Source: an uncultured Collinsella sp. (GTDB lineage: Bacteria > Actinomycetota > Coriobacteriia > Coriobacteriales > Coriobacteriaceae). From it: a stretch of 64,000 nt of DNA. Below are positions 1-64,000 of this stretch, piece after piece. How positions within the stretch are numbered: position 1 is the first letter of the stretch; every line of letters begins with the position of its first letter. The stretch lies in the NCBI GenBank assembly GCA_902470695.1, contig CABRHH010000008.1, forward strand, positions 8,808 to 72,807, written 5' to 3'. The notes beneath the pieces were generated by a model. That model was not told the origin of the DNA and did not search any database. It saw only the letters and a list, made by a program, of their open reading frames with translations. The position numbers and the translations under genes were made by a program.

Positions 1-155
1 ATGGTGCGATCAAGCACCTCCTCAGAGCAGAACACATATGCAGAGGCCCCGTTTTCCGTGATACGGAGCAGCTTCTCCTTTGCCGCCTCGCGAACTTCGC
101 GCGAGTTTCTCTGCAGCGCGCTCACGGGATACACGGCATTCGATTCAAACACCAT
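1..155 (-). CDS. Phd/YefM-like type II antitoxin (partial, runs off window start)
   Basis: Not in the ORF track. Minus-strand ATG at 155 follows a GAGAGGAG RBS and reads MVFESNAVYPVSALQRNSREVREAAKEKLLRITENGASAYVFCSEE, matching the Phd/YefM N-terminal pattern (S.L......V.......ITxNG..AYV). Confidence 0.65.
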   Translation of the reverse strand, partial: MVFESNAVYPVSALQRNSREVREAAKEKLLRITENGASAYVFCSEEVLDRT

Positions 156-421
156 CGGTACTCCTCTCGCTATTGTATGAGAATATTGCATCATATTATA
201 TGAATTATCTCATCATGCGCTTTTGACGTTGGCGTTTGTTCAATACCGTCACCCAAAATCGAAAAGACATGGCAGCACCTTCTCGCCAATGAAGAGGAGT
301 TATCACTTGAACTTCTCGCCGCTGACGAGAAGTTTTTGCTTGGACTTCTTTCCAACGGTGAGAACAATCAGGGCTGCAGGCAACGGCGAACCGCCACATG
401 CAGCCCCTGCACAACCAGCCC

Positions 422-2089
422 CTATGCCTCGTTGCGCTGCTCCCAGCTCCGGTCGCGCTCCGCCTCTTCGACTGCACGCGCGCCGATCGGACGCGCCGGG
501 GCCTGGAACACCGGCTCATAGCCGTCGAGGAACTTGCCGCGGCTGAAGCTCTCGGGAATGGCCACGGGATACTCGCCCGTGAAACACGCCCGGCAGTACC
601 CACCGGCGGGCACGCACTGCAGCAGGCCCTCAACCGACAGGAATCCCAGAGAATCTGCCCCGATGAACGAGCAGATCTCGTCCACGCTCTTGTTCGCCGA
701 GATCAGCTGCGACTGCACGTCGGTATCGATGCCGTAGAAGCACGGCCACACGACCTCGGGCGAGTTGATGCGCACGTGAATCTCGCGCGCGCCGGCCTGG
801 CGCAGCATGCGGACGAGCTGCACCATGGTCGTGCCGCGCACGATCGAATCGTCGATGACCACAAGGCGCTTGCCGGCGATGTTGTCGCGCAGCGGGTTGA
901 GCTTCATGCGCACGCCCATGGCACGCAGCTCCTGCGTGGGCTCGATGAAGGTGCGCGCCACGTAGCGGTTCTTGATGAGGCCCTCGCCGAACGGAATGCC
1001 GCTCTCGTGCGCGTAGCCCTCCGCCGGAGGCAGGCCCGAGTCCGGCACGCCGATCACCATGTCGGCCTCGACGGGGTTCTCCCGCGCCAGCATGCGGCCC
1101 ATGTCATAGCGGCAGGCATACACCGACTTGCCGCCCATCAGTGAGTCCGGACGGGCAAAGTACACCTGCTCGAACACGCACTGCGCCTCCTGCTCGGCCG
1201 CCGGCACGCCCTGCTCGGACACCAGGCCCGCGGCGCTGATGCGCAAGATCTCGCCCGGGCGGATGTCGCGCACGTACTCGGCGCCCACGATGTCGAGCGC
1301 GCAGGTCTCCGAGGCAACAACCCAGCCGAACGCCGTCTGCGCCTCGCCGCCCACCGCCGTGGGTGCGGCGGCAGCCAGCGCCTCGGCACTTGCCCCCTCG
1401 GAGGGCAGCACCGCGGCGGCGGCCATGGCGTCGGCCCCGGCCAGGCCCTCGCTATCGGTCAGGCGGCCCAGCACCAGCGGACGGATGCCGTGCGGGTCGC
1501 GGAAGGCGTAAAGCGCCTCCTCGTTGATCAGCGTCATGGCGTAGCCGCCCTCGAGCAGCTCCATGGTCTTGCGGATGCCCTCGCGCAGATGATGGGTCTC
1601 CTGGGTGAAGTAGCCGATCAGCTTGACGGCCACCTCGGAATCGGAATTCGAGAGAAACGGCACACCCAGCTCGATCAGCTGGCGACGCAGGTCGTCGGTG
1701 TTGACGAGCGTGCCGTTATGAGCCAGGGCCACGATGACCTCGCCGATCGTGGACAGATGCGGCTGCGCGGCCTCCCAGCTCTTGGCGCCGGCCGTGCCGT
1801 AGCGCACGTGCCCCACCGCCAAATCACCCGGCAGGGCTGCCAGATCGGCCCCGGTGAACACGCGATCAATCAGGCCGAGATCCTTGCGGACCATCACCGT
1901 GCCGCCGTCGCCCACCGCGATACCCGCGGACTCCTGCCCGCGGTGCTGCAGCGCGCGCAGACCGAAGTACGTCAGCCGCGCGGCATCGCGGCCCGGCGCC
2001 CATACGCCGAATACACCGCATTCCTCGTGCAGCTGATCGTCGTCAACCCTCTCCGATGCGCGATTGGAGGCAGTGACCTCAAGAGTCAT
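422..2089 (-). CDS. purF: Amidophosphoribosyltransferase
   Basis: EECGVFG propeptide/catalytic Cys, LQHRGQESAG, GHVRYGT, AHNG, PRPP loop VVIDDSIVRGTT, PCFYGID and C-terminal CxxCF. Confidence 0.97.
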   Translation of the reverse strand: MTLEVTASNRASERVDDDQLHEECGVFGVWAPGRDAARLTYFGLRALQHRGQESAGIAVGDGGTVMVRKDLGLIDRVFTGADLAALPGDLAVGHVRYGTAGAKSWEAAQPHLSTIGEVIVALAHNGTLVNTDDLRRQLIELGVPFLSNSDSEVAVKLIGYFTQETHHLREGIRKTMELLEGGYAMTLINEEALYAFRDPHGIRPLVLGRLTDSEGLAGADAMAAAAVLPSEGASAEALAAAAPTAVGGEAQTAFGWVVASETCALDIVGAEYVRDIRPGEILRISAAGLVSEQGVPAAEQEAQCVFEQVYFARPDSLMGGKSVYACRYDMGRMLARENPVEADMVIGVPDSGLPPAEGYAHESGIPFGEGLIKNRYVARTFIEPTQELRAMGVRMKLNPLRDNIAGKRLVVIDDSIVRGTTMVQLVRMLRQAGAREIHVRINSPEVVWPCFYGIDTDVQSQLISANKSVDEICSFIGADSLGFLSVEGLLQCVPAGGYCRACFTGEYPVAIPESFSRGKFLDGYEPVFQAPARPIGARAVEEAERDRSWEQRNEA

Positions 2090-2282
2090 GGCATTTCCCC
2101 TCGATATCTTGTGCGTTGGCGTTGCCTATCCATTATACGCATCCCCCGGCCCGCTCAGAGGCCGCAGTGCAGGCGTGATGGTGTGATGAAGAGGCAGTGC
2201 ACGGATGGAGGAGCCGGCGCGCGCAGGCGGCCAGCTCCATACAATAGGGGCAAACGAGACGCCACGATGATCGAGGTTTCCT

Positions 2283-2684
2283 ATGGACGAGCGGGAGTAC
2301 GGGGGCGGCACGAGCCCTCGGCCAGCATACGGCGCTAAGCCGCGCAAGCATATGGGGACCGCCACGAGCGACCCCGAATACCTTCCGCCGACGAACAGCG
2401 GCGGCCACATCCCGCCCAACAGCTCTACGCTGCGCGTCCGCCAAAACGAGCATGCGGAGGGCGGCCCCGCGAGCGCTCACGGCCCGCATCGCGGCCGCGA
2501 CCTGGGCCCCCGGCGGAAGCACGGCGAGATCAAAACGGGGCGCTACCTGTCCACCCCGCATGGCGGCAAGCGCATCTTTACCACCCAGCGCGACCGACAG
2601 CAGCGCCGCATGCGCTACGTCTTGGCCGCGCTGATCCTTGCCGCCATCACATTGGCGCTCGTCTGGTTTTTCCTGTTGAGGTAG
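2283..2684 (+). CDS. Hypothetical protein with a single C-terminal membrane anchor
   Basis: GAGG RBS, basic hydrophilic N-terminus and C-terminal hydrophobic helix; ends 3 bp before the cysteine desulfurase. Confidence 0.7.
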   Translation: MDEREYGGGTSPRPAYGAKPRKHMGTATSDPEYLPPTNSGGHIPPNSSTLRVRQNEHAEGGPASAHGPHRGRDLGPRRKHGEIKTGRYLSTPHGGKRIFTTQRDRQQRRMRYVLAALILAAITLALVWFFLLR

Positions 2685-2687
2685 CGC

Positions 2688-4145
2688 GTGGACGAGCCCT
2701 ATATCTACGCCGACAACGCGGCGACCACGCCGCTGTCGCCCACGGCGCTGGCGGCCATGATGCCCTATCTCACCGACGAATTCGGCAATCCGAGCGGCGT
2801 GCATCGGCGTGCCCGCAACGCAGCGGCGGCGCTCGAAGCGGCCCGCGAGGCGGTCGCGCGCTCTCTCGGGGCCGCAGATGCGCGCGAGGTCCATTTCACC
2901 AGCGGTGGAACCGAGGCGGACAACTGGGCGCTGCGCGGGGCAGCCCAGCGCTTCCGTGCGCGCCATGGGCGCGGGGCCACCGTGCGCATCATCACGAGTG
3001 CCATCGAGCACCACGCCGTGCTCAACTGCTGCCGTGCCCTTGAAGCGGAGGGAGCGCACGTTACGTACCTGCCGGTTGATGCCGCAGGCCGCGTGGACGC
3101 CGCCGCGCTGGAAGAGGCGCTAGTGGCCAACGAGTGCGCTGCCGCGGGCGAGGCCGGGGCGGGATGGCCAGATGCGGCGGACGCGGATGGGCAAGGCGAG
3201 GGCACCGCCGACGTCGATGCGAATGGATCCCCGGCGAGCCGGCCTCTTGCCGCCGCCCCCGCACGAGGCGACTCCGCAGGCTCCCCCATCGCGGCAACGG
3301 CCCTGGTCTCCATCATGCTTGCCAATAATGAGGTGGGCACCGTCCAGAACATCGCCGAGCTGGCGCGCATCGCGCATGTGCACGGCGCGCCCTTCCACAC
3401 CGACGCGGTGCAAGCAGCCGGCCACATCCCTGTCGACGTGGCCACGCTGGGAGTCGATGCGCTCTCGATCTCCGGGCACAAGTTCCACGGCCCCAAAGGC
3501 ACCGGGGCCCTGTGGATCAAGCACGGAATCGATCTGCCGCCGCTCATCGCCGGTGGCGCGCAGGAGAGCGGCCTGCGCGCCGGCACCGAGAACGTTGCGG
3601 GCATCGTCGGCATGGCGGCCGCGCTCACGGAGGCATGCGACGGCCTGGACGCGCGTATGGAGCGCGTAACCCGGGCGCGCGATGCCCTCGTGGCGCACAT
3701 CCTCGGCACCTGCCCCGATATCCAGCTCACCGGGCCCGTCTGCGGCAGCGCGAACGGTAACATGGGCTCGCCGAGCGGCACCGGTATCGCTCGCACCGTC
3801 GGCGGCGCCCGCAACGTCGGTGGCGCCCGCACCTCCAACGTTGCCGACGCCACCCTTCTCGCGCGGCTCCCCTCCATCGCATCGTTTGTCTGCGACGGCG
3901 TTGACGGCGACCTGCTCACCGTCCTGCTCGACCGCGCCGGCGTGGCCGCAGCCACCGGATCGGCCTGCTCGTCGGGCTCAACCGAGCCCTCGCACGTCCT
4001 GCTCGCACTCGGCATCGACCCCGCGCGCGCCGCCGGAGTCCTGCGCCTCTCGTTGGCCGACAGCATCACGCCCGAGGAGCTCGACCTCCTCAAGGCGCGT
4101 GTCCCGGCAGCCATCAGACGCGCCCGCCTGGTGAGCGGCCTCTAG
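2688..4145 (+). CDS. iscS: Cysteine desulfurase (IscS/NifS family)
   Basis: YADNAATT, GNPS, FTSGGTEADN, HTDAVQ, PLP-lysine motif SGHKFHGPKG and catalytic GSACSS. Confidence 0.92.
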   Translation: MDEPYIYADNAATTPLSPTALAAMMPYLTDEFGNPSGVHRRARNAAAALEAAREAVARSLGAADAREVHFTSGGTEADNWALRGAAQRFRARHGRGATVRIITSAIEHHAVLNCCRALEAEGAHVTYLPVDAAGRVDAAALEEALVANECAAAGEAGAGWPDAADADGQGEGTADVDANGSPASRPLAAAPARGDSAGSPIAATALVSIMLANNEVGTVQNIAELARIAHVHGAPFHTDAVQAAGHIPVDVATLGVDALSISGHKFHGPKGTGALWIKHGIDLPPLIAGGAQESGLRAGTENVAGIVGMAAALTEACDGLDARMERVTRARDALVAHILGTCPDIQLTGPVCGSANGNMGSPSGTGIARTVGGARNVGGARTSNVADATLLARLPSIASFVCDGVDGDLLTVLLDRAGVAAATGSACSSGSTEPSHVLLALGIDPARAAGVLRLSLADSITPEELDLLKARVPAAIRRARLVSGL

Positions 4146-4154
4146 GCGGGGGCG

Positions 4155-5849
4155 CTACGACAGCAGTTTGCGACCGGCTTCCTCGATCGCGTCCATCAGC
4201 GCATCGGCCTCTGCGGCATCGGCGCCCTTGGCGAAGACATACAGCTTGATCTTGGGCTCGGTACCCGAGGGGCGCACAATGGCCTTGTTCCCGCCCGCAA
4301 GGTCGAACTCCACCACGTCGGCCGTCGGCAGGCCGTTCACGCCCGCGGCGTAATCCACCACGGCCTCAACCGCAGACCCGGCGATCTCGGCAGGCGGGTT
4401 CTCGCGCAGCGTGCGCATGATGCCGGCCATCTTGCCCGCGCCCTCGGCGCCCGGATAGCTCAGTGAAATCGTCCGGTTGTGATAGTACCCATAGCGCTCG
4501 TACAGCGCGCGCATGGCCTCGACCAGGTTTTTGCCCTGCAGCTTGTAGTACTGGGCCATCTGGCAGATCAGCAGGCTCGCGTTGACGGCATCCTTGTCGC
4601 GCACATGGTCGCCCGAGAGGTACCCGTAGGACTCCTCGAACCCGAAGATGAAGCGGTCGACCTCGCCGGCGTCGGACAAAGAGGTGATGATGTCACCGAT
4701 GTACTTGAAACCGGTCAGGCAACGGCGCAGCTCAAAGCCGTACTCGGCAGCGAGCGCGTCCACCATCGAGGAGGACACAATCGTGGTGACGGCAACCTTG
4801 CTCGCCAGGTCCTCGCCGCGCTCCGCGCGCATCTTGCAGATGTAGTCGAGCAGCAGCACGCCCATCTCGTTGCCCGTGAGCAGCGTGTAGTCGTCGCCAT
4901 CGGCGCAGGCAACGCCCACGCGGTCGGCGTCCGGGTCGGTTGCGAGCAGCAGGTCGGGGTGCACCTGCTCGCACAGGTCGATGCCCTTCTGCATGGCCTC
5001 GCGGATCTCGGGGTTCGGATACGGGCAGGTGGGGAAGTCGCCGTCCGGGTCGCGCTGCTCGGGCACAACCGTCACGTCCGTGATGCCCGCGCGGTCGAGC
5101 ACGCTCGTCACCGGGATGAGGCCGGTGCCGTTGAGCGGGGTGTACACGAGCTTGAGCGGGGCCGCGGCGATCTCGTCCTCGCTCAGGTTGTTCACCGACT
5201 GGGCGAGCACGGCGTCGTAGTAGGCATCCAGGACCGCGTCGTCGATCCACTTCACCAAACCCTGGGCCACCGCCTCATCGAAGTCCATGGACTTGACGTC
5301 GGAGAAGGGATCGGTCGCCTCCATGGCGGCCGAGATGGCCGCAGCGGCCTCGCTGGTGATCTGGCAGCCGTCCGGGCCGTAGGCCTTGTAGCCGTTATAG
5401 GGCGCGGGGTTGTGGCTGGCCGTCATGCAGATGCCGCCGGAGCAGTTGAGGAAGCGCACCGCCCACGACAGGGTGGGGACCGGCGAGATCCTGGGGTACA
5501 CGTATGAGGTCACGCCGTTGGCGGCCAGGATCGCCGCCGTGGTCTTCACGAACAGCTCTCCCTTGTTGCGGCTATCGCGCGCGATCGCCACGCACGGATT
5601 CTCGAAATGCTTCACCAGGTAGTCGGCAAACCCCTGCGTGGCGCGACCCACAGTGTAGATGTTCATGCGGTTGGTGCCCGCGCCGATGGTGCCGCGCAGG
5701 CCGGCGGTGCCGAACGCCAGGTCCTGAAAGAAGGCGTCGGTGATGGCCTCCTCGTCGCCCGCCTCCTTGAGCTGCGTCAGCTCCTGCAGCAGCTCGGGAT
5801 CATCCACGTGCTCAATCCATGTGTCGAGCAGCTCGTGTACGTTTGCCAT
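4155..5849 (-). CDS. Phosphoglucomutase/phosphomannomutase (phospho-sugar mutase)
   Basis: FGTAGLRG, TASHNP phosphoserine loop, DPDADR metal loop, GFEES and RPSGTEPK. Start placed at MANVHELL (5849) after a GAAGG RBS. Confidence 0.95.
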   Translation of the reverse strand: MANVHELLDTWIEHVDDPELLQELTQLKEAGDEEAITDAFFQDLAFGTAGLRGTIGAGTNRMNIYTVGRATQGFADYLVKHFENPCVAIARDSRNKGELFVKTTAAILAANGVTSYVYPRISPVPTLSWAVRFLNCSGGICMTASHNPAPYNGYKAYGPDGCQITSEAAAAISAAMEATDPFSDVKSMDFDEAVAQGLVKWIDDAVLDAYYDAVLAQSVNNLSEDEIAAAPLKLVYTPLNGTGLIPVTSVLDRAGITDVTVVPEQRDPDGDFPTCPYPNPEIREAMQKGIDLCEQVHPDLLLATDPDADRVGVACADGDDYTLLTGNEMGVLLLDYICKMRAERGEDLASKVAVTTIVSSSMVDALAAEYGFELRRCLTGFKYIGDIITSLSDAGEVDRFIFGFEESYGYLSGDHVRDKDAVNASLLICQMAQYYKLQGKNLVEAMRALYERYGYYHNRTISLSYPGAEGAGKMAGIMRTLRENPPAEIAGSAVEAVVDYAAGVNGLPTADVVEFDLAGGNKAIVRPSGTEPKIKLYVFAKGADAAEADALMDAIEEAGRKLLS

Positions 5850-6023
5850 GGTGCCAACCTTCTTTCGGTCGTTGTCGCGCACGGGGCGCGCAAAATGCAT
5901 CGTTACCTGCCATGATACGCCCTTGCGAGCGGGCACGAGCAATTTTGTTGCCAAGCCGAGAGAATTCGGCAACAAATGCGCAGGCCGGAAGCACACGGGG
6001 CACGACCGGCTCGCATCGGCGTT

Positions 6024-6072
6024 GGGGCGCGGGGCGCGGGGCGCGGGGCGCGGGGCGCGGGGCGCGGGGCGC
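6024..6072. repeat. (GGGGCGC)x7 perfect tandem repeat
   Basis: Read directly. Flanked by a duplicated CCGGCTCGCATCGGCGTTGGG segment (about 6006 and 6111). Confidence 0.95.
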
Positions 6073-6401
6073 GGAAGCATCGTACCGAAAGCGGCGGCAC
6101 CAGGGCACGGCCGGCTCGCATCGGCGTTGGGGCCCGAACGACTCGCCTCGCACGCATCGGCACCTCAGCCCGGGCGGCACCTCGGCCCGGGCACCTCGCC
6201 ACGGACACCGGGCACCTCGCTCCGGGCACCAGCGCCATACCCGAACGCACACCCCGCACGCACCGCCCCCTGGGTCCAAGCGGACCACCCTGCGATTGTT
6301 TCAACTTCGTTCGCATTCGGCGCGACCGCATGCACGGGCGCGCAAAAAGCTCTATGCTGGGTGGCGTACGCTGGTCCATAAGTCCGCGGAAAGGAATCAT
6401 C

Positions 6402-7268
6402 ATGACCAAACTCTATCAGCGTGAAGGCGCATACATCCCGCGCGTGGCGGCCGTGCACGACATGTGCGGCTACGGCAAGTGCTCGCTCGGCGTCGCGATC
6501 CCGGTGCTCAGCGCCGCCGGCATCGACGTATGCCCGGTGCCCACGGCCCTGTTCAGCGCCCACACCAAGTTCCCCGTCTTCTATATGCACGACACCACCG
6601 AGATCCTCAACGACTACCTCGACGCCTGGCGCGAGGAGCACATCGACCTGGACGGCATCTACTCCGGCTTCCTCGGCTCAGCTGACCAGGTGGCCGTCAT
6701 CCAGCGCCTGTATCGCGAGTACCCGCATGCGCTGCACATCGTTGACCCGGTGATGGGCGACGGCGGCGTGAAGTACCCCACCTACACCGATGAGCTGTGC
6801 GAGGCCATGGCCGGGCTGGTTGACGGCGCCGACGTGCTGACCCCGAACCTCACCGAGGCGTCCATTCTGACCGGCATCCCCTACCAGGGTCAGGATGTGG
6901 ACGAGCAGTTCGTGCAGAAAAACGCCTCTCAGCTGCTCAAGATGGGCGCGAAGGCCGTGGTCCTCAAGGGCGTGGTACACGAGGGCGAGGCGGTCATTCG
7001 CAACTACATCGCCACTGCCGCAGACGGGGGCGCTGTGCGCGAGGTGTCCAGTGAGCTGCTGCCCTACATGCTGCATGGCACCGGCGACCTGTTCGCCAGC
7101 GGCCTCACGGCGGCCATCTACGCGGGTCGCGAGCTGGAAGACGCCGTCGCCTTCGCCGGTGAGCTGGTGCGTGACGCGATGAAGGTCACGCGCGAGCAGC
7201 CCGATTACGAGGTGCGCGGCGTTTCCTTCGAGCCCACTCTCGGCAGCGTCGCCGCCCTGCTGGCCTAA
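6402..7268 (+). CDS. pdxK: Pyridoxal/pyridoxamine kinase
   Basis: VHDMCGYGKCSL, PTALFSAHT, YSGFLGS, VDPVMGD, TPNLTEA and HGTGDLFAS; AAGGA RBS before ATG 6402. Confidence 0.88.
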   Translation: MTKLYQREGAYIPRVAAVHDMCGYGKCSLGVAIPVLSAAGIDVCPVPTALFSAHTKFPVFYMHDTTEILNDYLDAWREEHIDLDGIYSGFLGSADQVAVIQRLYREYPHALHIVDPVMGDGGVKYPTYTDELCEAMAGLVDGADVLTPNLTEASILTGIPYQGQDVDEQFVQKNASQLLKMGAKAVVLKGVVHEGEAVIRNYIATAADGGAVREVSSELLPYMLHGTGDLFASGLTAAIYAGRELEDAVAFAGELVRDAMKVTREQPDYEVRGVSFEPTLGSVAALLA

Positions 7269-7340
7269 GGGCGGATTCGCGCCCGGGCGGCGCGCTCGTC
7301 GCTGCCCGGGCCCCAACGCCACATCGGCAGCATCATTTCC

Positions 7341-7491
7341 GGGTTCGCATCCCGTCCATCGACACATTTCGGGTTCGCATCCCGTCCATCGGCACATTTC
7401 GGGTTCGTGTTTCATCCATTCAGAGCTGTTTTTTGCCCCTAGATGGACAGAACACGAACCCTCTCTTCACGGATGGCCTAAACCCGAACCC
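7341..7491. repeat. 30-bp-phased palindromic repeat element, copy A
   Basis: GGGTTCG at 7341, 7371 and 7401; T-rich centre; inverted CGAACCC ending at 7461 and 7491. Confidence 0.85.
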
Positions 7492-7663
7492 TTTCTGCGT
7501 GCACGGACCCGGTGCATGCGCGGGCCAAGCGCGAACTCCTTCTGCACGTGCGACCCGAGCACGAAGCACCACTCACGAACGCCCGTTAAGCAGTCGGCAA
7601 CCACACGCACCCTTGCCGCGTGCGCGGACAGGATCTCGCAACATCCACTCAGAATCCGACGAA

Positions 7664-9058
7664 TCAGCGCTGGCCGCCCATTGCCTTGCGCCCAAGCACG
7701 TAGGTCGCAACGAAGCCGAAAATCGTCGCAAGTGCCATGACGCCCAGCGATATCCACAAGTTTCCGAGCGTTCCATTAGGGCTGATGTAGGCTGCGAACG
7801 AAATGAATCCCGGCGTTGAGACCACGTACTGGGTCATGCCGAGCAAACCTGCGACCAAACCCCCGATGCCGCCGCCAATCATAGCGCCGACCAACGGAAA
7901 ACGCTTGGTGAACAATACCCCGTAAACGCCGGGCTCCGTAATGCCGCACAGCGCCGTGACGCCGGCGCCAACAGCAACCGATCTGTCGTCGGCGGACTTG
8001 GCAATCAGGGCTGCAGCCAGGCACGCGCCTCCAACTGCAACATTGGCGGGCGCCATGCCCGTACAGATCAACGGGTCGGACCCGATCTCGGCCATCAGTG
8101 CAAACAAGACCGGATACGTTGCGTTGTTCATACCGAAGAACACGAGCCAGGGCGTTGCCGCGCCAACAATACCAACGGCAATCGGCGGAGCAAATCGATA
8201 GATAGCGAGCACCCCGTCGGAAAGCCACGTACCGGCCGTATTGCCCATCGGTCCGAGCACCAAGAGCGTAACCGGCACGGTCACGAGCATCGTGATGAGC
8301 GGAACGAAAATCGTGCGCGTGAACACCGGCATACGTTGCTGCAAAAACCGATAGACCACGCTCATGAACAGCACGCCTAAAATGATGGGAAACACGGTGG
8401 AGTTGTACGCTACGGTCTGCACCGGAATACCAAGGAAGCTCATGGGGTCTTCGCCCGCATTCGCAGTAAAGAACAGCAGGACCGCCCCGAGAAATGCTCC
8501 CAGGAACCCATTGGATTTCAATCGCTGAGCAGCCGAGAAGCCGATGAAAACAGGTAGGAAGTAAAACGTTGCCTGATTCAGGAAGAAGAACACCTTATAG
8601 GTTCCGTCATCGGGAGAAACGCCGGCAAACGTGGTGAGCAGCGTCAGAACCGCTCCAGTAAGACCACCGGCCACCAGCACCGGAATAACGGGAGAAAACG
8701 TACCGCCAATGAACGACAGGACTGCGTCGACGACACCCTTGCCGCTCGCGCCACCATCAGTCTCTGCCGCCTCGGCATCCTCCACCGCCCCCGCCGCATG
8801 GATTCCCTCGCAACGCGTGAACTCCTCGTACAGCTGAGCGACATCCTGTCCGATGACGAACTGATACTCGCCGTTTTGCACCACAAGGTTAAGCACACCG
8901 GGAATCTGTTTGACGACACTCTGGTCAAGCTTCTCACCATCGCGCAGCTGAACGCGCAGCCGCGTCATGCAGTGGGTCACACTGATGATGTTCCCCTCGC
9001 CGCCGCAGGCTTCCACGATCGCCGCACACAGCACGGCGTAATCCTTCTTAGCAGCCAT
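7664..9058 (-). CDS. PTS beta-glucoside/sucrose-class EIIBC component
   Basis: HCMTRLR EIIB phosphorylation motif, QFVIG, a multi-TM EIIC with GITEP; no EIIA domain. Start MAAKKDY overlaps the GH1 stop region. Confidence 0.92.
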   Translation of the reverse strand: MAAKKDYAVLCAAIVEACGGEGNIISVTHCMTRLRVQLRDGEKLDQSVVKQIPGVLNLVVQNGEYQFVIGQDVAQLYEEFTRCEGIHAAGAVEDAEAAETDGGASGKGVVDAVLSFIGGTFSPVIPVLVAGGLTGAVLTLLTTFAGVSPDDGTYKVFFFLNQATFYFLPVFIGFSAAQRLKSNGFLGAFLGAVLLFFTANAGEDPMSFLGIPVQTVAYNSTVFPIILGVLFMSVVYRFLQQRMPVFTRTIFVPLITMLVTVPVTLLVLGPMGNTAGTWLSDGVLAIYRFAPPIAVGIVGAATPWLVFFGMNNATYPVLFALMAEIGSDPLICTGMAPANVAVGGACLAAALIAKSADDRSVAVGAGVTALCGITEPGVYGVLFTKRFPLVGAMIGGGIGGLVAGLLGMTQYVVSTPGFISFAAYISPNGTLGNLWISLGVMALATIFGFVATYVLGRKAMGGQR

Positions 9059-10529
9059 GGATAATCTCCCCTCCCCATTCGCGACCATTCGATGTGATGA
9101 GCTTTGAATACCAGTGGAACGAGTCTTTCTTGATGCGTGCGCAAAGCGGCAGCGCACCGGCAGCATGGGCCTCGTTCAACTCATCGTCGGTAGTATCCAC
9201 ATACACCAGGCCGTACCGCTTTTCGATGCCGTTGCCCGTAGACAACAGGTCGGTGAACGACCAGGGGTTGTACGCGATGACATCGCAACCGTCTTCGATG
9301 GCAAGCCCGAGCTGATAGATGTTCTCGCGCAGGAAGTCAATGCGGTACTGATCGTGAATCTTGCCCTCAGCATCTTTGTGCTCGTGCGCACCGAAGCCGT
9401 TCTCCGTGATCATGAGCGGCAGGCGGTAGTGATCCCACATGTAGCGCATGACGTAACGTAGAGACACCGGATCGATTTCCCAATCCCAATCGGTATATTC
9501 GACAAACGGGTTGTACACAAGCTGGTAAGCACCGGGTACCACCGGAAACACCAGCTTGCCCTTCTCGCCGGTCTTGTTCAGCTCGTACGGATGCGCCTCG
9601 GCGTCAATCGGAGCCCATTTTGCGGTGTTCGAGCGGTAGCAATTGACCGCAAAGAAGTCGATTTTAGCGGACTTCATAAGCTCCTCATCGCCCGGCTCAA
9701 TCCCCGGATCGATATCGTTGTCACGCCAGTAGTTCTTGACGAACGTGCTGTACTCCCCAAATGCATATGTGTCGTTCCAGATTTTCTCGGTGAACTCCTC
9801 CGCATTCATTGCGGCGATCTGGTCCATGGGCCGGCAGCTTTCGGGATAGATTGGTACCATTCCAGGCACCGGCCCGATCTTGCCACCGGGCACCAACTCA
9901 TGGCAGAGGTTCACGGCCGTGGCATGGCACAGGTTGATGATGTGGTTGATGCGCCACTGGTCACGGAACCAGTCGCTGCAGCCCTTAGAGACCCCCAGCC
10001 AGTCGCCGTATGCGATCTGCATGTTCTGCTCGTTGATGGATAGCCAGTACTTCACGCGGTCGCCAAACGCCTCAAAGCACACGCGTGCATAGTGCTCGAA
10101 CGCCTTCACGGTCGCACGGCTTTTCCATCCACCGAGCTCCTCTTCCACCCAAAGCGGCATATCGTAGTGGTAGAGCGTGACAATGGGCTCGATATCATGT
10201 GCCACAAGCTCATCAATGAGCTCATTGTAGAAAGCGATGCCTTCATCATTCACGCGACCATCGGATGCAGGGATGATGCGCGGCCACGCCAAAGAGAAGC
10301 GATAGCTGGAGAACCCGCACTCGGCCATGAGGGCCACATCTTCCTTGACATGGTGATAGTGGTCCGCAGCGATGCTGTTGTCCGCAAAGGGCTTTTTGGT
10401 CTTGGAGTTCAGATCGATAGCCGACGGCGTACGGCCCCCTTCTTCGGTGCCGCCTTCAACCTGCCATGCGGCGCTCGATGCGCCCCACATAAAACCCGTC
10501 GGAAACTTCGGCTCGTGATCGTAATGCAT
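9048..10529 (-). CDS. Glycoside hydrolase family 1 (6-phospho-beta-glucosidase-like)
   Basis: WGASSAAWQVEG, YRFSLAWPRI, TLYHYD, acid/base NEQ, nucleophile ITENG and KRYGLVYVD. Confidence 0.95.
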   Translation of the reverse strand: MHYDHEPKFPTGFMWGASSAAWQVEGGTEEGGRTPSAIDLNSKTKKPFADNSIAADHYHHVKEDVALMAECGFSSYRFSLAWPRIIPASDGRVNDEGIAFYNELIDELVAHDIEPIVTLYHYDMPLWVEEELGGWKSRATVKAFEHYARVCFEAFGDRVKYWLSINEQNMQIAYGDWLGVSKGCSDWFRDQWRINHIINLCHATAVNLCHELVPGGKIGPVPGMVPIYPESCRPMDQIAAMNAEEFTEKIWNDTYAFGEYSTFVKNYWRDNDIDPGIEPGDEELMKSAKIDFFAVNCYRSNTAKWAPIDAEAHPYELNKTGEKGKLVFPVVPGAYQLVYNPFVEYTDWDWEIDPVSLRYVMRYMWDHYRLPLMITENGFGAHEHKDAEGKIHDQYRIDFLRENIYQLGLAIEDGCDVIAYNPWSFTDLLSTGNGIEKRYGLVYVDTTDDELNEAHAAGALPLCARIKKDSFHWYSKLITSNGREWGGEIIHGC

Positions 10530-10600
10530 AGCGATTCCTTCTTGTAGATAATCCTGGGCGCGCCGTCCTCATTCGGACACCCCCACGCTATCAAGAAGGC

Positions 10601-10641
10601 CCGTGCCGGCGGGGTTCACAGTCTGGACCCCGCCGGCACGG
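10601..10641. other. Strong GC hairpin between the RpiR regulator and GH1 genes
   Basis: CCGTGCCGGCGGGGT...ACCCCGCCGGCACGG, a 15-bp perfect inverted repeat. Confidence 0.75.
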
Positions 10642-10689
10642 TTCGAATTTCGGTCCCCACCCAAGGCGAAAAAGCAATCGAGTGGCTTT

Positions 10690-11529
10690 CTACGTATCTC
10701 CGAACATCCTCATATAGCATGCATACAAAAGATCGAAGAAATACGCCATGCCGTACTTTGCATACACCGTCCGCTCGCCATACCGGGCTCGATTTGCCAA
10801 GGATAGGACGGCATCAAATCGATCGAACAGGCACTCATCACAATGCGCTGTTATGAGCACCTTGCAACCATGCGATTCGGCAAGCTGGCGCTCGGCTGCC
10901 CGCGCATAGTTTCCCGATGCAGAAATAACAACGACCAGGTCTTGATCGGTAAGTGCGCGAAGATCGGCGGCATCGCCCGATGAATCCGTCAGAATGTGTA
11001 CGAGCTTGTGCATCAACAGCATCGACTGCTGGAACTCTCGAATCGCCATGCTCGAGAAGTCAGAGGCCACCAGCCAAACCTCTCCAGCATCGTGAATCAG
11101 CGAGGCAAGGCCAGCAATCTCATCAGGGGCGATGCCCTGCTTGATGCAATCCATCATTTCGGAAATCTGCGCGGTCAAGCCCGATCCGTCGCCGACCCGC
11201 TCAGCATATCCGCCGTAGAACTCCTTATGCTTCTCCCACTCCCATCCGCAGGACTTCAACTCAGAGAAATTCTCAAAGCCGATCGACTGACAGAACCGTC
11301 GAATACCGGAGCGGGACGTAAAGCACGCCTCGGCGACGTCGTAGACATTGAGCTCAGCAAGCTGATCGAAACGCTCGAGAAAATAGCGCGCCAGGACGCT
11401 TTCCGAGCTATTGCAGGGAGAGGAATTCACCACCGTCAGCAGCGAGTTCATGAGGCTAAAATGCCGCACCGATAGCCGACTTGGCGGGAATCCCTCAAGC
11501 TCAAGCAGGTCACTCTGGCTCATATGCAT
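10690..11529 (-). CDS. MurR/RpiR family transcriptional regulator (HTH + SIS)
   Basis: N-terminal HTH (VAEACFTSRSGIRRFCQSIGFENFSELK) and SIS-like DLVVVISASG. Confidence 0.85.
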   Translation of the reverse strand: MHMSQSDLLELEGFPPSRLSVRHFSLMNSLLTVVNSSPCNSSESVLARYFLERFDQLAELNVYDVAEACFTSRSGIRRFCQSIGFENFSELKSCGWEWEKHKEFYGGYAERVGDGSGLTAQISEMMDCIKQGIAPDEIAGLASLIHDAGEVWLVASDFSSMAIREFQQSMLLMHKLVHILTDSSGDAADLRALTDQDLVVVISASGNYARAAERQLAESHGCKVLITAHCDECLFDRFDAVLSLANRARYGERTVYAKYGMAYFFDLLYACYMRMFGDT

Positions 11530-11532
11530 CCC

Positions 11533-12759
11533 CTACGACGCGTTGAACACGTACCGGTCCAGGCGCCCGAACGCCTCCTGCAGCCGCGCAAACGGCAACG
11601 CGAGGTTCAGCCGAATCGTCCACTCACCGCCGAACGCGCGGCCGTCCTGCCACAGCACGCCCACGCGCACGCCCGCGCGCAACAGGTCGTCCATGCTCAT
11701 GCGGTGCTCCGCGCACCAGCGCTCGCAATCCAAAAACAGCATGTAGGTTCCCTGCGGACGCGCCACGCTCACCCCGTCAAACCGGCGCTCGATCACATCG
11801 CACGCAAAGGACACGTTCGCCTCGATCACCTGCCGCAGCTCATCGACCCACGCCGCCCCCTCGGCGCAATACGCACCCAGCAGGGCATGCATCGACAGCA
11901 CGTTCATGCTGTTGTAGTGCGATAAGCTCGATTCCTTCTCGATACGCCCACGCAACCAATCGCTGTAAATCACATGGTAGCTGCCCACAAGGCCCGCCAA
12001 GTTGAACGTCTTGCTCGGCGCGTAGAGGGCGACCGTACGCATACGTGCATCATCCGACACGCTCTGCGTCGGCACATGCGCAAAGCCGGGCAGCACGATA
12101 TCCGACCAGATCTCGTCCGAAATCACGAACACATCATGTCGGCGGAAGACATCCATCGCCCGCTCGATCTCCCAGCGCTCCCATACGCGCCCGGTCGGGT
12201 TATGCGGCGAGCAGAAAATTGCCGCGTGAATCCCCTCGTGCTCAATCCGGCGTTCCATATCCTCGAAATCCATGCGCCACACGCCCTCGGCGTCCCGCTC
12301 AAGCGGGCTGTGCACGATCTCATACCCGTTGTTTTCCAGCGTATGGGTAAATCCAACGTACGTCGGACTGTGCACCAGCACCTTATCGCCGCGGGAGCAC
12401 AGCACCCCCAACGCTGAAACCACGCCGCCCAGCACGCCGTTCTCGTAGCCGATATGCTCGGGCTTCATACCCTCAACACCGTTGCGCACACGGTGCCAAT
12501 CGATAATGCTGTCGAAATATGCATCCGTGGGCTGAAAGTACCCGAAGCACGGATGATCGACCCGCTCATGCAGGGCGCGCGTCACCGACGGCGCCGTGGC
12601 GTAATTCATGTCCGCCACCCACATAGGGATCACGTCGAACCCCTCATCGATCGCCGCGTCGCGCGGGCCCAGGCTCCCCATCGCAATCGCCGCCTTGGCA
12701 TCGAGCGCAAGCGCATCGCGGCCCTCTCGATCGATTACATCGGTGAAATTGAACTGCAT
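11533..12759 (-). CDS. MalY/PatB family PLP enzyme (cystathionine beta-lyase-like)
   Basis: PMWVADM, CSPHNPTGRVW, SDEIW and PSKTFNLAG. Confidence 0.92.
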   Translation of the reverse strand: MQFNFTDVIDREGRDALALDAKAAIAMGSLGPRDAAIDEGFDVIPMWVADMNYATAPSVTRALHERVDHPCFGYFQPTDAYFDSIIDWHRVRNGVEGMKPEHIGYENGVLGGVVSALGVLCSRGDKVLVHSPTYVGFTHTLENNGYEIVHSPLERDAEGVWRMDFEDMERRIEHEGIHAAIFCSPHNPTGRVWERWEIERAMDVFRRHDVFVISDEIWSDIVLPGFAHVPTQSVSDDARMRTVALYAPSKTFNLAGLVGSYHVIYSDWLRGRIEKESSLSHYNSMNVLSMHALLGAYCAEGAAWVDELRQVIEANVSFACDVIERRFDGVSVARPQGTYMLFLDCERWCAEHRMSMDDLLRAGVRVGVLWQDGRAFGGEWTIRLNLALPFARLQEAFGRLDRYVFNAS

Positions 12760-12844
12760 CGCACACCATCCTCAATCCGCGCACCGAGCAACGCGAAACA
12801 TCGGCGAGCAGCGGCTCGCACCCCGTTCCGCACCACGCATCAGC

Positions 12845-14161
12845 TTAACACCGCGCCGCCTGCGCCACGCGCGCCAACACGATGCGCGGGCGATCCGCCA
12901 GGTCGCGCACCACATGCACGTCGACCATGCCCGCCGTGCGACACAGTTCTGCCGCCTCGTCCAAATGCCCCTCGAACAGCTCGCAGGCAAGCAACCCCCC
13001 GGAGCGCAGCATGGCCGGAGCAGCCCTCACCAAGCGGCGGAATATGTCGAGCCCGTCGTCGCCTCCGTCAAGTGCCAGCGACGGCTCGAAATCCACCACC
13101 TCATGCGGAAGCTCCCGCATGACCGCGTGGGGGATGTAGGGCGGGTTCGAAACCAGCACGTCGAAGGTGCCCCACTCCGTCTCGCGGTCGAGCGGCGACA
13201 CCAGATTGCCCAGGCGGATATCAACCGCCTTCGCGTCGATACCCAGCGCCGCACGGTTCTTCTGCGCGAGCGCCACGGCCCGCGGCTCGATATCGGTCGC
13301 CACGCACACAACCTTGCCCGAGCGCTCATGGGCAAGCGACAGCGAGATGCACCCCGTACCGCACCCAACCTCCAGCACACGCGCGCAAGCCCCCGGCGCC
13401 ATCTCTGCGGGCTCGAATCCATCCGCGCCCGCAACGGTATCCCGATCACCTGCCGCATCGCCACTTCGCGTCTCGCCAACAACAGGGGCATCGCCCGCCA
13501 TCAACCCGGCATCATCACCGGCGGCATCGTCCGACGCATACCCCGTGGCGCGAGCGACATCGCCATCCGCGTCCGCAGGCCGCGCACAGCCATCGCCCAA
13601 CCCCCGCGCAGCGTCATCCCGACCAGCGCCAGCCTCGGATTCGATGACGCCATCAGCCGTGTTCCCGGCATTGCCCTCGGCACCGTCACCGCCCCCGGTA
13701 GCCCCCTCGCCGCGGCCAGCGCGCGCCGCTTCCTCCGCACGACGGGCGGCCTCCACCTCGCTGTTCCACGGCAGCTCAACGCGCGGACGAGCCGTCGCAG
13801 GCGCGCCCAGCACCTCGCCGTCGAGGAACTTCAGCACTTCCTCAACCAGCAGCTCTGTCTCAGGACGAGGGATGAGCACCCCGGGCTCACAGGCCACATC
13901 GATCATGCGAAAGCTCGTCTGCCCCACGATATACTGCAGCGGCTCGCCCTTCGCACGCCGCACCACCGCCGCGTGCATGGCAGCCAACTCCTCTTGAGCC
14001 AGGGGTTTATCGAAACTCATATACAGTTCGGTGCGCGTCAGCCCGGTCACGTTCGACAGCAGCCACTCAGCCGAAAGCCGCGGGCGCTCATCGCCCTTGT
14101 CCCCCAGATATTCACGCGTCCAATCCAGGCAGCGCTTGATGGTCCAGATCTCATTCGACAT
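12845..14161 (-). CDS. prmC: Release factor glutamine methyltransferase (HemK/PrmC) with a large internal insertion
   Basis: RRAKGEPLQYI, VLIPRPETE, SAM motif LEVGCGTG, NPPY and ALDGG; lies downstream of prfA. Start MSNEIWT at 14161. Confidence 0.92.
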   Translation of the reverse strand: MSNEIWTIKRCLDWTREYLGDKGDERPRLSAEWLLSNVTGLTRTELYMSFDKPLAQEELAAMHAAVVRRAKGEPLQYIVGQTSFRMIDVACEPGVLIPRPETELLVEEVLKFLDGEVLGAPATARPRVELPWNSEVEAARRAEEAARAGRGEGATGGGDGAEGNAGNTADGVIESEAGAGRDDAARGLGDGCARPADADGDVARATGYASDDAAGDDAGLMAGDAPVVGETRSGDAAGDRDTVAGADGFEPAEMAPGACARVLEVGCGTGCISLSLAHERSGKVVCVATDIEPRAVALAQKNRAALGIDAKAVDIRLGNLVSPLDRETEWGTFDVLVSNPPYIPHAVMRELPHEVVDFEPSLALDGGDDGLDIFRRLVRAAPAMLRSGGLLACELFEGHLDEAAELCRTAGMVDVHVVRDLADRPRIVLARVAQAARC

Positions 14162-14733
14162 GGCGGCTCCGTTTCCCGTGTTGCTCGAAAGCGATTCTAC
14201 GGCACCCGATGCGCGCCTATCTCGACAACGCCGTTTTACGCGCTTTCCGGTCCAAATTAAACGCTCGGTAAACAGCACCGCGCGCAACCTTACCGCCAGC
14301 TTGCCGGCGGGCCGGGCCCGCCCCAACAATCAACTTGCCGCGCATCTGGCCCCGCCCCAACATTCGACCTACCGCTCGGTCGCCTCGCTCCAACAGCCAG
14401 CTGGTTCCAGACTCGACGCCGCGCTGCACCGCGCTCTATCAAGTCGCCAAATCCTAGACCGTCACCTCTCGCCATTACTCGCACTCCAGCCCACCCGTCG
14501 ATGCCGCCACAACAACCCCCAAACAGCAAAACCGCGCACCTCGAAACACGAGATGCGCGGTGCTTCAGCGGCTCTTCGAGCGCGACGCCTTGACGACTGG
14601 ATACGAGCGGCTTCTTCTACAAACCCGCACGCATGTGCGGGGCGAGCGAACCGGCTCCTTCCACAGACCCTCTCGCACGCGCGAGGCAATCAGACCGGCT
14701 CCCTACAGGCCTGCGCACACGGGACGGTCAAAC

Positions 14734-15801
14734 TCACACCGTTGCGGCGAGCTTGGCCGCACGGTCGGCGGCGGCGAGCGCGTCGATCACGCTGCTGAGC
14801 TGATCGCCCAGAAGCACGCTGTTGTAGGTGGAGTTGAACCCGATACGGTGGTCGGTCACACGGTCCTGCGGCTGGTTGTACGTACGGATCTTCTCCGAGC
14901 GGTTGCCGTGCCCGATCTGCGCGGAGCGCTCGGCGCCCAGCTCGGCCTGCTGGCGCTCGAGCTCCATCTCGTACAGGCGCGCACGCAGCATCTGCATGCA
15001 GACTTCGCGGTTCTGAATCTGGGAGCGCTGCTCCTGGGACTGCACCACGGTGTTCGTGGGCAGGTGGGTGATGCGCACCGCCGAGTAGGTGGTGTTCACG
15101 CACTGGCCGCCGGGGCCCGAAGCGCAGTAGGTGTCGATGCGCAGGTCGGACTGGTTGATCTGGATGTCGATCTCGTCGGCCTCGGGCAGAACGGCCACGG
15201 TGGCCGTGGATGTCTGGATGCGGCCCTGGCTTTCGGTTTTGGGCACGCGCTGCACGCGGTGGACGCCCGACTCATATTTCATGACCGAGTAGACCTTGTC
15301 TCCCTCGACTTTGAACTCGATGGATTTGAAGCCGCCGGCCTCGGAGGGGCTGGAATCGAGCACCGTCATCTTCCACTTCTTGGACTCGATGAAGCGCTGG
15401 TACATCTTGAACAGGTCGCCCGCGAAGATAGCCGCCTCGTCGCCGCCGGCGGCGGAGCGGATCTCCACGATGGTGTTCTTCTCATCCATCGGGTCGCCCG
15501 GGATGAGCATGATCTTGATGTCCTCCTCGAGCTGAGGCAGCTTGGCCTCGTTCTCGGAAATGTCCATCTGGAGCATCTCCTTCTCCTCGGGGTCGGAGGT
15601 ATCGTGCAGCATCTCCTTGGCGGCCTCGATGTCATCGAGGGCGGCGATGTACTCGCGCGCGGCGTTCACCAGGTCGGTCTGGTGCGCGTACTCCTTGTTG
15701 AGACGCGTGAATTCCTTGATGTCGCTCGCAACGGAGGGATCCGAGAGCTTCTTCTCGAGCTCCTGATAGGCGATGATGAGTTTTTCCAGCTTGTCGCGCA
15801 T
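14734..15801 (-). CDS. prfA: Peptide chain release factor 1
   Basis: RF1 PxT motif (VQRVPKTES), GPGGQ, ESGVHR and RTYN; AAGGAG RBS. Confidence 0.98.
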   Translation of the reverse strand: MRDKLEKLIIAYQELEKKLSDPSVASDIKEFTRLNKEYAHQTDLVNAAREYIAALDDIEAAKEMLHDTSDPEEKEMLQMDISENEAKLPQLEEDIKIMLIPGDPMDEKNTIVEIRSAAGGDEAAIFAGDLFKMYQRFIESKKWKMTVLDSSPSEAGGFKSIEFKVEGDKVYSVMKYESGVHRVQRVPKTESQGRIQTSTATVAVLPEADEIDIQINQSDLRIDTYCASGPGGQCVNTTYSAVRITHLPTNTVVQSQEQRSQIQNREVCMQMLRARLYEMELERQQAELGAERSAQIGHGNRSEKIRTYNQPQDRVTDHRIGFNSTYNSVLLGDQLSSVIDALAAADRAAKLAATV

Positions 15802-15914
15802 GGCAATGCTCCTTATTCATGATGCGATAGAGGGGCCGCGGACGCAGGCGCGGCGCGGCATGATGAGAGGGCGCCGGGGCCGCAAGGGCTCGCCGGCGAA
15901 AACGGCTATCGTAG

Positions 15915-15941
15915 CTAGAGCTTATCAAGCGCGATGAACAT
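15915..15941 (-). CDS. Putative prfA leader peptide MFIALDKL (UAG stop)
   Basis: AGGGAGG RBS 4 nt before ATG 15941; TATCAT -10-like box at 15973-15968; stop TAG at 15917-15915 and a second in-frame TAG at 15908-15906. Confidence 0.6.
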   Translation of the reverse strand: MFIALDKL

Positions 15942-16374
15942 GGTTCCTCCCTGTTGTGCTGGAAGCTATGATACCCAACCCCGGGGCTGCGGCAAACACC
16001 CCGGCAAAACGGACATATCGACAGGCATCTCGGCGAAATGCCGAATAGAAGCGCGGAGGGACGGGGCGGACCGATGTTGGTCGGGAGCCGGAAAGGAGAT
16101 GCGCCGCTGCTGGCCGGGAGCCGAAAGGAGATGCGCCGGTGCTGGCCGGACTGCCCGGTGGCAAAGCTGCCTGCGGAGCGGGTTGGGGCAGGTCGGGAGA
16201 TGCGCCGGCGTGGGATGGGGGGATGCGGTGGTGGCGGGATGGGGGGTGTGGCGGCGGGACCGGGCCGGAACGGGCGGCAGCAGGACCGGGTCCGGAACGG
16301 GCGGCAGCAGAACGAGGCCGGAACGGGTGGTGGCGGGGCGGAGCCGGAACGGAAGCCGCGAGGCCGAACAGCGC

Positions 16375-16561
16375 ACTGTCAGCTGTGTACGATTGTCAGC
16401 TGTGCACGATTGTCAGCTATGTACGATTTGTTAGCGCTGCCATCGAAAGCTGATACATTCCTGAGTTCCATATAGCTAATCTACCTGGTATTTCTACGAT
16501 ATTCATATGCAGAAAGACGTATGTGTTTTGCCATACCTGACAATCGTACACAGCTGACAGT
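16375..16561. repeat. MITE-like element with a 25-bp perfect TIR and 17-bp tandem iterons
   Basis: ACTGTCAGCTGTGTACGATTGTCAG at 16375-16399 is inverted at 16537-16561; three 17-bp units span 16377-16427; the interior is AT-rich. Confidence 0.75.
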
Positions 16562-16774
16562 CACCCGTGCACGACAGGCTCGACGCCTGCGGGCGTTAGA
16601 CCTCAGTGGCACCGTCGGTGCCAGCACCTCCACGCGTATCGGCATCCCCATGCGCACCGCCATCGCCAGCATGTCCGTTGCGGCTGACGCGGGCGACGGC
16701 GCCCGAACCGCTGCGCAGGCCATCGCCCCCGTCCGCGCTACCGTCGTCATCACATCGACGCCGCCCTCATCACC

Positions 16775-17167
16775 TCAAGCGGAGCCGCCAGCGCCCCCGT
16801 CGCCATCGCCGCAGGCGGTCTCATCGGGGCAGGCTATCTCCAGGATATTCGTCTCGCTGCCCTGCAGCAGGTAGGTGCGGTCGCTGCCGCAGTGCGGACA
16901 GACGCGCCCGTGCTCGACCGTGACGTAGGTCCGTCCGCATGCCTCGCACAACGTCACGGCGTCGACCCGCTCGATCACCAGCTCGGCGCCGCGCATCAGG
17001 TCGTTTTTCGCGCATGCCCAGGTCCAGCAGTCGGTGAGGTAGCTGGGGATGATGCCCGACACCTCTCCCAGCTCCAGCGTGACCGACGACACGCGACGCA
17101 ACCCGTTTTCGGCGGCAACGCGCTCCACGCTACGGATGATATGAAATACAATACCCAGTTCGTGCAT
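16775..17167 (-). CDS. hypA: Nickel metallochaperone HypA
   Basis: N-terminal MHE Ni-binding motif, LELGEVSG and two CxxC (CEAC, CPHC). Confidence 0.92.
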   Translation of the reverse strand: MHELGIVFHIIRSVERVAAENGLRRVSSVTLELGEVSGIIPSYLTDCWTWACAKNDLMRGAELVIERVDAVTLCEACGRTYVTVEHGRVCPHCGSDRTYLLQGSETNILEIACPDETACGDGDGGAGGSA

Positions 17168-17522
17168 ACCGTTCCCATCGTCATTCAACAGAGCGCGGCC
17201 TCCTGCCGGCGCGAACAGGCAATCGCCCGCACGCCCAGCACCGCATTCGCGCGCCGAGGCGCCTGCCTCGGATGCGAGCAACTGAGGTCGAAGGCGGCCG
17301 CTCGCACGGAACGGGGAGACAACCGACCTGCCGCCCGTCGCCTCCCCGCCAAAGGCCAAGGCCAGACGGCCAACGGCCAAGGCCGAAAGCCAAAGGCCGA
17401 ATACCGAGAACCGAGGGCCAGCCGCCAGGGGCGAGAAGTCCAGCGCCGGCACCGGCACCAGCGCCCAGCGACAAACACCGGGCGCCAGCGGCCAGCAGCC
17501 CAAAGCCAAAAGCCGAGACGAC

Positions 17523-20300
17523 CTACTTCGCCCCCTTCTTCCCGAAGCGGATCTTGATCTCGCGCTTGAGCGCGTACTTGGCCAGCATCGGCAGCTTCTT
17601 CTCGTACTTCACCATGCGCGAGCACTCCGGATGCTCCCGGTGCAGATGAATCGCGTCGAACGCGCACTTCGTGGTGCACAGGCCGCAGCCGATGCACTTG
17701 TTCTCGTCCACCACGCTCGCACCGCACCCCAGGCAGCGCGCGGTCTCGCGGCGCACCTGCTCCTCGCTGAACGTCTCCGCATACTCCGCGAACGGACCAC
17801 CCGCCTCCTCGCTGCTGCGGTGAGCCGGCGTCTCGCGCCGGGCGGTATCGTAGCTGCCGAACGCCACGGCCTCGCGGTCGATGGCGCGGTAGGAGCGTTG
17901 ATTGCGCCCGATGGTGAGCGTGGCGCCGCGCACGAAGCGATGCAGCGAGACGGCCGCCTCATGGCCGGCGGCAATCGCGTCGATCGCGAACGACGGCCCG
18001 GTGTAGACGTCACCGCCCACAAAGATGTCGGGCTCCGCGGTCTGATAGGTCTGTGCGTCGGCCACCGCGCCGCCGCCCCGCCCAAACGCAACCGCCGTGC
18101 CCGCCAGCAGGTTGTCCCACTCGATGCACTGCCCGATGGAGAACACCACGCGGTCGCACGCCACCGTGCGCGTCTGCGCGTCGTCGAACACCGGGGCGAA
18201 TCTGCCCTCGTCGTCGAACACCCGCAGGCAGCGGCGGAACACGATGCCCGCCACCCGGCCGCCTTCCACAACGACCTCGACAGGCCCCCAGCCGTTGTGG
18301 ACGCAGGCGCCGTCGGCCTCCGCCTCCTCGATCTCCTCGGCGCTCGCCGGCATCTCCCCGGCGCTCTCCAGGCAGAACATCTCAACGCCGTCCGACCCCA
18401 AGCGTGCTGCCGAGCGCGCCGCATCGATGGCGACATTGCCGCCGCCCACCACGACCGTCCGGCCCCGCAGGCCGTCGAAGCCGTCCTCGGCGCAGGTGCG
18501 CAGGAAGTCCACCGCCGTGAACACACCCTCGGCATCCTCGCCCGCAATGCCGGGCAAGCGCCCGCCCTGGCAGCCGATCGCCACGTAGAACGCGCTGAAT
18601 CCCTGCTCGCGCAGCTCGGCGATCGTCACATCGCGCCCCACCTCGACACCGTAGCGGAACTCCGCCCCCATCTGGGCGATGATGTCCACCTCGGCCTCGA
18701 TCACGCGCTTGTCCAGCTTGTAGCTGGGAATGCCGTAGGTGAGCATGCCGCCCGGGCGCGCGCTCTTCTCGAACACCACGGGCTTGTAGCCGCGCTCGGC
18801 CAGGTAGTACGCGCAGGACAGACCCGCCGGACCCGCGCCGATGATGGCGATCTTCTCGTTCATCGCACCGCTGGTGGAGGGCACCACGGGCTCGGGCACG
18901 TAGCGATGCTCGGCCACCAGATCCTGCTCGGCGATGAACTTCTTCACCTCGTCGATGGCCACAGCAGCGTCAACCGCGCCGCGCGTGCAGGCATCCTCGC
19001 AACGACGGTTGCAGATGCGCCCGCACACCGCCGGCAGCGGGTTTTCGCGCTTGATGAGGGCCAGCGCGTCGCGATAGCGCCCCTGGGCCGCCAGCTTGAG
19101 GTAGCCCTGCACCGCCACATGTGCCGGACAGGCCGTCTTGCAGGGCGCGGTGCCGGTGTCGTAGGTCTCGATGCGGTTCTTGTTGCGGTAGTCGGGGCTC
19201 CACTTCTCCGGCCCCCACTTCACCGCATCGGGCAGTTCCTGCTTGGAATAGCTGGGGACCTCACCGGTACGCGCGTCGCACAGCTTCTGGCCGAGCTTCA
19301 CCGCGCCGGCCGGGCACACCTCGACGCAGCGGCCACACGCCACGCAGGCGTCCGCCTCGGTGCGCGCCACGTAGGCCGAGCGCGACAGGTTCGGCGTGTT
19401 GAACAGCTGCGAGGTGCGCAGTGCATAGCACACGTTGACGTTGCAGTTACAGATGGCGAAGATCTTGTCCTCGCCGTCGATGTTGGTGATCTGGTGCACG
19501 AAGCCGTTGTCCTCGGCGCGATGCAGGATCTCGTAGACCTCCTCGCGCGTGATGTAGCGGCCGCGGTCGGTTTCCACCACGTAGTCGGCCATGTCGCCCA
19601 CCGCGATGCACCAGTCGGCCGGGTCGTCGCCGCAGCCCTGGCCCAGCACCTCGCGGCTCATGCGGCACGAGCAGGCGCTCGCGGCGTACTTGCCGTCGTA
19701 TTTGTCCAGCCAGTGCTCGATGTGCTCGATCGACACGGAGCGGTCCTCCATGGAGATGGCCTGCTCCACCGGAATCACGTGCATGCCGATGCCCGCACCT
19801 CCCGGCGGCACCATGGGCGTGGCGCGCGCCAGGGCACCCTTGCTGGCCTGCTCGAAGAACTTCGCCAGCACCGGGTGCTCCTGCAGCTGGCTCATACGCA
19901 TGTTGAGGAACTCGGCCGAACCGGGCACCAGCATGGGCAGGACCCACTGCTTGGTGCGGGTCTCGTTCTCCCAGTTGTACTCGATGAGGCCGATGTAGCT
20001 CATCTCGTCCATCAGCTTCTCGAGCGCCACCGGGTCCATGCCGGTGAGCTTGATGAGCTCGGTCAGCGTGTAGGGGCGACGCATCTTCATCTTGAGCAGG
20101 ACGTCGGCCATTTCGTCGGTGGTGACGGCGGCAAACGACCAGTATTCGAACGGCTTGAGCTCCTTGCGACCGAGCATGCGGTTGGTGCAGTGCTCGCACA
20201 GGGCCACGATCTTCTCGCGCGGCTGGGCGGGCAGCTCGGGCACGAACTCCGCGCCGATGTCAGGCTCGGTAAAGGAGATGCCAGGTCCGTTGACGATCAT
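17523..20300 (-). CDS. Multidomain FAD/NAD(P)-dependent Fe-S oxidoreductase (Cys-rich N-domain + ferredoxin + GltD-like module + ferredoxin)
   Basis: CVACGRCVEVCP; APCKTACP, CGRICNRRCEDAC; GAGPAG, GGGNVA; C-terminal RCLGC and CIGCGLCTTKC. GAAAGGA RBS before ATG 20300. Confidence 0.9.
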   Translation of the reverse strand: MIVNGPGISFTEPDIGAEFVPELPAQPREKIVALCEHCTNRMLGRKELKPFEYWSFAAVTTDEMADVLLKMKMRRPYTLTELIKLTGMDPVALEKLMDEMSYIGLIEYNWENETRTKQWVLPMLVPGSAEFLNMRMSQLQEHPVLAKFFEQASKGALARATPMVPPGGAGIGMHVIPVEQAISMEDRSVSIEHIEHWLDKYDGKYAASACSCRMSREVLGQGCGDDPADWCIAVGDMADYVVETDRGRYITREEVYEILHRAEDNGFVHQITNIDGEDKIFAICNCNVNVCYALRTSQLFNTPNLSRSAYVARTEADACVACGRCVEVCPAGAVKLGQKLCDARTGEVPSYSKQELPDAVKWGPEKWSPDYRNKNRIETYDTGTAPCKTACPAHVAVQGYLKLAAQGRYRDALALIKRENPLPAVCGRICNRRCEDACTRGAVDAAVAIDEVKKFIAEQDLVAEHRYVPEPVVPSTSGAMNEKIAIIGAGPAGLSCAYYLAERGYKPVVFEKSARPGGMLTYGIPSYKLDKRVIEAEVDIIAQMGAEFRYGVEVGRDVTIAELREQGFSAFYVAIGCQGGRLPGIAGEDAEGVFTAVDFLRTCAEDGFDGLRGRTVVVGGGNVAIDAARSAARLGSDGVEMFCLESAGEMPASAEEIEEAEADGACVHNGWGPVEVVVEGGRVAGIVFRRCLRVFDDEGRFAPVFDDAQTRTVACDRVVFSIGQCIEWDNLLAGTAVAFGRGGGAVADAQTYQTAEPDIFVGGDVYTGPSFAIDAIAAGHEAAVSLHRFVRGATLTIGRNQRSYRAIDREAVAFGSYDTARRETPAHRSSEEAGGPFAEYAETFSEEQVRRETARCLGCGASVVDENKCIGCGLCTTKCAFDAIHLHREHPECSRMVKYEKKLPMLAKYALKREIKIRFGKKGAK

Positions 20301-20498
20301 GTGAAGGTTCCTTTCCTCTGAAAGCAGGCGATGTATGAAGTACAGGCGAGGGCCTAGGTGGGCGGGCCGCAGGTGTGGCTCCGGCAGAACGCGGAGGCTG
20401 GAGGCCTTTCGCAGCAGGTCCCGGCAGCGCGCCGGGCCTTTCGCAGCAGGTCCCGGCACGCTCCGGGCCTCCCGTAGCCGATCCTGGTCGTCGCCCCT

Positions 20499-21233
20499 TT
20501 AGGCCTTCCAGGCGGCAACGGCCGAGCGCAGCCAGGCGGCCCACTCATCGATGCCCTCGCCGGTCTTGGCGCTGATGGGGATGATGGTGGCGTTCGGATT
20601 GCGCGCGAGGATGTTGGCGCGCACGCGCTCCATGCTGAAGGTGTCGAACACCGGTAGCGCGTCGATCTTGTTGATGAGCACCACGTCGCAGATGCTGAAC
20701 ATGAGCGGATACTTGAGCGGCTTGTCGTCGCCCTCCGGCACCGACAGGATCATCGCGTTCGCGCTGGCGCCGGTGTCGAACTCCGCCGGACACACCAGGT
20801 TGCCCACGTTCTCCAGGATCGCCAGGTCAACGGCGAGGGCACCCCTCGCCTCGGCATCACCGATTGACCCCGTCCCCGTTTGCAGGTCGTCCTGCGTCAA
20901 CAGGCCGTTGAGCCCCTGCTCGGTCATATAGGCGTCCAGGTGGCACATGCCACCCGTATGCAGCTGGATGGCGCGCACGCCGGTGTCGGCGATCGTGCGC
21001 GCGTCCACGTCGGAATCGATATCCGCCTCCATGACGGCAATCGACAGCTCGTCGCGCAGCGCCTCGATCGTGCGCGTGAGCGTGGTGGTTTTACCCGAGC
21101 CCGGACTCGACATCAGATTCAGGAGAAACATCCCCCGTGCGCGCAGGCGATCGCGCAGCTCCTGCGCCTTGCGGTCATTGTCCGCAAAGACGCTCTCCTT
21201 GACTTCAAGCACACGCACGTCGGCCATGTGCAC
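20499..21233 (-). CDS. hypB: Nickel incorporation GTPase HypB
   Basis: LMSSPGSGKTT, TGGMCHLDA, ENVGNLVCPAEFD, EGDDKPLKYP, NKID and SAKTGEG. Confidence 0.95.
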   Translation of the reverse strand: MHMADVRVLEVKESVFADNDRKAQELRDRLRARGMFLLNLMSSPGSGKTTTLTRTIEALRDELSIAVMEADIDSDVDARTIADTGVRAIQLHTGGMCHLDAYMTEQGLNGLLTQDDLQTGTGSIGDAEARGALAVDLAILENVGNLVCPAEFDTGASANAMILSVPEGDDKPLKYPLMFSICDVVLINKIDALPVFDTFSMERVRANILARNPNATIIPISAKTGEGIDEWAAWLRSAVAAWKA

Positions 21234-21258
21234 CCCTCCCTGTAGCGGCGAACTACTA

Positions 21259-21296
21259 TTGACACTTTGTCAAATTCTATATTGACGAATTGTCAA
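21259..21296. promoter_or_regulatory. Two 15-bp palindromic operators (TTGAC-N5-GTCAA) in the hypB/tetR divergent region
   Basis: TTGACACTTTGTCAA at 21259-21273 and TTGACGAATTGTCAA at 21282-21296. Confidence 0.75.
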
Positions 21297-21349
21297 CAAT
21301 ATTCAAGACTGTATTCGTCCAACGGTCGATTCGACGGGAGGAAAGGCAT

Positions 21350-21979
21350 ATGGCAAGCCAGCATGAGGCCCATCAGCGCGAACGGCACACGCACGAGGAC
21401 CGGCGCGCCGAGATCCTCGAGGCGGTGCGCGCCATCTGCGCGGGCGAGGGCATGGGCCGCCTGTCCGTCTCGGGCATCACCGAGCGCGTGGGATGCACGC
21501 GTTCGCTGTTCTACCACTACTTCCCCACCAAGGAGGCGGCGCTCGACGCTGCGCTCGAGGACACCATCGATTCGTTCATCGAGCGTCTGAAGGCATGGAA
21601 CGCCCAGCGCACGCGCGGCGATATCGACGGCGCGCTCACCAGTGCCGCCGAGCTGCTCACATCGCTTATCAGCGAACGCTACGAGCTGTCGCGCTCGCTG
21701 GAATGCGGCACCGCAGCCGGCGTGTACACCGCATTTGTGCACCGGATAGCCGAGCGCGTGGCGCGCTACATCTGCGATACCACGGTGGTTGACTTCGCGC
21801 GCTACCACGAGGTCTGCATCGACCACGTATACGAGACCATGTACGTGCTGATCACGGGGCTGATCATGTACCTGCGTTCGCACCCGGACGCGCCGGCCGC
21901 GACCGTCAAGGACATCATCGCCAGCACCCTGCATCTTGGGCACTTTATCGAGAAGCAGGCGGAGGAGCGCCCCTTGTAG
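21350..21979 (+). CDS. TetR/AcrR family regulator
   Basis: HTH (ITERVGCTRSLFYHYFPTKE); GAAAGG RBS. Confidence 0.92.
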   Translation: MASQHEAHQRERHTHEDRRAEILEAVRAICAGEGMGRLSVSGITERVGCTRSLFYHYFPTKEAALDAALEDTIDSFIERLKAWNAQRTRGDIDGALTSAAELLTSLISERYELSRSLECGTAAGVYTAFVHRIAERVARYICDTTVVDFARYHEVCIDHVYETMYVLITGLIMYLRSHPDAPAATVKDIIASTLHLGHFIEKQAEERPL

Positions 21980-22467
21980 GGAATGTTCCGCTCCGGGGTG
22001 AGGGGCGCGGCGCACCAGGCTCTGGCAGCGCCTCCCGTGTGGCGCGCGGACGGCGGGAAGGATGGTGCGGTGCGGGCCGCATGCCCGCGACGGGCCGTGC
22101 GCCCGCTGCGACAGCGCCCGCGTCTCAAGCGCGGTCCCACTCCGACAAACCCCGGCGGCCTACGCCCCACCCCGGTTGCCCCGGCGACCCTCGGCGCGCG
22201 CCCGGCGGCCCACCCCCCCCCGGCAGCAGCCGCGACGGCCCTGCAGCCCTGGCCGCAACCGGCGGCCCCGGGCAGCGGCCAGTGCCCCATCCCGACGGCC
22301 CCGCGCAGCTCCCGGGCAGCGGCCCGCGTCCCATCCCGACGGCCCCGCGCAGCTCCCGGGCAGCGGCCAGCTTTCCATCCCGACGGCCCCGGCGGCCTAC
22401 GCCCCATCATTGCCGACCATGCGCCCGGGCAATCGAACCCGAGCGCTCCAACGAAAGGAGAACCTGT

Positions 22468-23442
22468 ATGTTATTCGAGGTGTACGGAGAAAACGCCGCG
22501 TTCCAGTGGCTCGGGTGGGCCCTGGTGTTCGTGGGCCTCATCGCCGCCAACGAGGTGGCGCGGCGCTCCAAGATCGGCGGCATCGCCTGCTTTCTCGGCC
22601 TGCCCACCGTGCTGACCGTCTACTTCATCGCAATCTACGTGGGAGCGGCCGCGGGCGCCGATTGGGCGCTCAACAACCCCACGTACGTCCACATGAACAG
22701 CTGGTTCCACTACGCCAAGCTTTACGCCGCCACCGCCGGCTGCATCGGCTTCATGATGCTGAAATACGGCTGGGGCAAGCTCGGACGCAGCGAGGCGTTC
22801 AAGGTCTTCCCCTTCGCCATCGTGGCCATCAACATCCTGATCGCCGTGGTGTCCGATTTCGAGAGCGCGGTGCGCGCGTTCGGCACCACCTGGGTGAGCT
22901 CCGAGGGCGTCACGCTCATGGGCGGCTGGCACAACGTCCTCAACGGCGTTGCCGGTCTCATCAACATCTTCTGCATGACCGGCTGGTGGGGCATCTACCG
23001 CTCCAAGAAACGCGAAGACATGCTGTGGCCGGACATGACGTGGGTCTACATCGTGGCCTATGACCTGTGGAACTTCTGCTACACCTACAACTGCCTGCCC
23101 ACGCATGCCTGGTACTGCGGCCTGGCGCTGCTGCTGGCGCCCACGGTGGCGAACTTCTTCTGGAACAAGGGCGGCTGGATCCAGAACCGAGCCAACACGC
23201 TGGCGCTGTGGTGCATGTTCGCGCAGGTGGTGCCCGCGTTCCAGGATTACTCCGTGTTCAGCACCAACTCTGTGAACAACCCGAACGTGAACTTGGCTGT
23301 GTCCGCCGTGGCGCTCGCCGCCAACATCGCAGCGCTTGCCTACATCGTCTACCGCGCCAAGAAGCTCGGCGTGAACCCCTACAAGCACGAGGTCTTCCGC
23401 GGCACGCGCGACTTCGAGCAGGCCGTCGCCCGCGCCGAGTAG
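22468..23442 (+). CDS. Conserved multi-pass membrane protein (resembles DUF5692 family)
   Basis: AAAGGAG RBS; about 8 hydrophobic segments; WFHYAKLY, DMLWPDM, YDLWNFCYTY and WIQNRANTL. Family name recalled, not searched. Confidence 0.75.
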   Translation: MLFEVYGENAAFQWLGWALVFVGLIAANEVARRSKIGGIACFLGLPTVLTVYFIAIYVGAAAGADWALNNPTYVHMNSWFHYAKLYAATAGCIGFMMLKYGWGKLGRSEAFKVFPFAIVAINILIAVVSDFESAVRAFGTTWVSSEGVTLMGGWHNVLNGVAGLINIFCMTGWWGIYRSKKREDMLWPDMTWVYIVAYDLWNFCYTYNCLPTHAWYCGLALLLAPTVANFFWNKGGWIQNRANTLALWCMFAQVVPAFQDYSVFSTNSVNNPNVNLAVSAVALAANIAALAYIVYRAKKLGVNPYKHEVFRGTRDFEQAVARAE

Positions 23443-23806
23443 CGCAGGAAAGACGGGCATCGGGGCGCGGCTGTTGGTGCCGGGGCACAGGCAGAGCGTG
23501 GCGCAAGCAGGACGGGCATCGGGGCGCAAGCCGTTGGTGCCGGGGCGCAAGCGGGGCGCCCGAGCGACTCCATAGACAGCGCGGCGGCAAGGCGCGGAAG
23601 TGCATGCAGGCGGTCGATGATTGCAAAACGGTGGCCGAGCGGCAGCTGGTGTCGCGGCGGCAAGGCGCGGGAGAGCGCGCATACGGTCGTCCCGCGCCCC
23701 GCAAGCAGGCTGCAGCAACAAGCGGTCACCTGTACCAGCGCATCGGCCGCGGCGCGGCCACGTATCCCAACAGGCAAATCGGCCGCGCGCCCCAACGGAC
23801 ACACCA

Positions 23807-24230
23807 AGGTTCGGGTTTCGGCCATCCGAAGAAATGGGGTTCGGACCGCGTCCGTCCAGGGAAATTGGGTTCGGACCGTGTCCATCTGAGCAAGTAGGGT
23901 TCGGCTTGCGTCCGTTTGAGAAAGCAAGGTTCGGCTTCTGTCCGTTTGAAAATGTAGGGTTCGTCTTCTGTCCATCTGAGAAAACAGGGTTCGCCCTGTG
24001 TCCGTTTGGGGCAGTTTTTTGCCTCTAGATGGACAAAGTCCGCACCCGGAATCGCCGGATGGACTAATTCCGAACCCGAGATTGTCGGATGGTCGAAGCC
24101 CGCACCCGCGATGTGTCGATGGACGAAATCCGAACCCGGACCGCATCGATGGACACAAGCCGCGCCTGGGGATGCACCGATGGACACAAGCCGCGCCCGG
24201 AGATGCACCGATGGCTGAAAGCCGAACCCG
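23807..24230. repeat. 30-bp-phased palindromic repeat element, copy B (7 + 7 units)
   Basis: GGTTCG every 30 bp from 23807 to 23987, centre GCAGTTTTTTGCC, then inverted GATGGAC-N6-CG(A/C)ACCC units. Confidence 0.9.
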
Positions 24231-24292
24231 GAACGGGGCGGGACTGCCCGCTCTCGGACCTCGGACGCGAACTTCATCCATCCACAGAAACA

Positions 24293-24535
24293 GGGTTCGG
24301 GTCTAAGCCATCCACAGAAACAGGGTTCGGGTCTGAGCCATCCACAGAAACAGGGTTCGGGTTTGAGCCATCCGGAAAAACCGGGTTCGCCTTCCGTCCA
24401 TCTGGAGCCGTTTTTCATCTCTGGATGGACGAAACCCGAACCCGGGATGTGTCGATGGACGAAACCCGAACCCGGAATTGCTGGATGGACGAGCAGCGAA
24501 CCCGGAATCGCCAGACGGACGGGATACGCACCCGG
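24293..24535. repeat. 30-bp-phased palindromic repeat element, copy C
   Basis: GGGTTCG at 24293, 24323, 24353 and 24383; centre GCCGTTTTT; inverted units from 24437. Confidence 0.9.
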
Positions 24536-24650
24536 GTTTGCCGAACGGCCAGGAGATAGACCGGGGCCGTCAAAAGGCTGGAAACCGAGCCGGGAATCGC
24601 CAATCGGCCAAAGGGTGAACCCAAATGCACCGGCGCCCCACCAACATGCA

Positions 24651-24696
24651 AAAGGCCTGCAGGCCGTCGCCATGATGGCGAAGCCTGCAGGCCTTT
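24651..24696. terminator. Long hairpin between convergent genes, possible bidirectional terminator
   Basis: AAAGGCCTGCAGGC..TCGCCAT-G-ATGGCGA.GCCTGCAGGCCTTT. Confidence 0.5.
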
Positions 24697-25003
24697 GTTC
24701 ATGCGAACGCCATGCAGCGCTCGGCTTGAAATGCAACGGCCCCGGGCGAAACCGGAATTCCGCCCATGCGGGCCATCGCGCTCGCGTGAATTACCACGGC
24801 AGCTCGGACCGATCGCGCTCGCGAGCACCGCGCGATCCCTGCTGGGCTGCGGCAACGGGAAACCCAGCCGCAGCCCATCTCATGCGAGCATCGCGCAGTG
24901 CACGCCGACGGGGTGCGCACTGCGCAGGCGCGTCGGCAGGGCACGTATCGCGCAGGCACGTCGGCAGGGCACGCATCGACAGGACGCGCACCGGCCAAAC
25001 GCG

Positions 25004-28000
25004 TTACCTGCGGCGGCGCTTGGCCACCACGATACCGCCCACGACCAGCACCGCACCGATGGCAACCACCGGGATGATCGCCAGCAGCGCATCGTCGCCC
25101 GTCTGGACGAGGTTGCCGCTCGGCTTGTTGCCCGGCTTCTGAGCACCGGCGTTGTTGCCGCCGTTGGCACCGGAACCACCGTTGCCGTTATCGCCGGTCC
25201 CGCCGTTGCCGTTGTCGGCCCCGCCGTTGTTACCGCCGGTCCCGCCGTTGCCGTTGTTGTCGCCGGATCCGTTGTCGCCGCCGTTGTCCCCACCGTTGTT
25301 GCTACCCGTGGTGGTCAGCTTCTTGCTCACCACATCGGACACGTTGCCGGCCGCGTCGAACGCACGCACGGACACCTCGTAGGCCGTACCGGGCTCAAGC
25401 CCCTCGAGCGTATAGCTCGTGGCGTCCGGACCGAGCTTGGCCACGCTCTTACCGTTCACGAACACCTCGTAGCCGGCAACATCGGTGTCGTCGGAGGCGG
25501 GCGTCCAGGTCAGCTTCGCGCTGGTGTCGCCCACCTCGCCGATCTCCACGTTGCCGGGGACCGTCGGCTTCTCGGTATCGCCGGCATCGGTGCCGCCGTC
25601 CTTGACCGTCACCTTGAGGTTGTCGAGCACGAAGTCGCCCGAACCGATCGCCGTGTTGCCGCTGTTGCCCGCGGAGTACAGGCCGATCCAGGTCAGACCA
25701 TCGTCTGCGCCGGTGACCTCCATCTTCACGTGCTGGGTGGTCTGCTTGCCGTCGACGTAGGTCACCGGGAGGAACTCGGTGGGAACCGTGTAGCTCTCGA
25801 TCTTCTCCGTATCGCCGTCGTCCTCGCCATGACCCACGATCATCTGGTACCGAGCCAGCTCGCCGGTCTGGTAGTCGAACTCAACCGTGTAGGTCTTGCC
25901 CGGCTCGAAGGCGAGCGTCTGGGGCGTCGTCTGATACAGCAGACCCTTGCGCCCGTCGTGGTACTTGAGCGACCAGTTGCCGTCGATGGCGTCGTCGAGC
26001 TGCTTGTTGTGCCAGCCGGTCTGCGTGTAGGGCGCGTGCTTCTCGGAGAGATGCGCCACCGCGTCGCCGCCGTAGGAGGACGGACCGATCACGAACGGGT
26101 ACAGGCCGGAAACAGCGTTCTCGAAGTCCTGGCTGAAATTGCCCTTGGCATCCTGCACCGGGAACTTCTCGTTCTCCACGTAGCGGATGTTGTCCACATA
26201 CGTGCTGCCCGCGCCCGCAGCGCGCTTCACCGTGAGCGTGGCGGTGTCGGAGCCGGCCGTGAACTTCACGTAGATGCGCGTCATGTGGGACGCCTGCAGG
26301 TTGCTCGTGTGCTTCTCGTCGCTGGCAGTGTAGTTCTGCGCCACCGAGCGGCCCGTGGAGCGCGCGGCCTTGGAGTCGCCCGAAGCAACCTCGATGGTCG
26401 CTTTCGCATCGGACTCGTTGTCGATATAGAGCTCGGCCACGTAGGTCTTGCCGGCGGTGAGGCCGGTGAGCTTGGTGGACACCGCCACATCCTTGGCCGG
26501 GCTGTTGATGGCCAGGCGCTGGTCGCCGGTGCCGGCGGTCTCGACGCGCACGGAGGCATCCGTCACGTCGCCGCTCCACACCTTGGCGTTGAGCTGCTCA
26601 TTGTTCTCGTAAGCGTTGAAGCCCGGGTCGGTCACGCCGGTGCCCTCGCCGAAGTCGACGGTGTCAGCCGTCGGGACCTCGGTCTTGGAGCTGGCCTTCA
26701 CGATCACGTAGGGCACGCCGGCCTCGGCCTTGAAGGTGAAGGCATCGGACGCAGGCAGGTCCTTGACCTTCACGCGGCCCTGGTCGGTGAGCTTGTAGAG
26801 CACCAGGTTCTGGCCCTTCCAGCCGTCGAGCAGCGTCCAGGTGGTGGAGTCGCCGTCGACGTTGTAGTGGTAGAGCTTCTCCTCGCCGTTCTCGTCGGTC
26901 CACGGCAGCAGGTAGGCGTCGTCGTCGAGGACCTTCACGCCCTTGAGGGTGATCTCGCGCTCGCACACGGCGTCGTTGCGCTGCTGCGCATGACGGGTCA
27001 CCACGACCTCGTCACCGGCCTCGTTCTTGAGCTTGATCTGCTTCTCGTGGTTGCCCACCGGCGAGACGTCGCCCTCGGCGCCGCTGTAGTTGGTCCAGTC
27101 GGTCACCTGGTAGTGCTGCAGGAAGCGGGTGGGCAGGTTCTCCAGGTAGGTGGTCTTCACGTAGGTGTTGAAGTCCTGCTCGTTGCCCCAGCCCTCGAAG
27201 CCCTCCAGCGTGTAGCCGGACAGCAGCGGGTTGTTCATCGCCGTCTTGGCGTGGCTTGCGGTGGGACCGGCGTTGTTGGGCGAGATGTCGCGCTGGTCGT
27301 TGCGCAGGAAGCGCGCGATGTCGCTGTTGATGCCCTTGGTGCCGGTGCCGCCGTACTGGATCTCGGTGGCCCAGTGGCTCCAGGTGGAGTCGTACTCGCC
27401 CTCGTTCGGGAACTCCGTGGAGAAGCGCCAGCCCAGCGAGTTGATCTGCTCGGCGATGCGGCGGGTCTCCCAGGCATCCTGGTACCACACGTCGAGATAG
27501 ATGAAGTCCATGTTGTTGTCGCGCTTCGCGGCGTCGGCCTTCAGCTCGGCCATCGATGCCGCGGCAGCGCCGGTCTCGGCCGGATCGCCCACGTACTCGC
27601 CCTTGCCGAAGTCCTTGTTCGCAAAGTGCGTGCCGTTGATGCGGTCGTAGAGCTGCACGAAGCGGTTCCAGCGCGCGCTGGAGCCCAGGTCCCACAGCTT
27701 GTCGATGGCAACGGACTGGTCAAGCCAACCCCAGCCGTTGCCCTGGCCCTTCACCATGCGCTCGTTGAAGGACTTCGACTCCTGGTAGGCCTCCTGCGCG
27801 TTCACGTGGATGCCCACCTGGGTGTTGTACTGGTGCGCCACCTTGATGAGGTCCTGGAACCCGGAAACGCCGCCTTCCTTCTCGGAGATGTCGGCGTACT
27901 CGGAGTTCGCAGAGTCGTGGCCCTCGTTGCCGTAGCCCTTGAGCAGGAGCGCCTGCGGCAGGCCGTCGGTGATCAGCGAGACCTTCTTCAGGTTGTCGGC

Positions 28001-30409
28001 CGTCAGCGCGTAGGGGTTGGTGACCTCGGACCCGAAGTTCATGACGATGCGGTAGTTCACCAGGTTCTTGATGTCCTCGGAGCCCTGCGGGGTGTTGAGG
28101 ATCTTGCGCGTGGCAACCGCGCCGTCGTTCCAGTCGATGTCGCCGTCACCGTTCGCGTCGCCATCGGCGATCGCGACCTTCACCCACGGCAGCTCGCTGG
28201 TCGGGTAGCTCTTGACGTCGGCGTTGTTGGCCAGATAGGTCTGGCCGCCCTTATCGCCCTGCTCGTAGTACCACACCGAGCTCGACAGGCCCATGGTATC
28301 GGTGCCGTTGTTTAGCGTGATGCGCTCGTCCTTCTCCATCTCGGAGTTGGAGAAGATGCCGGCGGAGAGATCCTTGCTGCTCAGGAAACCATACAGGAAG
28401 AAATCCTCGGTGCTGGGGTTGAACTCGCCGTCGAAGGAATAGAAGCGGTCGCCCGTCGCAGCGGCGTTGGTGGACATCTTCGCGCCGGCAAAGCCCGTGC
28501 CGCCGTCCACCTGGTCGAGCATGAGCAGGTTCATGCCGGAGATATCGATGGAGGCGATCGCGGCGGAGCCGTCGGCCTTCTTGATGTCGGTGATCTTCCA
28601 GGACAGCTCGGTGCCGGACACCTTCACCTCGACGGTCAGGGTCGCATTGACCTTGAGCTTGTCGGTGGGGGCCACGGTGAGCTCGTAGGTGGCGGTATCG
28701 CCCTTGATGGCCGCCTTGACCGTCGGGGCCACCTCGACGCCGTTGATCTTCAGCGTCTTGACGTCGGTCTCCTGGGCGCGGAAGAACTTGCCCTTGTTCG
28801 CGCCGGAGGTGAGCTCATAGCGGACCACCTGCGGGAACTTGTCGGACACGTAGACCTTCATCGCGTCGGAGGCGATGGTCTGGTACTTGCTCAGGTCAAC
28901 CTGGGCCTTGGGCTCCAGCTTGAAGTCGACCACGTTCTTGTCGGCGTCGGTGCCGCCCTTGACCGTCACCTTCTGGGAGAGGGCCTGGTAGCCAGGGTAG
29001 CTGGCCACGATGGTCTGCTCGCCGGCCTCAACGTCCTCGATCGCGTAGGCGCCCTTGGCGTCCGTGGTGGCCTTGAGGTTGGCCACGCGCACCACGGCGC
29101 CCTCGAGCGGCGTGCCGTCCTTGGCGGTGACCGTGCCCTTCACCGGGGCGAGGTTCACGTAGACGGACTCCTGCTGCTGGCCGGTGCGGTTGGCCGCGAA
29201 CTCCCAGGTGCCCTCCATGAGGTCGTGGGTCTCGGCAGTGTTGGCGACCTTGGCGTCGGCGAACTTGAACTCCGCGCCCGCGCCCTTGGCCATGACGGCC
29301 ATGTGGCCCTTGCCGGAATTCTTCGCAACGAAGTCGCCCACGGTCTGCAGGCTCGCGCTCTGCTTCTTGCCGTTGACGGACAGCTCGACCTTCTCGTTCT
29401 GCACGGTGATGGCCAGCTCGAGCGGCTCGCCGGCAACCGGAGCGGGCAGGTCGCCGCCCATGGAGCCGTAGCTGCCGCTGCCGCACTGCCAGTACCACTT
29501 GCTCGACGAGTCATAGCCGATGTAGAACCAGTTGTTCGCATCCACGTAGGTGTAGAAGATGCCGAAGTTGTTGGTGTTCACCGGGTTGAAGGTAAGCGAC
29601 ACGGTGTCGCCCGCCTTCACCGCGGCGTCCTTGCCGATCAGCGTGATCGGGCCCTTCTGGGCAGCGTCGCCGTAAGCATGGCCGCCGCCGTTGTTGTTGC
29701 CGGCGGTCACGTGGATCCACTTGCGACCCTCGGGCGTGGCGTACTCCGCCTTGGGCTCCCAGGTCTGGCCGTCGACCTCCTTGTAGGGCTTCCATGCGGA
29801 GAAGTCGACCACCGTCTTGTCGCCCATCTTCACGTTCGTGAAGTAGACGTCGGTGTAGTCGGAATTCCACGTTGCGGCGCCGAAGCCGACCTTGCCCTCC
29901 TGCTTCATGACGCTCACGAAGTCGGCGTTCTCCACAGACGCGGTGGCGCCGTTGACCGTCACCTTCACGGTGTTGTTCTCGTGCGAAACCGAGATGGCGG
30001 CCTTCTGGCCCTTCGGAATCGAAGGCAGGCCGCTGAGCGCCGGGTATCCGGACTTGTCGCCCGCCTTGTACTCGATGAACCAGCTGTTGCTTACGTCGTA
30101 GCCGACGTAGGCCCAGTGGGTATCGTCCACGTAGCTCACCACGAAACGCACGCGCGACTTCGCCGGATCGCTGTTCACGATGAAATCGGCCCCGACCGTC
30201 TGGTCGCCCACCTTGGTGTCGCTTAGCACGAACGCCTCGGGCTTTGCGCCTCCAAAGTGGTTGTTGCCGTTGTTGGCGCCCGACACGAGATGGCCCATGA
30301 TGGCGCCATCGGCAAATGCCGGAGCCACGGCGCCGAACGCCATGCCAACAGCCGCAATCACGGCTGCGGTATAGGCGAACAGACGGCGAAGCATGGTAGC
30401 TCTTCGCAT
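25004..30409 (-). CDS. Cell-wall-anchored endo-alpha-N-acetylgalactosaminidase (GH101)
   Basis: Signal peptide ending PAFA-D; DxNGDGDIDWNDGA, RIVMNFGS, LLKGYGNEGHDS, GIHVNAQE, WGWLDQ and FIYLDVW; FN3 domain, G/N linker, LVQTG sortase-like motif, TM helix and KRRRR tail. Confidence 0.9.
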   Translation of the reverse strand: MRRATMLRRLFAYTAAVIAAVGMAFGAVAPAFADGAIMGHLVSGANNGNNHFGGAKPEAFVLSDTKVGDQTVGADFIVNSDPAKSRVRFVVSYVDDTHWAYVGYDVSNSWFIEYKAGDKSGYPALSGLPSIPKGQKAAISVSHENNTVKVTVNGATASVENADFVSVMKQEGKVGFGAATWNSDYTDVYFTNVKMGDKTVVDFSAWKPYKEVDGQTWEPKAEYATPEGRKWIHVTAGNNNGGGHAYGDAAQKGPITLIGKDAAVKAGDTVSLTFNPVNTNNFGIFYTYVDANNWFYIGYDSSSKWYWQCGSGSYGSMGGDLPAPVAGEPLELAITVQNEKVELSVNGKKQSASLQTVGDFVAKNSGKGHMAVMAKGAGAEFKFADAKVANTAETHDLMEGTWEFAANRTGQQQESVYVNLAPVKGTVTAKDGTPLEGAVVRVANLKATTDAKGAYAIEDVEAGEQTIVASYPGYQALSQKVTVKGGTDADKNVVDFKLEPKAQVDLSKYQTIASDAMKVYVSDKFPQVVRYELTSGANKGKFFRAQETDVKTLKINGVEVAPTVKAAIKGDTATYELTVAPTDKLKVNATLTVEVKVSGTELSWKITDIKKADGSAAIASIDISGMNLLMLDQVDGGTGFAGAKMSTNAAATGDRFYSFDGEFNPSTEDFFLYGFLSSKDLSAGIFSNSEMEKDERITLNNGTDTMGLSSSVWYYEQGDKGGQTYLANNADVKSYPTSELPWVKVAIADGDANGDGDIDWNDGAVATRKILNTPQGSEDIKNLVNYRIVMNFGSEVTNPYALTADNLKKVSLITDGLPQALLLKGYGNEGHDSANSEYADISEKEGGVSGFQDLIKVAHQYNTQVGIHVNAQEAYQESKSFNERMVKGQGNGWGWLDQSVAIDKLWDLGSSARWNRFVQLYDRINGTHFANKDFGKGEYVGDPAETGAAAASMAELKADAAKRDNNMDFIYLDVWYQDAWETRRIAEQINSLGWRFSTEFPNEGEYDSTWSHWATEIQYGGTGTKGINSDIARFLRNDQRDISPNNAGPTASHAKTAMNNPLLSGYTLEGFEGWGNEQDFNTYVKTTYLENLPTRFLQHYQVTDWTNYSGAEGDVSPVGNHEKQIKLKNEAGDEVVVTRHAQQRNDAVCEREITLKGVKVLDDDAYLLPWTDENGEEKLYHYNVDGDSTTWTLLDGWKGQNLVLYKLTDQGRVKVKDLPASDAFTFKAEAGVPYVIVKASSKTEVPTADTVDFGEGTGVTDPGFNAYENNEQLNAKVWSGDVTDASVRVETAGTGDQRLAINSPAKDVAVSTKLTGLTAGKTYVAELYIDNESDAKATIEVASGDSKAARSTGRSVAQNYTASDEKHTSNLQASHMTRIYVKFTAGSDTATLTVKRAAGAGSTYVDNIRYVENEKFPVQDAKGNFSQDFENAVSGLYPFVIGPSSYGGDAVAHLSEKHAPYTQTGWHNKQLDDAIDGNWSLKYHDGRKGLLYQTTPQTLAFEPGKTYTVEFDYQTGELARYQMIVGHGEDDGDTEKIESYTVPTEFLPVTYVDGKQTTQHVKMEVTGADDGLTWIGLYSAGNSGNTAIGSGDFVLDNLKVTVKDGGTDAGDTEKPTVPGNVEIGEVGDTSAKLTWTPASDDTDVAGYEVFVNGKSVAKLGPDATSYTLEGLEPGTAYEVSVRAFDAAGNVSDVVSKKLTTTGSNNGGDNGGDNGSGDNNGNGGTGGNNGGADNGNGGTGDNGNGGSGANGGNNAGAQKPGNKPSGNLVQTGDDALLAIIPVVAIGAVLVVGGIVVAKRRRR

Positions 30410-30806
30410 ACGTCCCCTTTCCCTCTCCCCTCATGCGAGGGGTTGCTTACATCCCGGCATCTCCGCCGGAGTCAAACTGGTACGAACCTGATAACCAGTC
30501 CGAACTTGCCGCGGATTATAACCGTGTCTTGATCAATCTTGATGCACAGTTTGGTGGGCGGTCGAAGTTTGTCTGTGAGCGTACTCAGGACACCCTGACC
30601 ACTGGTTCTCTCTAAAGTGGGTTAGAACCACTTGTATGAGGATTTGCATACCAGAGTACTTAGGATACAAGGGGGTTTGATATCTATAATGCGTTGCGGT
30701 GCGGTTCTGCGGGGCCCCGCGATGGCGACGTCGCGGTATGGCGGAGTGGCGGTGCGATGGAGGCGTGGCAGCATGGCGGCGCGGTAGCGTGGCGGCGTAG
30801 CTGCAC

Positions 30807-30866
30807 GGAGCTTGGAGCTTGGAGCTTGGAGCTTGGAGCTTGGAGCTTGGAGCTTGGAGCTTGGAG
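30807..30866. repeat. (GGAGCTT)x8.5 perfect tandem repeat
   Basis: Read directly. Confidence 0.95.
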
Positions 30867-30894
30867 GCAGCGTAACCCACTTCGCGGCCGCGCC

Positions 30895-31048
30895 CTGCTG
30901 CAAAATCGAGGTTTTGCGAAATGGCACCGCGTCGGTCACATGTCCCAGGCCGTCCGACATCAGCAAAACCGCAGGTCGCGCTCAGCCGAAAACGGACGCG
31001 AAATGGCACCTGGGAAACGCATTTCGCAAAACCTCGATTTTGCAGCAG
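30895..31048. repeat. MITE-like element with a perfect 29-bp TIR
   Basis: CTGCTGCAAAATCGAGGTTTTGCGAAATG at 30895-30923 is inverted at 31020-31048. Confidence 0.75.
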
Positions 31049-31301
31049 ATAGTCCCGAACTAAAGCGCAGTTGCGAAATCGCACACCACGACGAACGCCC
31101 ACACGCTTTGCGGTAGCTACCACGCAAGTCGCTGTGACAAGCACATCGGGCAGCCTCCTCATTCCCGCCGAGCTGCTTAGACGCTCTCAATTTCCAGGAC
31201 ACATTTTCATCATCCTAGCTGCAGGGACAGCCTGGACTCACACACACACTTTTTGTCCTATAGCCCGCAAGCCAAGACGCGAGGCAAACTCGCAACAAAG
31301 C

Positions 31302-31332
31302 AAAAACCCGGCCTGCTGAGCAGACCGGGTTT
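31302..31332 (-). terminator. Rho-independent terminator of tRNA-Arg
   Basis: Minus strand reads AAACCCGGTCTGC-TCA-GCAGGCCGGGTTTTT. Confidence 0.8.
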
Positions 31333-31342
31333 CACAATCAAC

Positions 31343-31419
31343 TGGTGCGGCGTACAGGATTCGAACCTGTGACGTTCTGATTCGTAGTCAGACCCTCTAT
31401 CCAGCTGAGGTAACGCCGC
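31343..31419 (-). tRNA. tRNA-Arg(ACG)
   Basis: GCGGCGT/ACGCCGC acceptor stem, anticodon loop CT-ACG-AA, GGTTCGAATCC T-arm and encoded CCA; TTGACG -35 upstream. Confidence 0.97.
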
Positions 31420-31798
31420 AACGCAAGAGATATAATCGCATGCACCCCCGAATGCGTCAAGCACTTTTTAAAAATTGCTCCAACTTTTTTTGAACCCGAG
31501 AGAACTGCCAGCTCAGAGGTATGACGACATCGAGTGAAGAGGAAACCCCGCCCGACGACAGCTCCTTCGGCACGCAGAAGTGCGTTGACGACCGCGAAAC
31601 GATAGAGCCTGCACCGGGGCTGGCGCGCCAATCGCTCAACCCAACCGGCCCATCACGGCCCCGTTCGACCCCGGATGCGAACCTCTCCAGAATCGAGGCG
31701 CCGCGCCGGCGCCGCGCAAGAACCCCTCCCCAACAACATCGCCGCCCCTGCGCAAGCGCGACAGAGACGGCGATCCGCGAACTGATAAACAAATGCTT

Positions 31799-33091
31799 TT
31801 ATGCCACAGGCTCGATCTTCTCGATACCGCCCATGTACGGACGCAGAACCTCGGGCACCGTAATGGAGCCGTCGGCGTTCTGGTAGTTCTCCATGATGGC
31901 GGCCATGGTGCGCCCGGTGGGCAAGCCAGAGCCGTTGAGCGTGTGCACGAAGCGCGTGCCCTTGAAATTCTCGGAGTCGCGATACTTGATGTTCGCGCGA
32001 CGGGCCTGAAAATCGCCGCAGTTCGAGCAGGAGGAAATCTCCTTGTACGCGTTGTAGCTCGGCAGCCACACCTCGATATCGTAGGTCTGGCGGGCAGAGA
32101 AGCCCAAATCACCGGTGCACAGGCTGATCACGCGATACGGCAGGCCGAGCTGCTGCAGAATGAACTCGGCCTCGGCCACCATGCTCTCCAGCTCCTCATC
32201 GGACTGCTCGGGCGTGGCGAACTTGACCATCTCCACCTTGGTGAACTGATGCTGGCGAATGATGCCGCGCGTATCGCGACCGGCTGAACCCGCCTCCTCG
32301 CGGAAACACGACGTGCCGGCGGTGTAGCGCAGCGACAGCTGGGAGGCGTCGAGCACCTCGCCGGCGTGCAGGTTCGTAAGTGCCACCTCGGCGGTGGGGA
32401 TCAGGAACTGGTCCTCGCCGGTATGATAGGCGTCGTCCTCGAACTTGGGCAGCTGGCCCGTGCCGTACATGATCTCACGGTTGACGATCACCGGCGGGAT
32501 GAACTCGGTGAAGCCGCGCGCGATGTGGGTGTTCAGGAAGAAGTTTTGCAGCGCGCGATCGAGCGTGGCACCGGCGCCGGAAAGCACAGTGAAGCGGGCA
32601 CCGGAGAGCTTGGAGCCACGATCGAAGTCCAGGATACCGGTCTCGGTACCGAGGTCCCAGTGGGCCTTGGGCTCAAAGCCCTCGGCGGCAAAATCGCGCG
32701 GCTCGCCCACCCGGCGGCGCTCGGGATTCTCGTTCTCATCCTTGCCCACGGGCGTGGCCTCGTAGGGCAGGTTGGGCAGGTGCGCCATGAAATCGTGCAG
32801 CTCGTCCTCGAGCTCGGAACGGCGGCTGGCCAGGCTCTCGATGCGCTCGTTCACCTCGCGCACAGCGTTTTTCGCCGCATCGGCCTCGTCGCGCCTGCCC
32901 TCCTTCATGAGCACGCCGATCTTCTTCGACTCGGCGTTGCGCGTGGCCTGGAGCTCCTCAACCTCGGCGATCACGGAACGACGGGCCTCGTCGATCTCGA
33001 AGAATTTGCTGCGATCCCACGAGGTCTGGCGATTCGCCATCGCGGCGTCGACCGCGTCGGGGTTCTCGCGAACGAACTTGATATCGAGCAT
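31799..33091 (-). CDS. serS: Serine--tRNA ligase
   Basis: MLDIKFVRENP, LIPTAEV, FREEAGSAGRDTRGIIRQHQF, EISSCSNC and HTLNGSG; GGAGG RBS. Confidence 0.98.
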   Translation of the reverse strand: MLDIKFVRENPDAVDAAMANRQTSWDRSKFFEIDEARRSVIAEVEELQATRNAESKKIGVLMKEGRRDEADAAKNAVREVNERIESLASRRSELEDELHDFMAHLPNLPYEATPVGKDENENPERRRVGEPRDFAAEGFEPKAHWDLGTETGILDFDRGSKLSGARFTVLSGAGATLDRALQNFFLNTHIARGFTEFIPPVIVNREIMYGTGQLPKFEDDAYHTGEDQFLIPTAEVALTNLHAGEVLDASQLSLRYTAGTSCFREEAGSAGRDTRGIIRQHQFTKVEMVKFATPEQSDEELESMVAEAEFILQQLGLPYRVISLCTGDLGFSARQTYDIEVWLPSYNAYKEISSCSNCGDFQARRANIKYRDSENFKGTRFVHTLNGSGLPTGRTMAAIMENYQNADGSITVPEVLRPYMGGIEKIEPVA

Positions 33092-33191
33092 GGTGCCTCC
33101 GTGTTCCTTGCGTACGTTTGTGCAGTGCAAGTATATACTGGTACCACTAAATTGTGGCATGCCAGCTATGGCGATGAAAGCGAGACGCAGG

Positions 33192-33356
33192 ATGGACACG
33201 TTTTTTGATTTTCTGTTCAACACGCGCGGCGGCGTTGCCGTGCTGTTCGTTGCCGGAATCATCATCTTTGCGTTCGTAGCGTTCCTGCTGGAAAAGCGCA
33301 CGCAGAAGATCTACGTTGACCGCGGTGAGCCCGACGACGGTGACAGCTGGTTTTAA
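33192..33356 (+). CDS. Small single-TM protein (54 aa; resembles a Coriobacteriia DUF6724-type protein)
   Basis: MDTFFDFLFNTRGGVAVLFVAG... with one TM helix and a charged tail. Family name recalled, unverified. Confidence 0.65.
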   Translation: MDTFFDFLFNTRGGVAVLFVAGIIIFAFVAFLLEKRTQKIYVDRGEPDDGDSWF

Positions 33357-33599
33357 TGGCACGTAGGCCGAATGTGAGCAACCTGTTGGTGCACAACAGA
33401 CCGCTCAAAACGAAATCGGCTTTGCAGGGCAATAACCGTAATTCGGCCTTCCGTTTCCACAGCTCCTTTCAGATGCGGGCCGCCAGAAAGCTCTATCTGA
33501 TGTAACTTCCGGTGCCTTGCGATTAGAAATTCACTGTTACGCATTTAAGTATCTATGTATCCGCAAGATTGCATCTGTTTTTACAGAGCCATTTTACCC

Positions 33600-33782
33600 T
33601 GGTCGCAAACCTCATCTAATGGGTGTTTCACCTGCGAAATATCGTATGCATGACGCGCCCGCCGGGCTCCCGCGAGCAAAATACCGGCCAAAAGCGCCAA
33701 AGATGCCTCAATATCGACGATATCCGGCTTCATGGCGTCGATTCGCACCGTGCAAACACCCATTAGATGGCATTTGCGACCA
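33600..33782. repeat. MITE-like element with an imperfect 29-bp TIR
   Basis: TGGTCGCAAACCTCATCTAATGGGTGTTT (33600-33628) versus AAACACCCATTAGATGGCATTTGCGACCA (33754-33782): 26/29 match as an inverted repeat. Confidence 0.7.
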
Positions 33783-34003
33783 CTGTTCATCAACCCTTTT
33801 ATTATATGACCCACTGCGTATTTACTATGATTTGGCATCATGGATAGAAGCGCGCAATTATTAAGATTATTAGATTGCAGGCCGCAACCCGCACAACAGC
33901 CTGCACACACCAAGAGCCCGGCCCCGGAGAGATTCCGGAACCGGGCTCATCAGGATGCCGGGATTCGGCCACTATGCTGGACTGCCCCCTGGGAGCGCAG
34001 CGC

Positions 34004-34423
34004 CTAATGCCAAACCTCGCGCTCCTTCTTCACGTTGCGCGCGAACACGAACGCACCCGCGACCTCGGCGACCCCCAGCACCAGCAGCACGGCGTCGGCA
34101 ACATCGATGTTCGAGAAGCCCTGCCAAGCCCAAAACGCCACGTTCACCGCCGCAAGCACGATGCTGCCATATACCATGGCGCACGTTGTATTGATCTTGG
34201 ACGGCACATTGGCCGACTGCATCCCCGACAAGCCAGTCAGCAGAAAGACCGCGCACGTCACCGCGGAAACGGCCGCGTAGGGCATCGCCGCATCAGTGCC
34301 GGAAATCGGCGCGGCGCTGATGAGGCCAAACCCCGCTATCAACACCCCGCATACCAAAAAGCCAATGCTTGTCAGCACCATCAACATCGAGACGATCTTC
34401 AGGAACTTACGCGACGCGCTCAT
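34004..34423 (-). CDS. Four-TM hypothetical membrane protein
   Basis: Four hydrophobic segments; AAGGGAG RBS before MSASRKFLK. Confidence 0.7.
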   Translation of the reverse strand: MSASRKFLKIVSMLMVLTSIGFLVCGVLIAGFGLISAAPISGTDAAMPYAAVSAVTCAVFLLTGLSGMQSANVPSKINTTCAMVYGSIVLAAVNVAFWAWQGFSNIDVADAVLLVLGVAEVAGAFVFARNVKKEREVWH

Positions 34424-34884
34424 GCGCTCTCCCTTCATTGCGCGAAGGGGCGCTCGCACGCCCCCTCAAACATCGTTGCAGCTCTTTCGTTATAGTACCC
34501 CATGCATCAGTCCAGCCGATCAACGCGGGGCAGCAATAATGCACGCGCCCTGCGGCAGCACCGACCAGCGACGCCGGCGCAGGGCGGCAACAGGCACAAC
34601 CCCGTAGTAGCATCGGCCAGCGATACCAGCGCGGGGGTGCGTCCGCCGCGGACCAATTATGGCTCGAATACCTACTCCCGCACGGGGCGCCGACACGCGG
34701 GTCAACGTATTCGAGCGCTCGCCGCGCGGCGGCCGGCACGCACTTCGGCATGCGCCTCGGCATGCACAAACGCCGGCGCAGCGGCACGCGGGCCCGCCCA
34801 TGCACCACGCCTCGCAAGCACGGTCAGCCCGTTACCGCACGGTGTCCGCTGCCAGCCAAGCCAAGCCAAGCCAGGCTCGGGAGC

Positions 34885-35847
34885 CTAATCCTGCACCGGA
34901 ATCGGCGCAGCAGCCGCTGCGTCGCTCGCCTGCTCGGCCGTCAGCATCTGCTCGAACATCGACGAAGTCTGCTTGAAATCGCTCGGCAGTACCACCGCGG
35001 CGCTCTTGCCCGTCTTGGCAAACTCGCCCATCATCTCGGCCCACTGCGTGAACATGAACAGCTGGTTGGCCTCCTCATTGCTCACGCCGGTTTCCTGAAT
35101 CGTCTCCAGCGAGTCCTTGATACCGATAGCGATGGCCTTGCGCTGGTTGGCGATGCCCTCGCCGGCCTTCTCCATTGCCTCTGCCTCGGCGCGCGCCTCG
35201 GTAACACGGCGAATGCGGTCGGCCTCGGCCAGATCCTGTGCGGCGGCCTTCGTGCGCTGCGCGGCGTTGATCTGGTTCATGGAGTCCTCGACCTCGGCAG
35301 GCAGCGCAATCTTGGTGATCAGCGTGGATACCAGCGTAAAGCCGTAGGCGTCCATCTGCTCGGATACGGTAGCGTTCACGTCCTTGGCGATGTCGTCCTT
35401 CTTGGCGAAGACCTCATCGAGCGTGTAGACGGGGATGGACGAGCGCAGCGCGTCGGTGATGAAGTCGCGCATCTGCGCCACGGGTTGCTGCAGCATGTAG
35501 TAGCTCTTGTACACGCCCGACTCGGTGGGGCCCGAGCCCATCTCATAGCTCACGTGGTACTGGGCCGACACCTCGAGACCGATCGTGACGTTGTCCTCGG
35601 TCTTGACGTCGATATCGAAGCCGTTTTTCATGGTGCGCAGCGAAACTGTGGCCGCCTTGCGGTCGACGAACGGAATTTTCACGTGGAAGCCGGCACCCAC
35701 GATGGTGTGGAACTTACCCAGGCGCTCGATGATCACCGCATGTTGCTGCTGGACGACGAAAAACAGGTTGCCCGTGAGCAGGCCGATGATGGCGATAAGC
35801 ACCACCAAGCCGATAATCCCCTGGAAGAGTTCAACGATCATGTACAT
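34885..35847 (-). CDS. SPFH/Band 7 (stomatin-like) membrane protein
   Basis: N-terminal TM, IIERLGKF, VKTEDNV, coiled-coil AEAEA region. Confidence 0.92.
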   Translation of the reverse strand: MYMIVELFQGIIGLVVLIAIIGLLTGNLFFVVQQQHAVIIERLGKFHTIVGAGFHVKIPFVDRKAATVSLRTMKNGFDIDVKTEDNVTIGLEVSAQYHVSYEMGSGPTESGVYKSYYMLQQPVAQMRDFITDALRSSIPVYTLDEVFAKKDDIAKDVNATVSEQMDAYGFTLVSTLITKIALPAEVEDSMNQINAAQRTKAAAQDLAEADRIRRVTEARAEAEAMEKAGEGIANQRKAIAIGIKDSLETIQETGVSNEEANQLFMFTQWAEMMGEFAKTGKSAAVVLPSDFKQTSSMFEQMLTAEQASDAAAAAPIPVQD

Positions 35848-36170
35848 AGTTGGTCCTTAGAACGGAGGAACACTGTTCTCAGGATACCTGTTCGGAGGGT
35901 TGAAGTATCGGCGATTCCCGCACAGACCGGTGAATGGCCGGTTTGGACCGGTATATGCATGGGACGGTCCATATATAAGGAGTGCGCCACACATCCCGCA
36001 AGGGGCTGGCCCGACATATGTGGCCCATCCCGTGAAGCTAAGTCGGCGAAGACGAAAGACACGCGATCAGAACCATACGAACCTCGTCGAATGCTGCGAG
36101 CAGGGCTGCTGGACCCACTCGGCGACGATTCGCATGTCGAGCTTGGAAGCCGCCTCGAACAGGGCGCACG

Positions 36171-36195
36171 AAAAAAGCTCCCCGAAGGGAGCTTT
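36171..36195 (-). terminator. Rho-independent terminator of tRNA-Leu(CAG)
   Basis: Minus strand reads AAAGCTCCC-TTCG-GGGAGCTTTTTT. Confidence 0.85.
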
Positions 36196-36204
36196 CAGTT
36201 CAGA

Positions 36205-36291
36205 TGGTGCGGGCGAAAGGACTTGAACCTTCACGGGGTTGCCCCCATATGGACCTGAACCATACGCGTCTGCCAATTCCGCCACGCCCGC
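36205..36291 (-). tRNA. tRNA-Leu(CAG)
   Basis: GCGGGCG acceptor, TATGG-TT-CAG-GT-CCATA anticodon arm, long variable arm and CCA end. Confidence 0.96.
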
Positions 36292-36439
36292 ATGGAGCTA
36301 TATAGTACCCAAACACCCTCAGCCGTTCAAGAGAAATTTCCAATCTTTTTTTCGAGAATCACAGCACATCCCAGCACGCTCGCGCCCCATCTAACAACCG
36401 CCCCGCGCCTCGCCGCGTGGTACACTTCTCCCCATGCAA

Positions 36440-36524
36440 GGGGGCGTGGCGGAATTGGCATACGCAGGAGACTTAAAATCTTCAGCCTTCGGGATTGTGG
36501 GTTCGAGTCCCACCGCCCCTACCA
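36440..36524 (+). tRNA. tRNA-Leu(TAA)
   Basis: GGGGGCG acceptor, GGAGA-CT-TAA-AA-TCTTC anticodon arm, variable arm, GGTTCGAGTCC and CCA end. Confidence 0.96.
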
Positions 36525-36807
36525 TGCAAGAAATCGTGCGGACCAGACCGGGCCCGCTTTTCCGTGCACCGCGCACGGACTCGAACCCGGGAGGGCGCGG
36601 AGCCGAGGGAACGCGGAAGCGTTACCCGGCGCAGCGCGCGAGACGCCGGGAGGCGTCGAAGCGGGGCGCGGGCGGCGCCAGCCGCACGCGGAGTCCCACC
36701 AACGCTCGCTGCCCCGGTAGCCCCTGCTGCGTCGAGCCCCGCAGTAAACCCAGACGCCGCATCGAACTCGGTCGCCGCAGCAGGACCGACCACCATACCA
36801 GCCTCAG

Positions 36808-37812
36808 CTACCGAACCGGGCTCAGCTCCGGCGTCCATCCGATCGTCGGCGCACGGCCATCAAGCACCTCGCCCATGGTTGCCGTCGCGCCCGCCAATAG
36901 GCTGTTCTCGCTCACCGTCAGGCTCTCGTACCCGCCGGCGCGCATCGCCACGCGAATCACCAGCGCTCCGGCCAGCATCACGGGCGCACGCTTGGGCTGA
37001 ATGCCCGGAAGCGCCGCGGCGCCCGCAGCATCCAGGCAGCGCAGCCGCTCGATGCTCGCCTCGACCTCAGCCAGCGAAAGCTCATGCAGGTGCACGAAAT
37101 GAGAATCATAGGTCACCAAGCCGTGCACCATCGCCACCAGCGAGGTGACCGTTCCGCCAACCGCCACCAGCCGGTCGGGGCGCTCATCAAGCGCATCCCA
37201 AAACGCCTCGAACTGCGGCTGCACCCATGCGCAGGCGCGTTCAAGCTCCCCGGCAGCAGGCGGCAGGGAGGAGAAAAACCGCTCCGTCACCCGACGGCAC
37301 CCGATGTCCAGCGAGCGCACGCGCTCAAGCGTCAACGGCTCGCCCGGCGCATACGCCCCGATAGCGAACTCCGTTGAGCCGCCGCCCGAATCGGCCACGG
37401 CGATACGCTGCCCCGAAAAATCATGCGCCACGCCGAAAAACGTCAGCCGCGCCTCCACCTCGCCAGGAATCACCTGCGGACGCAGCCCCAGCTCGGCCAA
37501 ACCCGCCAGCAGGTCGGCCCCGTTTTCCGCATCGCGGGCAGCGCTCGTAAGCGTGGTGCACACAAACTCGACCTCGCGCGACGCCGCCTCATGCAAAAAC
37601 CCACGGCACGCATCGAGCACGCGCCGCTGCGCCGCCTCGGTAAAGCGGCCCGTGGCATCGACACCCTCGCCCAGATCGGTGATCTGCGTGCATCTGAACA
37701 ACTGCTGCGGCCGCCCATCACGCAGCTCCGCGCACAGCAGACGCGTGGACACGGTTCCGATGTCGATCGCCGCGATACGCCGCGGGCGAGGGCGTGCGCC
37801 CGAAGCCGTCAC
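36808..37812 (-). CDS. ppx: Ppx/GppA family exopolyphosphatase
   Basis: AAIDIGT, TSAARDAEN, GEVEA, DSGGGSTE and VAVGGT; GTG start overlaps the upstream TGA. Confidence 0.88.
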   Translation of the reverse strand: MTASGARPRPRRIAAIDIGTVSTRLLCAELRDGRPQQLFRCTQITDLGEGVDATGRFTEAAQRRVLDACRGFLHEAASREVEFVCTTLTSAARDAENGADLLAGLAELGLRPQVIPGEVEARLTFFGVAHDFSGQRIAVADSGGGSTEFAIGAYAPGEPLTLERVRSLDIGCRRVTERFFSSLPPAAGELERACAWVQPQFEAFWDALDERPDRLVAVGGTVTSLVAMVHGLVTYDSHFVHLHELSLAEVEASIERLRCLDAAGAAALPGIQPKRAPVMLAGALVIRVAMRAGGYESLTVSENSLLAGATATMGEVLDGRAPTIGWTPELSPVR

Positions 37813-39146
37813 GACGCATCGCCGGTGGAAACCACCGCCATGCCGTTCGCGCCGTCGAAGAAAAACACCTTGTCGAGCACCTTCCAATACCAGGCAGAAT
37901 TCTCATAAACCGCACGCTCGGCCGCCTCCACCTCGGCGGAGGTCGACGGGTCCTTGCCCGACGTGGCGGCATCGGTATTGGACCCCGTCTTGCTGGCATC
38001 GGCCGCATCGGAGCCCTTGAGCGTTCCGCCCGAAGCATCAGACGAATCGCTGCCCGAATCCGCGCTGGAGCCGCCATCCGAGCTCGCATCCGTCTTGGCA
38101 TCGCCCGAGGCATCCGTCCCATCGGCGTTCCCGGACGCATCCTGCGACCCGGCCGAGGCATCTTGGCCCGACGAGGAATCGGACGAGCCGCCGCTCGAGG
38201 AGTCCGTCCCCTCGGTCACCGGATTGCCATTTTCGTCCAGTCCCTCCACCGTGATGGTCTGCTCACCCGGCATCACCATGCCGAGCTTCTTGCGGGCGGC
38301 GTCCTCGATTCCCTCCTGGGACAGGTACGAATCGACCTCGTCGGTAAGGGCCTCGTTGTACTTCTTGCGGATGGCCACCTGCTGCTCCAGGATATCCTGC
38401 GTGCGATACGCCACGTAGAAGTCGCGTATGGGCAGGTAGAGCCCCACGCCCACCAGCGCCATCACCAGCAGGTAGAACACGAAGCGGCGCGGCCCGGTGG
38501 TGAGTGCGTAGAAGAACCGGATGAAGCGGTTATCGCTTGCATACTTCATGAAGTCGGTCTGCTGTGCCGCGCTTTTGCCGGCGGCGGCACGGTTCGCGCT
38601 TCGTTTGGTGAACAGCGAAGCCAGCGCCACAAAGGGGGCTACCGCAATCGAGGCGAGCTTGGGCACCTTGTGTTCGGTCACGGGGCGCGGACCGCGCACG
38701 GAGGCACCCGTGCGCCCGGGATGCGCCGTGCGCGCCGGAAAGACAACCGGCCCCTGCGCGTCCACGTGCTCCCGGTCCCGTGCGCCCGACACGCCCGGAT
38801 TGCCAGCGCGGCCCGACCGGCCAGCAGCAGAGCCGGCACCTCCGCTCCAACGACCCGCACGCGAGGAGCCGAACGAACGCCCGCGCGAGGCGTGCGACGA
38901 CGCAGCGCCCGGTGCTCCGGCAACCCCCTGCGAACCATCCGCACCCCGGGCGCCCATATCCCACGCGCTATCGCGACCCGTACGCGCACCGGCGCGCGAC
39001 GCTGACCCGGCCGATGCCGACCGCCGCGAAGCCAGCGAGAGGTCCCCGGTCTTGTTGGGGTCGAGCGCTCGCCGCGGCGTGCGGACGAGAGCGGCCGTCC
39101 CGGTGGACGGCGATGCGGAACCGTTGTCGTTGAAGTGTGTTGCCAT
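37809..39146 (-). CDS. Septum formation initiator (FtsB/DivIC-like) with long disordered termini
   Basis: TM helix, coiled coil, then IEDAARKKLGMVMPGE; sits in the eno-ftsB-ppx position. Confidence 0.8.
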   Translation of the reverse strand: MATHFNDNGSASPSTGTAALVRTPRRALDPNKTGDLSLASRRSASAGSASRAGARTGRDSAWDMGARGADGSQGVAGAPGAASSHASRGRSFGSSRAGRWSGGAGSAAGRSGRAGNPGVSGARDREHVDAQGPVVFPARTAHPGRTGASVRGPRPVTEHKVPKLASIAVAPFVALASLFTKRSANRAAAGKSAAQQTDFMKYASDNRFIRFFYALTTGPRRFVFYLLVMALVGVGLYLPIRDFYVAYRTQDILEQQVAIRKKYNEALTDEVDSYLSQEGIEDAARKKLGMVMPGEQTITVEGLDENGNPVTEGTDSSSGGSSDSSSGQDASAGSQDASGNADGTDASGDAKTDASSDGGSSADSGSDSSDASGGTLKGSDAADASKTGSNTDAATSGKDPSTSAEVEAAERAVYENSAWYWKVLDKVFFFDGANGMAVVSTGDAS

Positions 39147-39281
39147 GGGCGCCTTGTGTGTTTGAAGTGCGTGTGCGCTTGGTGTATGTCGTGTAGTTAG
39201 TTATACCACGCGCCCGCAAACCAGATGTGCAGGCTTTGCGCCGCCCGCCGCGCAAATCGGCAGCCGGACCCGCGCGACGCC

Positions 39282-39869
39282 CTACGCCCCGGGCGTCTGC
39301 GCACCATACAATGCCAGCTCAAGCACGTCGAGCACAATCGCCTGCGAAGCCTCGCCGCGGCGCAGGCTGTCGAGCATCGACGACCAGATGAACGCGGCAA
39401 GCGCCTCTTCATCCAGCCGCGCACGAGCGCGCGCCAAGATCCTGTCATCCGCCTCAATCACCTGCTGGATGCTTGCCTGGATCGACCGAAAGCAAGCCGC
39501 CTCGGCATCGCGCGTGCGCTCGCGGGTCCGCCCGTCCAGCGCCGGCATGTCCCGCAGCCAATACTCCCGAAAGCCGGCGAGCGACGACCCCAGCGCCTCG
39601 AGCAGCCGACGGCAGTAGCACAGCGTGCTGCCCTCGCCCGCCCTGCATGCCGCCCGGTTCGCCCGCTCAAGGGCCTCGAGCCAAAAGCGCTGGATCACCT
39701 CGGTGCGCAAGGCGGCCATGTCGGGAAAATAGTTGTAGATGGTCCCCACGGCGACCCCGCACTCCCGCGCGATGGAGCGGGTGTCGAGCGCCGAGATGCC
39801 CTCGGCGCAGGCCCGGTCATAGGCCTTCTGCAGAATCTCGTCGCGCGTAATCGTTTGCTTGCTGCCCAT
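39282..39869 (-). CDS. TetR/AcrR family regulator
   Basis: HTH (RSIARECGVAVGTIYNYFP). Confidence 0.9.
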   Translation of the reverse strand: MGSKQTITRDEILQKAYDRACAEGISALDTRSIARECGVAVGTIYNYFPDMAALRTEVIQRFWLEALERANRAACRAGEGSTLCYCRRLLEALGSSLAGFREYWLRDMPALDGRTRERTRDAEAACFRSIQASIQQVIEADDRILARARARLDEEALAAFIWSSMLDSLRRGEASQAIVLDVLELALYGAQTPGA

Positions 39870-39998
39870 CCGGCCCTCCTATCGTCTCGTTGCGGGTGCC
39901 GTCCATCTTACGGGCAGCCGGGGCATAACGCAAAAAACGCGCGGGCCGTGCGGCAGCAGCCGCAAGACCCGCGCGCTCAGATACCGCGACGAGCGCGA

Positions 39999-41366
<1,368 letters not shown>

Positions 41367-41434
41367 TCAAGCATCAAGCGAACGGGACGCAGAGCACACG
41401 GGGAATTCGCATGCGGCGGGGCGGGAGGGCCGCC

Positions 41435-42832
41435 CTAGTGCCGGCGCGCCAGCTCAAGCACGGCATCCACCACACCCTGCAGCGGCAGCTTCTCGCGACG
41501 GGCGATCGCCTCACAATCCTCGTGCTCGGGCGAGACGCGCTCATCGGCACCCGGCACCTGCACGATCTTCACGCGCACCGGTCCCCAGGGGGTTTCGACC
41601 TCCTCCAGGCGGCGCGGCAGCACCACGCGCTCCATCACCTGACGGCGCAGGCCCGTCGTGGTGGTCTCGCGCAGCACGACCTCCTGCAGGCGCGCCTCGT
41701 CCTCCGGCGCGCAGATTACCTGCAGCTGCCAGGCCGGACGGCCCTTCTTCGTATAGAGGGGCAGCCAGTGCACCTCGCGGGCGCCCGCCTCGCGCAGCAG
41801 GTCGGCCGCATAGGCGAGCTGCTCGCCCGCGCAATCGTCGATGTCGCACTCCAGCTTGACCACCGTGGTGGGCGGGTCGATCTCGGCAGACAGCGAGGTG
41901 GACGCAACGCCTTCCGGCCGGCCCGACGGCGCCTCCAGCAGCGCGGCGCGCAGCACCGAGGGGATCTCGTAGGTGCGCTTGCCCGCGCCCAAGCCCACCG
42001 CAAGCTCCCGGGCATGCTCGGGCAGCTCGGTCCAGGGCTCCAACGCCGCCACGAGCGCCGCGCCCGTGGGCGTCACCAGCTCGCCCTCCGCGTGGCCCGG
42101 AGACAGCGGCAGCCCGTGCGACAGGCAGATACTCAATGTAGCCGGCACCGGAACCGGAATGATGCCGTGCTGGCAACGGATCGTCCCGCAGCCGTCGATC
42201 AGCAGCGGCACCACCGCCCGGTCGATATGCAGGCTGTCGAGCAACACGGCGGCAGCCACGATATCCACGATCGAGTCGACGGCGCCCACCTCGTGGAACG
42301 CCACCTCATCAACCGACACCTCGTGGGCGTCGGCCTCAGCCTCGGCCAGGATGCGGAAGGTGCGCCGCGCCAGCACGCGCGCGCCCTCGGTCATATCCGC
42401 CGCGTCGATAAGCGACAGGATATCGGCCAGGCCGCGGTGCTCGTGGGCATGGCCGTGCGCGGCGGCCTCCGCATGCCCCGCCGCCACCGCGCCGGCAGCG
42501 GCGGCAGGGCCGGCCTCGCTCGTACCCTCGCCCGTCACCCGTCCCGCATCCTCGCCGTGGAGGTAGGCCATGTCGTGATCGTGATTCTCGTGCGCCTCGT
42601 CCAAGACCACGTCGAAGTCGCAGCAATCCTGCCCCGCCTTCTCCGCGCGGCTCACGCGCACCTCGAACCCGCCGACCGGCAGGCTCGCCAGCGCCCGATC
42701 CATGGCCGCACGGTCGGCGCCCACATCGAGCAGGGCTCCTACCAGCATGTCGCCCGCGATGCCCGCCGAGCAATCCAGCCACAGCACGCGCTCGGCGGCT
42801 GCAGCGCCAGCGCACCTGTTCTCGTTTTCCAT
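41435..42832 (-). CDS. larC: Nickel pincer cofactor nickel-insertion protein LarC (single fused ORF)
   Basis: GIAGDMLVGAL, His-rich segment, FHEVGAVDSIVDI, HGIIPVPVPA, ELVTPTGA, KKGRP, ETTTTGLR and PEHED. Confidence 0.92.
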   Translation of the reverse strand: MENENRCAGAAAAERVLWLDCSAGIAGDMLVGALLDVGADRAAMDRALASLPVGGFEVRVSRAEKAGQDCCDFDVVLDEAHENHDHDMAYLHGEDAGRVTGEGTSEAGPAAAAGAVAAGHAEAAAHGHAHEHRGLADILSLIDAADMTEGARVLARRTFRILAEAEADAHEVSVDEVAFHEVGAVDSIVDIVAAAVLLDSLHIDRAVVPLLIDGCGTIRCQHGIIPVPVPATLSICLSHGLPLSPGHAEGELVTPTGAALVAALEPWTELPEHARELAVGLGAGKRTYEIPSVLRAALLEAPSGRPEGVASTSLSAEIDPPTTVVKLECDIDDCAGEQLAYAADLLREAGAREVHWLPLYTKKGRPAWQLQVICAPEDEARLQEVVLRETTTTGLRRQVMERVVLPRRLEEVETPWGPVRVKIVQVPGADERVSPEHEDCEAIARREKLPLQGVVDAVLELARRH

Positions 42833-42834
42833 CG

Positions 42835-43599
42835 CTATACCGCCTTTCCGGGCAGATGGTTGATGAGCGACGCCTGGAACCCGGCGCCGAACCCGTTGTC
42901 GATATTGACCACCGAAACGCCGCTTGCGCAGCTGTTGAGCATGGCGAGCAGCGCCGTCACGCCGCCCAGGCTCGCCCCGTACCCAACGCTCGTGGGCACC
43001 GCGATCACCGGACAGGACGCCAGCCCCGCGATCACGCTCGCGAGCGCCCCCTCCATGCCGGCCACCGCCACGATCACGCGCGCCTGCCTGATCTCGTCCA
43101 CATGGGCGAGCAGGCGGTGGATGCCCGCCACCCCCACGTCGCACAAGCGCTGCACGCGGTTGCCCAAGAACTCCGCGGTCTGCGCGGCCTCCTCGGCCAC
43201 CGCCAGATCGCTGGTGCCGGCGCAGGCAACCAACACGGTTCCCGCACCGTCGGGCTCGGGCGGCTCACCCACCGTACCCAGATGCGAGACTTCGTCGTAC
43301 GCCAGCTCGATCCCGCGGGCGCGCACCGCGGCGGCCTTGGAGGCATCCAAGCGCGTCACCAGCACACGCCGCTGGCCGGAGCGTTGCATCGCGGCGGCGA
43401 TCCCCGCGATCTGCTCGGCGGTCTTGCCGGCGCCGTAGATCACCTCGGCCACGCCGGTGCGGGCGGCGCGATCGGTGTCCACCAGCGCATAGCCCACGTC
43501 GACCATCGACGCGGCGCGCACGCGATCGACCAGGTCCTGCGGTGCAAGCTCACCGGCAGCCACACGTGCGGCCAGCAAACGCACCTCGTGTTCGTCCAT
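42835..43599 (-). CDS. larB: NPN biosynthesis carboxylase/hydrolase LarB
   Basis: EVIYGAGKT, AGTSD, DVGVAGIHR, AGMEGAL, VPTSVGYG and VVNIDNGFGA. Confidence 0.95.
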   Translation of the reverse strand: MDEHEVRLLAARVAAGELAPQDLVDRVRAASMVDVGYALVDTDRAARTGVAEVIYGAGKTAEQIAGIAAAMQRSGQRRVLVTRLDASKAAAVRARGIELAYDEVSHLGTVGEPPEPDGAGTVLVACAGTSDLAVAEEAAQTAEFLGNRVQRLCDVGVAGIHRLLAHVDEIRQARVIVAVAGMEGALASVIAGLASCPVIAVPTSVGYGASLGGVTALLAMLNSCASGVSVVNIDNGFGAGFQASLINHLPGKAV

Positions 43600-43746
43600 C
43601 CTCGCCGTCCCTCCTCATACCGTCGCGCATCGATGATATGCCTGGACCTTACTCCAAGCGCAAGCTGCGCGGACATGCCGCGCAGCGCATCCAACACCGC
43701 GCGCACCGCAGTCCAACCCACGGTGTCAATCGCTTGCACGATGTGC

Positions 43747-44415
43747 CTAGGCTACCACGTAACGCTCGAGCTGAGCGGGCTCGAGTATGGTAATCTCGCA
43801 GTCTTTCCGACCGGTGCGGATCACGCCCTGCTCTCTGAACCCCCTCAGGATACGATTCACGCTGTTACGCGACGAGATGCCGCAGAACCCGGCGATATCC
43901 TCATTCGTTACGCATAAACCAATCCGCACACCATCTTCAACAGAAACACCGAAATCCCGCGCGACCTCGTACAGGAACGCGCCCACCGCACCGGTCTTAC
44001 CGTTCATGGTGAAGCAGCGGGTGCGGTGCATGGCGCGCTCGAGATTCAGGCGGTAGTAGTCCTTCACATAGGACAGCAGGCGCGCATCGCTGTTCACGCA
44101 GTTCCAGAACGTGACGCGCGGCACGCTGAGATACGTGGCGCGCTCGGATTCCACGCGCACGTTGAACGGTGCGTCGGTGAGGTTCGACTCCTCGTCGCGC
44201 AGCAGCGACACCGGGTTGGGCCCTTTGATGTAGGAGATGTTGTACTCGCGACCCTCGCGCATGATCACGCTCGCCTTGACCACGCCGTCGAGCAGCACGT
44301 AGGTGTTCGACTGACCCAAGCCGTAGTAGGAGAGGTATTCCCCGTGGCTTTTGGCTGAAATCGGAACGCCCCGCGCCTTGAGCTGCTCCACCAGATATGC
44401 GTGATCGAGCTCCAT
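43747..44415 (-). CDS. larR: Crp/Fnr family regulator (LarR-like)
   Basis: cNMP-like N-domain plus HTH (TNEDIAGFCGISSRNSVNRIL); divergent from larA. Alternative start GTG at 44421. Confidence 0.8.
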   Translation of the reverse strand: MELDHAYLVEQLKARGVPISAKSHGEYLSYYGLGQSNTYVLLDGVVKASVIMREGREYNISYIKGPNPVSLLRDEESNLTDAPFNVRVESERATYLSVPRVTFWNCVNSDARLLSYVKDYYRLNLERAMHRTRCFTMNGKTGAVGAFLYEVARDFGVSVEDGVRIGLCVTNEDIAGFCGISSRNSVNRILRGFREQGVIRTGRKDCEITILEPAQLERYVVA

Positions 44416-44604
44416 CTGCACCTCGTTTTCGCCCGTCTACCTGCCCACTTATGCTGTGGGTAGCGCGTTTTTACGCGCAGCAGCCTACCGCTCGGACACA
44501 TCAGGTACAGTACCATTTGTTACATACATTTGTGTGCGAAGAGAACACCGGCGAGTTCCATAGTGCTGCCGAACCAACAACACCCTTATGAGAAAGGCCT
44601 CCCG

Positions 44605-45879
44605 ATGTTCGAAATCGACGTCCCCTTCGACCACGGCACCAAGCGCGTGGCGCTTAACGAGCGCAACCTCGCCGGCGTGCTCACCGGTCACCAGAACAGC
44701 TTCCATACCGACAAGACCCAGCAGGAGCTGGTTGAGGACGCGCTCGACGCCCCCATTGGCTCGGAGTCGCTCGAGCAGCTCGCTCGCGGCAAACGCGACA
44801 TCGTCATCATCAGCTCCGATCACACGCGCCCCGTGCCCTCGCGTGTGACCATGCCGATCCTGCTGCGTCGCATCCACGCCGCCGCGCCTGAGGCGCGCGT
44901 GCGCATCCTGGTGGCCACCGGCATGCATCGCCCCTCCACCCACGAGGAACTCGTGAACAAGTACGGCGAGCAGATCGTGGCCGACGAGGAGATCGTCATG
45001 CACGTCGCCACCGACGACGCGGCGATGACCCGCATCGGCACCCTGCCTTCCGGCGGCGAGTGCATCATCAACTCCGTGGCCGCAGGCGCCGATCTGCTCA
45101 TTGCCGAGGGCTTCATCGAGCCGCACTTCTTTGCGGGCTTCTCAGGCAGCCGCAAGTCCGTGCTGCCGGGTGTGGCCTCGTATAAAACCATCATGTACAA
45201 CCACAACGGTGAGTTCGTGAACGACAAGAACTCGCGCGCCGGCAACCTGTCACACAACCGCGTGAACGAGGACATGTTCGCCGCCGCCGAGATGGCGCAC
45301 CTGGCCTTCGTGCTCAACGTGGTGCTCAACGGCTCGCACGAGGTCATCGGCGCGTTCGCCGGCGACCTGCACGCCGCCCACGAGACCGGCTGCGACTTCG
45401 TGCGCGAGCTGGCAGGCGTGAAGGCCGTGGACTGCGACATCGCCATCACCACCAACGGCGGCTACCCGCTCGACCAAAACATCTACCAGGCCGTGAAGGG
45501 CATGTGCGCCGCCGAGGCCACGCTGCCCGAGGGCGGCGTCATCATCTCGGTGGCCGGCTGCGCCGACGGCCACGGCGGCGAGGGCTTCTACCGCAACATC
45601 GCCGACAGCGCGCCGGCGGCCTTCGAGCGCGCCTGCATCGACCGGCCCAAGGACCAGACACTGCCCGACCAGTGGACCAGCCAGATCTTCGCCCGCATCC
45701 TGGCGCATCACCCCGTGATCCTGGTAAGCGACCTGGTGGACCATCAGATGGTTCACGACATGCACATGACGCCGGTCAACACCGTTGAGGAGGCGCTCCA
45801 GCTTGCCTTCAGCCTCAAGGGCGAGGACGCGAAGGTGGCCGTGATCCCCGACGGCCTGGGCGTCGTGGTGAGCCGGTAG
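44605..45879 (+). CDS. larA: Nickel-dependent lactate racemase
   Basis: SDHTRPVPS, ATGMHR, EPHFFAGFSGSRKS, IMYNH, YQAVKG and PDQW; GAAAGG RBS. Confidence 0.92.
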   Translation: MFEIDVPFDHGTKRVALNERNLAGVLTGHQNSFHTDKTQQELVEDALDAPIGSESLEQLARGKRDIVIISSDHTRPVPSRVTMPILLRRIHAAAPEARVRILVATGMHRPSTHEELVNKYGEQIVADEEIVMHVATDDAAMTRIGTLPSGGECIINSVAAGADLLIAEGFIEPHFFAGFSGSRKSVLPGVASYKTIMYNHNGEFVNDKNSRAGNLSHNRVNEDMFAAAEMAHLAFVLNVVLNGSHEVIGAFAGDLHAAHETGCDFVRELAGVKAVDCDIAITTNGGYPLDQNIYQAVKGMCAAEATLPEGGVIISVAGCADGHGGEGFYRNIADSAPAAFERACIDRPKDQTLPDQWTSQIFARILAHHPVILVSDLVDHQMVHDMHMTPVNTVEEALQLAFSLKGEDAKVAVIPDGLGVVVSR

Positions 45880-46243
45880 GCCTTCGGGGCTCTTCGCGCA
45901 GCGGGGCGTGGGCACGCGCGGCGGGGCGAGGCCCGATGGCTCGGGGCCTGGGTGCGCGCAGCGGAGTGTGTGAGGCGAGGCGCGTTGGACGGCGGCGCTT
46001 GCGGGCGGGCGCGGGCCGGCGCGGAGCTGTTCGCCCGGCCGTGCGCGGTCAAGCGCCGCACCGAGCACCTAACCGTGTGTAGTCAGGCCCGCCTCCCCCT
46101 GCCGCATCTCCACCTCGCCATGCCTCTGCCGCCTTCCATCCCCGCCGCCCCTCTCTATCCCCGCCGTCCCCTGTCTTCACCCCTCTTCTACCATTCATCC
46201 CTTCCTTTCCTATTCAACCCTTTCTCTCTATAAGGAGCTTTTC

Positions 46244-46978
46244 GTGCCGTACAACATCTTTGCCGAGTTCGCCGCCACTGCCCTCATGATCGTTTTCGGC
46301 GTGGGCGTCCACTGCGACGAGGTCCTCAAAGGCAGCAAGTACCGTGGGTCGGGCCACATGTTCGCCATCACCACCTGGTCGTTCGGCATCTCCGTGTGCC
46401 TGTTCATCTTCGGCGGCAGCGTGTGCATGAACCCCGCCATGGCGCTTGCGCAGGCCATCATCGGCCTCATCCCGTGGTCGAGCTTCGTGCCGTACGTGAT
46501 TGCCGAGATGCTCGGCGGCATCTGCGGCGCCGTGATCGCCTGGTTCCTGTACGCCGACGACTTCAAGGCGTCGGCCGACTGCGTTGACCCGGTGGCGGTG
46601 CGCAATATCTTCTCCACCAACCCCACCCAGGAGTCCTACGACCTGCCGCGCAACTTCTTCGTTGAGGCGTTCGATACGTTCGTGTTCCTGACCGGCATCC
46701 TGTGCATTGCCTCGCGCGGCGGGGAGAACGTGCTGTTCGTGGCCGTGTGCGTGGGCCTGCTCGTGTGGGCCGTTGGCATGGGCCTGGGCGGCGTGACCGG
46801 CTTCGCCATGAATCAGGCGCGCGACCTCGGTCCGCGCATCGCCTACCAGCTGCTGCCCATTTCGAACAAATGCGACAACAACTGGAAGTACGGCCTGCTC
46901 GTTCCCGGCATCGCGCCGTTCGTGGGCGCCGTGTGCTCGGCGCTGTTCGTGACCTTCGTGCTGGGGATTACGTTCTAG
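46244..46978 (+). CDS. MIP/aquaglyceroporin (LarD-like lactate channel)
   Basis: MNPA and variant MNQARDLGPR motifs; 6 TM; AAGGAG RBS before GTG. Confidence 0.88.
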   Translation: MPYNIFAEFAATALMIVFGVGVHCDEVLKGSKYRGSGHMFAITTWSFGISVCLFIFGGSVCMNPAMALAQAIIGLIPWSSFVPYVIAEMLGGICGAVIAWFLYADDFKASADCVDPVAVRNIFSTNPTQESYDLPRNFFVEAFDTFVFLTGILCIASRGGENVLFVAVCVGLLVWAVGMGLGGVTGFAMNQARDLGPRIAYQLLPISNKCDNNWKYGLLVPGIAPFVGAVCSALFVTFVLGITF

Positions 46979-47119
46979 AGGCGGGCGGCGGAGGGCAGCG
47001 CGCTGCGGGCCGCGGCGAATCGCGGTGGCCGACGGGCTGCAGGTCGCGGCGGGTTTCAGGCCGCGGACATCGGCGGGATTCAACGGGCTGTGGCGATCCC
47101 GAGCTGTCAACCGACTTCC

Positions 47120-47301
47120 GGGTTCGCTTTCCGGCCATCGGCTTGTTTCCAAGCTCACCCGGCGCCCATCGACGCATCTCGGGTTCGAATTTCGGACATC
47201 GATGCAACTAGGGTTCGCCTACTGGACATCTGGAGGCTGAAAACGGCTCTGGATGGCCACAACCCGAACCCTCGTTGCACGGACGGGTCGAATCCGAACC
47301 C
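47120..47301. repeat. 30-bp-phased palindromic repeat element, copy D
   Basis: GGGTTCG at 47120, 47181 and 47211; centre AAAACGGC; CGAACCC ending at 47271 and 47301. Confidence 0.85.
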
Positions 47302-47448
47302 GATTTTCGCGAGCGAAGACGGACCGCGGCACAAAACCCTCCGACCCGCCCGGGCGAGACCGCAAAAGCGGTCTCGCCCGTTCTCGTATTTGCGCACGGC
47401 ACGCAGACCCGCATCCCAGATGCTGCCCCCGACCGACGACGAGCTTTC

Positions 47449-48020
47449 GGGTTCGAATTTCGGACATCGACGGGATCCAGGGTTCGCCTCCCTGCCATCG
47501 ACAAACCCGGGCTCGCCTTCCGGCCATCGATGAACCCCGGACTCATCTCCTGGCCGTCAACCAACTTCCGGGTTCGCGTCCCAGCCGTCGGTCGACTTCC
47601 AGTTTCGCCCCATATCCATCGGTGCAACTAGGGTCCGCTTTCGCCCATCGACGGGTATACGGGTTCGCTCGGCATCCATCGGCGCATCCCTGGTTCGGAT
47701 TTCGGCCATCGACGCAATGTGGGTTCGCCTCCTGGACTTTCAAGGGCCGAAAACGGCTTCAGATGGACAAAGCCCGAACCCGGTTTGCGTGGAGAGCTCG
47801 AATCCGAACCCTCGTTGACCGGACGGACAAGACCCGAACCCTGGATGCGCCGATGGACACGTCCCGAACCCCCGGCTGACCGAGCGGACACAACACGGCC
47901 GCCGTCACGCCAACAGGCAAGCCTTAGCCGCGCCAACAGGCGAAAGCAGACCGGCAGCATCCCAATCCCGTCACAAAAACGGCCAAAGCCCAAACCCTCA
48001 CTGCGCAAACGGACACAACA
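47449..48020. repeat. 30-bp-phased palindromic repeat element, copy E, plus tail
   Basis: About 10 forward units ending at 47721, centre AAAACGGC, 4 inverted units, then a tail shared with copy F. Confidence 0.88.
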
Positions 48021-48075
48021 CGGACCCTGCACCTACGAACGAATCAGGCCCGGACCTTCGAACACTCAAATAGCG

Positions 48076-48789
48076 CTAGCATTCCCCATCCATCGCAACG
48101 TTTCCAACATGTGCAGGATAGTCAGAGAACATGAAATGACGCGCCGGCTCATCCTCCTCGACAGACGGTATTCGGTCCTGTGGCTCCTTGAATCGATTGT
48201 CCGTGTTGTCATCATTGGTCGTTGAGACCTCAAACAGCATGACATCCCCGGTCCCGGGAACCCCCTGCCACTGATGATACTGATAAGGCATCAGCGTGAT
48301 GCTCTGACCCGGATGCAGCACAACGCTCCCTCCCGCAGGAACAACTACGCGCTTCCCGTCAATCGAAACGACCACGTCCGCGTCGGTAAAATCCTCCTTC
48401 TCTGGACGAGACTGCCAAAGCGTTATTTCCAGATCTCCGCCACCGCGATTGATGATGTCTTCTATCTTCTGCCAATGGAAATGGAAAGGTAGGATCTGCC
48501 CGTCGCGCACAAACAGCAGTTTCTCGCAATACGGCTTCCTGTAGACATCCTTATGGTAGAAATTGCCATTGCGGAATACAAAAACCGTGAGACCGTATGC
48601 AAGAAAATCCCCGGTGCCGAAGTCGGTCACATCCCATCCCAGCATGTTGTCGACCTGCTCGCGCTCGGAATCGTCCACGGCCCGCCAGGCATCCGGTGTG
48701 CGAAACGCCATGGGCGGCAACGGCAACTTAAACTCCTCACACGCCTTCATCACGTACTCGATTGCTCGATTGATTTCCGATCGCTTCAT
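48076..48789 (-). CDS. D-lyxose/D-mannose family sugar isomerase (cupin)
   Basis: MKRSEIN, LGWDVTDFG, YCEKLL, PFHFHWQKIEDIINRGGG and EVSTTNDDNTDNRF. Confidence 0.88.
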   Translation of the reverse strand: MKRSEINRAIEYVMKACEEFKLPLPPMAFRTPDAWRAVDDSEREQVDNMLGWDVTDFGTGDFLAYGLTVFVFRNGNFYHKDVYRKPYCEKLLFVRDGQILPFHFHWQKIEDIINRGGGDLEITLWQSRPEKEDFTDADVVVSIDGKRVVVPAGGSVVLHPGQSITLMPYQYHQWQGVPGTGDVMLFEVSTTNDDNTDNRFKEPQDRIPSVEEDEPARHFMFSDYPAHVGNVAMDGEC

Positions 48790-48840
48790 AACATGCATCC
48801 TCTCTTTTCCGATGGCGACCCTGGCATATCCCAAGAGAGC

Positions 48841-49911
48841 CTAAAACCCGTTCTCCTCCTTGTAGCGAGCAACGTCCTCTTGCGAACCAAGCACGCCCAC
48901 CTCAATCGATACACGCTTGGTCGCCCGTGCCGGCAGGACCTCCAGCCCCCGCTGAGAACGCTCCTCCCTCCTGCCACTCACAAACGCATTGCCAGGCTCG
49001 ATGCCCGCCACATAGTTCCCTTGACCCAAGAATTTCCACTGCGTAAAGCAGGGCAGCTGACGACTATCGAACTTTAAAAACACTCCAAGCCCAACTCGAT
49101 CATTCACGATCGCCACCGTTGACATGCCGCCCCTTGCAGCGTTAAGACGATGGTAGTAAACGACATCCTTGTAGCCGGGGGTTGGGCCAACATACCTGTC
49201 ATGCGGCTCCGCCTGCTCGCTCGCAACGTCATCCCGCGGGACAACGCTGTCCGAATGCGCGAGAAGCCTTGAACCTTCATCAATAACAGGGTGCCCAATG
49301 TTGAAGTGGTACAGAAGCATGATTTCCTGGTCAGTAAACCCCTGGTTTTCGATTTCATCTTCAATTTGAATACTAGTACCGCCCTGCCTCGCCTTGATGC
49401 TTCTGTGCAAAACCAAATTGTGGGCAAGCGCCTTACTTTCGCGCACGTCTCCACACACCTCGTAGACCACCGAACCGTCGTCGCCAACGATCTCACGCAC
49501 ACAGACCGAAGAGGCGGGAATACTGGAAATGCGCCCGTGCATGGGAAGCGACTCGCCGCCATCGACACAGGGCGCTCCCGTATTCCGCAGCCCGCCCATC
49601 ACCAGCAAGCCGCCGCCATAATTCTGAAGCCAGCCATCGGCCGCCTGGTCGCAGTACGCCGGATGGCACTCGCATCCGTAAGCGGGATAGGCCATGGGGA
49701 TTCCTTTGAATGAAAACCGCCCGATATCCATTCCGCGCGACTCATTCACCTCAAACTCAAGACCCGAGCCAGTACGCACCTGCGTAAGGCGCACACCGCG
49801 AGAACGACCTTCCACCAGCTCAAACCGACGAATGCCGGCAATGCAAGAAGAATCCCCGTAGAACTCGTCCAGATCGCGTTTTTCGTACGCCCTTCCAAGC
49901 ATCTCAATCAT
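48841..49911 (-). CDS. Aldose 1-epimerase superfamily protein (DUF4432-like)
   Basis: RGMDIG, GGLL..GGL.NTG, PMHGRIS, LYHFNIG and GIEP. Confidence 0.8.
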   Translation of the reverse strand: MIEMLGRAYEKRDLDEFYGDSSCIAGIRRFELVEGRSRGVRLTQVRTGSGLEFEVNESRGMDIGRFSFKGIPMAYPAYGCECHPAYCDQAADGWLQNYGGGLLVMGGLRNTGAPCVDGGESLPMHGRISSIPASSVCVREIVGDDGSVVYEVCGDVRESKALAHNLVLHRSIKARQGGTSIQIEDEIENQGFTDQEIMLLYHFNIGHPVIDEGSRLLAHSDSVVPRDDVASEQAEPHDRYVGPTPGYKDVVYYHRLNAARGGMSTVAIVNDRVGLGVFLKFDSRQLPCFTQWKFLGQGNYVAGIEPGNAFVSGRREERSQRGLEVLPARATKRVSIEVGVLGSQEDVARYKEENGF

Positions 49912-51409
49912 TGACCGCACCGCCCACAAGAGGAAACACGTGCCTTAGTGCCGGATACAGAGATTCAAACGCGCGATAGCGCTCATCGTATCGCATTGCC
50001 GCGGACGCATCCGGCGCAACCAGCTTCGTCGGCCCCGGCACACACGACTGCGCCGCCACCTTCACATCCGGATACAGCCCGCATCCAACCATAGAAAGGA
50101 GGCAGGCGCCATATCCTGGTCCGCCGCTCGAGTCGAGCACGCGCACCGGCATATTGAATACGTCTGCCACGATCTGGCACCATGCATCGTTTTGAGCACC
50201 GCCGCCGCAAAGGGTAAGGTCGTCAACGCGCACCCCGGCGTCCACAGCCACATTGAACGACTGGCGGAGCGCAAAGGTCACGCCCTCAATCACCGCCTGC
50301 ACCATATCTGTGCGAGTCGTATCCATATCCATGCCGACAAATGCGGCGCGAGCGCCCGCATCATTGATAGGCGATCGCTCCCCCATCAAGTACGGAAGGA
50401 AAAATGTCCGGTTGCGGCCAAAAGAACTGGGAACGATTTTACCGATTTCCTGCGAAAAGCCTGAAGCAAGTATATTCTTGACCCACCATCCGTTGGCAGA
50501 AGCGGCCGAAAGGATACATCCGAGGAGATGGTACGAACCCGTAGCATCAGCGAACGCGTGCAGCCCATCCCCAGCCAGCTCGGGCATCGTCTGCGCAGGA
50601 ATGAACACCGTTCCGCTCGTTCCCAGGGAAATGTTGCACTGCCCCTCGCGCACGCATCCCATACCAACCGCTGACGCCGCATTATCCCCAGCCCCAACAG
50701 AAACCCGAACGCCTTGCGGCAAGCCGCAATCCATCGCGGCAGACGCGCTGAGCTTCCCCACAACTTCCCAGCTTTCGCGCACCGATGGCAGCTGCCGCAT
50801 ATCAACACCAACAAGATCGACCATGAAACGAGACCAGACGCGATTTCGAACGTCAAATAGAAGCGTTCCGCTCGCATCCGAAACATCGGTGCAGAACATC
50901 CCGGTCATACGGTAAACGAGGTAGTCCTTAGGAAGCATCAGCTTGTCAATGCGCTTGAAAAGCTCAGGCTCATGCGCTCGCATCCACAGCAGCTTTGGCG
51001 CCGTAAACCCCGGAAATGCAATATTGCCGCAATGGTCTATAAGGTGTTGCTTCCCAATAGTCCCATTGAAATATGAACACTCTTCAACGCTTCGACCGTC
51101 ATTCCAGAGTACGGCGGGCCGGATAACCCTATCGTTCTTGTCGAGCACCACCAGCCCGTGCATCTGCCCCGCAAACGAGATGCCCTCCACAGCCGCGGGA
51201 CCGCTTCCCGACTGCACGACCACCTCACGCACGGCAGACACCGCAGCGTCATACCAGTCCTCTGGGTTTTGCTCGGACCACCCGGGCCGAGGGTGGCTGC
51301 ACGGATACGAACGGGAGGCCGTTCCAATTACGTTGCCCCGCTTATCGGCAAGCGTTGCCTTGACGGAAGAGGTTCCGATGTCGACTCCGATAAACATGGC
51401 AGCCTCCAT
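49904..51409 (-). CDS. xylB: Xylulokinase-like FGGY carbohydrate kinase
   Basis: GVDIGTSSVK, GQMHG, LWNDGR, TDVSDASGT, GAGDN, SLGTSG and PYLMGER. Confidence 0.85.
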   Translation of the reverse strand: MEAAMFIGVDIGTSSVKATLADKRGNVIGTASRSYPCSHPRPGWSEQNPEDWYDAAVSAVREVVVQSGSGPAAVEGISFAGQMHGLVVLDKNDRVIRPAVLWNDGRSVEECSYFNGTIGKQHLIDHCGNIAFPGFTAPKLLWMRAHEPELFKRIDKLMLPKDYLVYRMTGMFCTDVSDASGTLLFDVRNRVWSRFMVDLVGVDMRQLPSVRESWEVVGKLSASAAMDCGLPQGVRVSVGAGDNAASAVGMGCVREGQCNISLGTSGTVFIPAQTMPELAGDGLHAFADATGSYHLLGCILSAASANGWWVKNILASGFSQEIGKIVPSSFGRNRTFFLPYLMGERSPINDAGARAAFVGMDMDTTRTDMVQAVIEGVTFALRQSFNVAVDAGVRVDDLTLCGGGAQNDAWCQIVADVFNMPVRVLDSSGGPGYGACLLSMVGCGLYPDVKVAAQSCVPGPTKLVAPDASAAMRYDERYRAFESLYPALRHVFPLVGGAVND

Positions 51410-52590
51410 CAGCGACCGCGCGCAGCACGATAGATCGCAACCATATCGGATTCGCGAAGCTTCTTGGCAGAGCCCGCCACGCCTCCCGTAGCAAGGCTGC
51501 AGCTATGGGCCATCTCGGCAATCTGCTCGTCGGTCACATCGACACCGAGCTCCGCGAAATTCGTAGGCATACCGATCTTCCGGTAGAAATCCTCCTGGGC
51601 CTCGATTCCGGCCAATGCCGTCGCGCCGTCATTCCCCGCATCGACAATGCCCCAAACATTCATGGCAAACTTCTTAAACCGTGGCAGACAGTCGCGATAC
51701 ACATAGCGCGCCCAACTCCCCCAAATGGCAGCAAGCCCCGCACCATGGGCGACATCGAACATGCCTCCCATCTCATGCTCGAGCATGTGGCTGGCGAAGT
51801 CTCCACCATCGTTTCCGCAGCCCGTGAGGCCATTGTGCGCCAAAGAGCCCTCCCACATCACCTCGGCCCGCGCGTCATAGTTCGTGGGATCGTCCCGCAG
51901 AACGAGCGCCTGCTCGGCAACGGTCCGCAGCAGCGCCTCGGCTAAGGCGTCAGTTATTTCCATATTGCCGCCCTGCGTAAAATAGCGTTCCATGGTGTGC
52001 ATCATGATGTCCGTACACCCGCAGGCAGTCTGATACGGAGGCAGCGTCATGGTCAGCTCGGGATTCATGACGGCAAAGCGCGGGCGCGCAAGGTCGTCGT
52101 CATACGGACGCTTGGCGCCGCCGTCGTCCTTCGTAATAACGCACGAATTGCTCATCTCCGAACCAGCCGCCGCAATGGTGAGCACGCACCCAACTGGCAA
52201 GCACGCGCTGGCACGCCGTTTGCCCTCGAAGAAGTCCCACACATCACCCTCATTGGCAGCTCCGTATGCAATCGCCTTGGCAGAATCGATGACGCTACCG
52301 CCACCTAGAGCCAAGAGAAAATCAACGCCTTCGCTGCACACCACATCAATACCTTTGTACACCAGTGAAAGATGCGGGTTGGGGACCACCCCGTCTAGCT
52401 CAACGCAGTCGATTCCGTCGGCAGCCAGCGCGACGCGGGCCTTCTCCACAAGAGGACGCACATATTCGCCGCGACCAAAATGCAGGAGCACTTTCGTTCC
52501 GCCAGCCGCCTTTACCAGGTGTCCCACCTGAGATTCAGCGTCTTTTCCAAACAGCACTTTGGTAGGCGCATAGTACTCAAAATCAAACAT
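51409..52590 (-). CDS. Iron-containing alcohol dehydrogenase (BdhA/YqhD-like)
   Basis: GGGSVIDSAK, TIAAAGSE, HMLEHE and VAHGAGL. Confidence 0.9.
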   Translation of the reverse strand: MFDFEYYAPTKVLFGKDAESQVGHLVKAAGGTKVLLHFGRGEYVRPLVEKARVALAADGIDCVELDGVVPNPHLSLVYKGIDVVCSEGVDFLLALGGGSVIDSAKAIAYGAANEGDVWDFFEGKRRASACLPVGCVLTIAAAGSEMSNSCVITKDDGGAKRPYDDDLARPRFAVMNPELTMTLPPYQTACGCTDIMMHTMERYFTQGGNMEITDALAEALLRTVAEQALVLRDDPTNYDARAEVMWEGSLAHNGLTGCGNDGGDFASHMLEHEMGGMFDVAHGAGLAAIWGSWARYVYRDCLPRFKKFAMNVWGIVDAGNDGATALAGIEAQEDFYRKIGMPTNFAELGVDVTDEQIAEMAHSCSLATGGVAGSAKKLRESDMVAIYRAARGR

Positions 52591-52689
52591 CGTCTTCCTT
52601 TCACGGCCAAAAGCCAGCCACGCCCCGGCAAGCGGCGCGTGGCGGGCGCGCCCTACGAACCCAAACCCTATGAAGGAGCGGAGGGCCTG

Positions 52690-53808
52690 TTAGCTGATTC
52701 GCATGTCGGCGAAATCAACATCGGCCTCGTCCTCGGCGTTCAGCTCGTGGACATCGTCAACGCTGCGAGGAGCTCGAAGAATGAAGAACAGCACGCCGGT
52801 AATAACCGATCCGATGATGAGCGCCAGAAGCCACATCAAGCCGTTTGTCATCGCTGGAATCGCGAAAAGACCTCCGTGCGGAACCGGGGAACCGCAATCC
52901 CACATCATTGAGAGAGCTCCTCCCACGCCTGCGCCAACAGCCGTGCAAAGCATCGATTTCAACAGGTCTTGGAAAATAATGGGGTAGGTCCCCTCGGTGA
53001 TCATGCACACGCCCATGGGAAAAGCAGTCTTGAGCGTGTCCACGTCTTCATGGGTGTAAATGTTCTTTTTAAACGGCTTCTGCAGGAAGTAGGCGAACGT
53101 GAATCCGAATGGCGTCACGATGGATGCGAGCATCAGCACCGCCATCGGATCGTTGATTCCTTCCGCTTGTAGCGACAGCAGGAATGCAAAGACAACCTTG
53201 TTGATGGGGCCGCCGTAGTCGATGCCTGAAAGCACACCGATGATTGCACCGAACATCAGCGCCTGCGTCATATCGAGGCCGCGTACAAATGTATCGATTG
53301 CGGACACGAGCCACGAAATTGGCAGGCCGACGACGTACACGAACAGGGCGCCGCACACGATCCCGGCAATAAGCGGAATGAGCAACATGGGCTTTAGGCC
53401 CTCCGCCCACACGGGAACAGGCATGTGCTTTGCCAGGAACAGCGCAACGTACCCGGTGAGGTAGCCGCCCAGGAAGCCTCCCAAAAAGCCGCAGTTCATA
53501 TTGGTTGCAATAAGTCCAATAAGAACGCCGGGAGCGATACCGGGTTTGTCGGCAATGGAAAACGAAATACCCGTCGCGATGACCACAGGAAGCAGGCCCA
53601 GAACCAACGCTCCCATGGTGTAGAGGGCATCAAAGAAGTTCGGCGTTCCCACAAAACTGTTGTTCTCAAGGGCCGTACCCCCGGCGATGGAGCCGATCGC
53701 AAGCATGAAGCCGCCACCGACCACAACCGGAATCAGGTATGAGATTGCCGTAAGGGCATGACCCTTCAGCATGTTCCACGTGCTTCCCTTTGACGTAATT
53801 TCAGCCAT
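52690..53808 (-). CDS. PTS fructose-family EIIC
   Basis: IADKPGIAPG, GFLGG, DYGGPINK, ITEG and VPHGG. Confidence 0.9.
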   Translation of the reverse strand: MAEITSKGSTWNMLKGHALTAISYLIPVVVGGGFMLAIGSIAGGTALENNSFVGTPNFFDALYTMGALVLGLLPVVIATGISFSIADKPGIAPGVLIGLIATNMNCGFLGGFLGGYLTGYVALFLAKHMPVPVWAEGLKPMLLIPLIAGIVCGALFVYVVGLPISWLVSAIDTFVRGLDMTQALMFGAIIGVLSGIDYGGPINKVVFAFLLSLQAEGINDPMAVLMLASIVTPFGFTFAYFLQKPFKKNIYTHEDVDTLKTAFPMGVCMITEGTYPIIFQDLLKSMLCTAVGAGVGGALSMMWDCGSPVPHGGLFAIPAMTNGLMWLLALIIGSVITGVLFFILRAPRSVDDVHELNAEDEADVDFADMRIS

Positions 53809-53841
53809 GTCTACCTCCTAGAGCAAACAAATCGAAGCTGC

Positions 53842-54159
53842 CTACTTGCTGTTTGCCACGACTTCTTCAACCTTCTTGATGAATTTGTTTGGGCTCTTGA
53901 TGACCATCTCGGTGGGAATTTCGATAGTCTTGATGCCGCGGAACCTCTCACGACCGGAAACTTTGACATCTGCTGCGATGATGCAAACATCAGCTTCTGC
54001 AATCTCCTCCTCTGTGAGAGCATCTTCCGTACCGATAGTGCCCTGGGTCTCTATATGAATGCGATGTCCGGCGTCCCTTGCGGCGTTAACCAGTTTCTCC
54101 TTGGCAATGTACGTATGCGCGATGCCGGCCGTACATGCCGCGATACCTACAATGTTCAT
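53842..54159 (-). CDS. PTS fructose-family EIIB
   Basis: ACTAGIAHTY and ETQG. Confidence 0.93.
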   Translation of the reverse strand: MNIVGIAACTAGIAHTYIAKEKLVNAARDAGHRIHIETQGTIGTEDALTEEEIAEADVCIIAADVKVSGRERFRGIKTIEIPTEMVIKSPNKFIKKVEEVVANSK

Positions 54160-54192
54160 GCTGAACCTTTCTCTGTTGCGCCCCTCTGTGTC

Positions 54193-54642
54193 CTAGCTGA
54201 ACGAAGCGACAATTTCCTGAACGGTCTGCGCAGCGAGCAAATCCTCAATCACCCGGTCGTTGCCAAGCTTGCCAGCAAGCTTGGCCAGCATACGAAGATG
54301 CTCGTTGCCGCCGTTTTCCCCTGCCTGCACGGAAAAGAGGAAGACCACGTGCACTCCGTTGCCGTCAAGGCTCTCCCAGGGTATTTCCTTTGTAAACTTG
54401 CCAACGGCGATACCGTTTTTCACAACGCACGAGCTCTGCCCGTGCGGAATAGCAACGTAGTTCCCAATTCCCGTTTGCCCGAGGGTCTCACGGTAATAGA
54501 TATCTTTTTCAAACCCATCGATCTCGGTGATGTACCCAGCATCGAGCAGCATTTGAGCGAGCGTATCGATCGCTTCTGCTTTTGTGCCGCCCGGAAGATC
54601 GACAGCGATGACCCTCGTATCAAGGATGTCTTTGATTTCCAC
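54193..54642 (-). CDS. PTS fructose/mannitol-family EIIA
   Basis: RE..GQTGIG..VAIPHG and HLRMLAKLA; probable GTG start at 54642. Confidence 0.9.
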   Translation of the reverse strand: MEIKDILDTRVIAVDLPGGTKAEAIDTLAQMLLDAGYITEIDGFEKDIYYRETLGQTGIGNYVAIPHGQSSCVVKNGIAVGKFTKEIPWESLDGNGVHVVFLFSVQAGENGGNEHLRMLAKLAGKLGNDRVIEDLLAAQTVQEIVASFS

Positions 54643-54723
54643 AGCTTCGTCCCTTCGCACGTTCATGAGGATGCAGGCGGAGCCGTCTGAATCGTTGAGA
54701 CGGCTCCGCCCCACGGCCATCCG

Positions 54724-55605
54724 CTACGCAATGCTCTCGAAAAAGAGCTTCTTGGTCCCCGCTGTCTTGAAGAGCCTGATTTTGTCCATTGCAGTTTGCT
54801 TGCATGCCTCCATCGGTTCAGGGAACAACACATTCGGCTCGCGAATTTCCGACCCTCCATTCTCAAGTACCTCGCGCAGCTTCTCCGTAAAGGAAATCTT
54901 GATATCGGAGGAGATGTTGATCTTGGCGATGCCGAGCTCGACAGCACGGGATATCTCTTCATCCGGATTGCTGGAACCCCCGTGGAGCACCAGAGGAACA
55001 TCTACGACCTTGGTGATTGCCTCGAGGATGTCCATGCGGAGCTTTGGCTTCACGTTCTTGGGATACAGACCATGAGCCGTACCGATTGCAACCGCCAGCG
55101 AGTCAATGCCCGTGCGCTCAACAAACTCCGCAGCCTGGTCGGGATCGGTATACGTGACCTCGGTCACACCTCCCTCGATGCTGTTGCCGGTGTCGCCGAT
55201 AGTGCCCAGCTCCGCCTCAACTGACACACCGACCGCATGAGCAACCTTCACGACCTCCTGAGCTGTTTTGACATTCTCTTCGAAGGGAAGGTGAGATGAA
55301 TCAATCATGACCGATGTAAACCCAAGCTGGATAGCGTGATACACCTGCTCGATATTGGCCCCGTGATCGAGGTGGATGGCGACCGGCAGGTCTGTGGCGT
55401 TGATTTCGTCCTTCACCTGGCCAAGGAATGAATCGCGCAGGAAGCTCAGCTCGTCGGGGTGGATCGCCATAATGAACGGCGCCTGCGACTCCTTGCAAAC
55501 GTCCATGACAGCTGGGAGAAGCTGTCCGCTGCCCGCGTTGAAAGCGGGCAGCGCGAAATGGTTCTCCTGAGCGCACTTCAACAACGATTTGCCAGAAACG
55601 AGCAT
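54724..55605 (-). CDS. Class II ketose-(bis)phosphate aldolase
   Basis: HLDHG, SVMIDSS, VEAELG, AIGTAHG, LHGGS and KINISS. Confidence 0.92.
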   Translation of the reverse strand: MLVSGKSLLKCAQENHFALPAFNAGSGQLLPAVMDVCKESQAPFIMAIHPDELSFLRDSFLGQVKDEINATDLPVAIHLDHGANIEQVYHAIQLGFTSVMIDSSHLPFEENVKTAQEVVKVAHAVGVSVEAELGTIGDTGNSIEGGVTEVTYTDPDQAAEFVERTGIDSLAVAIGTAHGLYPKNVKPKLRMDILEAITKVVDVPLVLHGGSSNPDEEISRAVELGIAKINISSDIKISFTEKLREVLENGGSEIREPNVLFPEPMEACKQTAMDKIRLFKTAGTKKLFFESIA

Positions 55606-55893
55606 ACTGGTACCTCTTTCTTCGAGAAGCCTCCGATAAAGAATCAGAAAAGAAAGAGCTTTTTTCTTTTTCCTTATCTTTATCTTTCTTTAGCGGTTAC
55701 TATACTACTTATTCCATTATTTTTCTTTTCAGTTTCCTTATTTCGTGTGAACGGTTTCTTTTTTGCCGTGAACGGTCTCTGTTCATCTTTCCTTCAATTA
55801 AGATGCTGGTTTAAGCTGGGAGAAGCATCGCGCTGTATTCCGATGTGAGATGCTTCTGTTTGGAACGTGCAAAGTTAGGGGACGAGCCTCACC

Positions 55894-56661
55894 ATGATTG
55901 ACACCGACCGCCTTGCAGCCATTTCATCAATGGTCTATAAGCGGCAAACCGTAAAAACAGCTGAAATTACCAAGGAGCTCGGCATCACTAGCCCCACGGC
56001 CAGAAAGTACCTTGACCATCTTGCATCTACGGACAGGCGCATCCAGCGCATCCATGGGGGAGCCTCGCTCGCTCCAGCACGATACTCTTCAGGCGAAACC
56101 GAACTCTTTCAAGAGCGCGCGAACACCCATCAAGCTGAAAAGGCCGAGATTGCCCGCAAGGCGCTGGCCCAAGTAAGCGAAAGGGACACCATTGCTCTTG
56201 ACTCCAGCACGACTTGCTTCGAACTCGCTCGCCTACTCGCAGAAACGGACAAGCAGCTCACGATCATTACCAACGGAATCCGCACCGCTCAGCTGCTCTC
56301 CGAGAACGAACGGCTAACCGTTATCGTAAGCTCGGGCGTACTGTGCCACCAGTCCAACACCATTCTCGATGAGTTCGATTGCCCGATTTACGATCGGTTC
56401 AATATCGACATCTACTTTTTTTCCGCATCCTGTGTCTCGATAGATTGCGGGTTTTCTGAATACAACCTGCGCGAGATCGACAAGAAGCGCAAGTGCATCC
56501 GTCTTGCCTCGAAAAGCATTGCGCTCATTGACAGCTCGAAGCTTGAACAGAGCACCAGTTCGACATTCGCCCAGCTGGACGATGTTGACATGCTCATTAC
56601 CGATGACCGGGCCGAAGATCTTGTAAAGCAGCAGTATCGTCAGGTTGTCGACGTGCGGTAG
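55894..56661 (+). CDS. DeoR/GlpR family regulator
   Basis: HTH..RIHGGA, LDSSTT, IITN and IDSSK; divergent from the aldolase-PTS operon across an AT-rich spacer. Confidence 0.92.
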   Translation: MIDTDRLAAISSMVYKRQTVKTAEITKELGITSPTARKYLDHLASTDRRIQRIHGGASLAPARYSSGETELFQERANTHQAEKAEIARKALAQVSERDTIALDSSTTCFELARLLAETDKQLTIITNGIRTAQLLSENERLTVIVSSGVLCHQSNTILDEFDCPIYDRFNIDIYFFSASCVSIDCGFSEYNLREIDKKRKCIRLASKSIALIDSSKLEQSTSSTFAQLDDVDMLITDDRAEDLVKQQYRQVVDVR

Positions 56662-56879
56662 CCGCTGCGTCTGGCGGGTAGCCGTTATCCGCTGCGCAGC
56701 TCGAAACCCCACAGTTGGCGGGGCATTGGAAACCCAACTGTCGAAGGCTGCTCACAGGAAAACAGCGCACTGCCCCCGCCTTTGATGCACCTGAGATCGA
56801 GTTCGGCCCGCTGCGCATCCGGGCTCAGATTCTGGATGTCGGCACGCCCTGGCACCGTCCCCGCCCATCCACGTATCCC

Positions 56880-57480
56880 GGGTTCGTCTCCCGCACGTCG
56901 ACGGGGTCCCGAGTTCGCTTTCCGGCCATCGATGAGCCTCTGGGTTTGCTCGGCGTCCATCGGCGTGATCCCGGGTTCGGGTTTCGGACATCGACGGGAT
57001 CTCGGGTTCGCTTTCCGGCCATCGGCGGGATCCAGGGTCCGCTTTCCGGCCATCAATACATCCAGGGTTCGTCTCCTGGGCATCGGCAGACTTCCGGGTT
57101 CGCTTTTCGGCCATCGACGCAATGTGGGTTCGCCTCCTGGACATTCAAGGGCCGAAAACGCCCCTGGATGACCACAACCCGAACCCTTGTTGCACGAATG
57201 GACAAAGCCCGAACCCTCGTTGCACGGAGAGATCGAATCCGAACCCTCGTTGACCGTATGGCCACGACCCGAACCCGATTTGCGCGGACAGACGAGGCGC
57301 GAACCCTCGTTGCACAGACGGCAGCCCGAACCCCGGTTGACCGGATGGCCACAACACGGCCGCCGTCACGCCAGCAGGCAAGATCCCCGCCGCGCCAACA
57401 GGCGAAAGCCGGCTGACGACAGTCGAACTCCGTCACAAAACGGCCAAAGCCCGAATCAACGCTGCGCAAACGGACACAAC
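56880..57480. repeat. 30-bp-phased palindromic repeat element, copy F, plus tail
   Basis: Forward GGGTTCG units ending at 57126, centre AAAACG, inverted CGAACCC units from 57180, and a tail shared with copy E. Confidence 0.88.
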
Positions 57481-57720
57481 CCACGTCATCATCGCGCAAG
57501 CAGACACAACCCGAATCCGTCTTGCGTAAATGACCGGGAGCCCTATCGCAACAACCAGGCGCACAAAACAACCAGCTCAGACACCATGCCAAGCATATTT
57601 TACGGAAGCAGTCGGCACTCTGCGGGCCGATGTAGCGCCCTTTTGATGGTACGATTCCGCTCGCCGTGAGAGAGTCTGTCTCGACAGGGGCCACACCGAA
57701 GACGAAAGGAGGCAGCGGGC

Positions 57721-58353
57721 ATGGAAGTCGGACATCGCATCCGCGAGCAACGGACGGCCATCGGGATGTCGCAAGACGACCTGGCGGCGCGCGTGTACGT
57801 GAGCCGCCAGACCATCAGCTCATGGGAAAACGACAAAACCTATCCCGACCTGCAGAGCCTGCTGCTTCTCTCCGAAATCTTCGGCGTGGCCATAGACACC
57901 CTTATCAAAGGAGATGTGGAGACCATGACTACCGCCATGCGCAACGATGCCCGTCTGCTGAGGAACCTGAGCTGGGCGATACTCGGATGCCTCGCCCTCA
58001 TCATCGCCTCGATGACCTGGTGGCTCGTCCAAAACCTCGCCTGGAACTGGGCCTTCGAGCAAACCATTCCAACCCTCGTGCTGGCCTTTGCATTCTGGGC
58101 TGCCTCCATGGGTCTCGCCGCCTGGGCCGACCACCTCAAGCACACCAACGACCTCGCAACCTACCGCGAGATCTCCGACTTCCTCGAGGGTCTCCCGGTT
58201 GATCGTGATACCGAGAAGGGCCGCCGGGCTCGCAAGCGTCGTTCGCTGCCCGCATGGGTGAAAGCCGCGTGCGTGGTCGGTGCCGCTGCCGTCGGATTCG
58301 TCATCGGTCTCTTCATCGCCCATATCGCCGGCCCGGCCGTGGGCGCGCTGTAG
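57721..58353 (+). CDS. XRE-family HTH protein with C-terminal TM helices
   Basis: GMSQDDLAARVYVSRQTISSWENDKTYPD plus three hydrophobic segments; AAAGGAGG RBS. Confidence 0.9.
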   Translation: MEVGHRIREQRTAIGMSQDDLAARVYVSRQTISSWENDKTYPDLQSLLLLSEIFGVAIDTLIKGDVETMTTAMRNDARLLRNLSWAILGCLALIIASMTWWLVQNLAWNWAFEQTIPTLVLAFAFWAASMGLAAWADHLKHTNDLATYREISDFLEGLPVDRDTEKGRRARKRRSLPAWVKAACVVGAAAVGFVIGLFIAHIAGPAVGAL

Positions 58354-58613
58354 CGCGGCGCCGATAGGAATGCACCGGGCGGTGCGGTTGGCTACGGTCG
58401 ACCGCACCGCCCTGTAGCGATGCCGCTCCATGTCAACGGTCATGCCGCAGCAGCCCGGGTATGAGTGCAACCCGTCTGCCAACCCAACGACTCGGGTGCC
58501 ACAGCAGCCCGGTCCTGCATGCAATTCGTTCACCAACCCAGCGCCTCGGCCGCCATAACAGCTCGGGCTGCGCGCAACTCGTCTAGCCTGCGTGCGGCCC
58601 GCCCACCAACCAA

Positions 58614-58828
58614 GGGTTCGGCCTGCATCTATCCGCCCATCAACCAAGAGTTCGGATTTCATCCATCCGTGCAACAAGGGTTCGGTCTGTGTCCGTCCGG
58701 TCAAAAAGGGTTCGGGTTGCAGCCGTTTATGCAACGAGGGTTCGCACCTTGTCCGTCCGGTCAACAAGGGTTCGGGTTCCATCCGTTTGGGGGCATTTTT
58801 CCCTCTCAGACGGACGGGACCCGAACCC
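58614..58828. repeat. 30-bp-phased palindromic repeat element, copy G
   Basis: CAAGGGTTCG units at about 30-bp spacing up to 58768, centre GCATTTTT, CGAACCC ending at 58828. Confidence 0.85.
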
Positions 58829-58934
58829 GAAATACATCAATGGCTGAAAGACGATCCCAAAATGCGTTAGCGAACAGGACGCAAGCACGGAAATCGTCGA
58901 CGGGCAAGGCATAGGCCCCCAAAGCTTGCTGACA

Positions 58935-59165
58935 GACGGAGCGGAAGCCCGGGCCGCGAGGACGCTAGCAGACAGAATGGAAACCCGAACCTCGAGCCCG
59001 CTGGCAGGCAGAACGGGAACCCGGGCCGTGAGGATGCTGGCAAGCAGGGCGGAAACCCGAGTCTCGAGACCGCCGGCAAGCAGAGAGAAAATCCGAACCC
59101 CGAGAATGCTGGCCAGCTGAGCGGAAGCCGGGCTTGACAAGCAGAAAGAAAACCCAGGCCGCGAG
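58935..59165. repeat. Degenerate 36-bp tandem array (about 6 units)
   Basis: Recurrent GAAACCCG..CGAG..GCTGGCAAGCAG at 36-bp spacing. Confidence 0.65.
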
Positions 59166-59232
59166 GATTACCGCGCAGAACAGCAGGATCCCGTCAGCCC
59201 CACCCGAAGCGAATCGGCCCCGCCAACCTCTA

Positions 59233-59300
59233 ATCGGGACAGAATCAGGACAAAATCAGGACATGTCCTGAAAGAATCGGGACATGTCCTGATTCTGTCC
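59233..59300. repeat. 68-bp direct repeat, left copy
   Basis: 64/68 identical to 61113-61180; contains two GGACATGTCC palindromes. Confidence 0.92.
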
Positions 59301-59337
59301 TACAATTGTCTTGAATACAGGAGATTGGAAGGGTGCA

Positions 59338-61029
59338 ATGGTCAGTATGCGGCAAATTCCTGAGCGCGAATCGCTTACTGAAGAGTTCAAAAGCGATCAA
59401 AAAAGACTACCCGACAGCGAGATTATCGACACCGTCGTTGCGCTCAGCAACACGGACGGAGGCCGCCTTTTTCTCGGTGTTGAAGACGATGGCGTCGTGA
59501 CCGGCGTGCACAAACAGCATGCAGACCCAACACAACTCGCAGCTTTCATCGCGAATAAAACTGTCCCGCCCGTCTCAGCACGGGTATCGTCTCTCACATT
59601 GACCCATGATGGATTCCCGAGCGATTCGGGCGCTTCCGTGATTGTGGTTGAAGTTTCCCGCTCCACAGCAATTGTATCCAGTGCAAGCGGAAAGATTATG
59701 CGCCGCCGCCTCAAAGCAGATGGAACACCAGAAAGCGTGGCGCTCTACCCATATGAGATTATCACCAGGCTTTCCTCGCTCGGACAGCTTGACTACTCTT
59801 CGTTCCCGATTCCCGATTCGACCATCGACGACTTTGACTCCATCGAGCTCCAGCGCCTCCGGAACATCCTTACCCGCAATAAAGGTGTTGATCAGTCTCT
59901 CCTCGAATTGTCAGACGATGAATTGCTTGGCGCCTTGCGCATGACCGTATCGGTCGACGGCGTTTTAACACCGACCATAACGGGCATCCTTCTTGCCGGC
60001 AAAGCCGAGGCAATCAGGCGCTCTGTCCCCACTCATGGAGCAACATTCCAAGTGCTCAGAGGCACCGAGGTACGCATCAACCAGGACTTCGATCAGCCGC
60101 TTCTCTATACAATCGAGAAGCTGGGAAACCTGTTCGAGGCGTGGAATCCAGAGCGCGAATTCGAAGACGGGCTCTTCAGGACTCCGGCACCGGAGTTCGA
60201 CCAGAGGGCATTCCGCGAAGCGGTTGTCAACGCGTTCGGCCATAGGGATTACGCCGCCATGGGACGCGTTCGCGTGCTTATCGATGATGAGGGCCTTACG
60301 GTTTCGAATCCCGGCGGCTTCATCGAGGGCATCAACGTCCGCAATCTGCTGACAGCAGAGCCGCGGGGCCGCAACGAATGTCTCATGGGTGCCCTAAAGC
60401 GCATCGGGCTGGCCGAGCGAACAGGCCGAGGCATCGACAGAATTTACGAAGGGTCGCTTGTTTTCGGACGCCCTCTGCCCGACTATTCCGCCAGCACGCC
60501 CACCACAGTTCGGGTATTCATCGCTCGAACCGCACCAGACCCGCTCTTCATGAAGATGATTGCAGAAGAGGCCGCACGCACCGGCAGGCCCCTCTCACTC
60601 CGCTCTCTCCTTATCCTGAATGCCCTAAAGGATCAGCGAAGGCTATCCGCATCAGAACTTGTCAGCCAGCTGCCCTTCTCTGACACGATGACTCGATCAA
60701 CCCTTGGCAACCTTGTCGAGGCAGGCCTGGTCGAAGCATGGGGCCAGGGAGGAAGCAGAGCATATACGCTCAGCAAAAGCGCGTACGCCGAATCGGGCGA
60801 AGAAATCGGCTACGTTAGGCAAGCCGATATCGACAGGATGCGTTATGAGGAGCTTATTCTACAGCTCGCCAAGCAGCGCTGCGACGGGATTGCGACCCGC
60901 GATGTGGAACAGCTGCTCCGCATCAGCCGCAAACAAGCATACCGAGAGGTCACCAAGCTCGTTCAGAAGGGCCGGCTGCAGAAATGTGGAAGTGGAAGGG
61001 CAACAAAGTATCGCGCCGTCTCGCGGTGA
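59338..61029 (+). CDS. AlbA_2/Schlafen-domain protein with RecG-C/HATPase-like middle domain and C-terminal wHTH
   Basis: EFKS..VVALSNTDGGRLFLGVEDDG; AFREAVVNAFGHRDY, SNPGG and ERTGRGIDRI; C-terminal HTH-like segments; composition less GC-rich than the core genes. Confidence 0.82.
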   Translation: MVSMRQIPERESLTEEFKSDQKRLPDSEIIDTVVALSNTDGGRLFLGVEDDGVVTGVHKQHADPTQLAAFIANKTVPPVSARVSSLTLTHDGFPSDSGASVIVVEVSRSTAIVSSASGKIMRRRLKADGTPESVALYPYEIITRLSSLGQLDYSSFPIPDSTIDDFDSIELQRLRNILTRNKGVDQSLLELSDDELLGALRMTVSVDGVLTPTITGILLAGKAEAIRRSVPTHGATFQVLRGTEVRINQDFDQPLLYTIEKLGNLFEAWNPEREFEDGLFRTPAPEFDQRAFREAVVNAFGHRDYAAMGRVRVLIDDEGLTVSNPGGFIEGINVRNLLTAEPRGRNECLMGALKRIGLAERTGRGIDRIYEGSLVFGRPLPDYSASTPTTVRVFIARTAPDPLFMKMIAEEAARTGRPLSLRSLLILNALKDQRRLSASELVSQLPFSDTMTRSTLGNLVEAGLVEAWGQGGSRAYTLSKSAYAESGEEIGYVRQADIDRMRYEELILQLAKQRCDGIATRDVEQLLRISRKQAYREVTKLVQKGRLQKCGSGRATKYRAVSR

Positions 61030-61112
61030 CATATTCCAAGCTTTGTTGCGAGGTCAATAATGCCCTTACGCACGTGCAGCTCCAGCAGGAGACGCGAGGC
61101 AGCGCACAGCCG

Positions 61113-61180
61113 ATCGGGACAGAATATAGACAGAATCAGGACATGTCCTGAAAGAATCGGGACATGTCCTGATTCTGTCC
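61113..61180. repeat. 68-bp direct repeat, right copy
   Basis: Matches 59233-59300; an extra ATGTCCTGATTC half-site follows. Confidence 0.92.
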
Positions 61181-61316
61181 CGTTGATGTCCTGATTCCAT
61201 GTGACGGGCCGCCGTCCGATAGCAAGGCGCCGAAATCCACCCCAGCTCCGCATGACAAGCCGCCACCCAATGGAAAAGCACCGCATTCCGCCCCGGCCCG
61301 CCTGGACACCAAGCGC

Positions 61317-62174
61317 CTACCGGGCCGACTTGGCCGCATCCCAGAGCTCGTTGAGGCGCGCGGTGTCCAGGTCCTCGACCTGCACGCCCTCTTTGAAGGC
61401 CGCCTGCTCCACCGCCGCCCACCGCTCGCGAAACTTCATCGTGCTCGCCCGCAGGGCCGCCTCGGCATCGATGCCTTCCCAGCGCGCGACGTTCACCAGC
61501 GAGAACAGCAGGTCGCCGAACTCCATCGTGCGCGCATCGCTGCCGACCTCCTCCGCCGCGAATTCGGCACGTTCCTCGGACACCTGCTCCCACACGGCTT
61601 CAACGTTCTCCCATTCGAAGCCCGCCTTCGCGGCCTTGCGCGACACCTTCTGCGCCTGCATGAGCGCCGGCAAACCACGCGGAACGCTCTCGAGCAAGCC
61701 CTCGGGACACCCGGCTTCCTCGCTGCGGTCAGCCCGCTCGCCGCGCTTCACGTCGTCCCAAATGCCCAGGACATCAGCGGCGTCGGCAGCCCGAACGTCT
61801 CCGAACACATGCGGATGCCGACGGATGAGCTTCTCGTTCACGTCGCGCGCCACGTCCGCAAAGGTAAACTGCCCGGCATCCGCCGCGATCTGCGCATGCA
61901 AAACCACCTGCATGAGCACATCGCCCAGCTCCTCACGCAAATGGGCGGCGTCACCCGCCTCGATGCAATCGACGGCCTCATAGGCTTCCTCGATCATGTT
62001 GCCGGCGATGCTCTCATGCGTCTGCTCGCGATCCCACGGGCACCCATCGGGCTGGCGCAGGCGCCAAATGGTTTCCACCAGCGCCTGAGCATCCTCGCGC
62101 GCATCCACCAACGTCGAGGTGTCGCGCGTGATGCTCGCCAAGCTCGACGCGCCCGTTTCGGTCCATTCCGCCAT
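61317..62174 (-). CDS. mazG: Nucleoside triphosphate pyrophosphohydrolase MazG
   Basis: GCPWDREQT, EEAYE, EELGD, KLIRRHPHVF and a second-domain EFGDLLF. Confidence 0.95.
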   Translation of the reverse strand: MAEWTETGASSLASITRDTSTLVDAREDAQALVETIWRLRQPDGCPWDREQTHESIAGNMIEEAYEAVDCIEAGDAAHLREELGDVLMQVVLHAQIAADAGQFTFADVARDVNEKLIRRHPHVFGDVRAADAADVLGIWDDVKRGERADRSEEAGCPEGLLESVPRGLPALMQAQKVSRKAAKAGFEWENVEAVWEQVSEERAEFAAEEVGSDARTMEFGDLLFSLVNVARWEGIDAEAALRASTMKFRERWAAVEQAAFKEGVQVEDLDTARLNELWDAAKSAR

Positions 62175-62244
62175 GTTCGTCCTCAGCCTTTCTGTCAGGG
62201 TTGCTCAACTCAACGCGGGCGCAGGCCCCGCTCGCAGCAGCCTC

Positions 62245-62814
62245 CTACGCCTCGTCCAGCACCACGTGGGAGAACGCCTGCTCAATCGGCCGCTCGGAGT
62301 CGTACAGGCCAACGCTGTGCGTGCCGTCCTTGGGGATGGACACGCTGCCGGGATTGAACAGCCACAGACCCGGGTGCGCGGCGCTCTCCTCGTTCACCTT
62401 GATGTGCGTGTGGCCGTATACCAGCGCCGAGCCCTGCGGCAACGTCGGCACGTGGTCGACGCTATTGTGCATTCCGGCACCGAACACGTGCCCGTGCGTG
62501 CAAAACAGCTCGCGGCCGGACGGGTCGAGCACGCTGGCGCTCGCCGCCATGCAGGGAAACTCCAGAACCATCTGGTCGACCTCCGCCTCGCAGTTGCCCC
62601 GCACCGCCATCACGCGGCCCGAAGCCGCCAGCTCGTTCAACAGGGGGATAACCCGCTTGGGCGCATAATCGCGCGGCAGGTCGTTGCGCGGCCCGTGGTA
62701 GAGCAGGTCGCCCAGCAAGATGATGCGGTCGGGCTGCTCCGCCTCGATCGCGCCCATAAGGCGCTCGGCCCAAAAAGCCGACCCGTGAATATCGGATGCA
62801 ATGAGGAACTTCAT
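62245..62814 (-). CDS. YfcE-family metallophosphodiesterase
   Basis: SDIHG, LGDLLYHGPRN, RGNC, HGH, GHTH and NPGS. Confidence 0.92.
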   Translation of the reverse strand: MKFLIASDIHGSAFWAERLMGAIEAEQPDRIILLGDLLYHGPRNDLPRDYAPKRVIPLLNELAASGRVMAVRGNCEAEVDQMVLEFPCMAASASVLDPSGRELFCTHGHVFGAGMHNSVDHVPTLPQGSALVYGHTHIKVNEESAAHPGLWLFNPGSVSIPKDGTHSVGLYDSERPIEQAFSHVVLDEA

Positions 62815-63018
62815 GCGATGCCGCCCTTTCCGCCGCCGGGGCACACCCCGAACCGTCCATGCGCCTCAAGTGTACTCACCCGAAGGCCTCGCAGGCGGCC
62901 TGCAGACGCCCGGCGCCGCGACCGCTCAAAAACCTCCACACCCATCCGCTATCCTGTGGTCCTCAGCAACAACGATGCGGAGCCGCACCCAGCGGCGCCG
63001 CCCACCGATAGGATTCTC

Positions 63019-63348
63019 ATGGCAGCACCGCACACGCACGAGCACTCCCGCCCCGTCTCTTCCGACGCCCCGCGAAGCAAACGGTCAGGAGAAGGAGGCG
63101 ACGGCCTGTCCATCGCCTCGGCGGTGCTGGGAGCCGTAGGCCTCATCTGCGCCTTCAAGGTGAGCTGGCACGTTGGCGTGATCGCGGGCATCATCGCCAT
63201 CGTGCTGGGCGTGCTGGCGCATCGCCGCAGCGCGGGCAAGCTCGGCCTGGCGAAGGCGGGCATCGCCCTGGGAATCGCCAGCATCGTGCTGCTGGTCGGG
63301 CTGGTCATCGCCTTCGCCGTGCAGCTGGCGCAGGTTGGTCTGCTGTAA
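63019..63348 (+). CDS. Small membrane protein (DUF4190-like)
   Basis: IASAVLG, GIIAIVLG and AKAGIALG pattern; AGGA RBS. Confidence 0.7.
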   Translation: MAAPHTHEHSRPVSSDAPRSKRSGEGGDGLSIASAVLGAVGLICAFKVSWHVGVIAGIIAIVLGVLAHRRSAGKLGLAKAGIALGIASIVLLVGLVIAFAVQLAQVGLL

Positions 63349-63397
63349 GAGAGGCGAAATCGAGCGCTGCGAAGGCGGCGCGGTTCGGTGGCAGACT

Positions 63398-63757
63398 CTA
63401 CAGCAACGCTTCGGCCCACGCTTCATCGCGGAATCCCACGAGAATCGCATCGTCGGCAACCACCAGCGGGCGCTTGATCAGCATGCCGTCACTCGCCAGT
63501 AAGGCGTAGGCCTCCTCGTTCGACATACCGGCGTCGAGCTTGGCCTTGATTCCCAGCTCGCGGTACTTCATGCCGCTTGTGTTGAAGAACCGGCGCAGCG
63601 GCAGACCCGAGCGCTCGTGCCAAGCGGCAAGTTCCTCGGCGGTTGGGGTCTCCTCGACAATATGGCGATCGGTGTAGGAAATACCGTGCTCATCCAGCCA
63701 TTTTTTCGCTCGCTTACAGGTGCTGCAGCGGGGATATTCGATAAACAGAACGGACAT
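63398..63757 (-). CDS. ArsC/Spx/YffB family protein
   Basis: CSTCKRA, FFNTSG..YR and LIKRP; AAGGAG RBS. Confidence 0.9.
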   Translation of the reverse strand: MSVLFIEYPRCSTCKRAKKWLDEHGISYTDRHIVEETPTAEELAAWHERSGLPLRRFFNTSGMKYRELGIKAKLDAGMSNEEAYALLASDGMLIKRPLVVADDAILVGFRDEAWAEALL

Positions 63758-64000
63758 GGGCGCTCCTTCTCGCGCGGTTATCGGGTAACCGCAGCATACC
63801 CAGCCCGGCACGCTGTCAACGCGCCGCGCCCCCTCCCTTCGCCGGGCAGCACCGGGCCCCACCTCCCTTTCGCCGCGCCAGGCCTCTTCCACCGGGCCGG
63901 GTCCTCCAACCCCACCCTCCAAAGCGTCACCAACGCGCCGCGCCGAGCTCTCACTTCCGTCGGGCCGGGCCCCACCCGCCAACGCGCCAGGTCCCGTCGT

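Follow-up and report, generated by a model that had tools for sequence, protein, structure and literature searches.

The 64,000-nt window under study is a stretch of DNA from an uncultured Collinsella sp. (contig CABRHH010000008.1), and the features discussed here lie on its minus strand. The gene prfA, coding for release factor 1 (RF1; 355 aa), occupies positions 14734 to 15801 and was recognized by its Pfam domains (PCRF, 3.3e-72; RF-1, 8.4e-41) and by the motif RVQRVPKT, with PKT at the tripeptide position. Its coding sequence is one open frame of 355 codons starting with the ATG at 15801, and no stop was found inside the gene in any of the prfA matches examined. A strong Shine-Dalgarno (SD) sequence, AAGGAGC (15808 to 15814), places AAGGAG 7 nt before this ATG; it is preceded by a T and thereby forms a TAA (15815-15813) that is in frame with the leader ORF described below. 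Downstream on the same strand lies prmC, encoding the release-factor glutamine methyltransferase (12845 to 14329; Pfam PrmC_N, 1.5e-21, and MTS, 2.5e-12; the start inside this ORF is not fixed), which is presumably co-transcribed with prfA.

Upstream of prfA is a leader ORF (uORF) of eight sense codons and a UAG, ATG TTC ATC GCG CTT GAT AAG CTC TAG (15941-15915), encoding MFIALDKL and headed by its own SD, AGGGAGG (15946 to 15952). The base following the stop is a C (the +4 base, 15914), giving the tetranucleotide UAG-C at 15917-15914. Further upstream, a consensus scan picked out a -10-like hexamer, TATCAT (15968 to 15973), and a putative -35 hexamer, TTGCCG (15990 to 15995), 16 nt apart and with 9 of 12 consensus matches; the pair is the only sigma-70-like match in 15600-16900, against 0.3 expected. 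The leader transcript is predicted to start about 7 nt downstream of TATCAT, leaving the uORF some 20-40 nt from the 5' end, and 93 of 100 unique loci have a match of at least 5/6 to TATAAT lying 23-31 or 42-48 nt 5' of the uORF ATG. An earlier note on this DNA had pointed to the TATCAT box, the AGGGAGG ribosome-binding site and a short ATG...TAG frame within 15941-15906, and all were found there on rereading. The RNA-library runs consist of contigs covering small shares of the window; one of these, X5 (208 nt, 15779-15986, depth 2.5), covers the leader and the prfA start, and as transcript evidence it proves nothing, being shallow and reaching beyond the point where the transcript is predicted to start. 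The degenerate pattern start-N12-GAYAWRYTCTAGC matches once in the 2.62-Mb genome, at the prfA leader, and nowhere in a reversed control of that genome. Because of this single match, and because the element is kept across the family, the uORF upstream of prfA is more than chance; it is a real observation, and a stronger one than is visible from a single sequence.

The 8-codon uORF stands upstream of prfA in all 66 sampled Coriobacteriaceae loci, from six genera, and in 61 of the 80 loci of a second collection. Of the features upstream of prfA whose conservation the earlier note had proposed to check, the ribosome-binding site and the short ORF are kept in the Coriobacteriaceae, and the UAG almost always; the uORF is absent from the 12 other families of the order that were sampled (0/16 genomes, 8 + 8 loci). 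Its length is always 8 codons. The 28 distinct peptides share the end x-D-[K/M]-[L/F]-stop, followed by C at +4, with Asp invariant at codon 6, K or M at codon 7 and L or F at codon 8. The start is ATG in 95 and GTG in five of 100 unique loci, and in all 100 the pairing energy between the window from -18 to -4 and a generic anti-SD is at least as favourable as -4.5 kcal/mol (mean -6.8 kcal/mol, versus -0.6 for spacer windows). Never changed on the tree are positions 1-2 of the Asp codon, position 1 of codon 7, position 2 of codon 8 and the UA of the stop. Synonymous changes do occur, GAT and GAC having interchanged nine times and AAG/AAA being variable too. The conservation of codons 6-8, the stop and the +4 base at the nucleotide level could also be that of an untranslated RNA motif merely resembling an ORF. 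This is extremely improbable, since every one of the 100 unique loci retains SD, start and frame, whereas codons 2-4 are free to vary, and the 27 nt of the uORF are free of indels beside a spacer that is full of them; nor did an Rfam scan of the 3.5 kb from 14500 to 18000 (E up to 5) match any family, its single hit being a chance-level 14.5-bit match to a snoRNA model whose gathering score is 45.

The evolutionary turnover of the stop was followed on a prfA tree of 100 unique loci, with changes counted by parsimony and with prfA's own stop, in the same 97 genomes, as the comparison. TAG ends the uORF at 125 of 127 loci, in keeping with the earlier claim of a dedicated short ORF before prfA whose stop is specifically UAG; the other two loci (L047 and L071) have TAA, so that UAG is not absolute. 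The uORF stop changed twice (TAG to TAA) against 22 changes for prfA's own stop, and the +4 C did not change at all in the 100 unique loci against 31 changes at prfA's own +4 base. Judged by this turnover, both UAG and the +4 C of the uORF are kept by selection, a pattern that fits a leader ORF reporting RF1 activity. UAG is normally read only by RF1. The RF2 of this order, however, carries SPT in place of SPF, so UAG may not be strictly RF1-only here. No frameshift site was found in the prfB of this genome, and an in-frame TAG within the prfB of one relative was dismissed as an artefact lying outside the protein alignment.

A less specific reading would have the uORF do nothing more than open a structured prfA start or stabilise the mRNA, its UAG-C being kept for RNA-level reasons or by a general preference for TAG, with no feedback. 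TAG is indeed used more often than any other stop in this genome (570 of 1244 long ORFs, 46%) and TAGC is common (216), so the prior for a TAG at the uORF is not small. The UC before the uORF stop is also almost invariant (one change) though synonymous Leu codons would be free, which suggests a constraint at the nucleotide level, and pairing of the uORF with the prfA start is predicted in many lineages. Against this, prfA's own stop has switched 22 times between TAA, TAG and TGA across these genomes, so that the genomic preference for TAG does not fix stops, and three RNAalifold runs gave no conserved pairing partner for UAGC. We regard such a constitutive role as distinctly unlikely.

Eight codons is a typical size for drug-sensing leaders, and the leader peptides TnaC and SpeFL hold the ribosome at the stop codon that ends them. 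The fixed length of the prfA uORF and the shared end of its 28 peptides, with their invariant Asp, would suit an arrest peptide that stalls at the stop when a small molecule or translation inhibitor is present, in the manner of TnaC, SpeFL or the macrolide leaders, the level of RF1 not being the signal. The likeness to TnaC and SpeFL, with a putative stop arrest on a short leader, conserved C-terminal residues and control of a downstream gene, ends where those leaders sense tryptophan or ornithine and act through Rho, while the prfA leader implies no ligand. There is no logic connecting a metabolite to prfA-prmC; the strict preference for UAG over UAA and the retention of the +4 C point to the release step; and RNA pairing explains part of the sequence conservation. 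A ligand-sensing leader is therefore highly improbable, and it overlaps our main model in any case, for the peptide may simply slow RF1-catalysed release.

The earlier note had stressed a second in-frame UAG two codons past the first (15906 to 15908) and a read-through frame ending in the prfA SD. Translation of 15941-15813 gives MFIALDKL, stop, LR, stop, followed by 30 open codons and the TAA within TAAGGAG, so the frame is as described in this genome. Neither is supported as a general feature. The second UAG is not conserved: the tandem arrangement is confined to this genome and a near-identical relative, and the L061/L129 lineage has a similar one. Of 100 loci, 11 show a second stop (TAG, TAA or TGA) within three codons; in six other lineages a TAA or TGA comes 2-3 codons later and would keep ribosomes from reading on. 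Relatives were grouped into 39 spacer clusters at 75-85% identity (65% merged almost everything), and the next stop in the uORF frame falls at the prfA SD in only 11 of them (6-22 nt before the ATG), while 8 meet it within three codons, 15 only beyond the prfA start and 5 elsewhere. The spacer lengths favour no frame (15:12:12 modulo 3), and the uORF is in frame with prfA in three clusters only. A read-through fusion to RF1 was rejected, as just 3 of the 15 clusters with a stop past the start are in frame.

These data bear on a model in which low RF1 lets ribosomes continue past the UAG and across the spacer until they reach the TAA within the prfA SD, from where they reinitiate on prfA. The open frame of this genome and the 11 clusters favour it, as does a modest excess of the uORF frame among SD-adjacent stop triplets (15 of 27, p about 0.014, the clusters not being independent). 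The 8 clusters with an early second stop speak against it, the TAA or TGA of the six lineages being readable by RF2, as do the 12 clusters whose frame runs past the prfA start out of frame; in 65% GC DNA, moreover, open frames ending at the first AT-rich stretch are to be expected. The precedent is the enteric hemA-prfA locus, where autocontrol of RF1 by read-through of the hemA UAGC was proposed by Elliott in 1989, as described in PMC2680264, which calls this UAGC upstream of prfA a weak stop signal. The two loci share a UAG-C just upstream of prfA and a proposed report of the RF1 level. In hemA-prfA, however, the stop is that of a full-length enzyme gene and reinitiation was proposed at a weak prfA SD, whereas here we find a dedicated promoter-proximal mini-ORF conserved family-wide and, instead of a suboptimal ribosome-binding site, a strong one. 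The E. coli hemA model was tested and gave little RF1, according to the same paper (PMC2680264), citing unpublished data. We accord read-through with reinitiation a low probability. As to the earlier proposal that scarce RF1 causes stalling or read-through at the UAG, stalling fits all lineages and read-through does not.

A different coupling is suggested by the predicted fold of the leader. In both the MFE and the centroid structure, uORF codons 3-8 and the U of the UAG (15917 to 15934) pair with the prfA SD and start: UCGCGC (15934-15929) with GCGCGA (15799-15794), and GCUCU (15921-15917) with GGAGC (15812-15808). The earlier note had instead paired CGAUAG at the second stop with CUAUCG upstream of the SD; both segments are present (15911-15906 and 15830-15825) and can pair, but the predicted fold engages the uORF itself. 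The uORF:prfA-start duplex reaches -20.8 kcal/mol in this genome against -12.0 for a shuffled uORF (p=0.006), and it beats shuffled uORFs (p<0.05) in 17 of 33 representative leaders hand-picked from 62 unique ones. RNAalifold recovered the long-range helix unprompted in three clade alignments; in 10 clade members it includes one compensatory GC to AU pair, and 92% of the cells of the 10-sequence alignment pair, versus 2-56% with the partner slid. Opening the prfA start is predicted to cost 11.3 kcal/mol in the free leader, 6.3-7.6 kcal/mol when a 31-nt footprint has its P site anywhere in uORF codon positions 1-10, and 9.7-13.1 kcal/mol when the footprint lies further downstream, so that a ribosome on the uORF of this genome is predicted to lower the cost by about 4 kcal/mol. 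As a universal rule, opening of the prfA start by a stalled ribosome was rejected: with a footprint at the uORF stop, the cost falls by at least 2 kcal/mol in only 12 of the 62 unique leaders and rises by at least 1 in 13. For the large C. aerofaciens-like cluster the predictions have the prfA start about 60% unpaired and not engaged by the uORF; unmasking of the start, the coupling step, is thus absent from the predictions for the largest clade. Many lineages use GCGCAUG, at the beginning of the uORF, as the pairing segment, out of reach of a ribosome at the stop, and RNAalifold showed no covariation in that helix; the leader fold as a whole is not better than shuffles (z = -1.18). A second helix, joining uORF codons 5-7 to part of the spacer (CAUGUCGAA-like, 27-39 nt before the ATG), seemed by eye to carry compensatory changes (TTT:AAA, CTT:AAG and AAG:CTT vs ATG:CAT). 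In duplex energy it does better than shuffled spacers (p<0.05) for only 8 of the 62 unique leaders, and the advantage of own over swapped uORFs among 36 representatives is weak (7.74 vs 7.41, p=0.013); it is kept as a feature of a clade and not as a general one.

From these elements we propose, at about even chances, that the prfA(-prmC) transcript carries at its 5' end, in the 8-codon leader ORF, a dwell-time sensor of RF1 activity. The proposal is founded on the anatomy of the leader, its family-wide conservation and the retention of UAG and of the +4 C. Ribosomes would load at the strong uORF SD, translate eight codons and need release at UAG-C, an RF1-read stop in a context termed weak in the literature ("weak" being taken from E. 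coli). Because the ORF is very short, its occupancy would be set mainly by the time that release takes. Without a ribosome the uORF RNA would engage the ribosome-binding site of prfA (codons 3-8, in this genome, with GGAGC of the SD and with AUG-CGCGA), a pairing that, like its opening, is predicted from folding. A ribosome on the uORF would keep it open and allow a second ribosome to start on prfA. Little RF1 would then mean long dwell, an open prfA start and more RF1, and plentiful RF1 the reverse; what we infer from this arrangement is that the uORF is translated, that release at UAG-C is slow and that such a feedback exists.

The same signal might act on the transcript instead, a ribosome held at UAG-C blocking the loading of Rho on the C-rich spacer or shielding the 5'-proximal mRNA from RNase J, so that low RF1 leaves more full-length prfA mRNA. 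The spacer between the uORF stop and prfA (15802 to 15913) is GC-rich (C 0.41, G 0.27), and in most leaders it is C-rich and G-poor (C 0.27-0.47, G 0.19-0.35); both rho (an open frame of 795 aa) and RNase J are encoded in the genome, and the uORF lies close enough to the predicted 5' end. No particular downstream pairing is required, which fits the clades without predicted masking and a spacer that in relatives measures 59-252 nt, is poorly conserved and has many indels. On the other hand, no terminator-like site was found in 15600-16900, and the spacers are predicted to be strongly structured and hence poor as rut sites. We consider a transcript-level output unlikely, though by no means negligible.

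Autoregulation of RF2 by prfB is a classic of translational control: an in-frame UGA-C and programmed +1 frameshifting ensure that low factor leads to slow termination and so to more factor. The dwell-time sensor would resemble it in that a release factor controls its own synthesis via a stop that it reads itself and that has C at +4, as the UAG-C of the uORF does. In prfB, however, the sensor stop lies inside the coding sequence and the frameshift occurs on a slippery CUU, with an SD inside the gene a few nt before the stop. The stop of the prfA leader closes an ORF of its own, eight codons long and 113 nt upstream of prfA, whose coding sequence runs uninterrupted with no cognate stop in frame, and the two keep no frame relation. 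Nothing like the slippery-codon and internal-SD arrangement precedes the uORF stop, where the last codon is CUC or UUC and the sole SD is found some 30 nt to the 5' side. With a macrolide bound, Erm leaders stall at sense codons. The prfA uORF shares with the ermC type a short upstream leader ORF with its own SD and, as predicted for this genome and its clade though not for the largest clade, a ribosome on the leader that disrupts pairing masking the downstream SD and start, but its ribosome would be held at the stop codon, with the release factor that the downstream gene encodes as the signal. Longer occupancy of a stop codon does alter leader-controlled expression in E. coli (PMC5373646). 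Plant eRF1 autoregulates by read-through and nonsense-mediated decay (PMC5397192); it is likewise a termination factor self-regulated via termination efficiency on its own mRNA, but it is eukaryotic and acts at the gene's own stop and 3' UTR and not at an upstream ORF.

No RF1 autoregulation equivalent to that of RF2 is established. The 2025 survey of more than 12,000 genomes in PMC12421855 regards autoregulation as shown for prfB and not for prfA and reports no autoregulation of RF1 by frameshifting; overexpression of RF1 was only mildly harmful in B. subtilis, and the authors hold that RF1 needs no tight autoregulation and may do without an equivalent of the RF2 circuit. Our literature search found no description of a prfA leader ORF, a result that is no proof of absence since subscription journals were poorly covered. 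Collinsella is a gut genus by the titles of its records, and UAG ends about 46% of the long ORFs of this genome. We think it somewhat better than an even bet that the leader is the RF1 counterpart of the prfB circuit, in which a uORF derived from the duplicated first eight codons of prfA (LDKL versus LEKL), with an obligatory UAG-C, would convert RF1-limited release time directly into access to the prfA start and hence to prmC. The setting of this reading is a gut lineage with UAG as its main stop codon and an RF2 with an atypical SPT. If true, it would show a regulatory leader arising from duplication of a gene's own 5' end, and if the model holds the leader would be a compact natural biosensor of RF1, of interest for work on amber suppression and recoding. 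A family-wide mini-ORF before prfA whose UAG-C is selectively kept makes self-sensing by RF1, an old question, directly testable in Collinsella.

The minus-strand reading of the prfA leader bears out the arrangement described in the earlier note, with a promoter-like site, a Shine-Dalgarno sequence (SD), a short upstream ORF (uORF) and a TAA at the prfA SD. A -35-like hexamer TTGCCG (15995-15990), spaced 16 nt from a -10-like TATCAT (15973-15968), makes the sole sigma-70-like match in 15600-16900 (1 found vs 0.3 expected). The uORF SD, AGGGAGG (15952-15946), precedes the uORF itself, ATG TTC ATC GCG CTT GAT AAG CTC TAG (15941-15915), which has C (15914) as its +4 base, directly after the stop; CTA CGA TAG follows, ending with a second UAG at 15906, and after 30 open codons the frame closes at a TAA (15815-15813) within the prfA SD, TAAGGAG. 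The prfA ATG (15801, likewise minus strand) opens a 355-aa product with PCRF and RF-1 domains, in which the RF1 tripeptide reads PKT; the next gene on the same strand is prmC, and some 970 nt separate prfA from hypA upstream. A degenerate uORF pattern occurs once in the 2.62-Mb genome, and an Rfam search at the uORF/prfA leader returned no match. The 970-nt hypA-prfA intergenic region also carries short repeat families (window 16071-16562), namely a 32-nt repeat in two to three copies (16071-16218), one of about 26-27 nt in four (16250-16363) and one of 17 nt in three (16377-16428) with an inverted copy (16532-16562). They may serve as operators or iterons, or be what is left of a small mobile element.

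Upstream regions of prfA were sampled without regard to uORF presence: 22 Collinsella loci, the 15 closest relatives by prfA, 29 genomes from the family's five other genera, and 8 loci from other families of the order. All 66 family loci carry an ORF of exactly 8 codons with a D-[K/M]-[L/F]-stop end and C at +4. Of these uORFs, 64 stop with TAG; the two exceptions, L047 (genome G058) and L071 (G043), have TAA. The TAA of L047 is recent, since its near-identical sister L046 differs at that third base. The uORF is absent from all 8 other-family loci, and it was not found in eight further genomes, which brought coverage to 12 other families; one of these 16 genomes has an SD-preceded short ORF ending in TAG (16 codons, TTG start, end 269 nt upstream of prfA, in locus L158). 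In a second collection the uORF is present at 61 of 80 prfA loci, Enorma, Parolsenella and Paratractidigestivibacter records included, with TAG-C in every one; the 19 loci that lack it come without exception from records titled Atopobium or Atopobiaceae. In these 19 (L101-L119) a box resembling AGGGAGG is kept some 90-130 nt ahead of prfA (it reads AGCGAGG in L101), with GCC TAG about 20 nt further downstream and no ATG, GTG or TTG in frame with that TAG; box and TAG may be the remnant of a leader ORF.

Complete data were available for 109 loci, 100 of them unique. These encode 28 distinct peptides, all of 8 codons, from ATG (95) or GTG (5), and in 100 of 100 the -18 to -4 window reaches -4.5 kcal/mol or better against a generic anti-SD (mean -6.8, vs -0.6 in spacer windows). 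The 27-nt uORF has no indels, in contrast to the poorly alignable spacer of 59 to 252 nt between it and prfA. By parsimony on a prfA-CDS tree of the unique loci, no changes fall on start positions 2-3, the GA of the Asp codon, the A of codon 7, the middle U of codon 8, the UA of the stop or the +4 C; the third bases of codons 7 and 8 changed once each, and that of the stop twice, both times G to A. Other sites moved readily: 9 changes at the third base of the Asp codon, 8 at the second base of codon 7, 14 at the first base of codon 8, and 7-27 at flanking sites. The stop of prfA itself, compared across 97 of these genomes (TAA 52, TAG 39, TGA 6), serves as the decisive control: its identity changed 22 times and its +4 base 31 times. 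Ordinary stops in this family are therefore replaced readily, unlike the uORF UAG-C. The genome (64.9% GC) uses TAG more than any other stop, with 570 TAG, 397 TGA and 277 TAA in a heuristic set of 1244 ORFs of at least 250 aa and TAGC ending 216 long ORFs. TAG therefore has a higher prior at the uORF, but this preference cannot explain the contrast between the two stops. Selection acts on the uORF UAG and its +4 C.

The premise that UAG is read by RF1 alone carries a caveat here from RF2, which in alignment has SPT (residues 211-213; prfB locus L164 559-1701, contig C37 of the genome under study) where solved RF2 structures have SPF. SPT likewise appears in each of the 30 prfB loci taken from the order. 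According to PMC6881298, changing SPF to SPT abolishes RF2 termination activity. The strong preference of the uORF for UAG over UAA nevertheless argues that these organisms read the two codons differently. The prfB gene (L164 505-1704) is one open frame without a programmed-frameshift stop, and its ATG overlaps the secA TAA (TAATG, L164 557-561), which suggests translational coupling to secA.

The earlier note had ribosomes stalling at, or reading through, two tandem UAGs towards prfA. The tandem is not general: the second UAG is seen only in this genome and a 99%-identical one, with a similar pair in the L061/L129 lineage; in six other lineages a TAA or TGA follows the UAG after 2-3 codons. 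When spacers were grouped at 80% identity into 39 clusters, the next in-frame stop fell 6-22 nt before the prfA ATG in 11, within 3 codons in 8, past the prfA start in 15 (3 in frame with prfA) and elsewhere in the spacer in 5; a read-through frame ending at the prfA SD is thus recurrent but not the general arrangement. Stop triplets adjacent to the SD favour the uORF frame (15/27, p about 0.014), with the caveats that the clusters are related to each other and that in 65% GC DNA frames tend to stay open up to the AT-richer ribosome-binding site. All lineages are consistent with stalling at the UAG.

How a stalled ribosome could act is suggested by predicted folds. In this genome, codons 3-8 of the uORF are paired with the region of the prfA start in both the MFE and the centroid structure, through UCGCGC (15934-15929) with GCGCGA (15799-15794) and GCUCU (15921-15917) with GGAGC of the SD (15812-15808); the duplex reaches -20.8 kcal/mol, vs -12.0 for shuffled uORFs (p=0.006). 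In free RNA, opening the prfA SD and start is predicted to cost 11.3 kcal/mol over the ensemble; the cost is 6.3-7.6 with a 31-nt footprint whose P site is at uORF codon positions 1-10, and 9.7-13.1 with the footprint further downstream; the effect is alike in four clade relatives, though weak in one. RNAalifold recovered the same long-range helix unprompted from 10 clade members (92% of alignment cells pair, vs 2-56% with the partner slid), with one compensatory GC to AU pair, in which a change in uORF codon 4 is accompanied by a synonymous one in codon 2 of prfA; the helix's covariation score was equalled in 13 of 500 shuffles. Across the family the coupling is not uniform. From 62 unique leaders, 33 representatives were hand-picked, one for each type of peptide and spacer, and in 17 of them the duplex is better than shuffles at p<0.05. 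In many D-M-F/L lineages GCGCAUG at the uORF start is predicted to pair with CAUGCGC at the prfA start (7 invariant pairs, no covariation), a helix that a ribosome at the uORF stop would not cover. For the large cluster resembling C. aerofaciens, prediction leaves the prfA start mostly open and instead gives a helix of uORF codons 3-7 with a spacer segment, a helix with weak family-wide support. A transcript-level output in place of start-site opening is possible: rho and RNase J are both encoded, the spacer is C-rich and the uORF lies close to the predicted 5' end.

The simplest origin for the uORF, and the probable one, is a duplicated prfA 5' end that then gained a stop. Codons 5-8 of the uORF (CTT GAT AAG CTC, LDKL) resemble prfA codons 5-8 (CTG GAA AAA CTC, LEKL), and the uORF promoter, SD and ATG (window 15906-15985) align with those of prfA in a uORF-less genome of another family (L024 1446-1530).

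We infer that the uORF is translated, that release at UAG-C is slow and that RF1 feeds back on prfA. The uORF would be a leader reporting RF1 activity, the signal being the time needed to release the 8-residue peptide at UAG-C, and a ribosome held on it would keep the prfA start accessible. The principle is plausible because UAGC upstream of enteric prfA has been termed a weak stop signal (PMC2680264) and longer stop-codon occupancy altered leader-controlled expression in E. coli (PMC5373646). In the enteric system, a test of RF1 autocontrol by read-through yielded little RF1 (PMC2680264). Against a need for such feedback, passages of PMC12421855 describe RF1 overexpression in B. subtilis as only mildly harmful and prfA autoregulation as not known. 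A full-text literature search, run largely on articles outside subscription journals, turned up no account of an ORF in the prfA leader. The logic joins two known kinds of control: release-factor autoregulation, in which the factor's own stop codon is the sensor, and leader-ORF attenuation. What is new is their combination, the release factor involved and the anatomy of the element.

Follow-up and report, generated by a model that had tools for sequence, protein, structure and literature searches.

A HypA- and HypB-flanked Fe–S flavoprotein of Collinsella as a putative IsrA-family member and candidate nickel enzyme

Introduction

HypA and HypB deliver nickel to [NiFe]-hydrogenase (e.g., HypA and HybF in Escherichia coli) and to urease (Helicobacter pylori). 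In a 64,000-nucleotide stretch from the genome of an uncultured Collinsella sp. (hereafter the window), genes for both proteins bracket that of a large Fe–S flavoprotein (hereafter OX), raising the question of which client this pair serves, with which metal, and whether the arrangement is a new nickel-dependent redox system, as the initial annotation had proposed. Collinsella is an abundant gut genus in which OX is near-universal, so OX could have a relevant compound of the host or the diet as its substrate.

Gene organization and genome context

The five genes listed in the initial annotation were confirmed at their positions, with hypB (20499..21233, − strand; 244 aa; TIGR00073), OX (17523..20300, − strand; 925 aa; Pfam and NCBIfam matches) and hypA (16775..17167, − strand; 130 aa, starting with MHE; PF01155) co-oriented, and with the genes for a TetR-family regulator (21290..21979, + strand; PF00440) and a DUF5692 membrane protein (22462..23442, + strand; 326 aa; PF18948) divergent from this operon. 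The hypB gene is a paralog, as is hypA, which is of the OX-linked type described below. The 355-bp spacer between the − strand genes OX and hypA (17168..17522) is unusually long and strain-variable, as the gap spans 3–250 bp in relatives and carries insertions and deletions on contigs of related strains. A terminator-like hairpin was located at 17524-17510. A promoter and terminator scan was not used because its counts were close to those of shuffled controls.

Consistent with the initial annotation, no hydrogenase, hypCDEF or urease family was matched among the 37 window ORFs scanned. The window does contain a second nickel system, larC/larB/larA, at 41435-45879. Elsewhere in the 2.62-Mb genome carrying the window (G000), an Ech-type (group-4) [NiFe]-hydrogenase was identified on contig C6, its large subunit having RVCGIC and DPCISC motifs, together with hypF and hypD on contig C17 and a second hypA–hypB pair on contig C2. 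G000 therefore holds one PF00374 match versus two hypAB pairs.

Architecture of OX and its Cys6 site

The OX reading frame is open upstream to 20459, and homologs start at the methionine of MIVNGPG, from which the 925 residues are counted. Pfam matches covered residues 316-334 (Fer4), 384-460 (Fer4_20), 483-779 (Pyr_redox_2) and 863-884 (Fer4), and none was obtained for residues 1 to about 300. The N-terminal domain (residues 1-370; 19191..20300, − strand), for which there is no Pfam model, is predicted to comprise a winged helix, an alpha/beta Cys6 subdomain and the first ferredoxin-type motif, C319-x2-C322-x2-C325-x3-C329 with C341 (19278..19364, − strand; PF00037). It is followed by a Fer4_20 domain of the dihydropyrimidine dehydrogenase (DPD) domain II type, with two [4Fe-4S] clusters (18921..19151, − strand; PF14691, 74.2 bits), the FAD/NAD(P) module region (17964..18854, − strand; PF07992, 84.9 bits; PF13450) and a C-terminal ferredoxin motif formed by C856, C859, C869, C872, C875 and C879 (17634..17744, − strand; PF12837 and PF00037). 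The cysteines of the C319/C322/C325/C329 motif were invariant in an alignment of 28 homologs; among eight OX proteins compared, those of the C-terminal motif were kept in all and C341 in five. At the whole-protein level, PRK12771 (NF009410) scored 425.2 bits, below its cut-off of 516, and OX fell far below the cut-off of every other equivalog model, whereas domain-level Pfam models were passed.

Residues 373-889 or so thus resemble the NfnB/GltD/dihydropyrimidine dehydrogenase type (PRK12771, GltD-like models, PF14691 and PF07992), suggesting an NAD(P)H–FAD–[4Fe-4S] electron-input module. OX differs from that type in its 370 extra N-terminal residues with the Cys6 site and in its C-terminal ferredoxin motif, and no gene for a partner catalytic subunit was found near it.

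The motifs SACSCR, DWC, GFVH and ICNCNVNVC, to which the initial annotation had drawn attention, are present in the OX translation, and their columns are invariant across the 28 diverse homologs (C210, C212, R213, C231, H269, C284, N285, C286 and C291). They lie in residues 205-295 (19416..19688, − strand), arranged as C210-x-C212-R, C231, H269, C284-N-C286 and C291, and the Cys6 columns were also invariant in a second alignment of 31 sequences. An AF2 model of the N-domain (pLDDT 76.7) placed a winged helix at about residues 50-125, and the only fold matches were to winged-helix proteins of the ArsR/SmtB/MarR-like kind (Z 6-7.3, residues 21-152; Foldseek E>=0.012). A separate model of the Cys6 subdomain (pLDDT 72.2) had no clear match in the PDB (best Z 3.7, to unrelated proteins; Foldseek E>=1.4), a result that should not be taken as evidence of a new fold. 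PDB sequence matches of residues 1-370 (e.g., 9sfi_T) reflected the generic polyferredoxin CxxCxxCxxxCP repeat and were uninformative on residues 1-300.

A sequence search with the N-domain yielded 2114 representative clusters at E<=1e-3. Two motif subfamilies were distinguished, CNC[NDAQHS]xxxC, as in OX, versus GEGCGH with CNCCxCxC.

Relationship to the IsrA family

The redox system turned out not to be new. Kronen et al. 2023 (mSystems, PMC10134865) describe it as 'clade 9' of the GltD/NfnB-like Fe–S flavoproteins, comprising the homologs of its type member IsrA, a putative isoprene reductase; they report HypA (73%), HypB (56%), DUF5692 (40%) and TetR (21%) among the neighbours of IsrA homologs, propose nickel at the Cys6 site and raise a likeness to the A-cluster of acetyl-CoA synthase (ACS). 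Collinsella homologs are already in the supplementary tree file of that study, which contains C. stercoris EEA90901.1 and 137 'Collinsella' mentions alongside IsrA (VUZ27132.1), sequences with at least 50% identity and at least 75% coverage having been added to the original tree data set. The locus is thus a real member of a published, biochemically unproven kind, and the module represents a rediscovery of a known family rather than a discovery. In the literature on IsrA/isoprene reductase and on HypA/HypB nickel oxidoreductases, neither IsrA nor any homolog was reported to have been analysed for metals, a 2026 preprint presents Ni-dependent IsrA as still a suggestion, and nothing was found on HypA and HypB in Collinsella. 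What is added here to the printed account is a rule relating the hypA count to OX and hydrogenase, a set of hydrogenase-free carriers and a candidate operator.

OX may be assigned to the IsrA family by its architecture, CxC spacing, neighbours and C. stercoris homolog in the tree file (OX residues 1-370 are 91% identical to a C. stercoris protein). Both OX and IsrA of Acetobacterium wieringae ISORED-2 are about 900 residues long and begin with an unannotated stretch of roughly 270-300 residues; both also combine DPD-domain-II clusters with an FAD/NAD(P) module and carry a further two ferredoxin motifs. Six cysteines cluster similarly in both sequences, and the two CxC motifs are 74 residues apart in each (C210/C212 and C284/C286 in OX; C180/C182 and C254/C256 in IsrA). 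Moreover, all four neighbours of 'clade 9' (HypA, HypB, TetR and DUF5692) occur in the window and its relatives. A further likeness is the occurrence in genomes without a [NiFe]-hydrogenase; for A. wieringae, the genome is described in PMC10134865 as also lacking hypCDEF, and its isr operon products, HypA and HypB among them, as increasing 6-11 log2-fold with isoprene. The window locus has one hypA instead of two and no gene for a stand-alone 350-aa ferredoxin, and therefore does not have the isr operon arrangement; it resembles Acetobacterium 'cluster II' (TetR and a hypothetical protein), as presented in PMC10134865. In a further difference from IsrA, nothing indicates isoprene reduction by Collinsella.

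Linkage and phyletic pattern of OX, hypA and hypB

In total, 80 related loci, all Collinsella-like, were collected from genome contigs via N-domain alignment, and because these could not show distant lineages, the latter were sampled by a metagenome scan with P0142. The hypA gene immediately followed OX in 75/80 loci (in four of the other five the contig stops inside OX) and in all 13 further regions, while a local hypB was present in only 5/80 loci but in 11/13 further regions. Among culturable carriers, C. stercoris DSM 13279 has a local hypB and C. aerofaciens ATCC 25986 does not, strains of the C. aerofaciens type having a single hypB. On low-GC metagenome contigs (39-48% GC), OX and hypA were 6-30 bp apart in L142, L143 and L144 and also linked in L150; L142 and L143 carried hypB as well, and L142 also the DUF5692 gene. 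The OX–hypA linkage is not universal. Ten contigs with the OX 3' end and downstream flank, comprising nine of the P0142 type (L137-L141, L145, L147, L148 and L154) and L146, had no hypA or hypB within the flank covered, which reached up to 7 kb on those with full-length OX (L139, L140 and L146). Likewise, no hypA was found within 1.5 kb of distant stand-alone N-domain paralogs (29 loci, L094-L122).

The idea that loss of the extra cysteines was tied to gain of HypA was abandoned, since the 3-Cys motif also occurs in P0142-type proteins, which have no hypA nearby, and no Cys/His column other than a weak C341 separated hypA-linked from unlinked OX proteins. Sampling of 151 genomes from the phylum of G201 gave N-domain matches in 21; G201 aside, most of these matches belonged to stand-alone proteins 300-480 aa in length, with up to ten per genome. 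Neither G201 nor G202 matched PF00374, and because their completeness was not established, the two were left out of the evidence.

Across 201 Coriobacteriaceae genomes, most of them close Collinsella species and thus not independent samples, OX was present in 176 and [NiFe]-hydrogenase in 194, with OX detected in 162 of the 171 sampled Collinsella species genomes. In 199/201 genomes the hypA count equalled the sum of OX presence and [NiFe]-hydrogenase presence, being two in 169 genomes with both, one in 24 with hydrogenase only, one in five with OX only and zero in G187, which has neither and was the only genome with a hypB count of zero. The rule failed in G028 and G034, whose completeness is 89% and 81%, respectively. 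The initial annotation had asked whether the pair stays with this family where hydrogenase is missing, and it does so in five 99%-complete relatives without PF00374 or HypD, whose sole hypA and hypB adjoin OX. These five genomes had no match to HypD (0/5) or Prismane/CODH (0/5) and no real urease, the one urease match being marginal (22.8 bits). LarA was present in G044 and G047 and absent from G017. Coriobacteriaceae accordingly offer natural experiments (OX without hydrogenase, hydrogenase without OX, and one genome with neither and without hypA/hypB), and they include culturable strains for testing the published nickel hypothesis.

HypA and HypB

The window HypA passed PF01155 (94.7 bits; cut-off 28.9) and scored 61.9 bits against the TIGR00100 equivalog, under the cut-off of 88.1. 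It begins with MHELG and has the Cys pairs CEAC and CPHC, and M1, H2, E3, C74, C77, C90 and C93 were invariant in 19/19 OX-linked HypAs. According to work cited in PMC10134865, HypA has its Ni site at the N-terminal MHE. In the HypA tree, a 100/100 branch separated the 19 OX-linked HypAs from 19 others, with the window HypA and the copies from the 39-48% GC contigs on the OX-linked side and the single hypA of OX-lacking, hydrogenase-bearing relatives in the other clade. The OX-linked clade is long-branched. The window HypB scored 222.5 bits against TIGR00073 (cut-off 121.2); its motifs include the P-loop GSGKT, GGMCH and ENVGNLVCP, retaining the CH...C metal site of the G-domain, and no N-terminal metal motif was found in its 244 residues. 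Weak ZigA, UreG and MeaB matches in the window scans illustrate the kinship of HypB within the G3E family.

The pair thus resembles the HypA/HypB of hydrogenase and urease in its MHE, its Zn-type Cys pairs, its GTPase with CH...C and the existence of client-specific HypA paralogs, and differs in that the apparent client is neither hydrogenase nor urease. As for [NiFe]-hydrogenase maturation, the differences are that the OX-flanking pair is kept without HypD in 5/5 hydrogenase-free carriers and that the OX-linked HypAs form a separate clade. Based on the hypA count rule, the five hydrogenase-free genomes and this clade, it is well supported by the genomic data that the window HypA and HypB serve OX rather than hydrogenase, in line with the dedicated role suggested in the initial annotation.

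Proposed working and alternative explanations

The present study suggests a TetR-controlled module, with DUF5692/tetR divergent from hypB–OX–hypA, in which an IsrA-family OX acquires a fifth metal site through a client-specific HypA, most likely with nickel, a working that we regard as probable. In this scheme, NAD(P)H would reduce the FAD of the GltD-like module, and electrons would pass through the four ferredoxin-type [4Fe-4S] sites to the fifth metal site in the N-terminal domain, held by the six invariant cysteines with their two CxC motifs, where a substrate, probably hydrophobic and unsaturated, would be reduced. The adjacent HypA may act as the paralog that contacts OX and matures this site, most likely by inserting nickel, while HypB would be the GTPase that loads HypA and may come from elsewhere in the genome. 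TetR would act on the paired palindromes described below, and the module would be released by the substrate or a related compound. A functional analogy may be drawn to CODH/acetyl-CoA synthase with CooC/AcsF, in that OX would likewise pair a Cys-rich candidate Ni and Fe–S site with a dedicated NTPase-dependent chaperone; a relation in sequence or fold was not found, as Prismane had no match in the five carriers and the Cys6 subdomain reached its best Z of 3.7 on unrelated proteins.

Two alternatives assign the pair to a different client. The window hypB and hypA could be redundant paralogs for the Ech-type hydrogenase on C6, OX being a bystander or the electron partner of the hydrogenase, considering that G000 has a genuine group-4 hydrogenase with hypF and hypD and that HypA/HybF-type paralogs serve different hydrogenases in E. 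coli (cited in PMC10134865); however, one PF00374 match in G000 faces two hypAB pairs, the 24 hydrogenase-bearing relatives lacking OX need one hypA, of the other clade, and the five genomes free of hydrogenase and HypD retain exactly the OX-flanking pair. This explanation is largely refuted by the phyletic pattern and appears very improbable. It is just as hard to credit that the pair supplies nickel to another enzyme, such as LarA 20 kb away or a Ni-glyoxalase, and stands beside OX through co-regulation only. Although larC, larB and larA are in the window and LarA occurs in G044 and G047, LarC, the Ni-insertion protein dedicated to LarA, is encoded next to it, G017 keeps hypB–OX–hypA with no match to LarA, urease, CODH/Prismane or hydrogenase, and on the unrelated low-GC contigs OX and hypA are a few bases apart, the ORFs scanned there including no lar genes.

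The identity of the metal is a separate matter, since the genomic evidence shows a client relation and not which metal is delivered. G3E GTPases, including HypB, have Zn, Co and Fe clients too, and the window HypA is under the TIGR00100 cut-off in a long-branched clade of its own. Hence, the pair might mature OX with another metal (Zn, Fe or Co), or its role might be that of a scaffold or a GTP-driven chaperone in the assembly of an unusual Fe–S cluster at Cys6, and the six cysteines could simply hold an Fe–S cluster. Set against maturation without nickel are the MHE Ni site, invariant in 19/19 OX-linked HypAs, and the HypB, which keeps its CH...C metal site and passes the hypB equivalog cut-off; we consider such maturation unlikely.

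Nickel delivery to OX thus remains the preferred reading, and if nickel is inserted at Cys6, OX would place a new enzyme class on the short list of nickel enzymes and extend the HypA/HypB pathway to a client needing none of HypCDEF. More tentatively, and with some doubt on our part, IsrA-family enzymes including OX may form such a class, with a Ni-bearing (possibly Ni-Fe-S) Cys6 site built by client-specific HypA and HypB without HypCDEF, acting on hydrophobic compounds by reduction of their unactivated C=C bonds; the local TetR and the DUF5692 membrane protein of gut Coriobacteriaceae might then sense and handle, respectively, an unsaturated substrate of host or dietary origin. The core of this idea has already been proposed in print.

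TetR regulator, palindromes and DUF5692 protein

The genes hypA, OX, hypB, tetR and DUF5692 of related strains are covered by RNA-Seq contigs (three libraries from one study; 90-99% identity), one of which spans the hypB–OX junction. These are a weak hint of expression of the module in related strains, because transcripts are not demonstrated by contigs and DNA may be present in these libraries.

The TetR protein scored 35.2 bits against PF00440, and its homolog alignments start at residues 14-36; translation probably begins at the ATG at 21350. Two 15-bp palindromes, TTGACN5GTCAA, are located 23 bp apart between hypB and tetR (21259..21296). The motif has six matches in the 2.62-Mb genome, two of them at this locus, and exactly two copies were found in 79/80 related loci. 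In addition, L126 (G047), in which hypB is relocated, has a third copy upstream of that gene, and an extra copy precedes DUF5692 in three genomes. Judging from position and conservation, the pair probably represents the TetR operators. The suggestion in the initial annotation that the TetR and its membrane partner hint at a hydrophobic or host-derived substrate is plausible, with the conserved palindrome pair tying TetR, DUF5692, hypB, OX and hypA together.

The DUF5692 protein matched PF18948 with 457.9 bits and had no sequence relative in the PDB at E<=1, and its gene was present in 76/80 related loci and on the 39%-GC contig L142. The 480-bp spacer between tetR and DUF5692, which contains three tandem 44-nt repeats (22267..22398), is replaced or skipped in related strains.

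Gene content of the locus and of the source genome

In the source genome (2.62 Mb, 65% GC), the proteins of which most closely resemble those of Collinsella, the gene for the 925-aa Fe-S flavoprotein (hereafter OX; 17523-20300, minus strand) is flanked on the same strand by hypB (20499-21233; TIGR00073, 222.5 bits against a cut-off of 121.2) and hypA (16775-17167; 130 aa, N-terminus MHE; PF01155, 94.7 bits), and the opposite strand carries a TetR gene (21290-21979) and a gene encoding a DUF5692 membrane protein (22462-23442; PF18948, 458 bits). Since the window ORFs and family models placed all five genes at these positions, the gene list, motifs and coordinates of the initial annotation are correct. 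Its statement that the window holds no hydrogenase was also confirmed in a scan of 37 ORFs; the genome has one outside the window, namely a group-4, Ech-like [NiFe]-hydrogenase on contig C6, the large subunit of which bears RVCGIC and DPCISC and is accompanied by a small subunit, membrane subunits and a ferredoxin. The hypF and hypD genes were located on contig C17, and a second, tandem hypA-hypB pair on contig C2 (L004 9284-11402), between tatC, which immediately precedes the pair, and a topoisomerase gene. This second pair adjoins neither the Ech-type hydrogenase nor hypF/hypD.

A complete-looking lactate racemase module at 41435-46978 represents a second nickel system with its own nickel-insertion protein, comprising larC (Ni_insertion; 41435-43144, minus strand), larB (AIRC; 42835-43599, minus strand), a Crp-type regulator (43747-44421, minus strand), larA (44530-45879, plus strand) and a MIP channel (46244-46978, plus strand); the larC and larB ORFs as called overlap by ~300 bp, and their starts are provisional. 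The hydrogenase, the second hypAB pair and the lar set together raise the question of which client the OX-flanking hypAB serve.

Phyletic pattern and probable client of the HypA-HypB pair

Of 201 sampled Coriobacteriaceae genomes, 176 encode the N-terminal domain of OX (N-domain; residues 1-370), with hits in 162/171 members of the window's genus and in four of six genera. Searches of this genome set also covered the [NiFe]-hydrogenase large subunit (positive in 194), hypB and hypA. The number of hypA copies equalled the sum of OX and hydrogenase in 199/201 genomes, although the genomes are interrelated and the counts are thus not independent events. Specifically, hypA was present in two copies in genomes with both OX and hydrogenase (n = 169), in one copy in those with hydrogenase alone (n = 24) or OX alone (n = 5; G017, G044, G047, G148 and G003, each 99% complete), and in none in the single genome lacking both (G187, 99% complete). 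The two exceptions were G028 (89% complete), with one hypA, and G034 (81% complete), with two hypA and no hydrogenase found. Two hypB copies occurred in 15 genomes, one in 185 and zero in G187; the latter, a 1.7-Mb member of the window's genus without OX, hydrogenase large subunit, hypA or hypB, serves as a natural negative control.

The neighbourhood check proposed in the initial annotation for hydrogenase-free genomes identified five OX carriers in which the sole hypA and the sole hypB lie beside OX. These carriers span at least three lineages according to their OX and HypA sequences, and OX is absent from several genera. Regarding other potential clients, HypD and Prismane/CODH were each detected in 0/5 of these carriers, the urease search yielded a single marginal match (22.8 bits, in G003), and LarA was clear only in G044 and G047, with none in G017. 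Comparative genomics lends strong support to the proposal that these HypA and HypB copies have a non-hydrogenase Fe-S flavoprotein as their dedicated client.

Neighbours were further counted by local tblastn on 80 loci from species-representative genomes. The hypA gene lay directly downstream of OX in 75/80 loci; four of the other five loci are cut off within OX by the contig end, and in L071 OX is only partial. TetR and DUF5692 genes were found in 78/80 and 76/80 loci, respectively, and hypB adjoined OX in only 5/80, i.e., L013 (C. stercoris), L016, L017, L018 and L021 (Enorma). Another 13 regions, picked from the N-domain survey of the 201 genomes, had hypA adjacent in 13/13 and hypB local in 11/13, the exceptions being the G033 and G056 loci, which lack it. 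Thus, HypA is the constant partner of OX, whereas HypB is variable and is dispensable at the OX locus when the genome has another hypB. Two genome records titled Roseburia sp. (L017/G201) and Bacteroidaceae bacterium (L018/G202) contain a hypB-OX-hypA contig with an N-domain 81% identical to that of OX, which may be due to a contaminated bin or a wrong label, not to transfer.

The OX-linked HypA clade

A metagenome scan with P0142, a 49%-identical homolog whose cluster includes an Acutalibacteraceae protein, recovered 23 loci, and the OX-hypA arrangement was kept in contigs of 39-48% GC. The gene orders were OX-hypA-DUF5692-GntR-hypB-hypB in L142, a second OX paralog followed by hypB-OX-hypA in L143, and OX-hypA in L144 and L150, with an OX-hypA gap of 6-30 bp in L142, L143 and L144. 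The hypB-like genes of L142 form a tandem pair at 11980-13318, and the two OX paralogs of L143 (1795-4611 and 6866-9727) are 62% identical to each other and share one hypB-hypA set. The HypAs of the low-GC contigs share 45-59% identity with the window HypA versus only 23-31% with the other HypA of the source genome. A maximum-likelihood tree was built from 38 HypAs, of which 19 were OX-linked (picked from ~90) and 19 did not adjoin OX or came from OX-lacking genomes (picked from the 201-genome hypA survey). A branch with 100/100 support separated the two sets and placed the low-GC copies on the OX-linked side, showing that the OX-linked HypA is a separate clade spanning unrelated GC classes.

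The linkage does not hold everywhere: neither hypA nor hypB was found on ten contigs carrying the OX 3' end and downstream flank, which extends to as much as 7 kb in L139, L140 and L146. The ten comprise L146 and nine P0142-type contigs of 55-59% GC (L137-L141, L145, L147, L148 and L154). Among Cys/His columns, none except C341 separated hypA-linked from unlinked OX. Likewise, 29 loci of distant stand-alone N-domain paralogs (L094-L122) had no hypA within 1.5 kb. These stand-alone homologs, from G218, G233, G263, G278, G292, G334, G348 and other genomes of a phylum sample, with open frames mostly of 340-480 aa and, in some genomes, up to 10 copies each, are reminiscent of the 350-aa 'ferredoxin' described for the isr operon.

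OX domains and relationship to IsrA

OX contains a ferredoxin motif (residues 316-334), a DPD-domain-II Fe-S domain (384-460), a GltD-like FAD/NAD(P) module (483-779) and a C-terminal ferredoxin motif (863-884). Residues 1 to ~300 matched none of the Pfam or NCBIfam models, and the whole protein fell below every curated whole-protein cut-off (best, PRK12771, 425 vs 516). The N-domain shares 91% identity with a protein named from C. stercoris, and 2114 representatives among 1.84 billion cluster representatives were related at E <= 1e-3, including full-length ~900-aa proteins (29-51% identity) and stand-alone forms of ~370-390 aa. Across 28 diverse homologs, C210, C212, R213, C231, E263, G266, H269, C284, N285, C286 and C291 were invariant, as were the ferredoxin cysteines C319, C322, C325 and C329, and a second alignment (n = 31) recovered the same columns. 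Two motif subfamilies were distinguished, one with CNC[NDAQHS]xxxC, the type of OX, and the other with GEGCGH and CNCCxCxC. An AlphaFold2 model of the N-domain (pLDDT 76.7) placed a winged helix ahead of an alpha/beta subdomain bearing the six cysteines; structure matches were limited to ArsR/SmtB/MarR-like winged helices (residues 21-152, Z 6-7.3), and for the six-cysteine subdomain modelled on its own (pLDDT 72.2) no structure matched clearly (best Z 3.7; Foldseek E >= 1.4).

As described by Kronen et al. (2023, mSystems; PMC10134865), IsrA of Acetobacterium wieringae ISORED-2 is a 901-aa FAD-dependent oxidoreductase induced by isoprene along with HypA, HypB and a ferredoxin; the genome of this strain is reported to lack [NiFe]-hydrogenase and hypCDEF. 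That account assigns IsrA four canonical [4Fe-4S] sites and a 'cluster V' of six cysteines that include two CxC motifs (C180/C182 and C254/C256), which is its proposed nickel site. It places 'clade 9' homologs in Firmicutes, Spirochaetes, Tenericutes, Actinobacteria and other phyla, and gives neighbourhood values for 988 IsrA homologs of 0.73 (HypA), 0.56 (HypB), 0.40 (DUF5692) and 0.21 (TetR). By this description, OX has the same architecture as IsrA, with CxC motifs 74 residues apart in both, and all four neighbour families are present beside it. The supplementary tree file of that study holds VUZ27132.1 as well as 137 mentions of Collinsella, among them C. stercoris EEA90901.1. By architecture, motif spacing and neighbourhood, the locus is a member of the published IsrA 'clade 9' family, and the dedicated HypA/HypB pair, part of the candidate new redox system of the initial annotation, is a hypothesis already published there. 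A literature search on IsrA and on HypA/HypB with FAD-dependent oxidoreductases found no report of metal analysis, and in the available text of a 2026 bioRxiv preprint on Pelotomaculum (10.64898/2026.02.25.708027) a Ni-dependent IsrA is still a suggestion. For Coriobacteriaceae, the present analysis adds the hypA-count rule, hydrogenase-free carriers with a sole hypA and hypB flanking OX, a genome devoid of OX, hydrogenase, hypA and hypB, the pattern of HypB dispensability at the locus, the separate OX-linked HypA clade, and a conserved candidate TetR operator pair.

Candidate operators and repeats around the locus

In the 116 bp separating hypB from the likely start of TetR lie two 15-bp palindromes, TTGACN5GTCAA, at 21259 and 21282 (23 bp apart), a sequence with only six sites in the whole 2.62-Mb genome. 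Exactly two palindromes, always paired and 23-24 bp apart, occurred in 79/80 related loci, preceding hypB where it is present and OX where hypB is absent. A third palindrome lies ahead of DUF5692 in G017, G148 and G044, and ~74 bp upstream of hypB in G047, where hypB has been relocated beyond tetR-DUF5692. Judged from sequence, the palindromes are read as candidate TetR operators that would unite DUF5692, tetR, hypB, OX and hypA as one regulon. The palindrome was not found in the low-GC contigs, two of which carry a GntR gene in place of TetR. RNA-library contigs span the locus genes in related strains, which is only a weak hint of expression.

The spacers at 22267-22398, 17168-17522 and 20301-20498 are unusually long and repeat-rich (e.g., 44 nt three times). 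In related-strain contigs, the locus spacers are replaced, skipped or carry insertions, with the genes still 90-99% identical. The ~970-bp non-coding gap between prfA (14734-15801) and hypA holds tandem repeats of 26-32 nt (16080-16363) and a 30-nt inverted repeat, 93% complementary with arms 127 nt apart (16375-16562). In addition, the 1.5 kb separating the DUF5692 gene from a gene for an 1801-aa GH101 endo-alpha-N-acetylgalactosaminidase (25004-30409) contain dense tandem arrays with a ~30-nt period (23790-24540; units include GGGTTCGG...CCATCC), whose two orientations together make up long imperfect inverted repeats. The GH101 protein has carbohydrate-binding and fn3 domains and is likely a mucin O-glycan enzyme.
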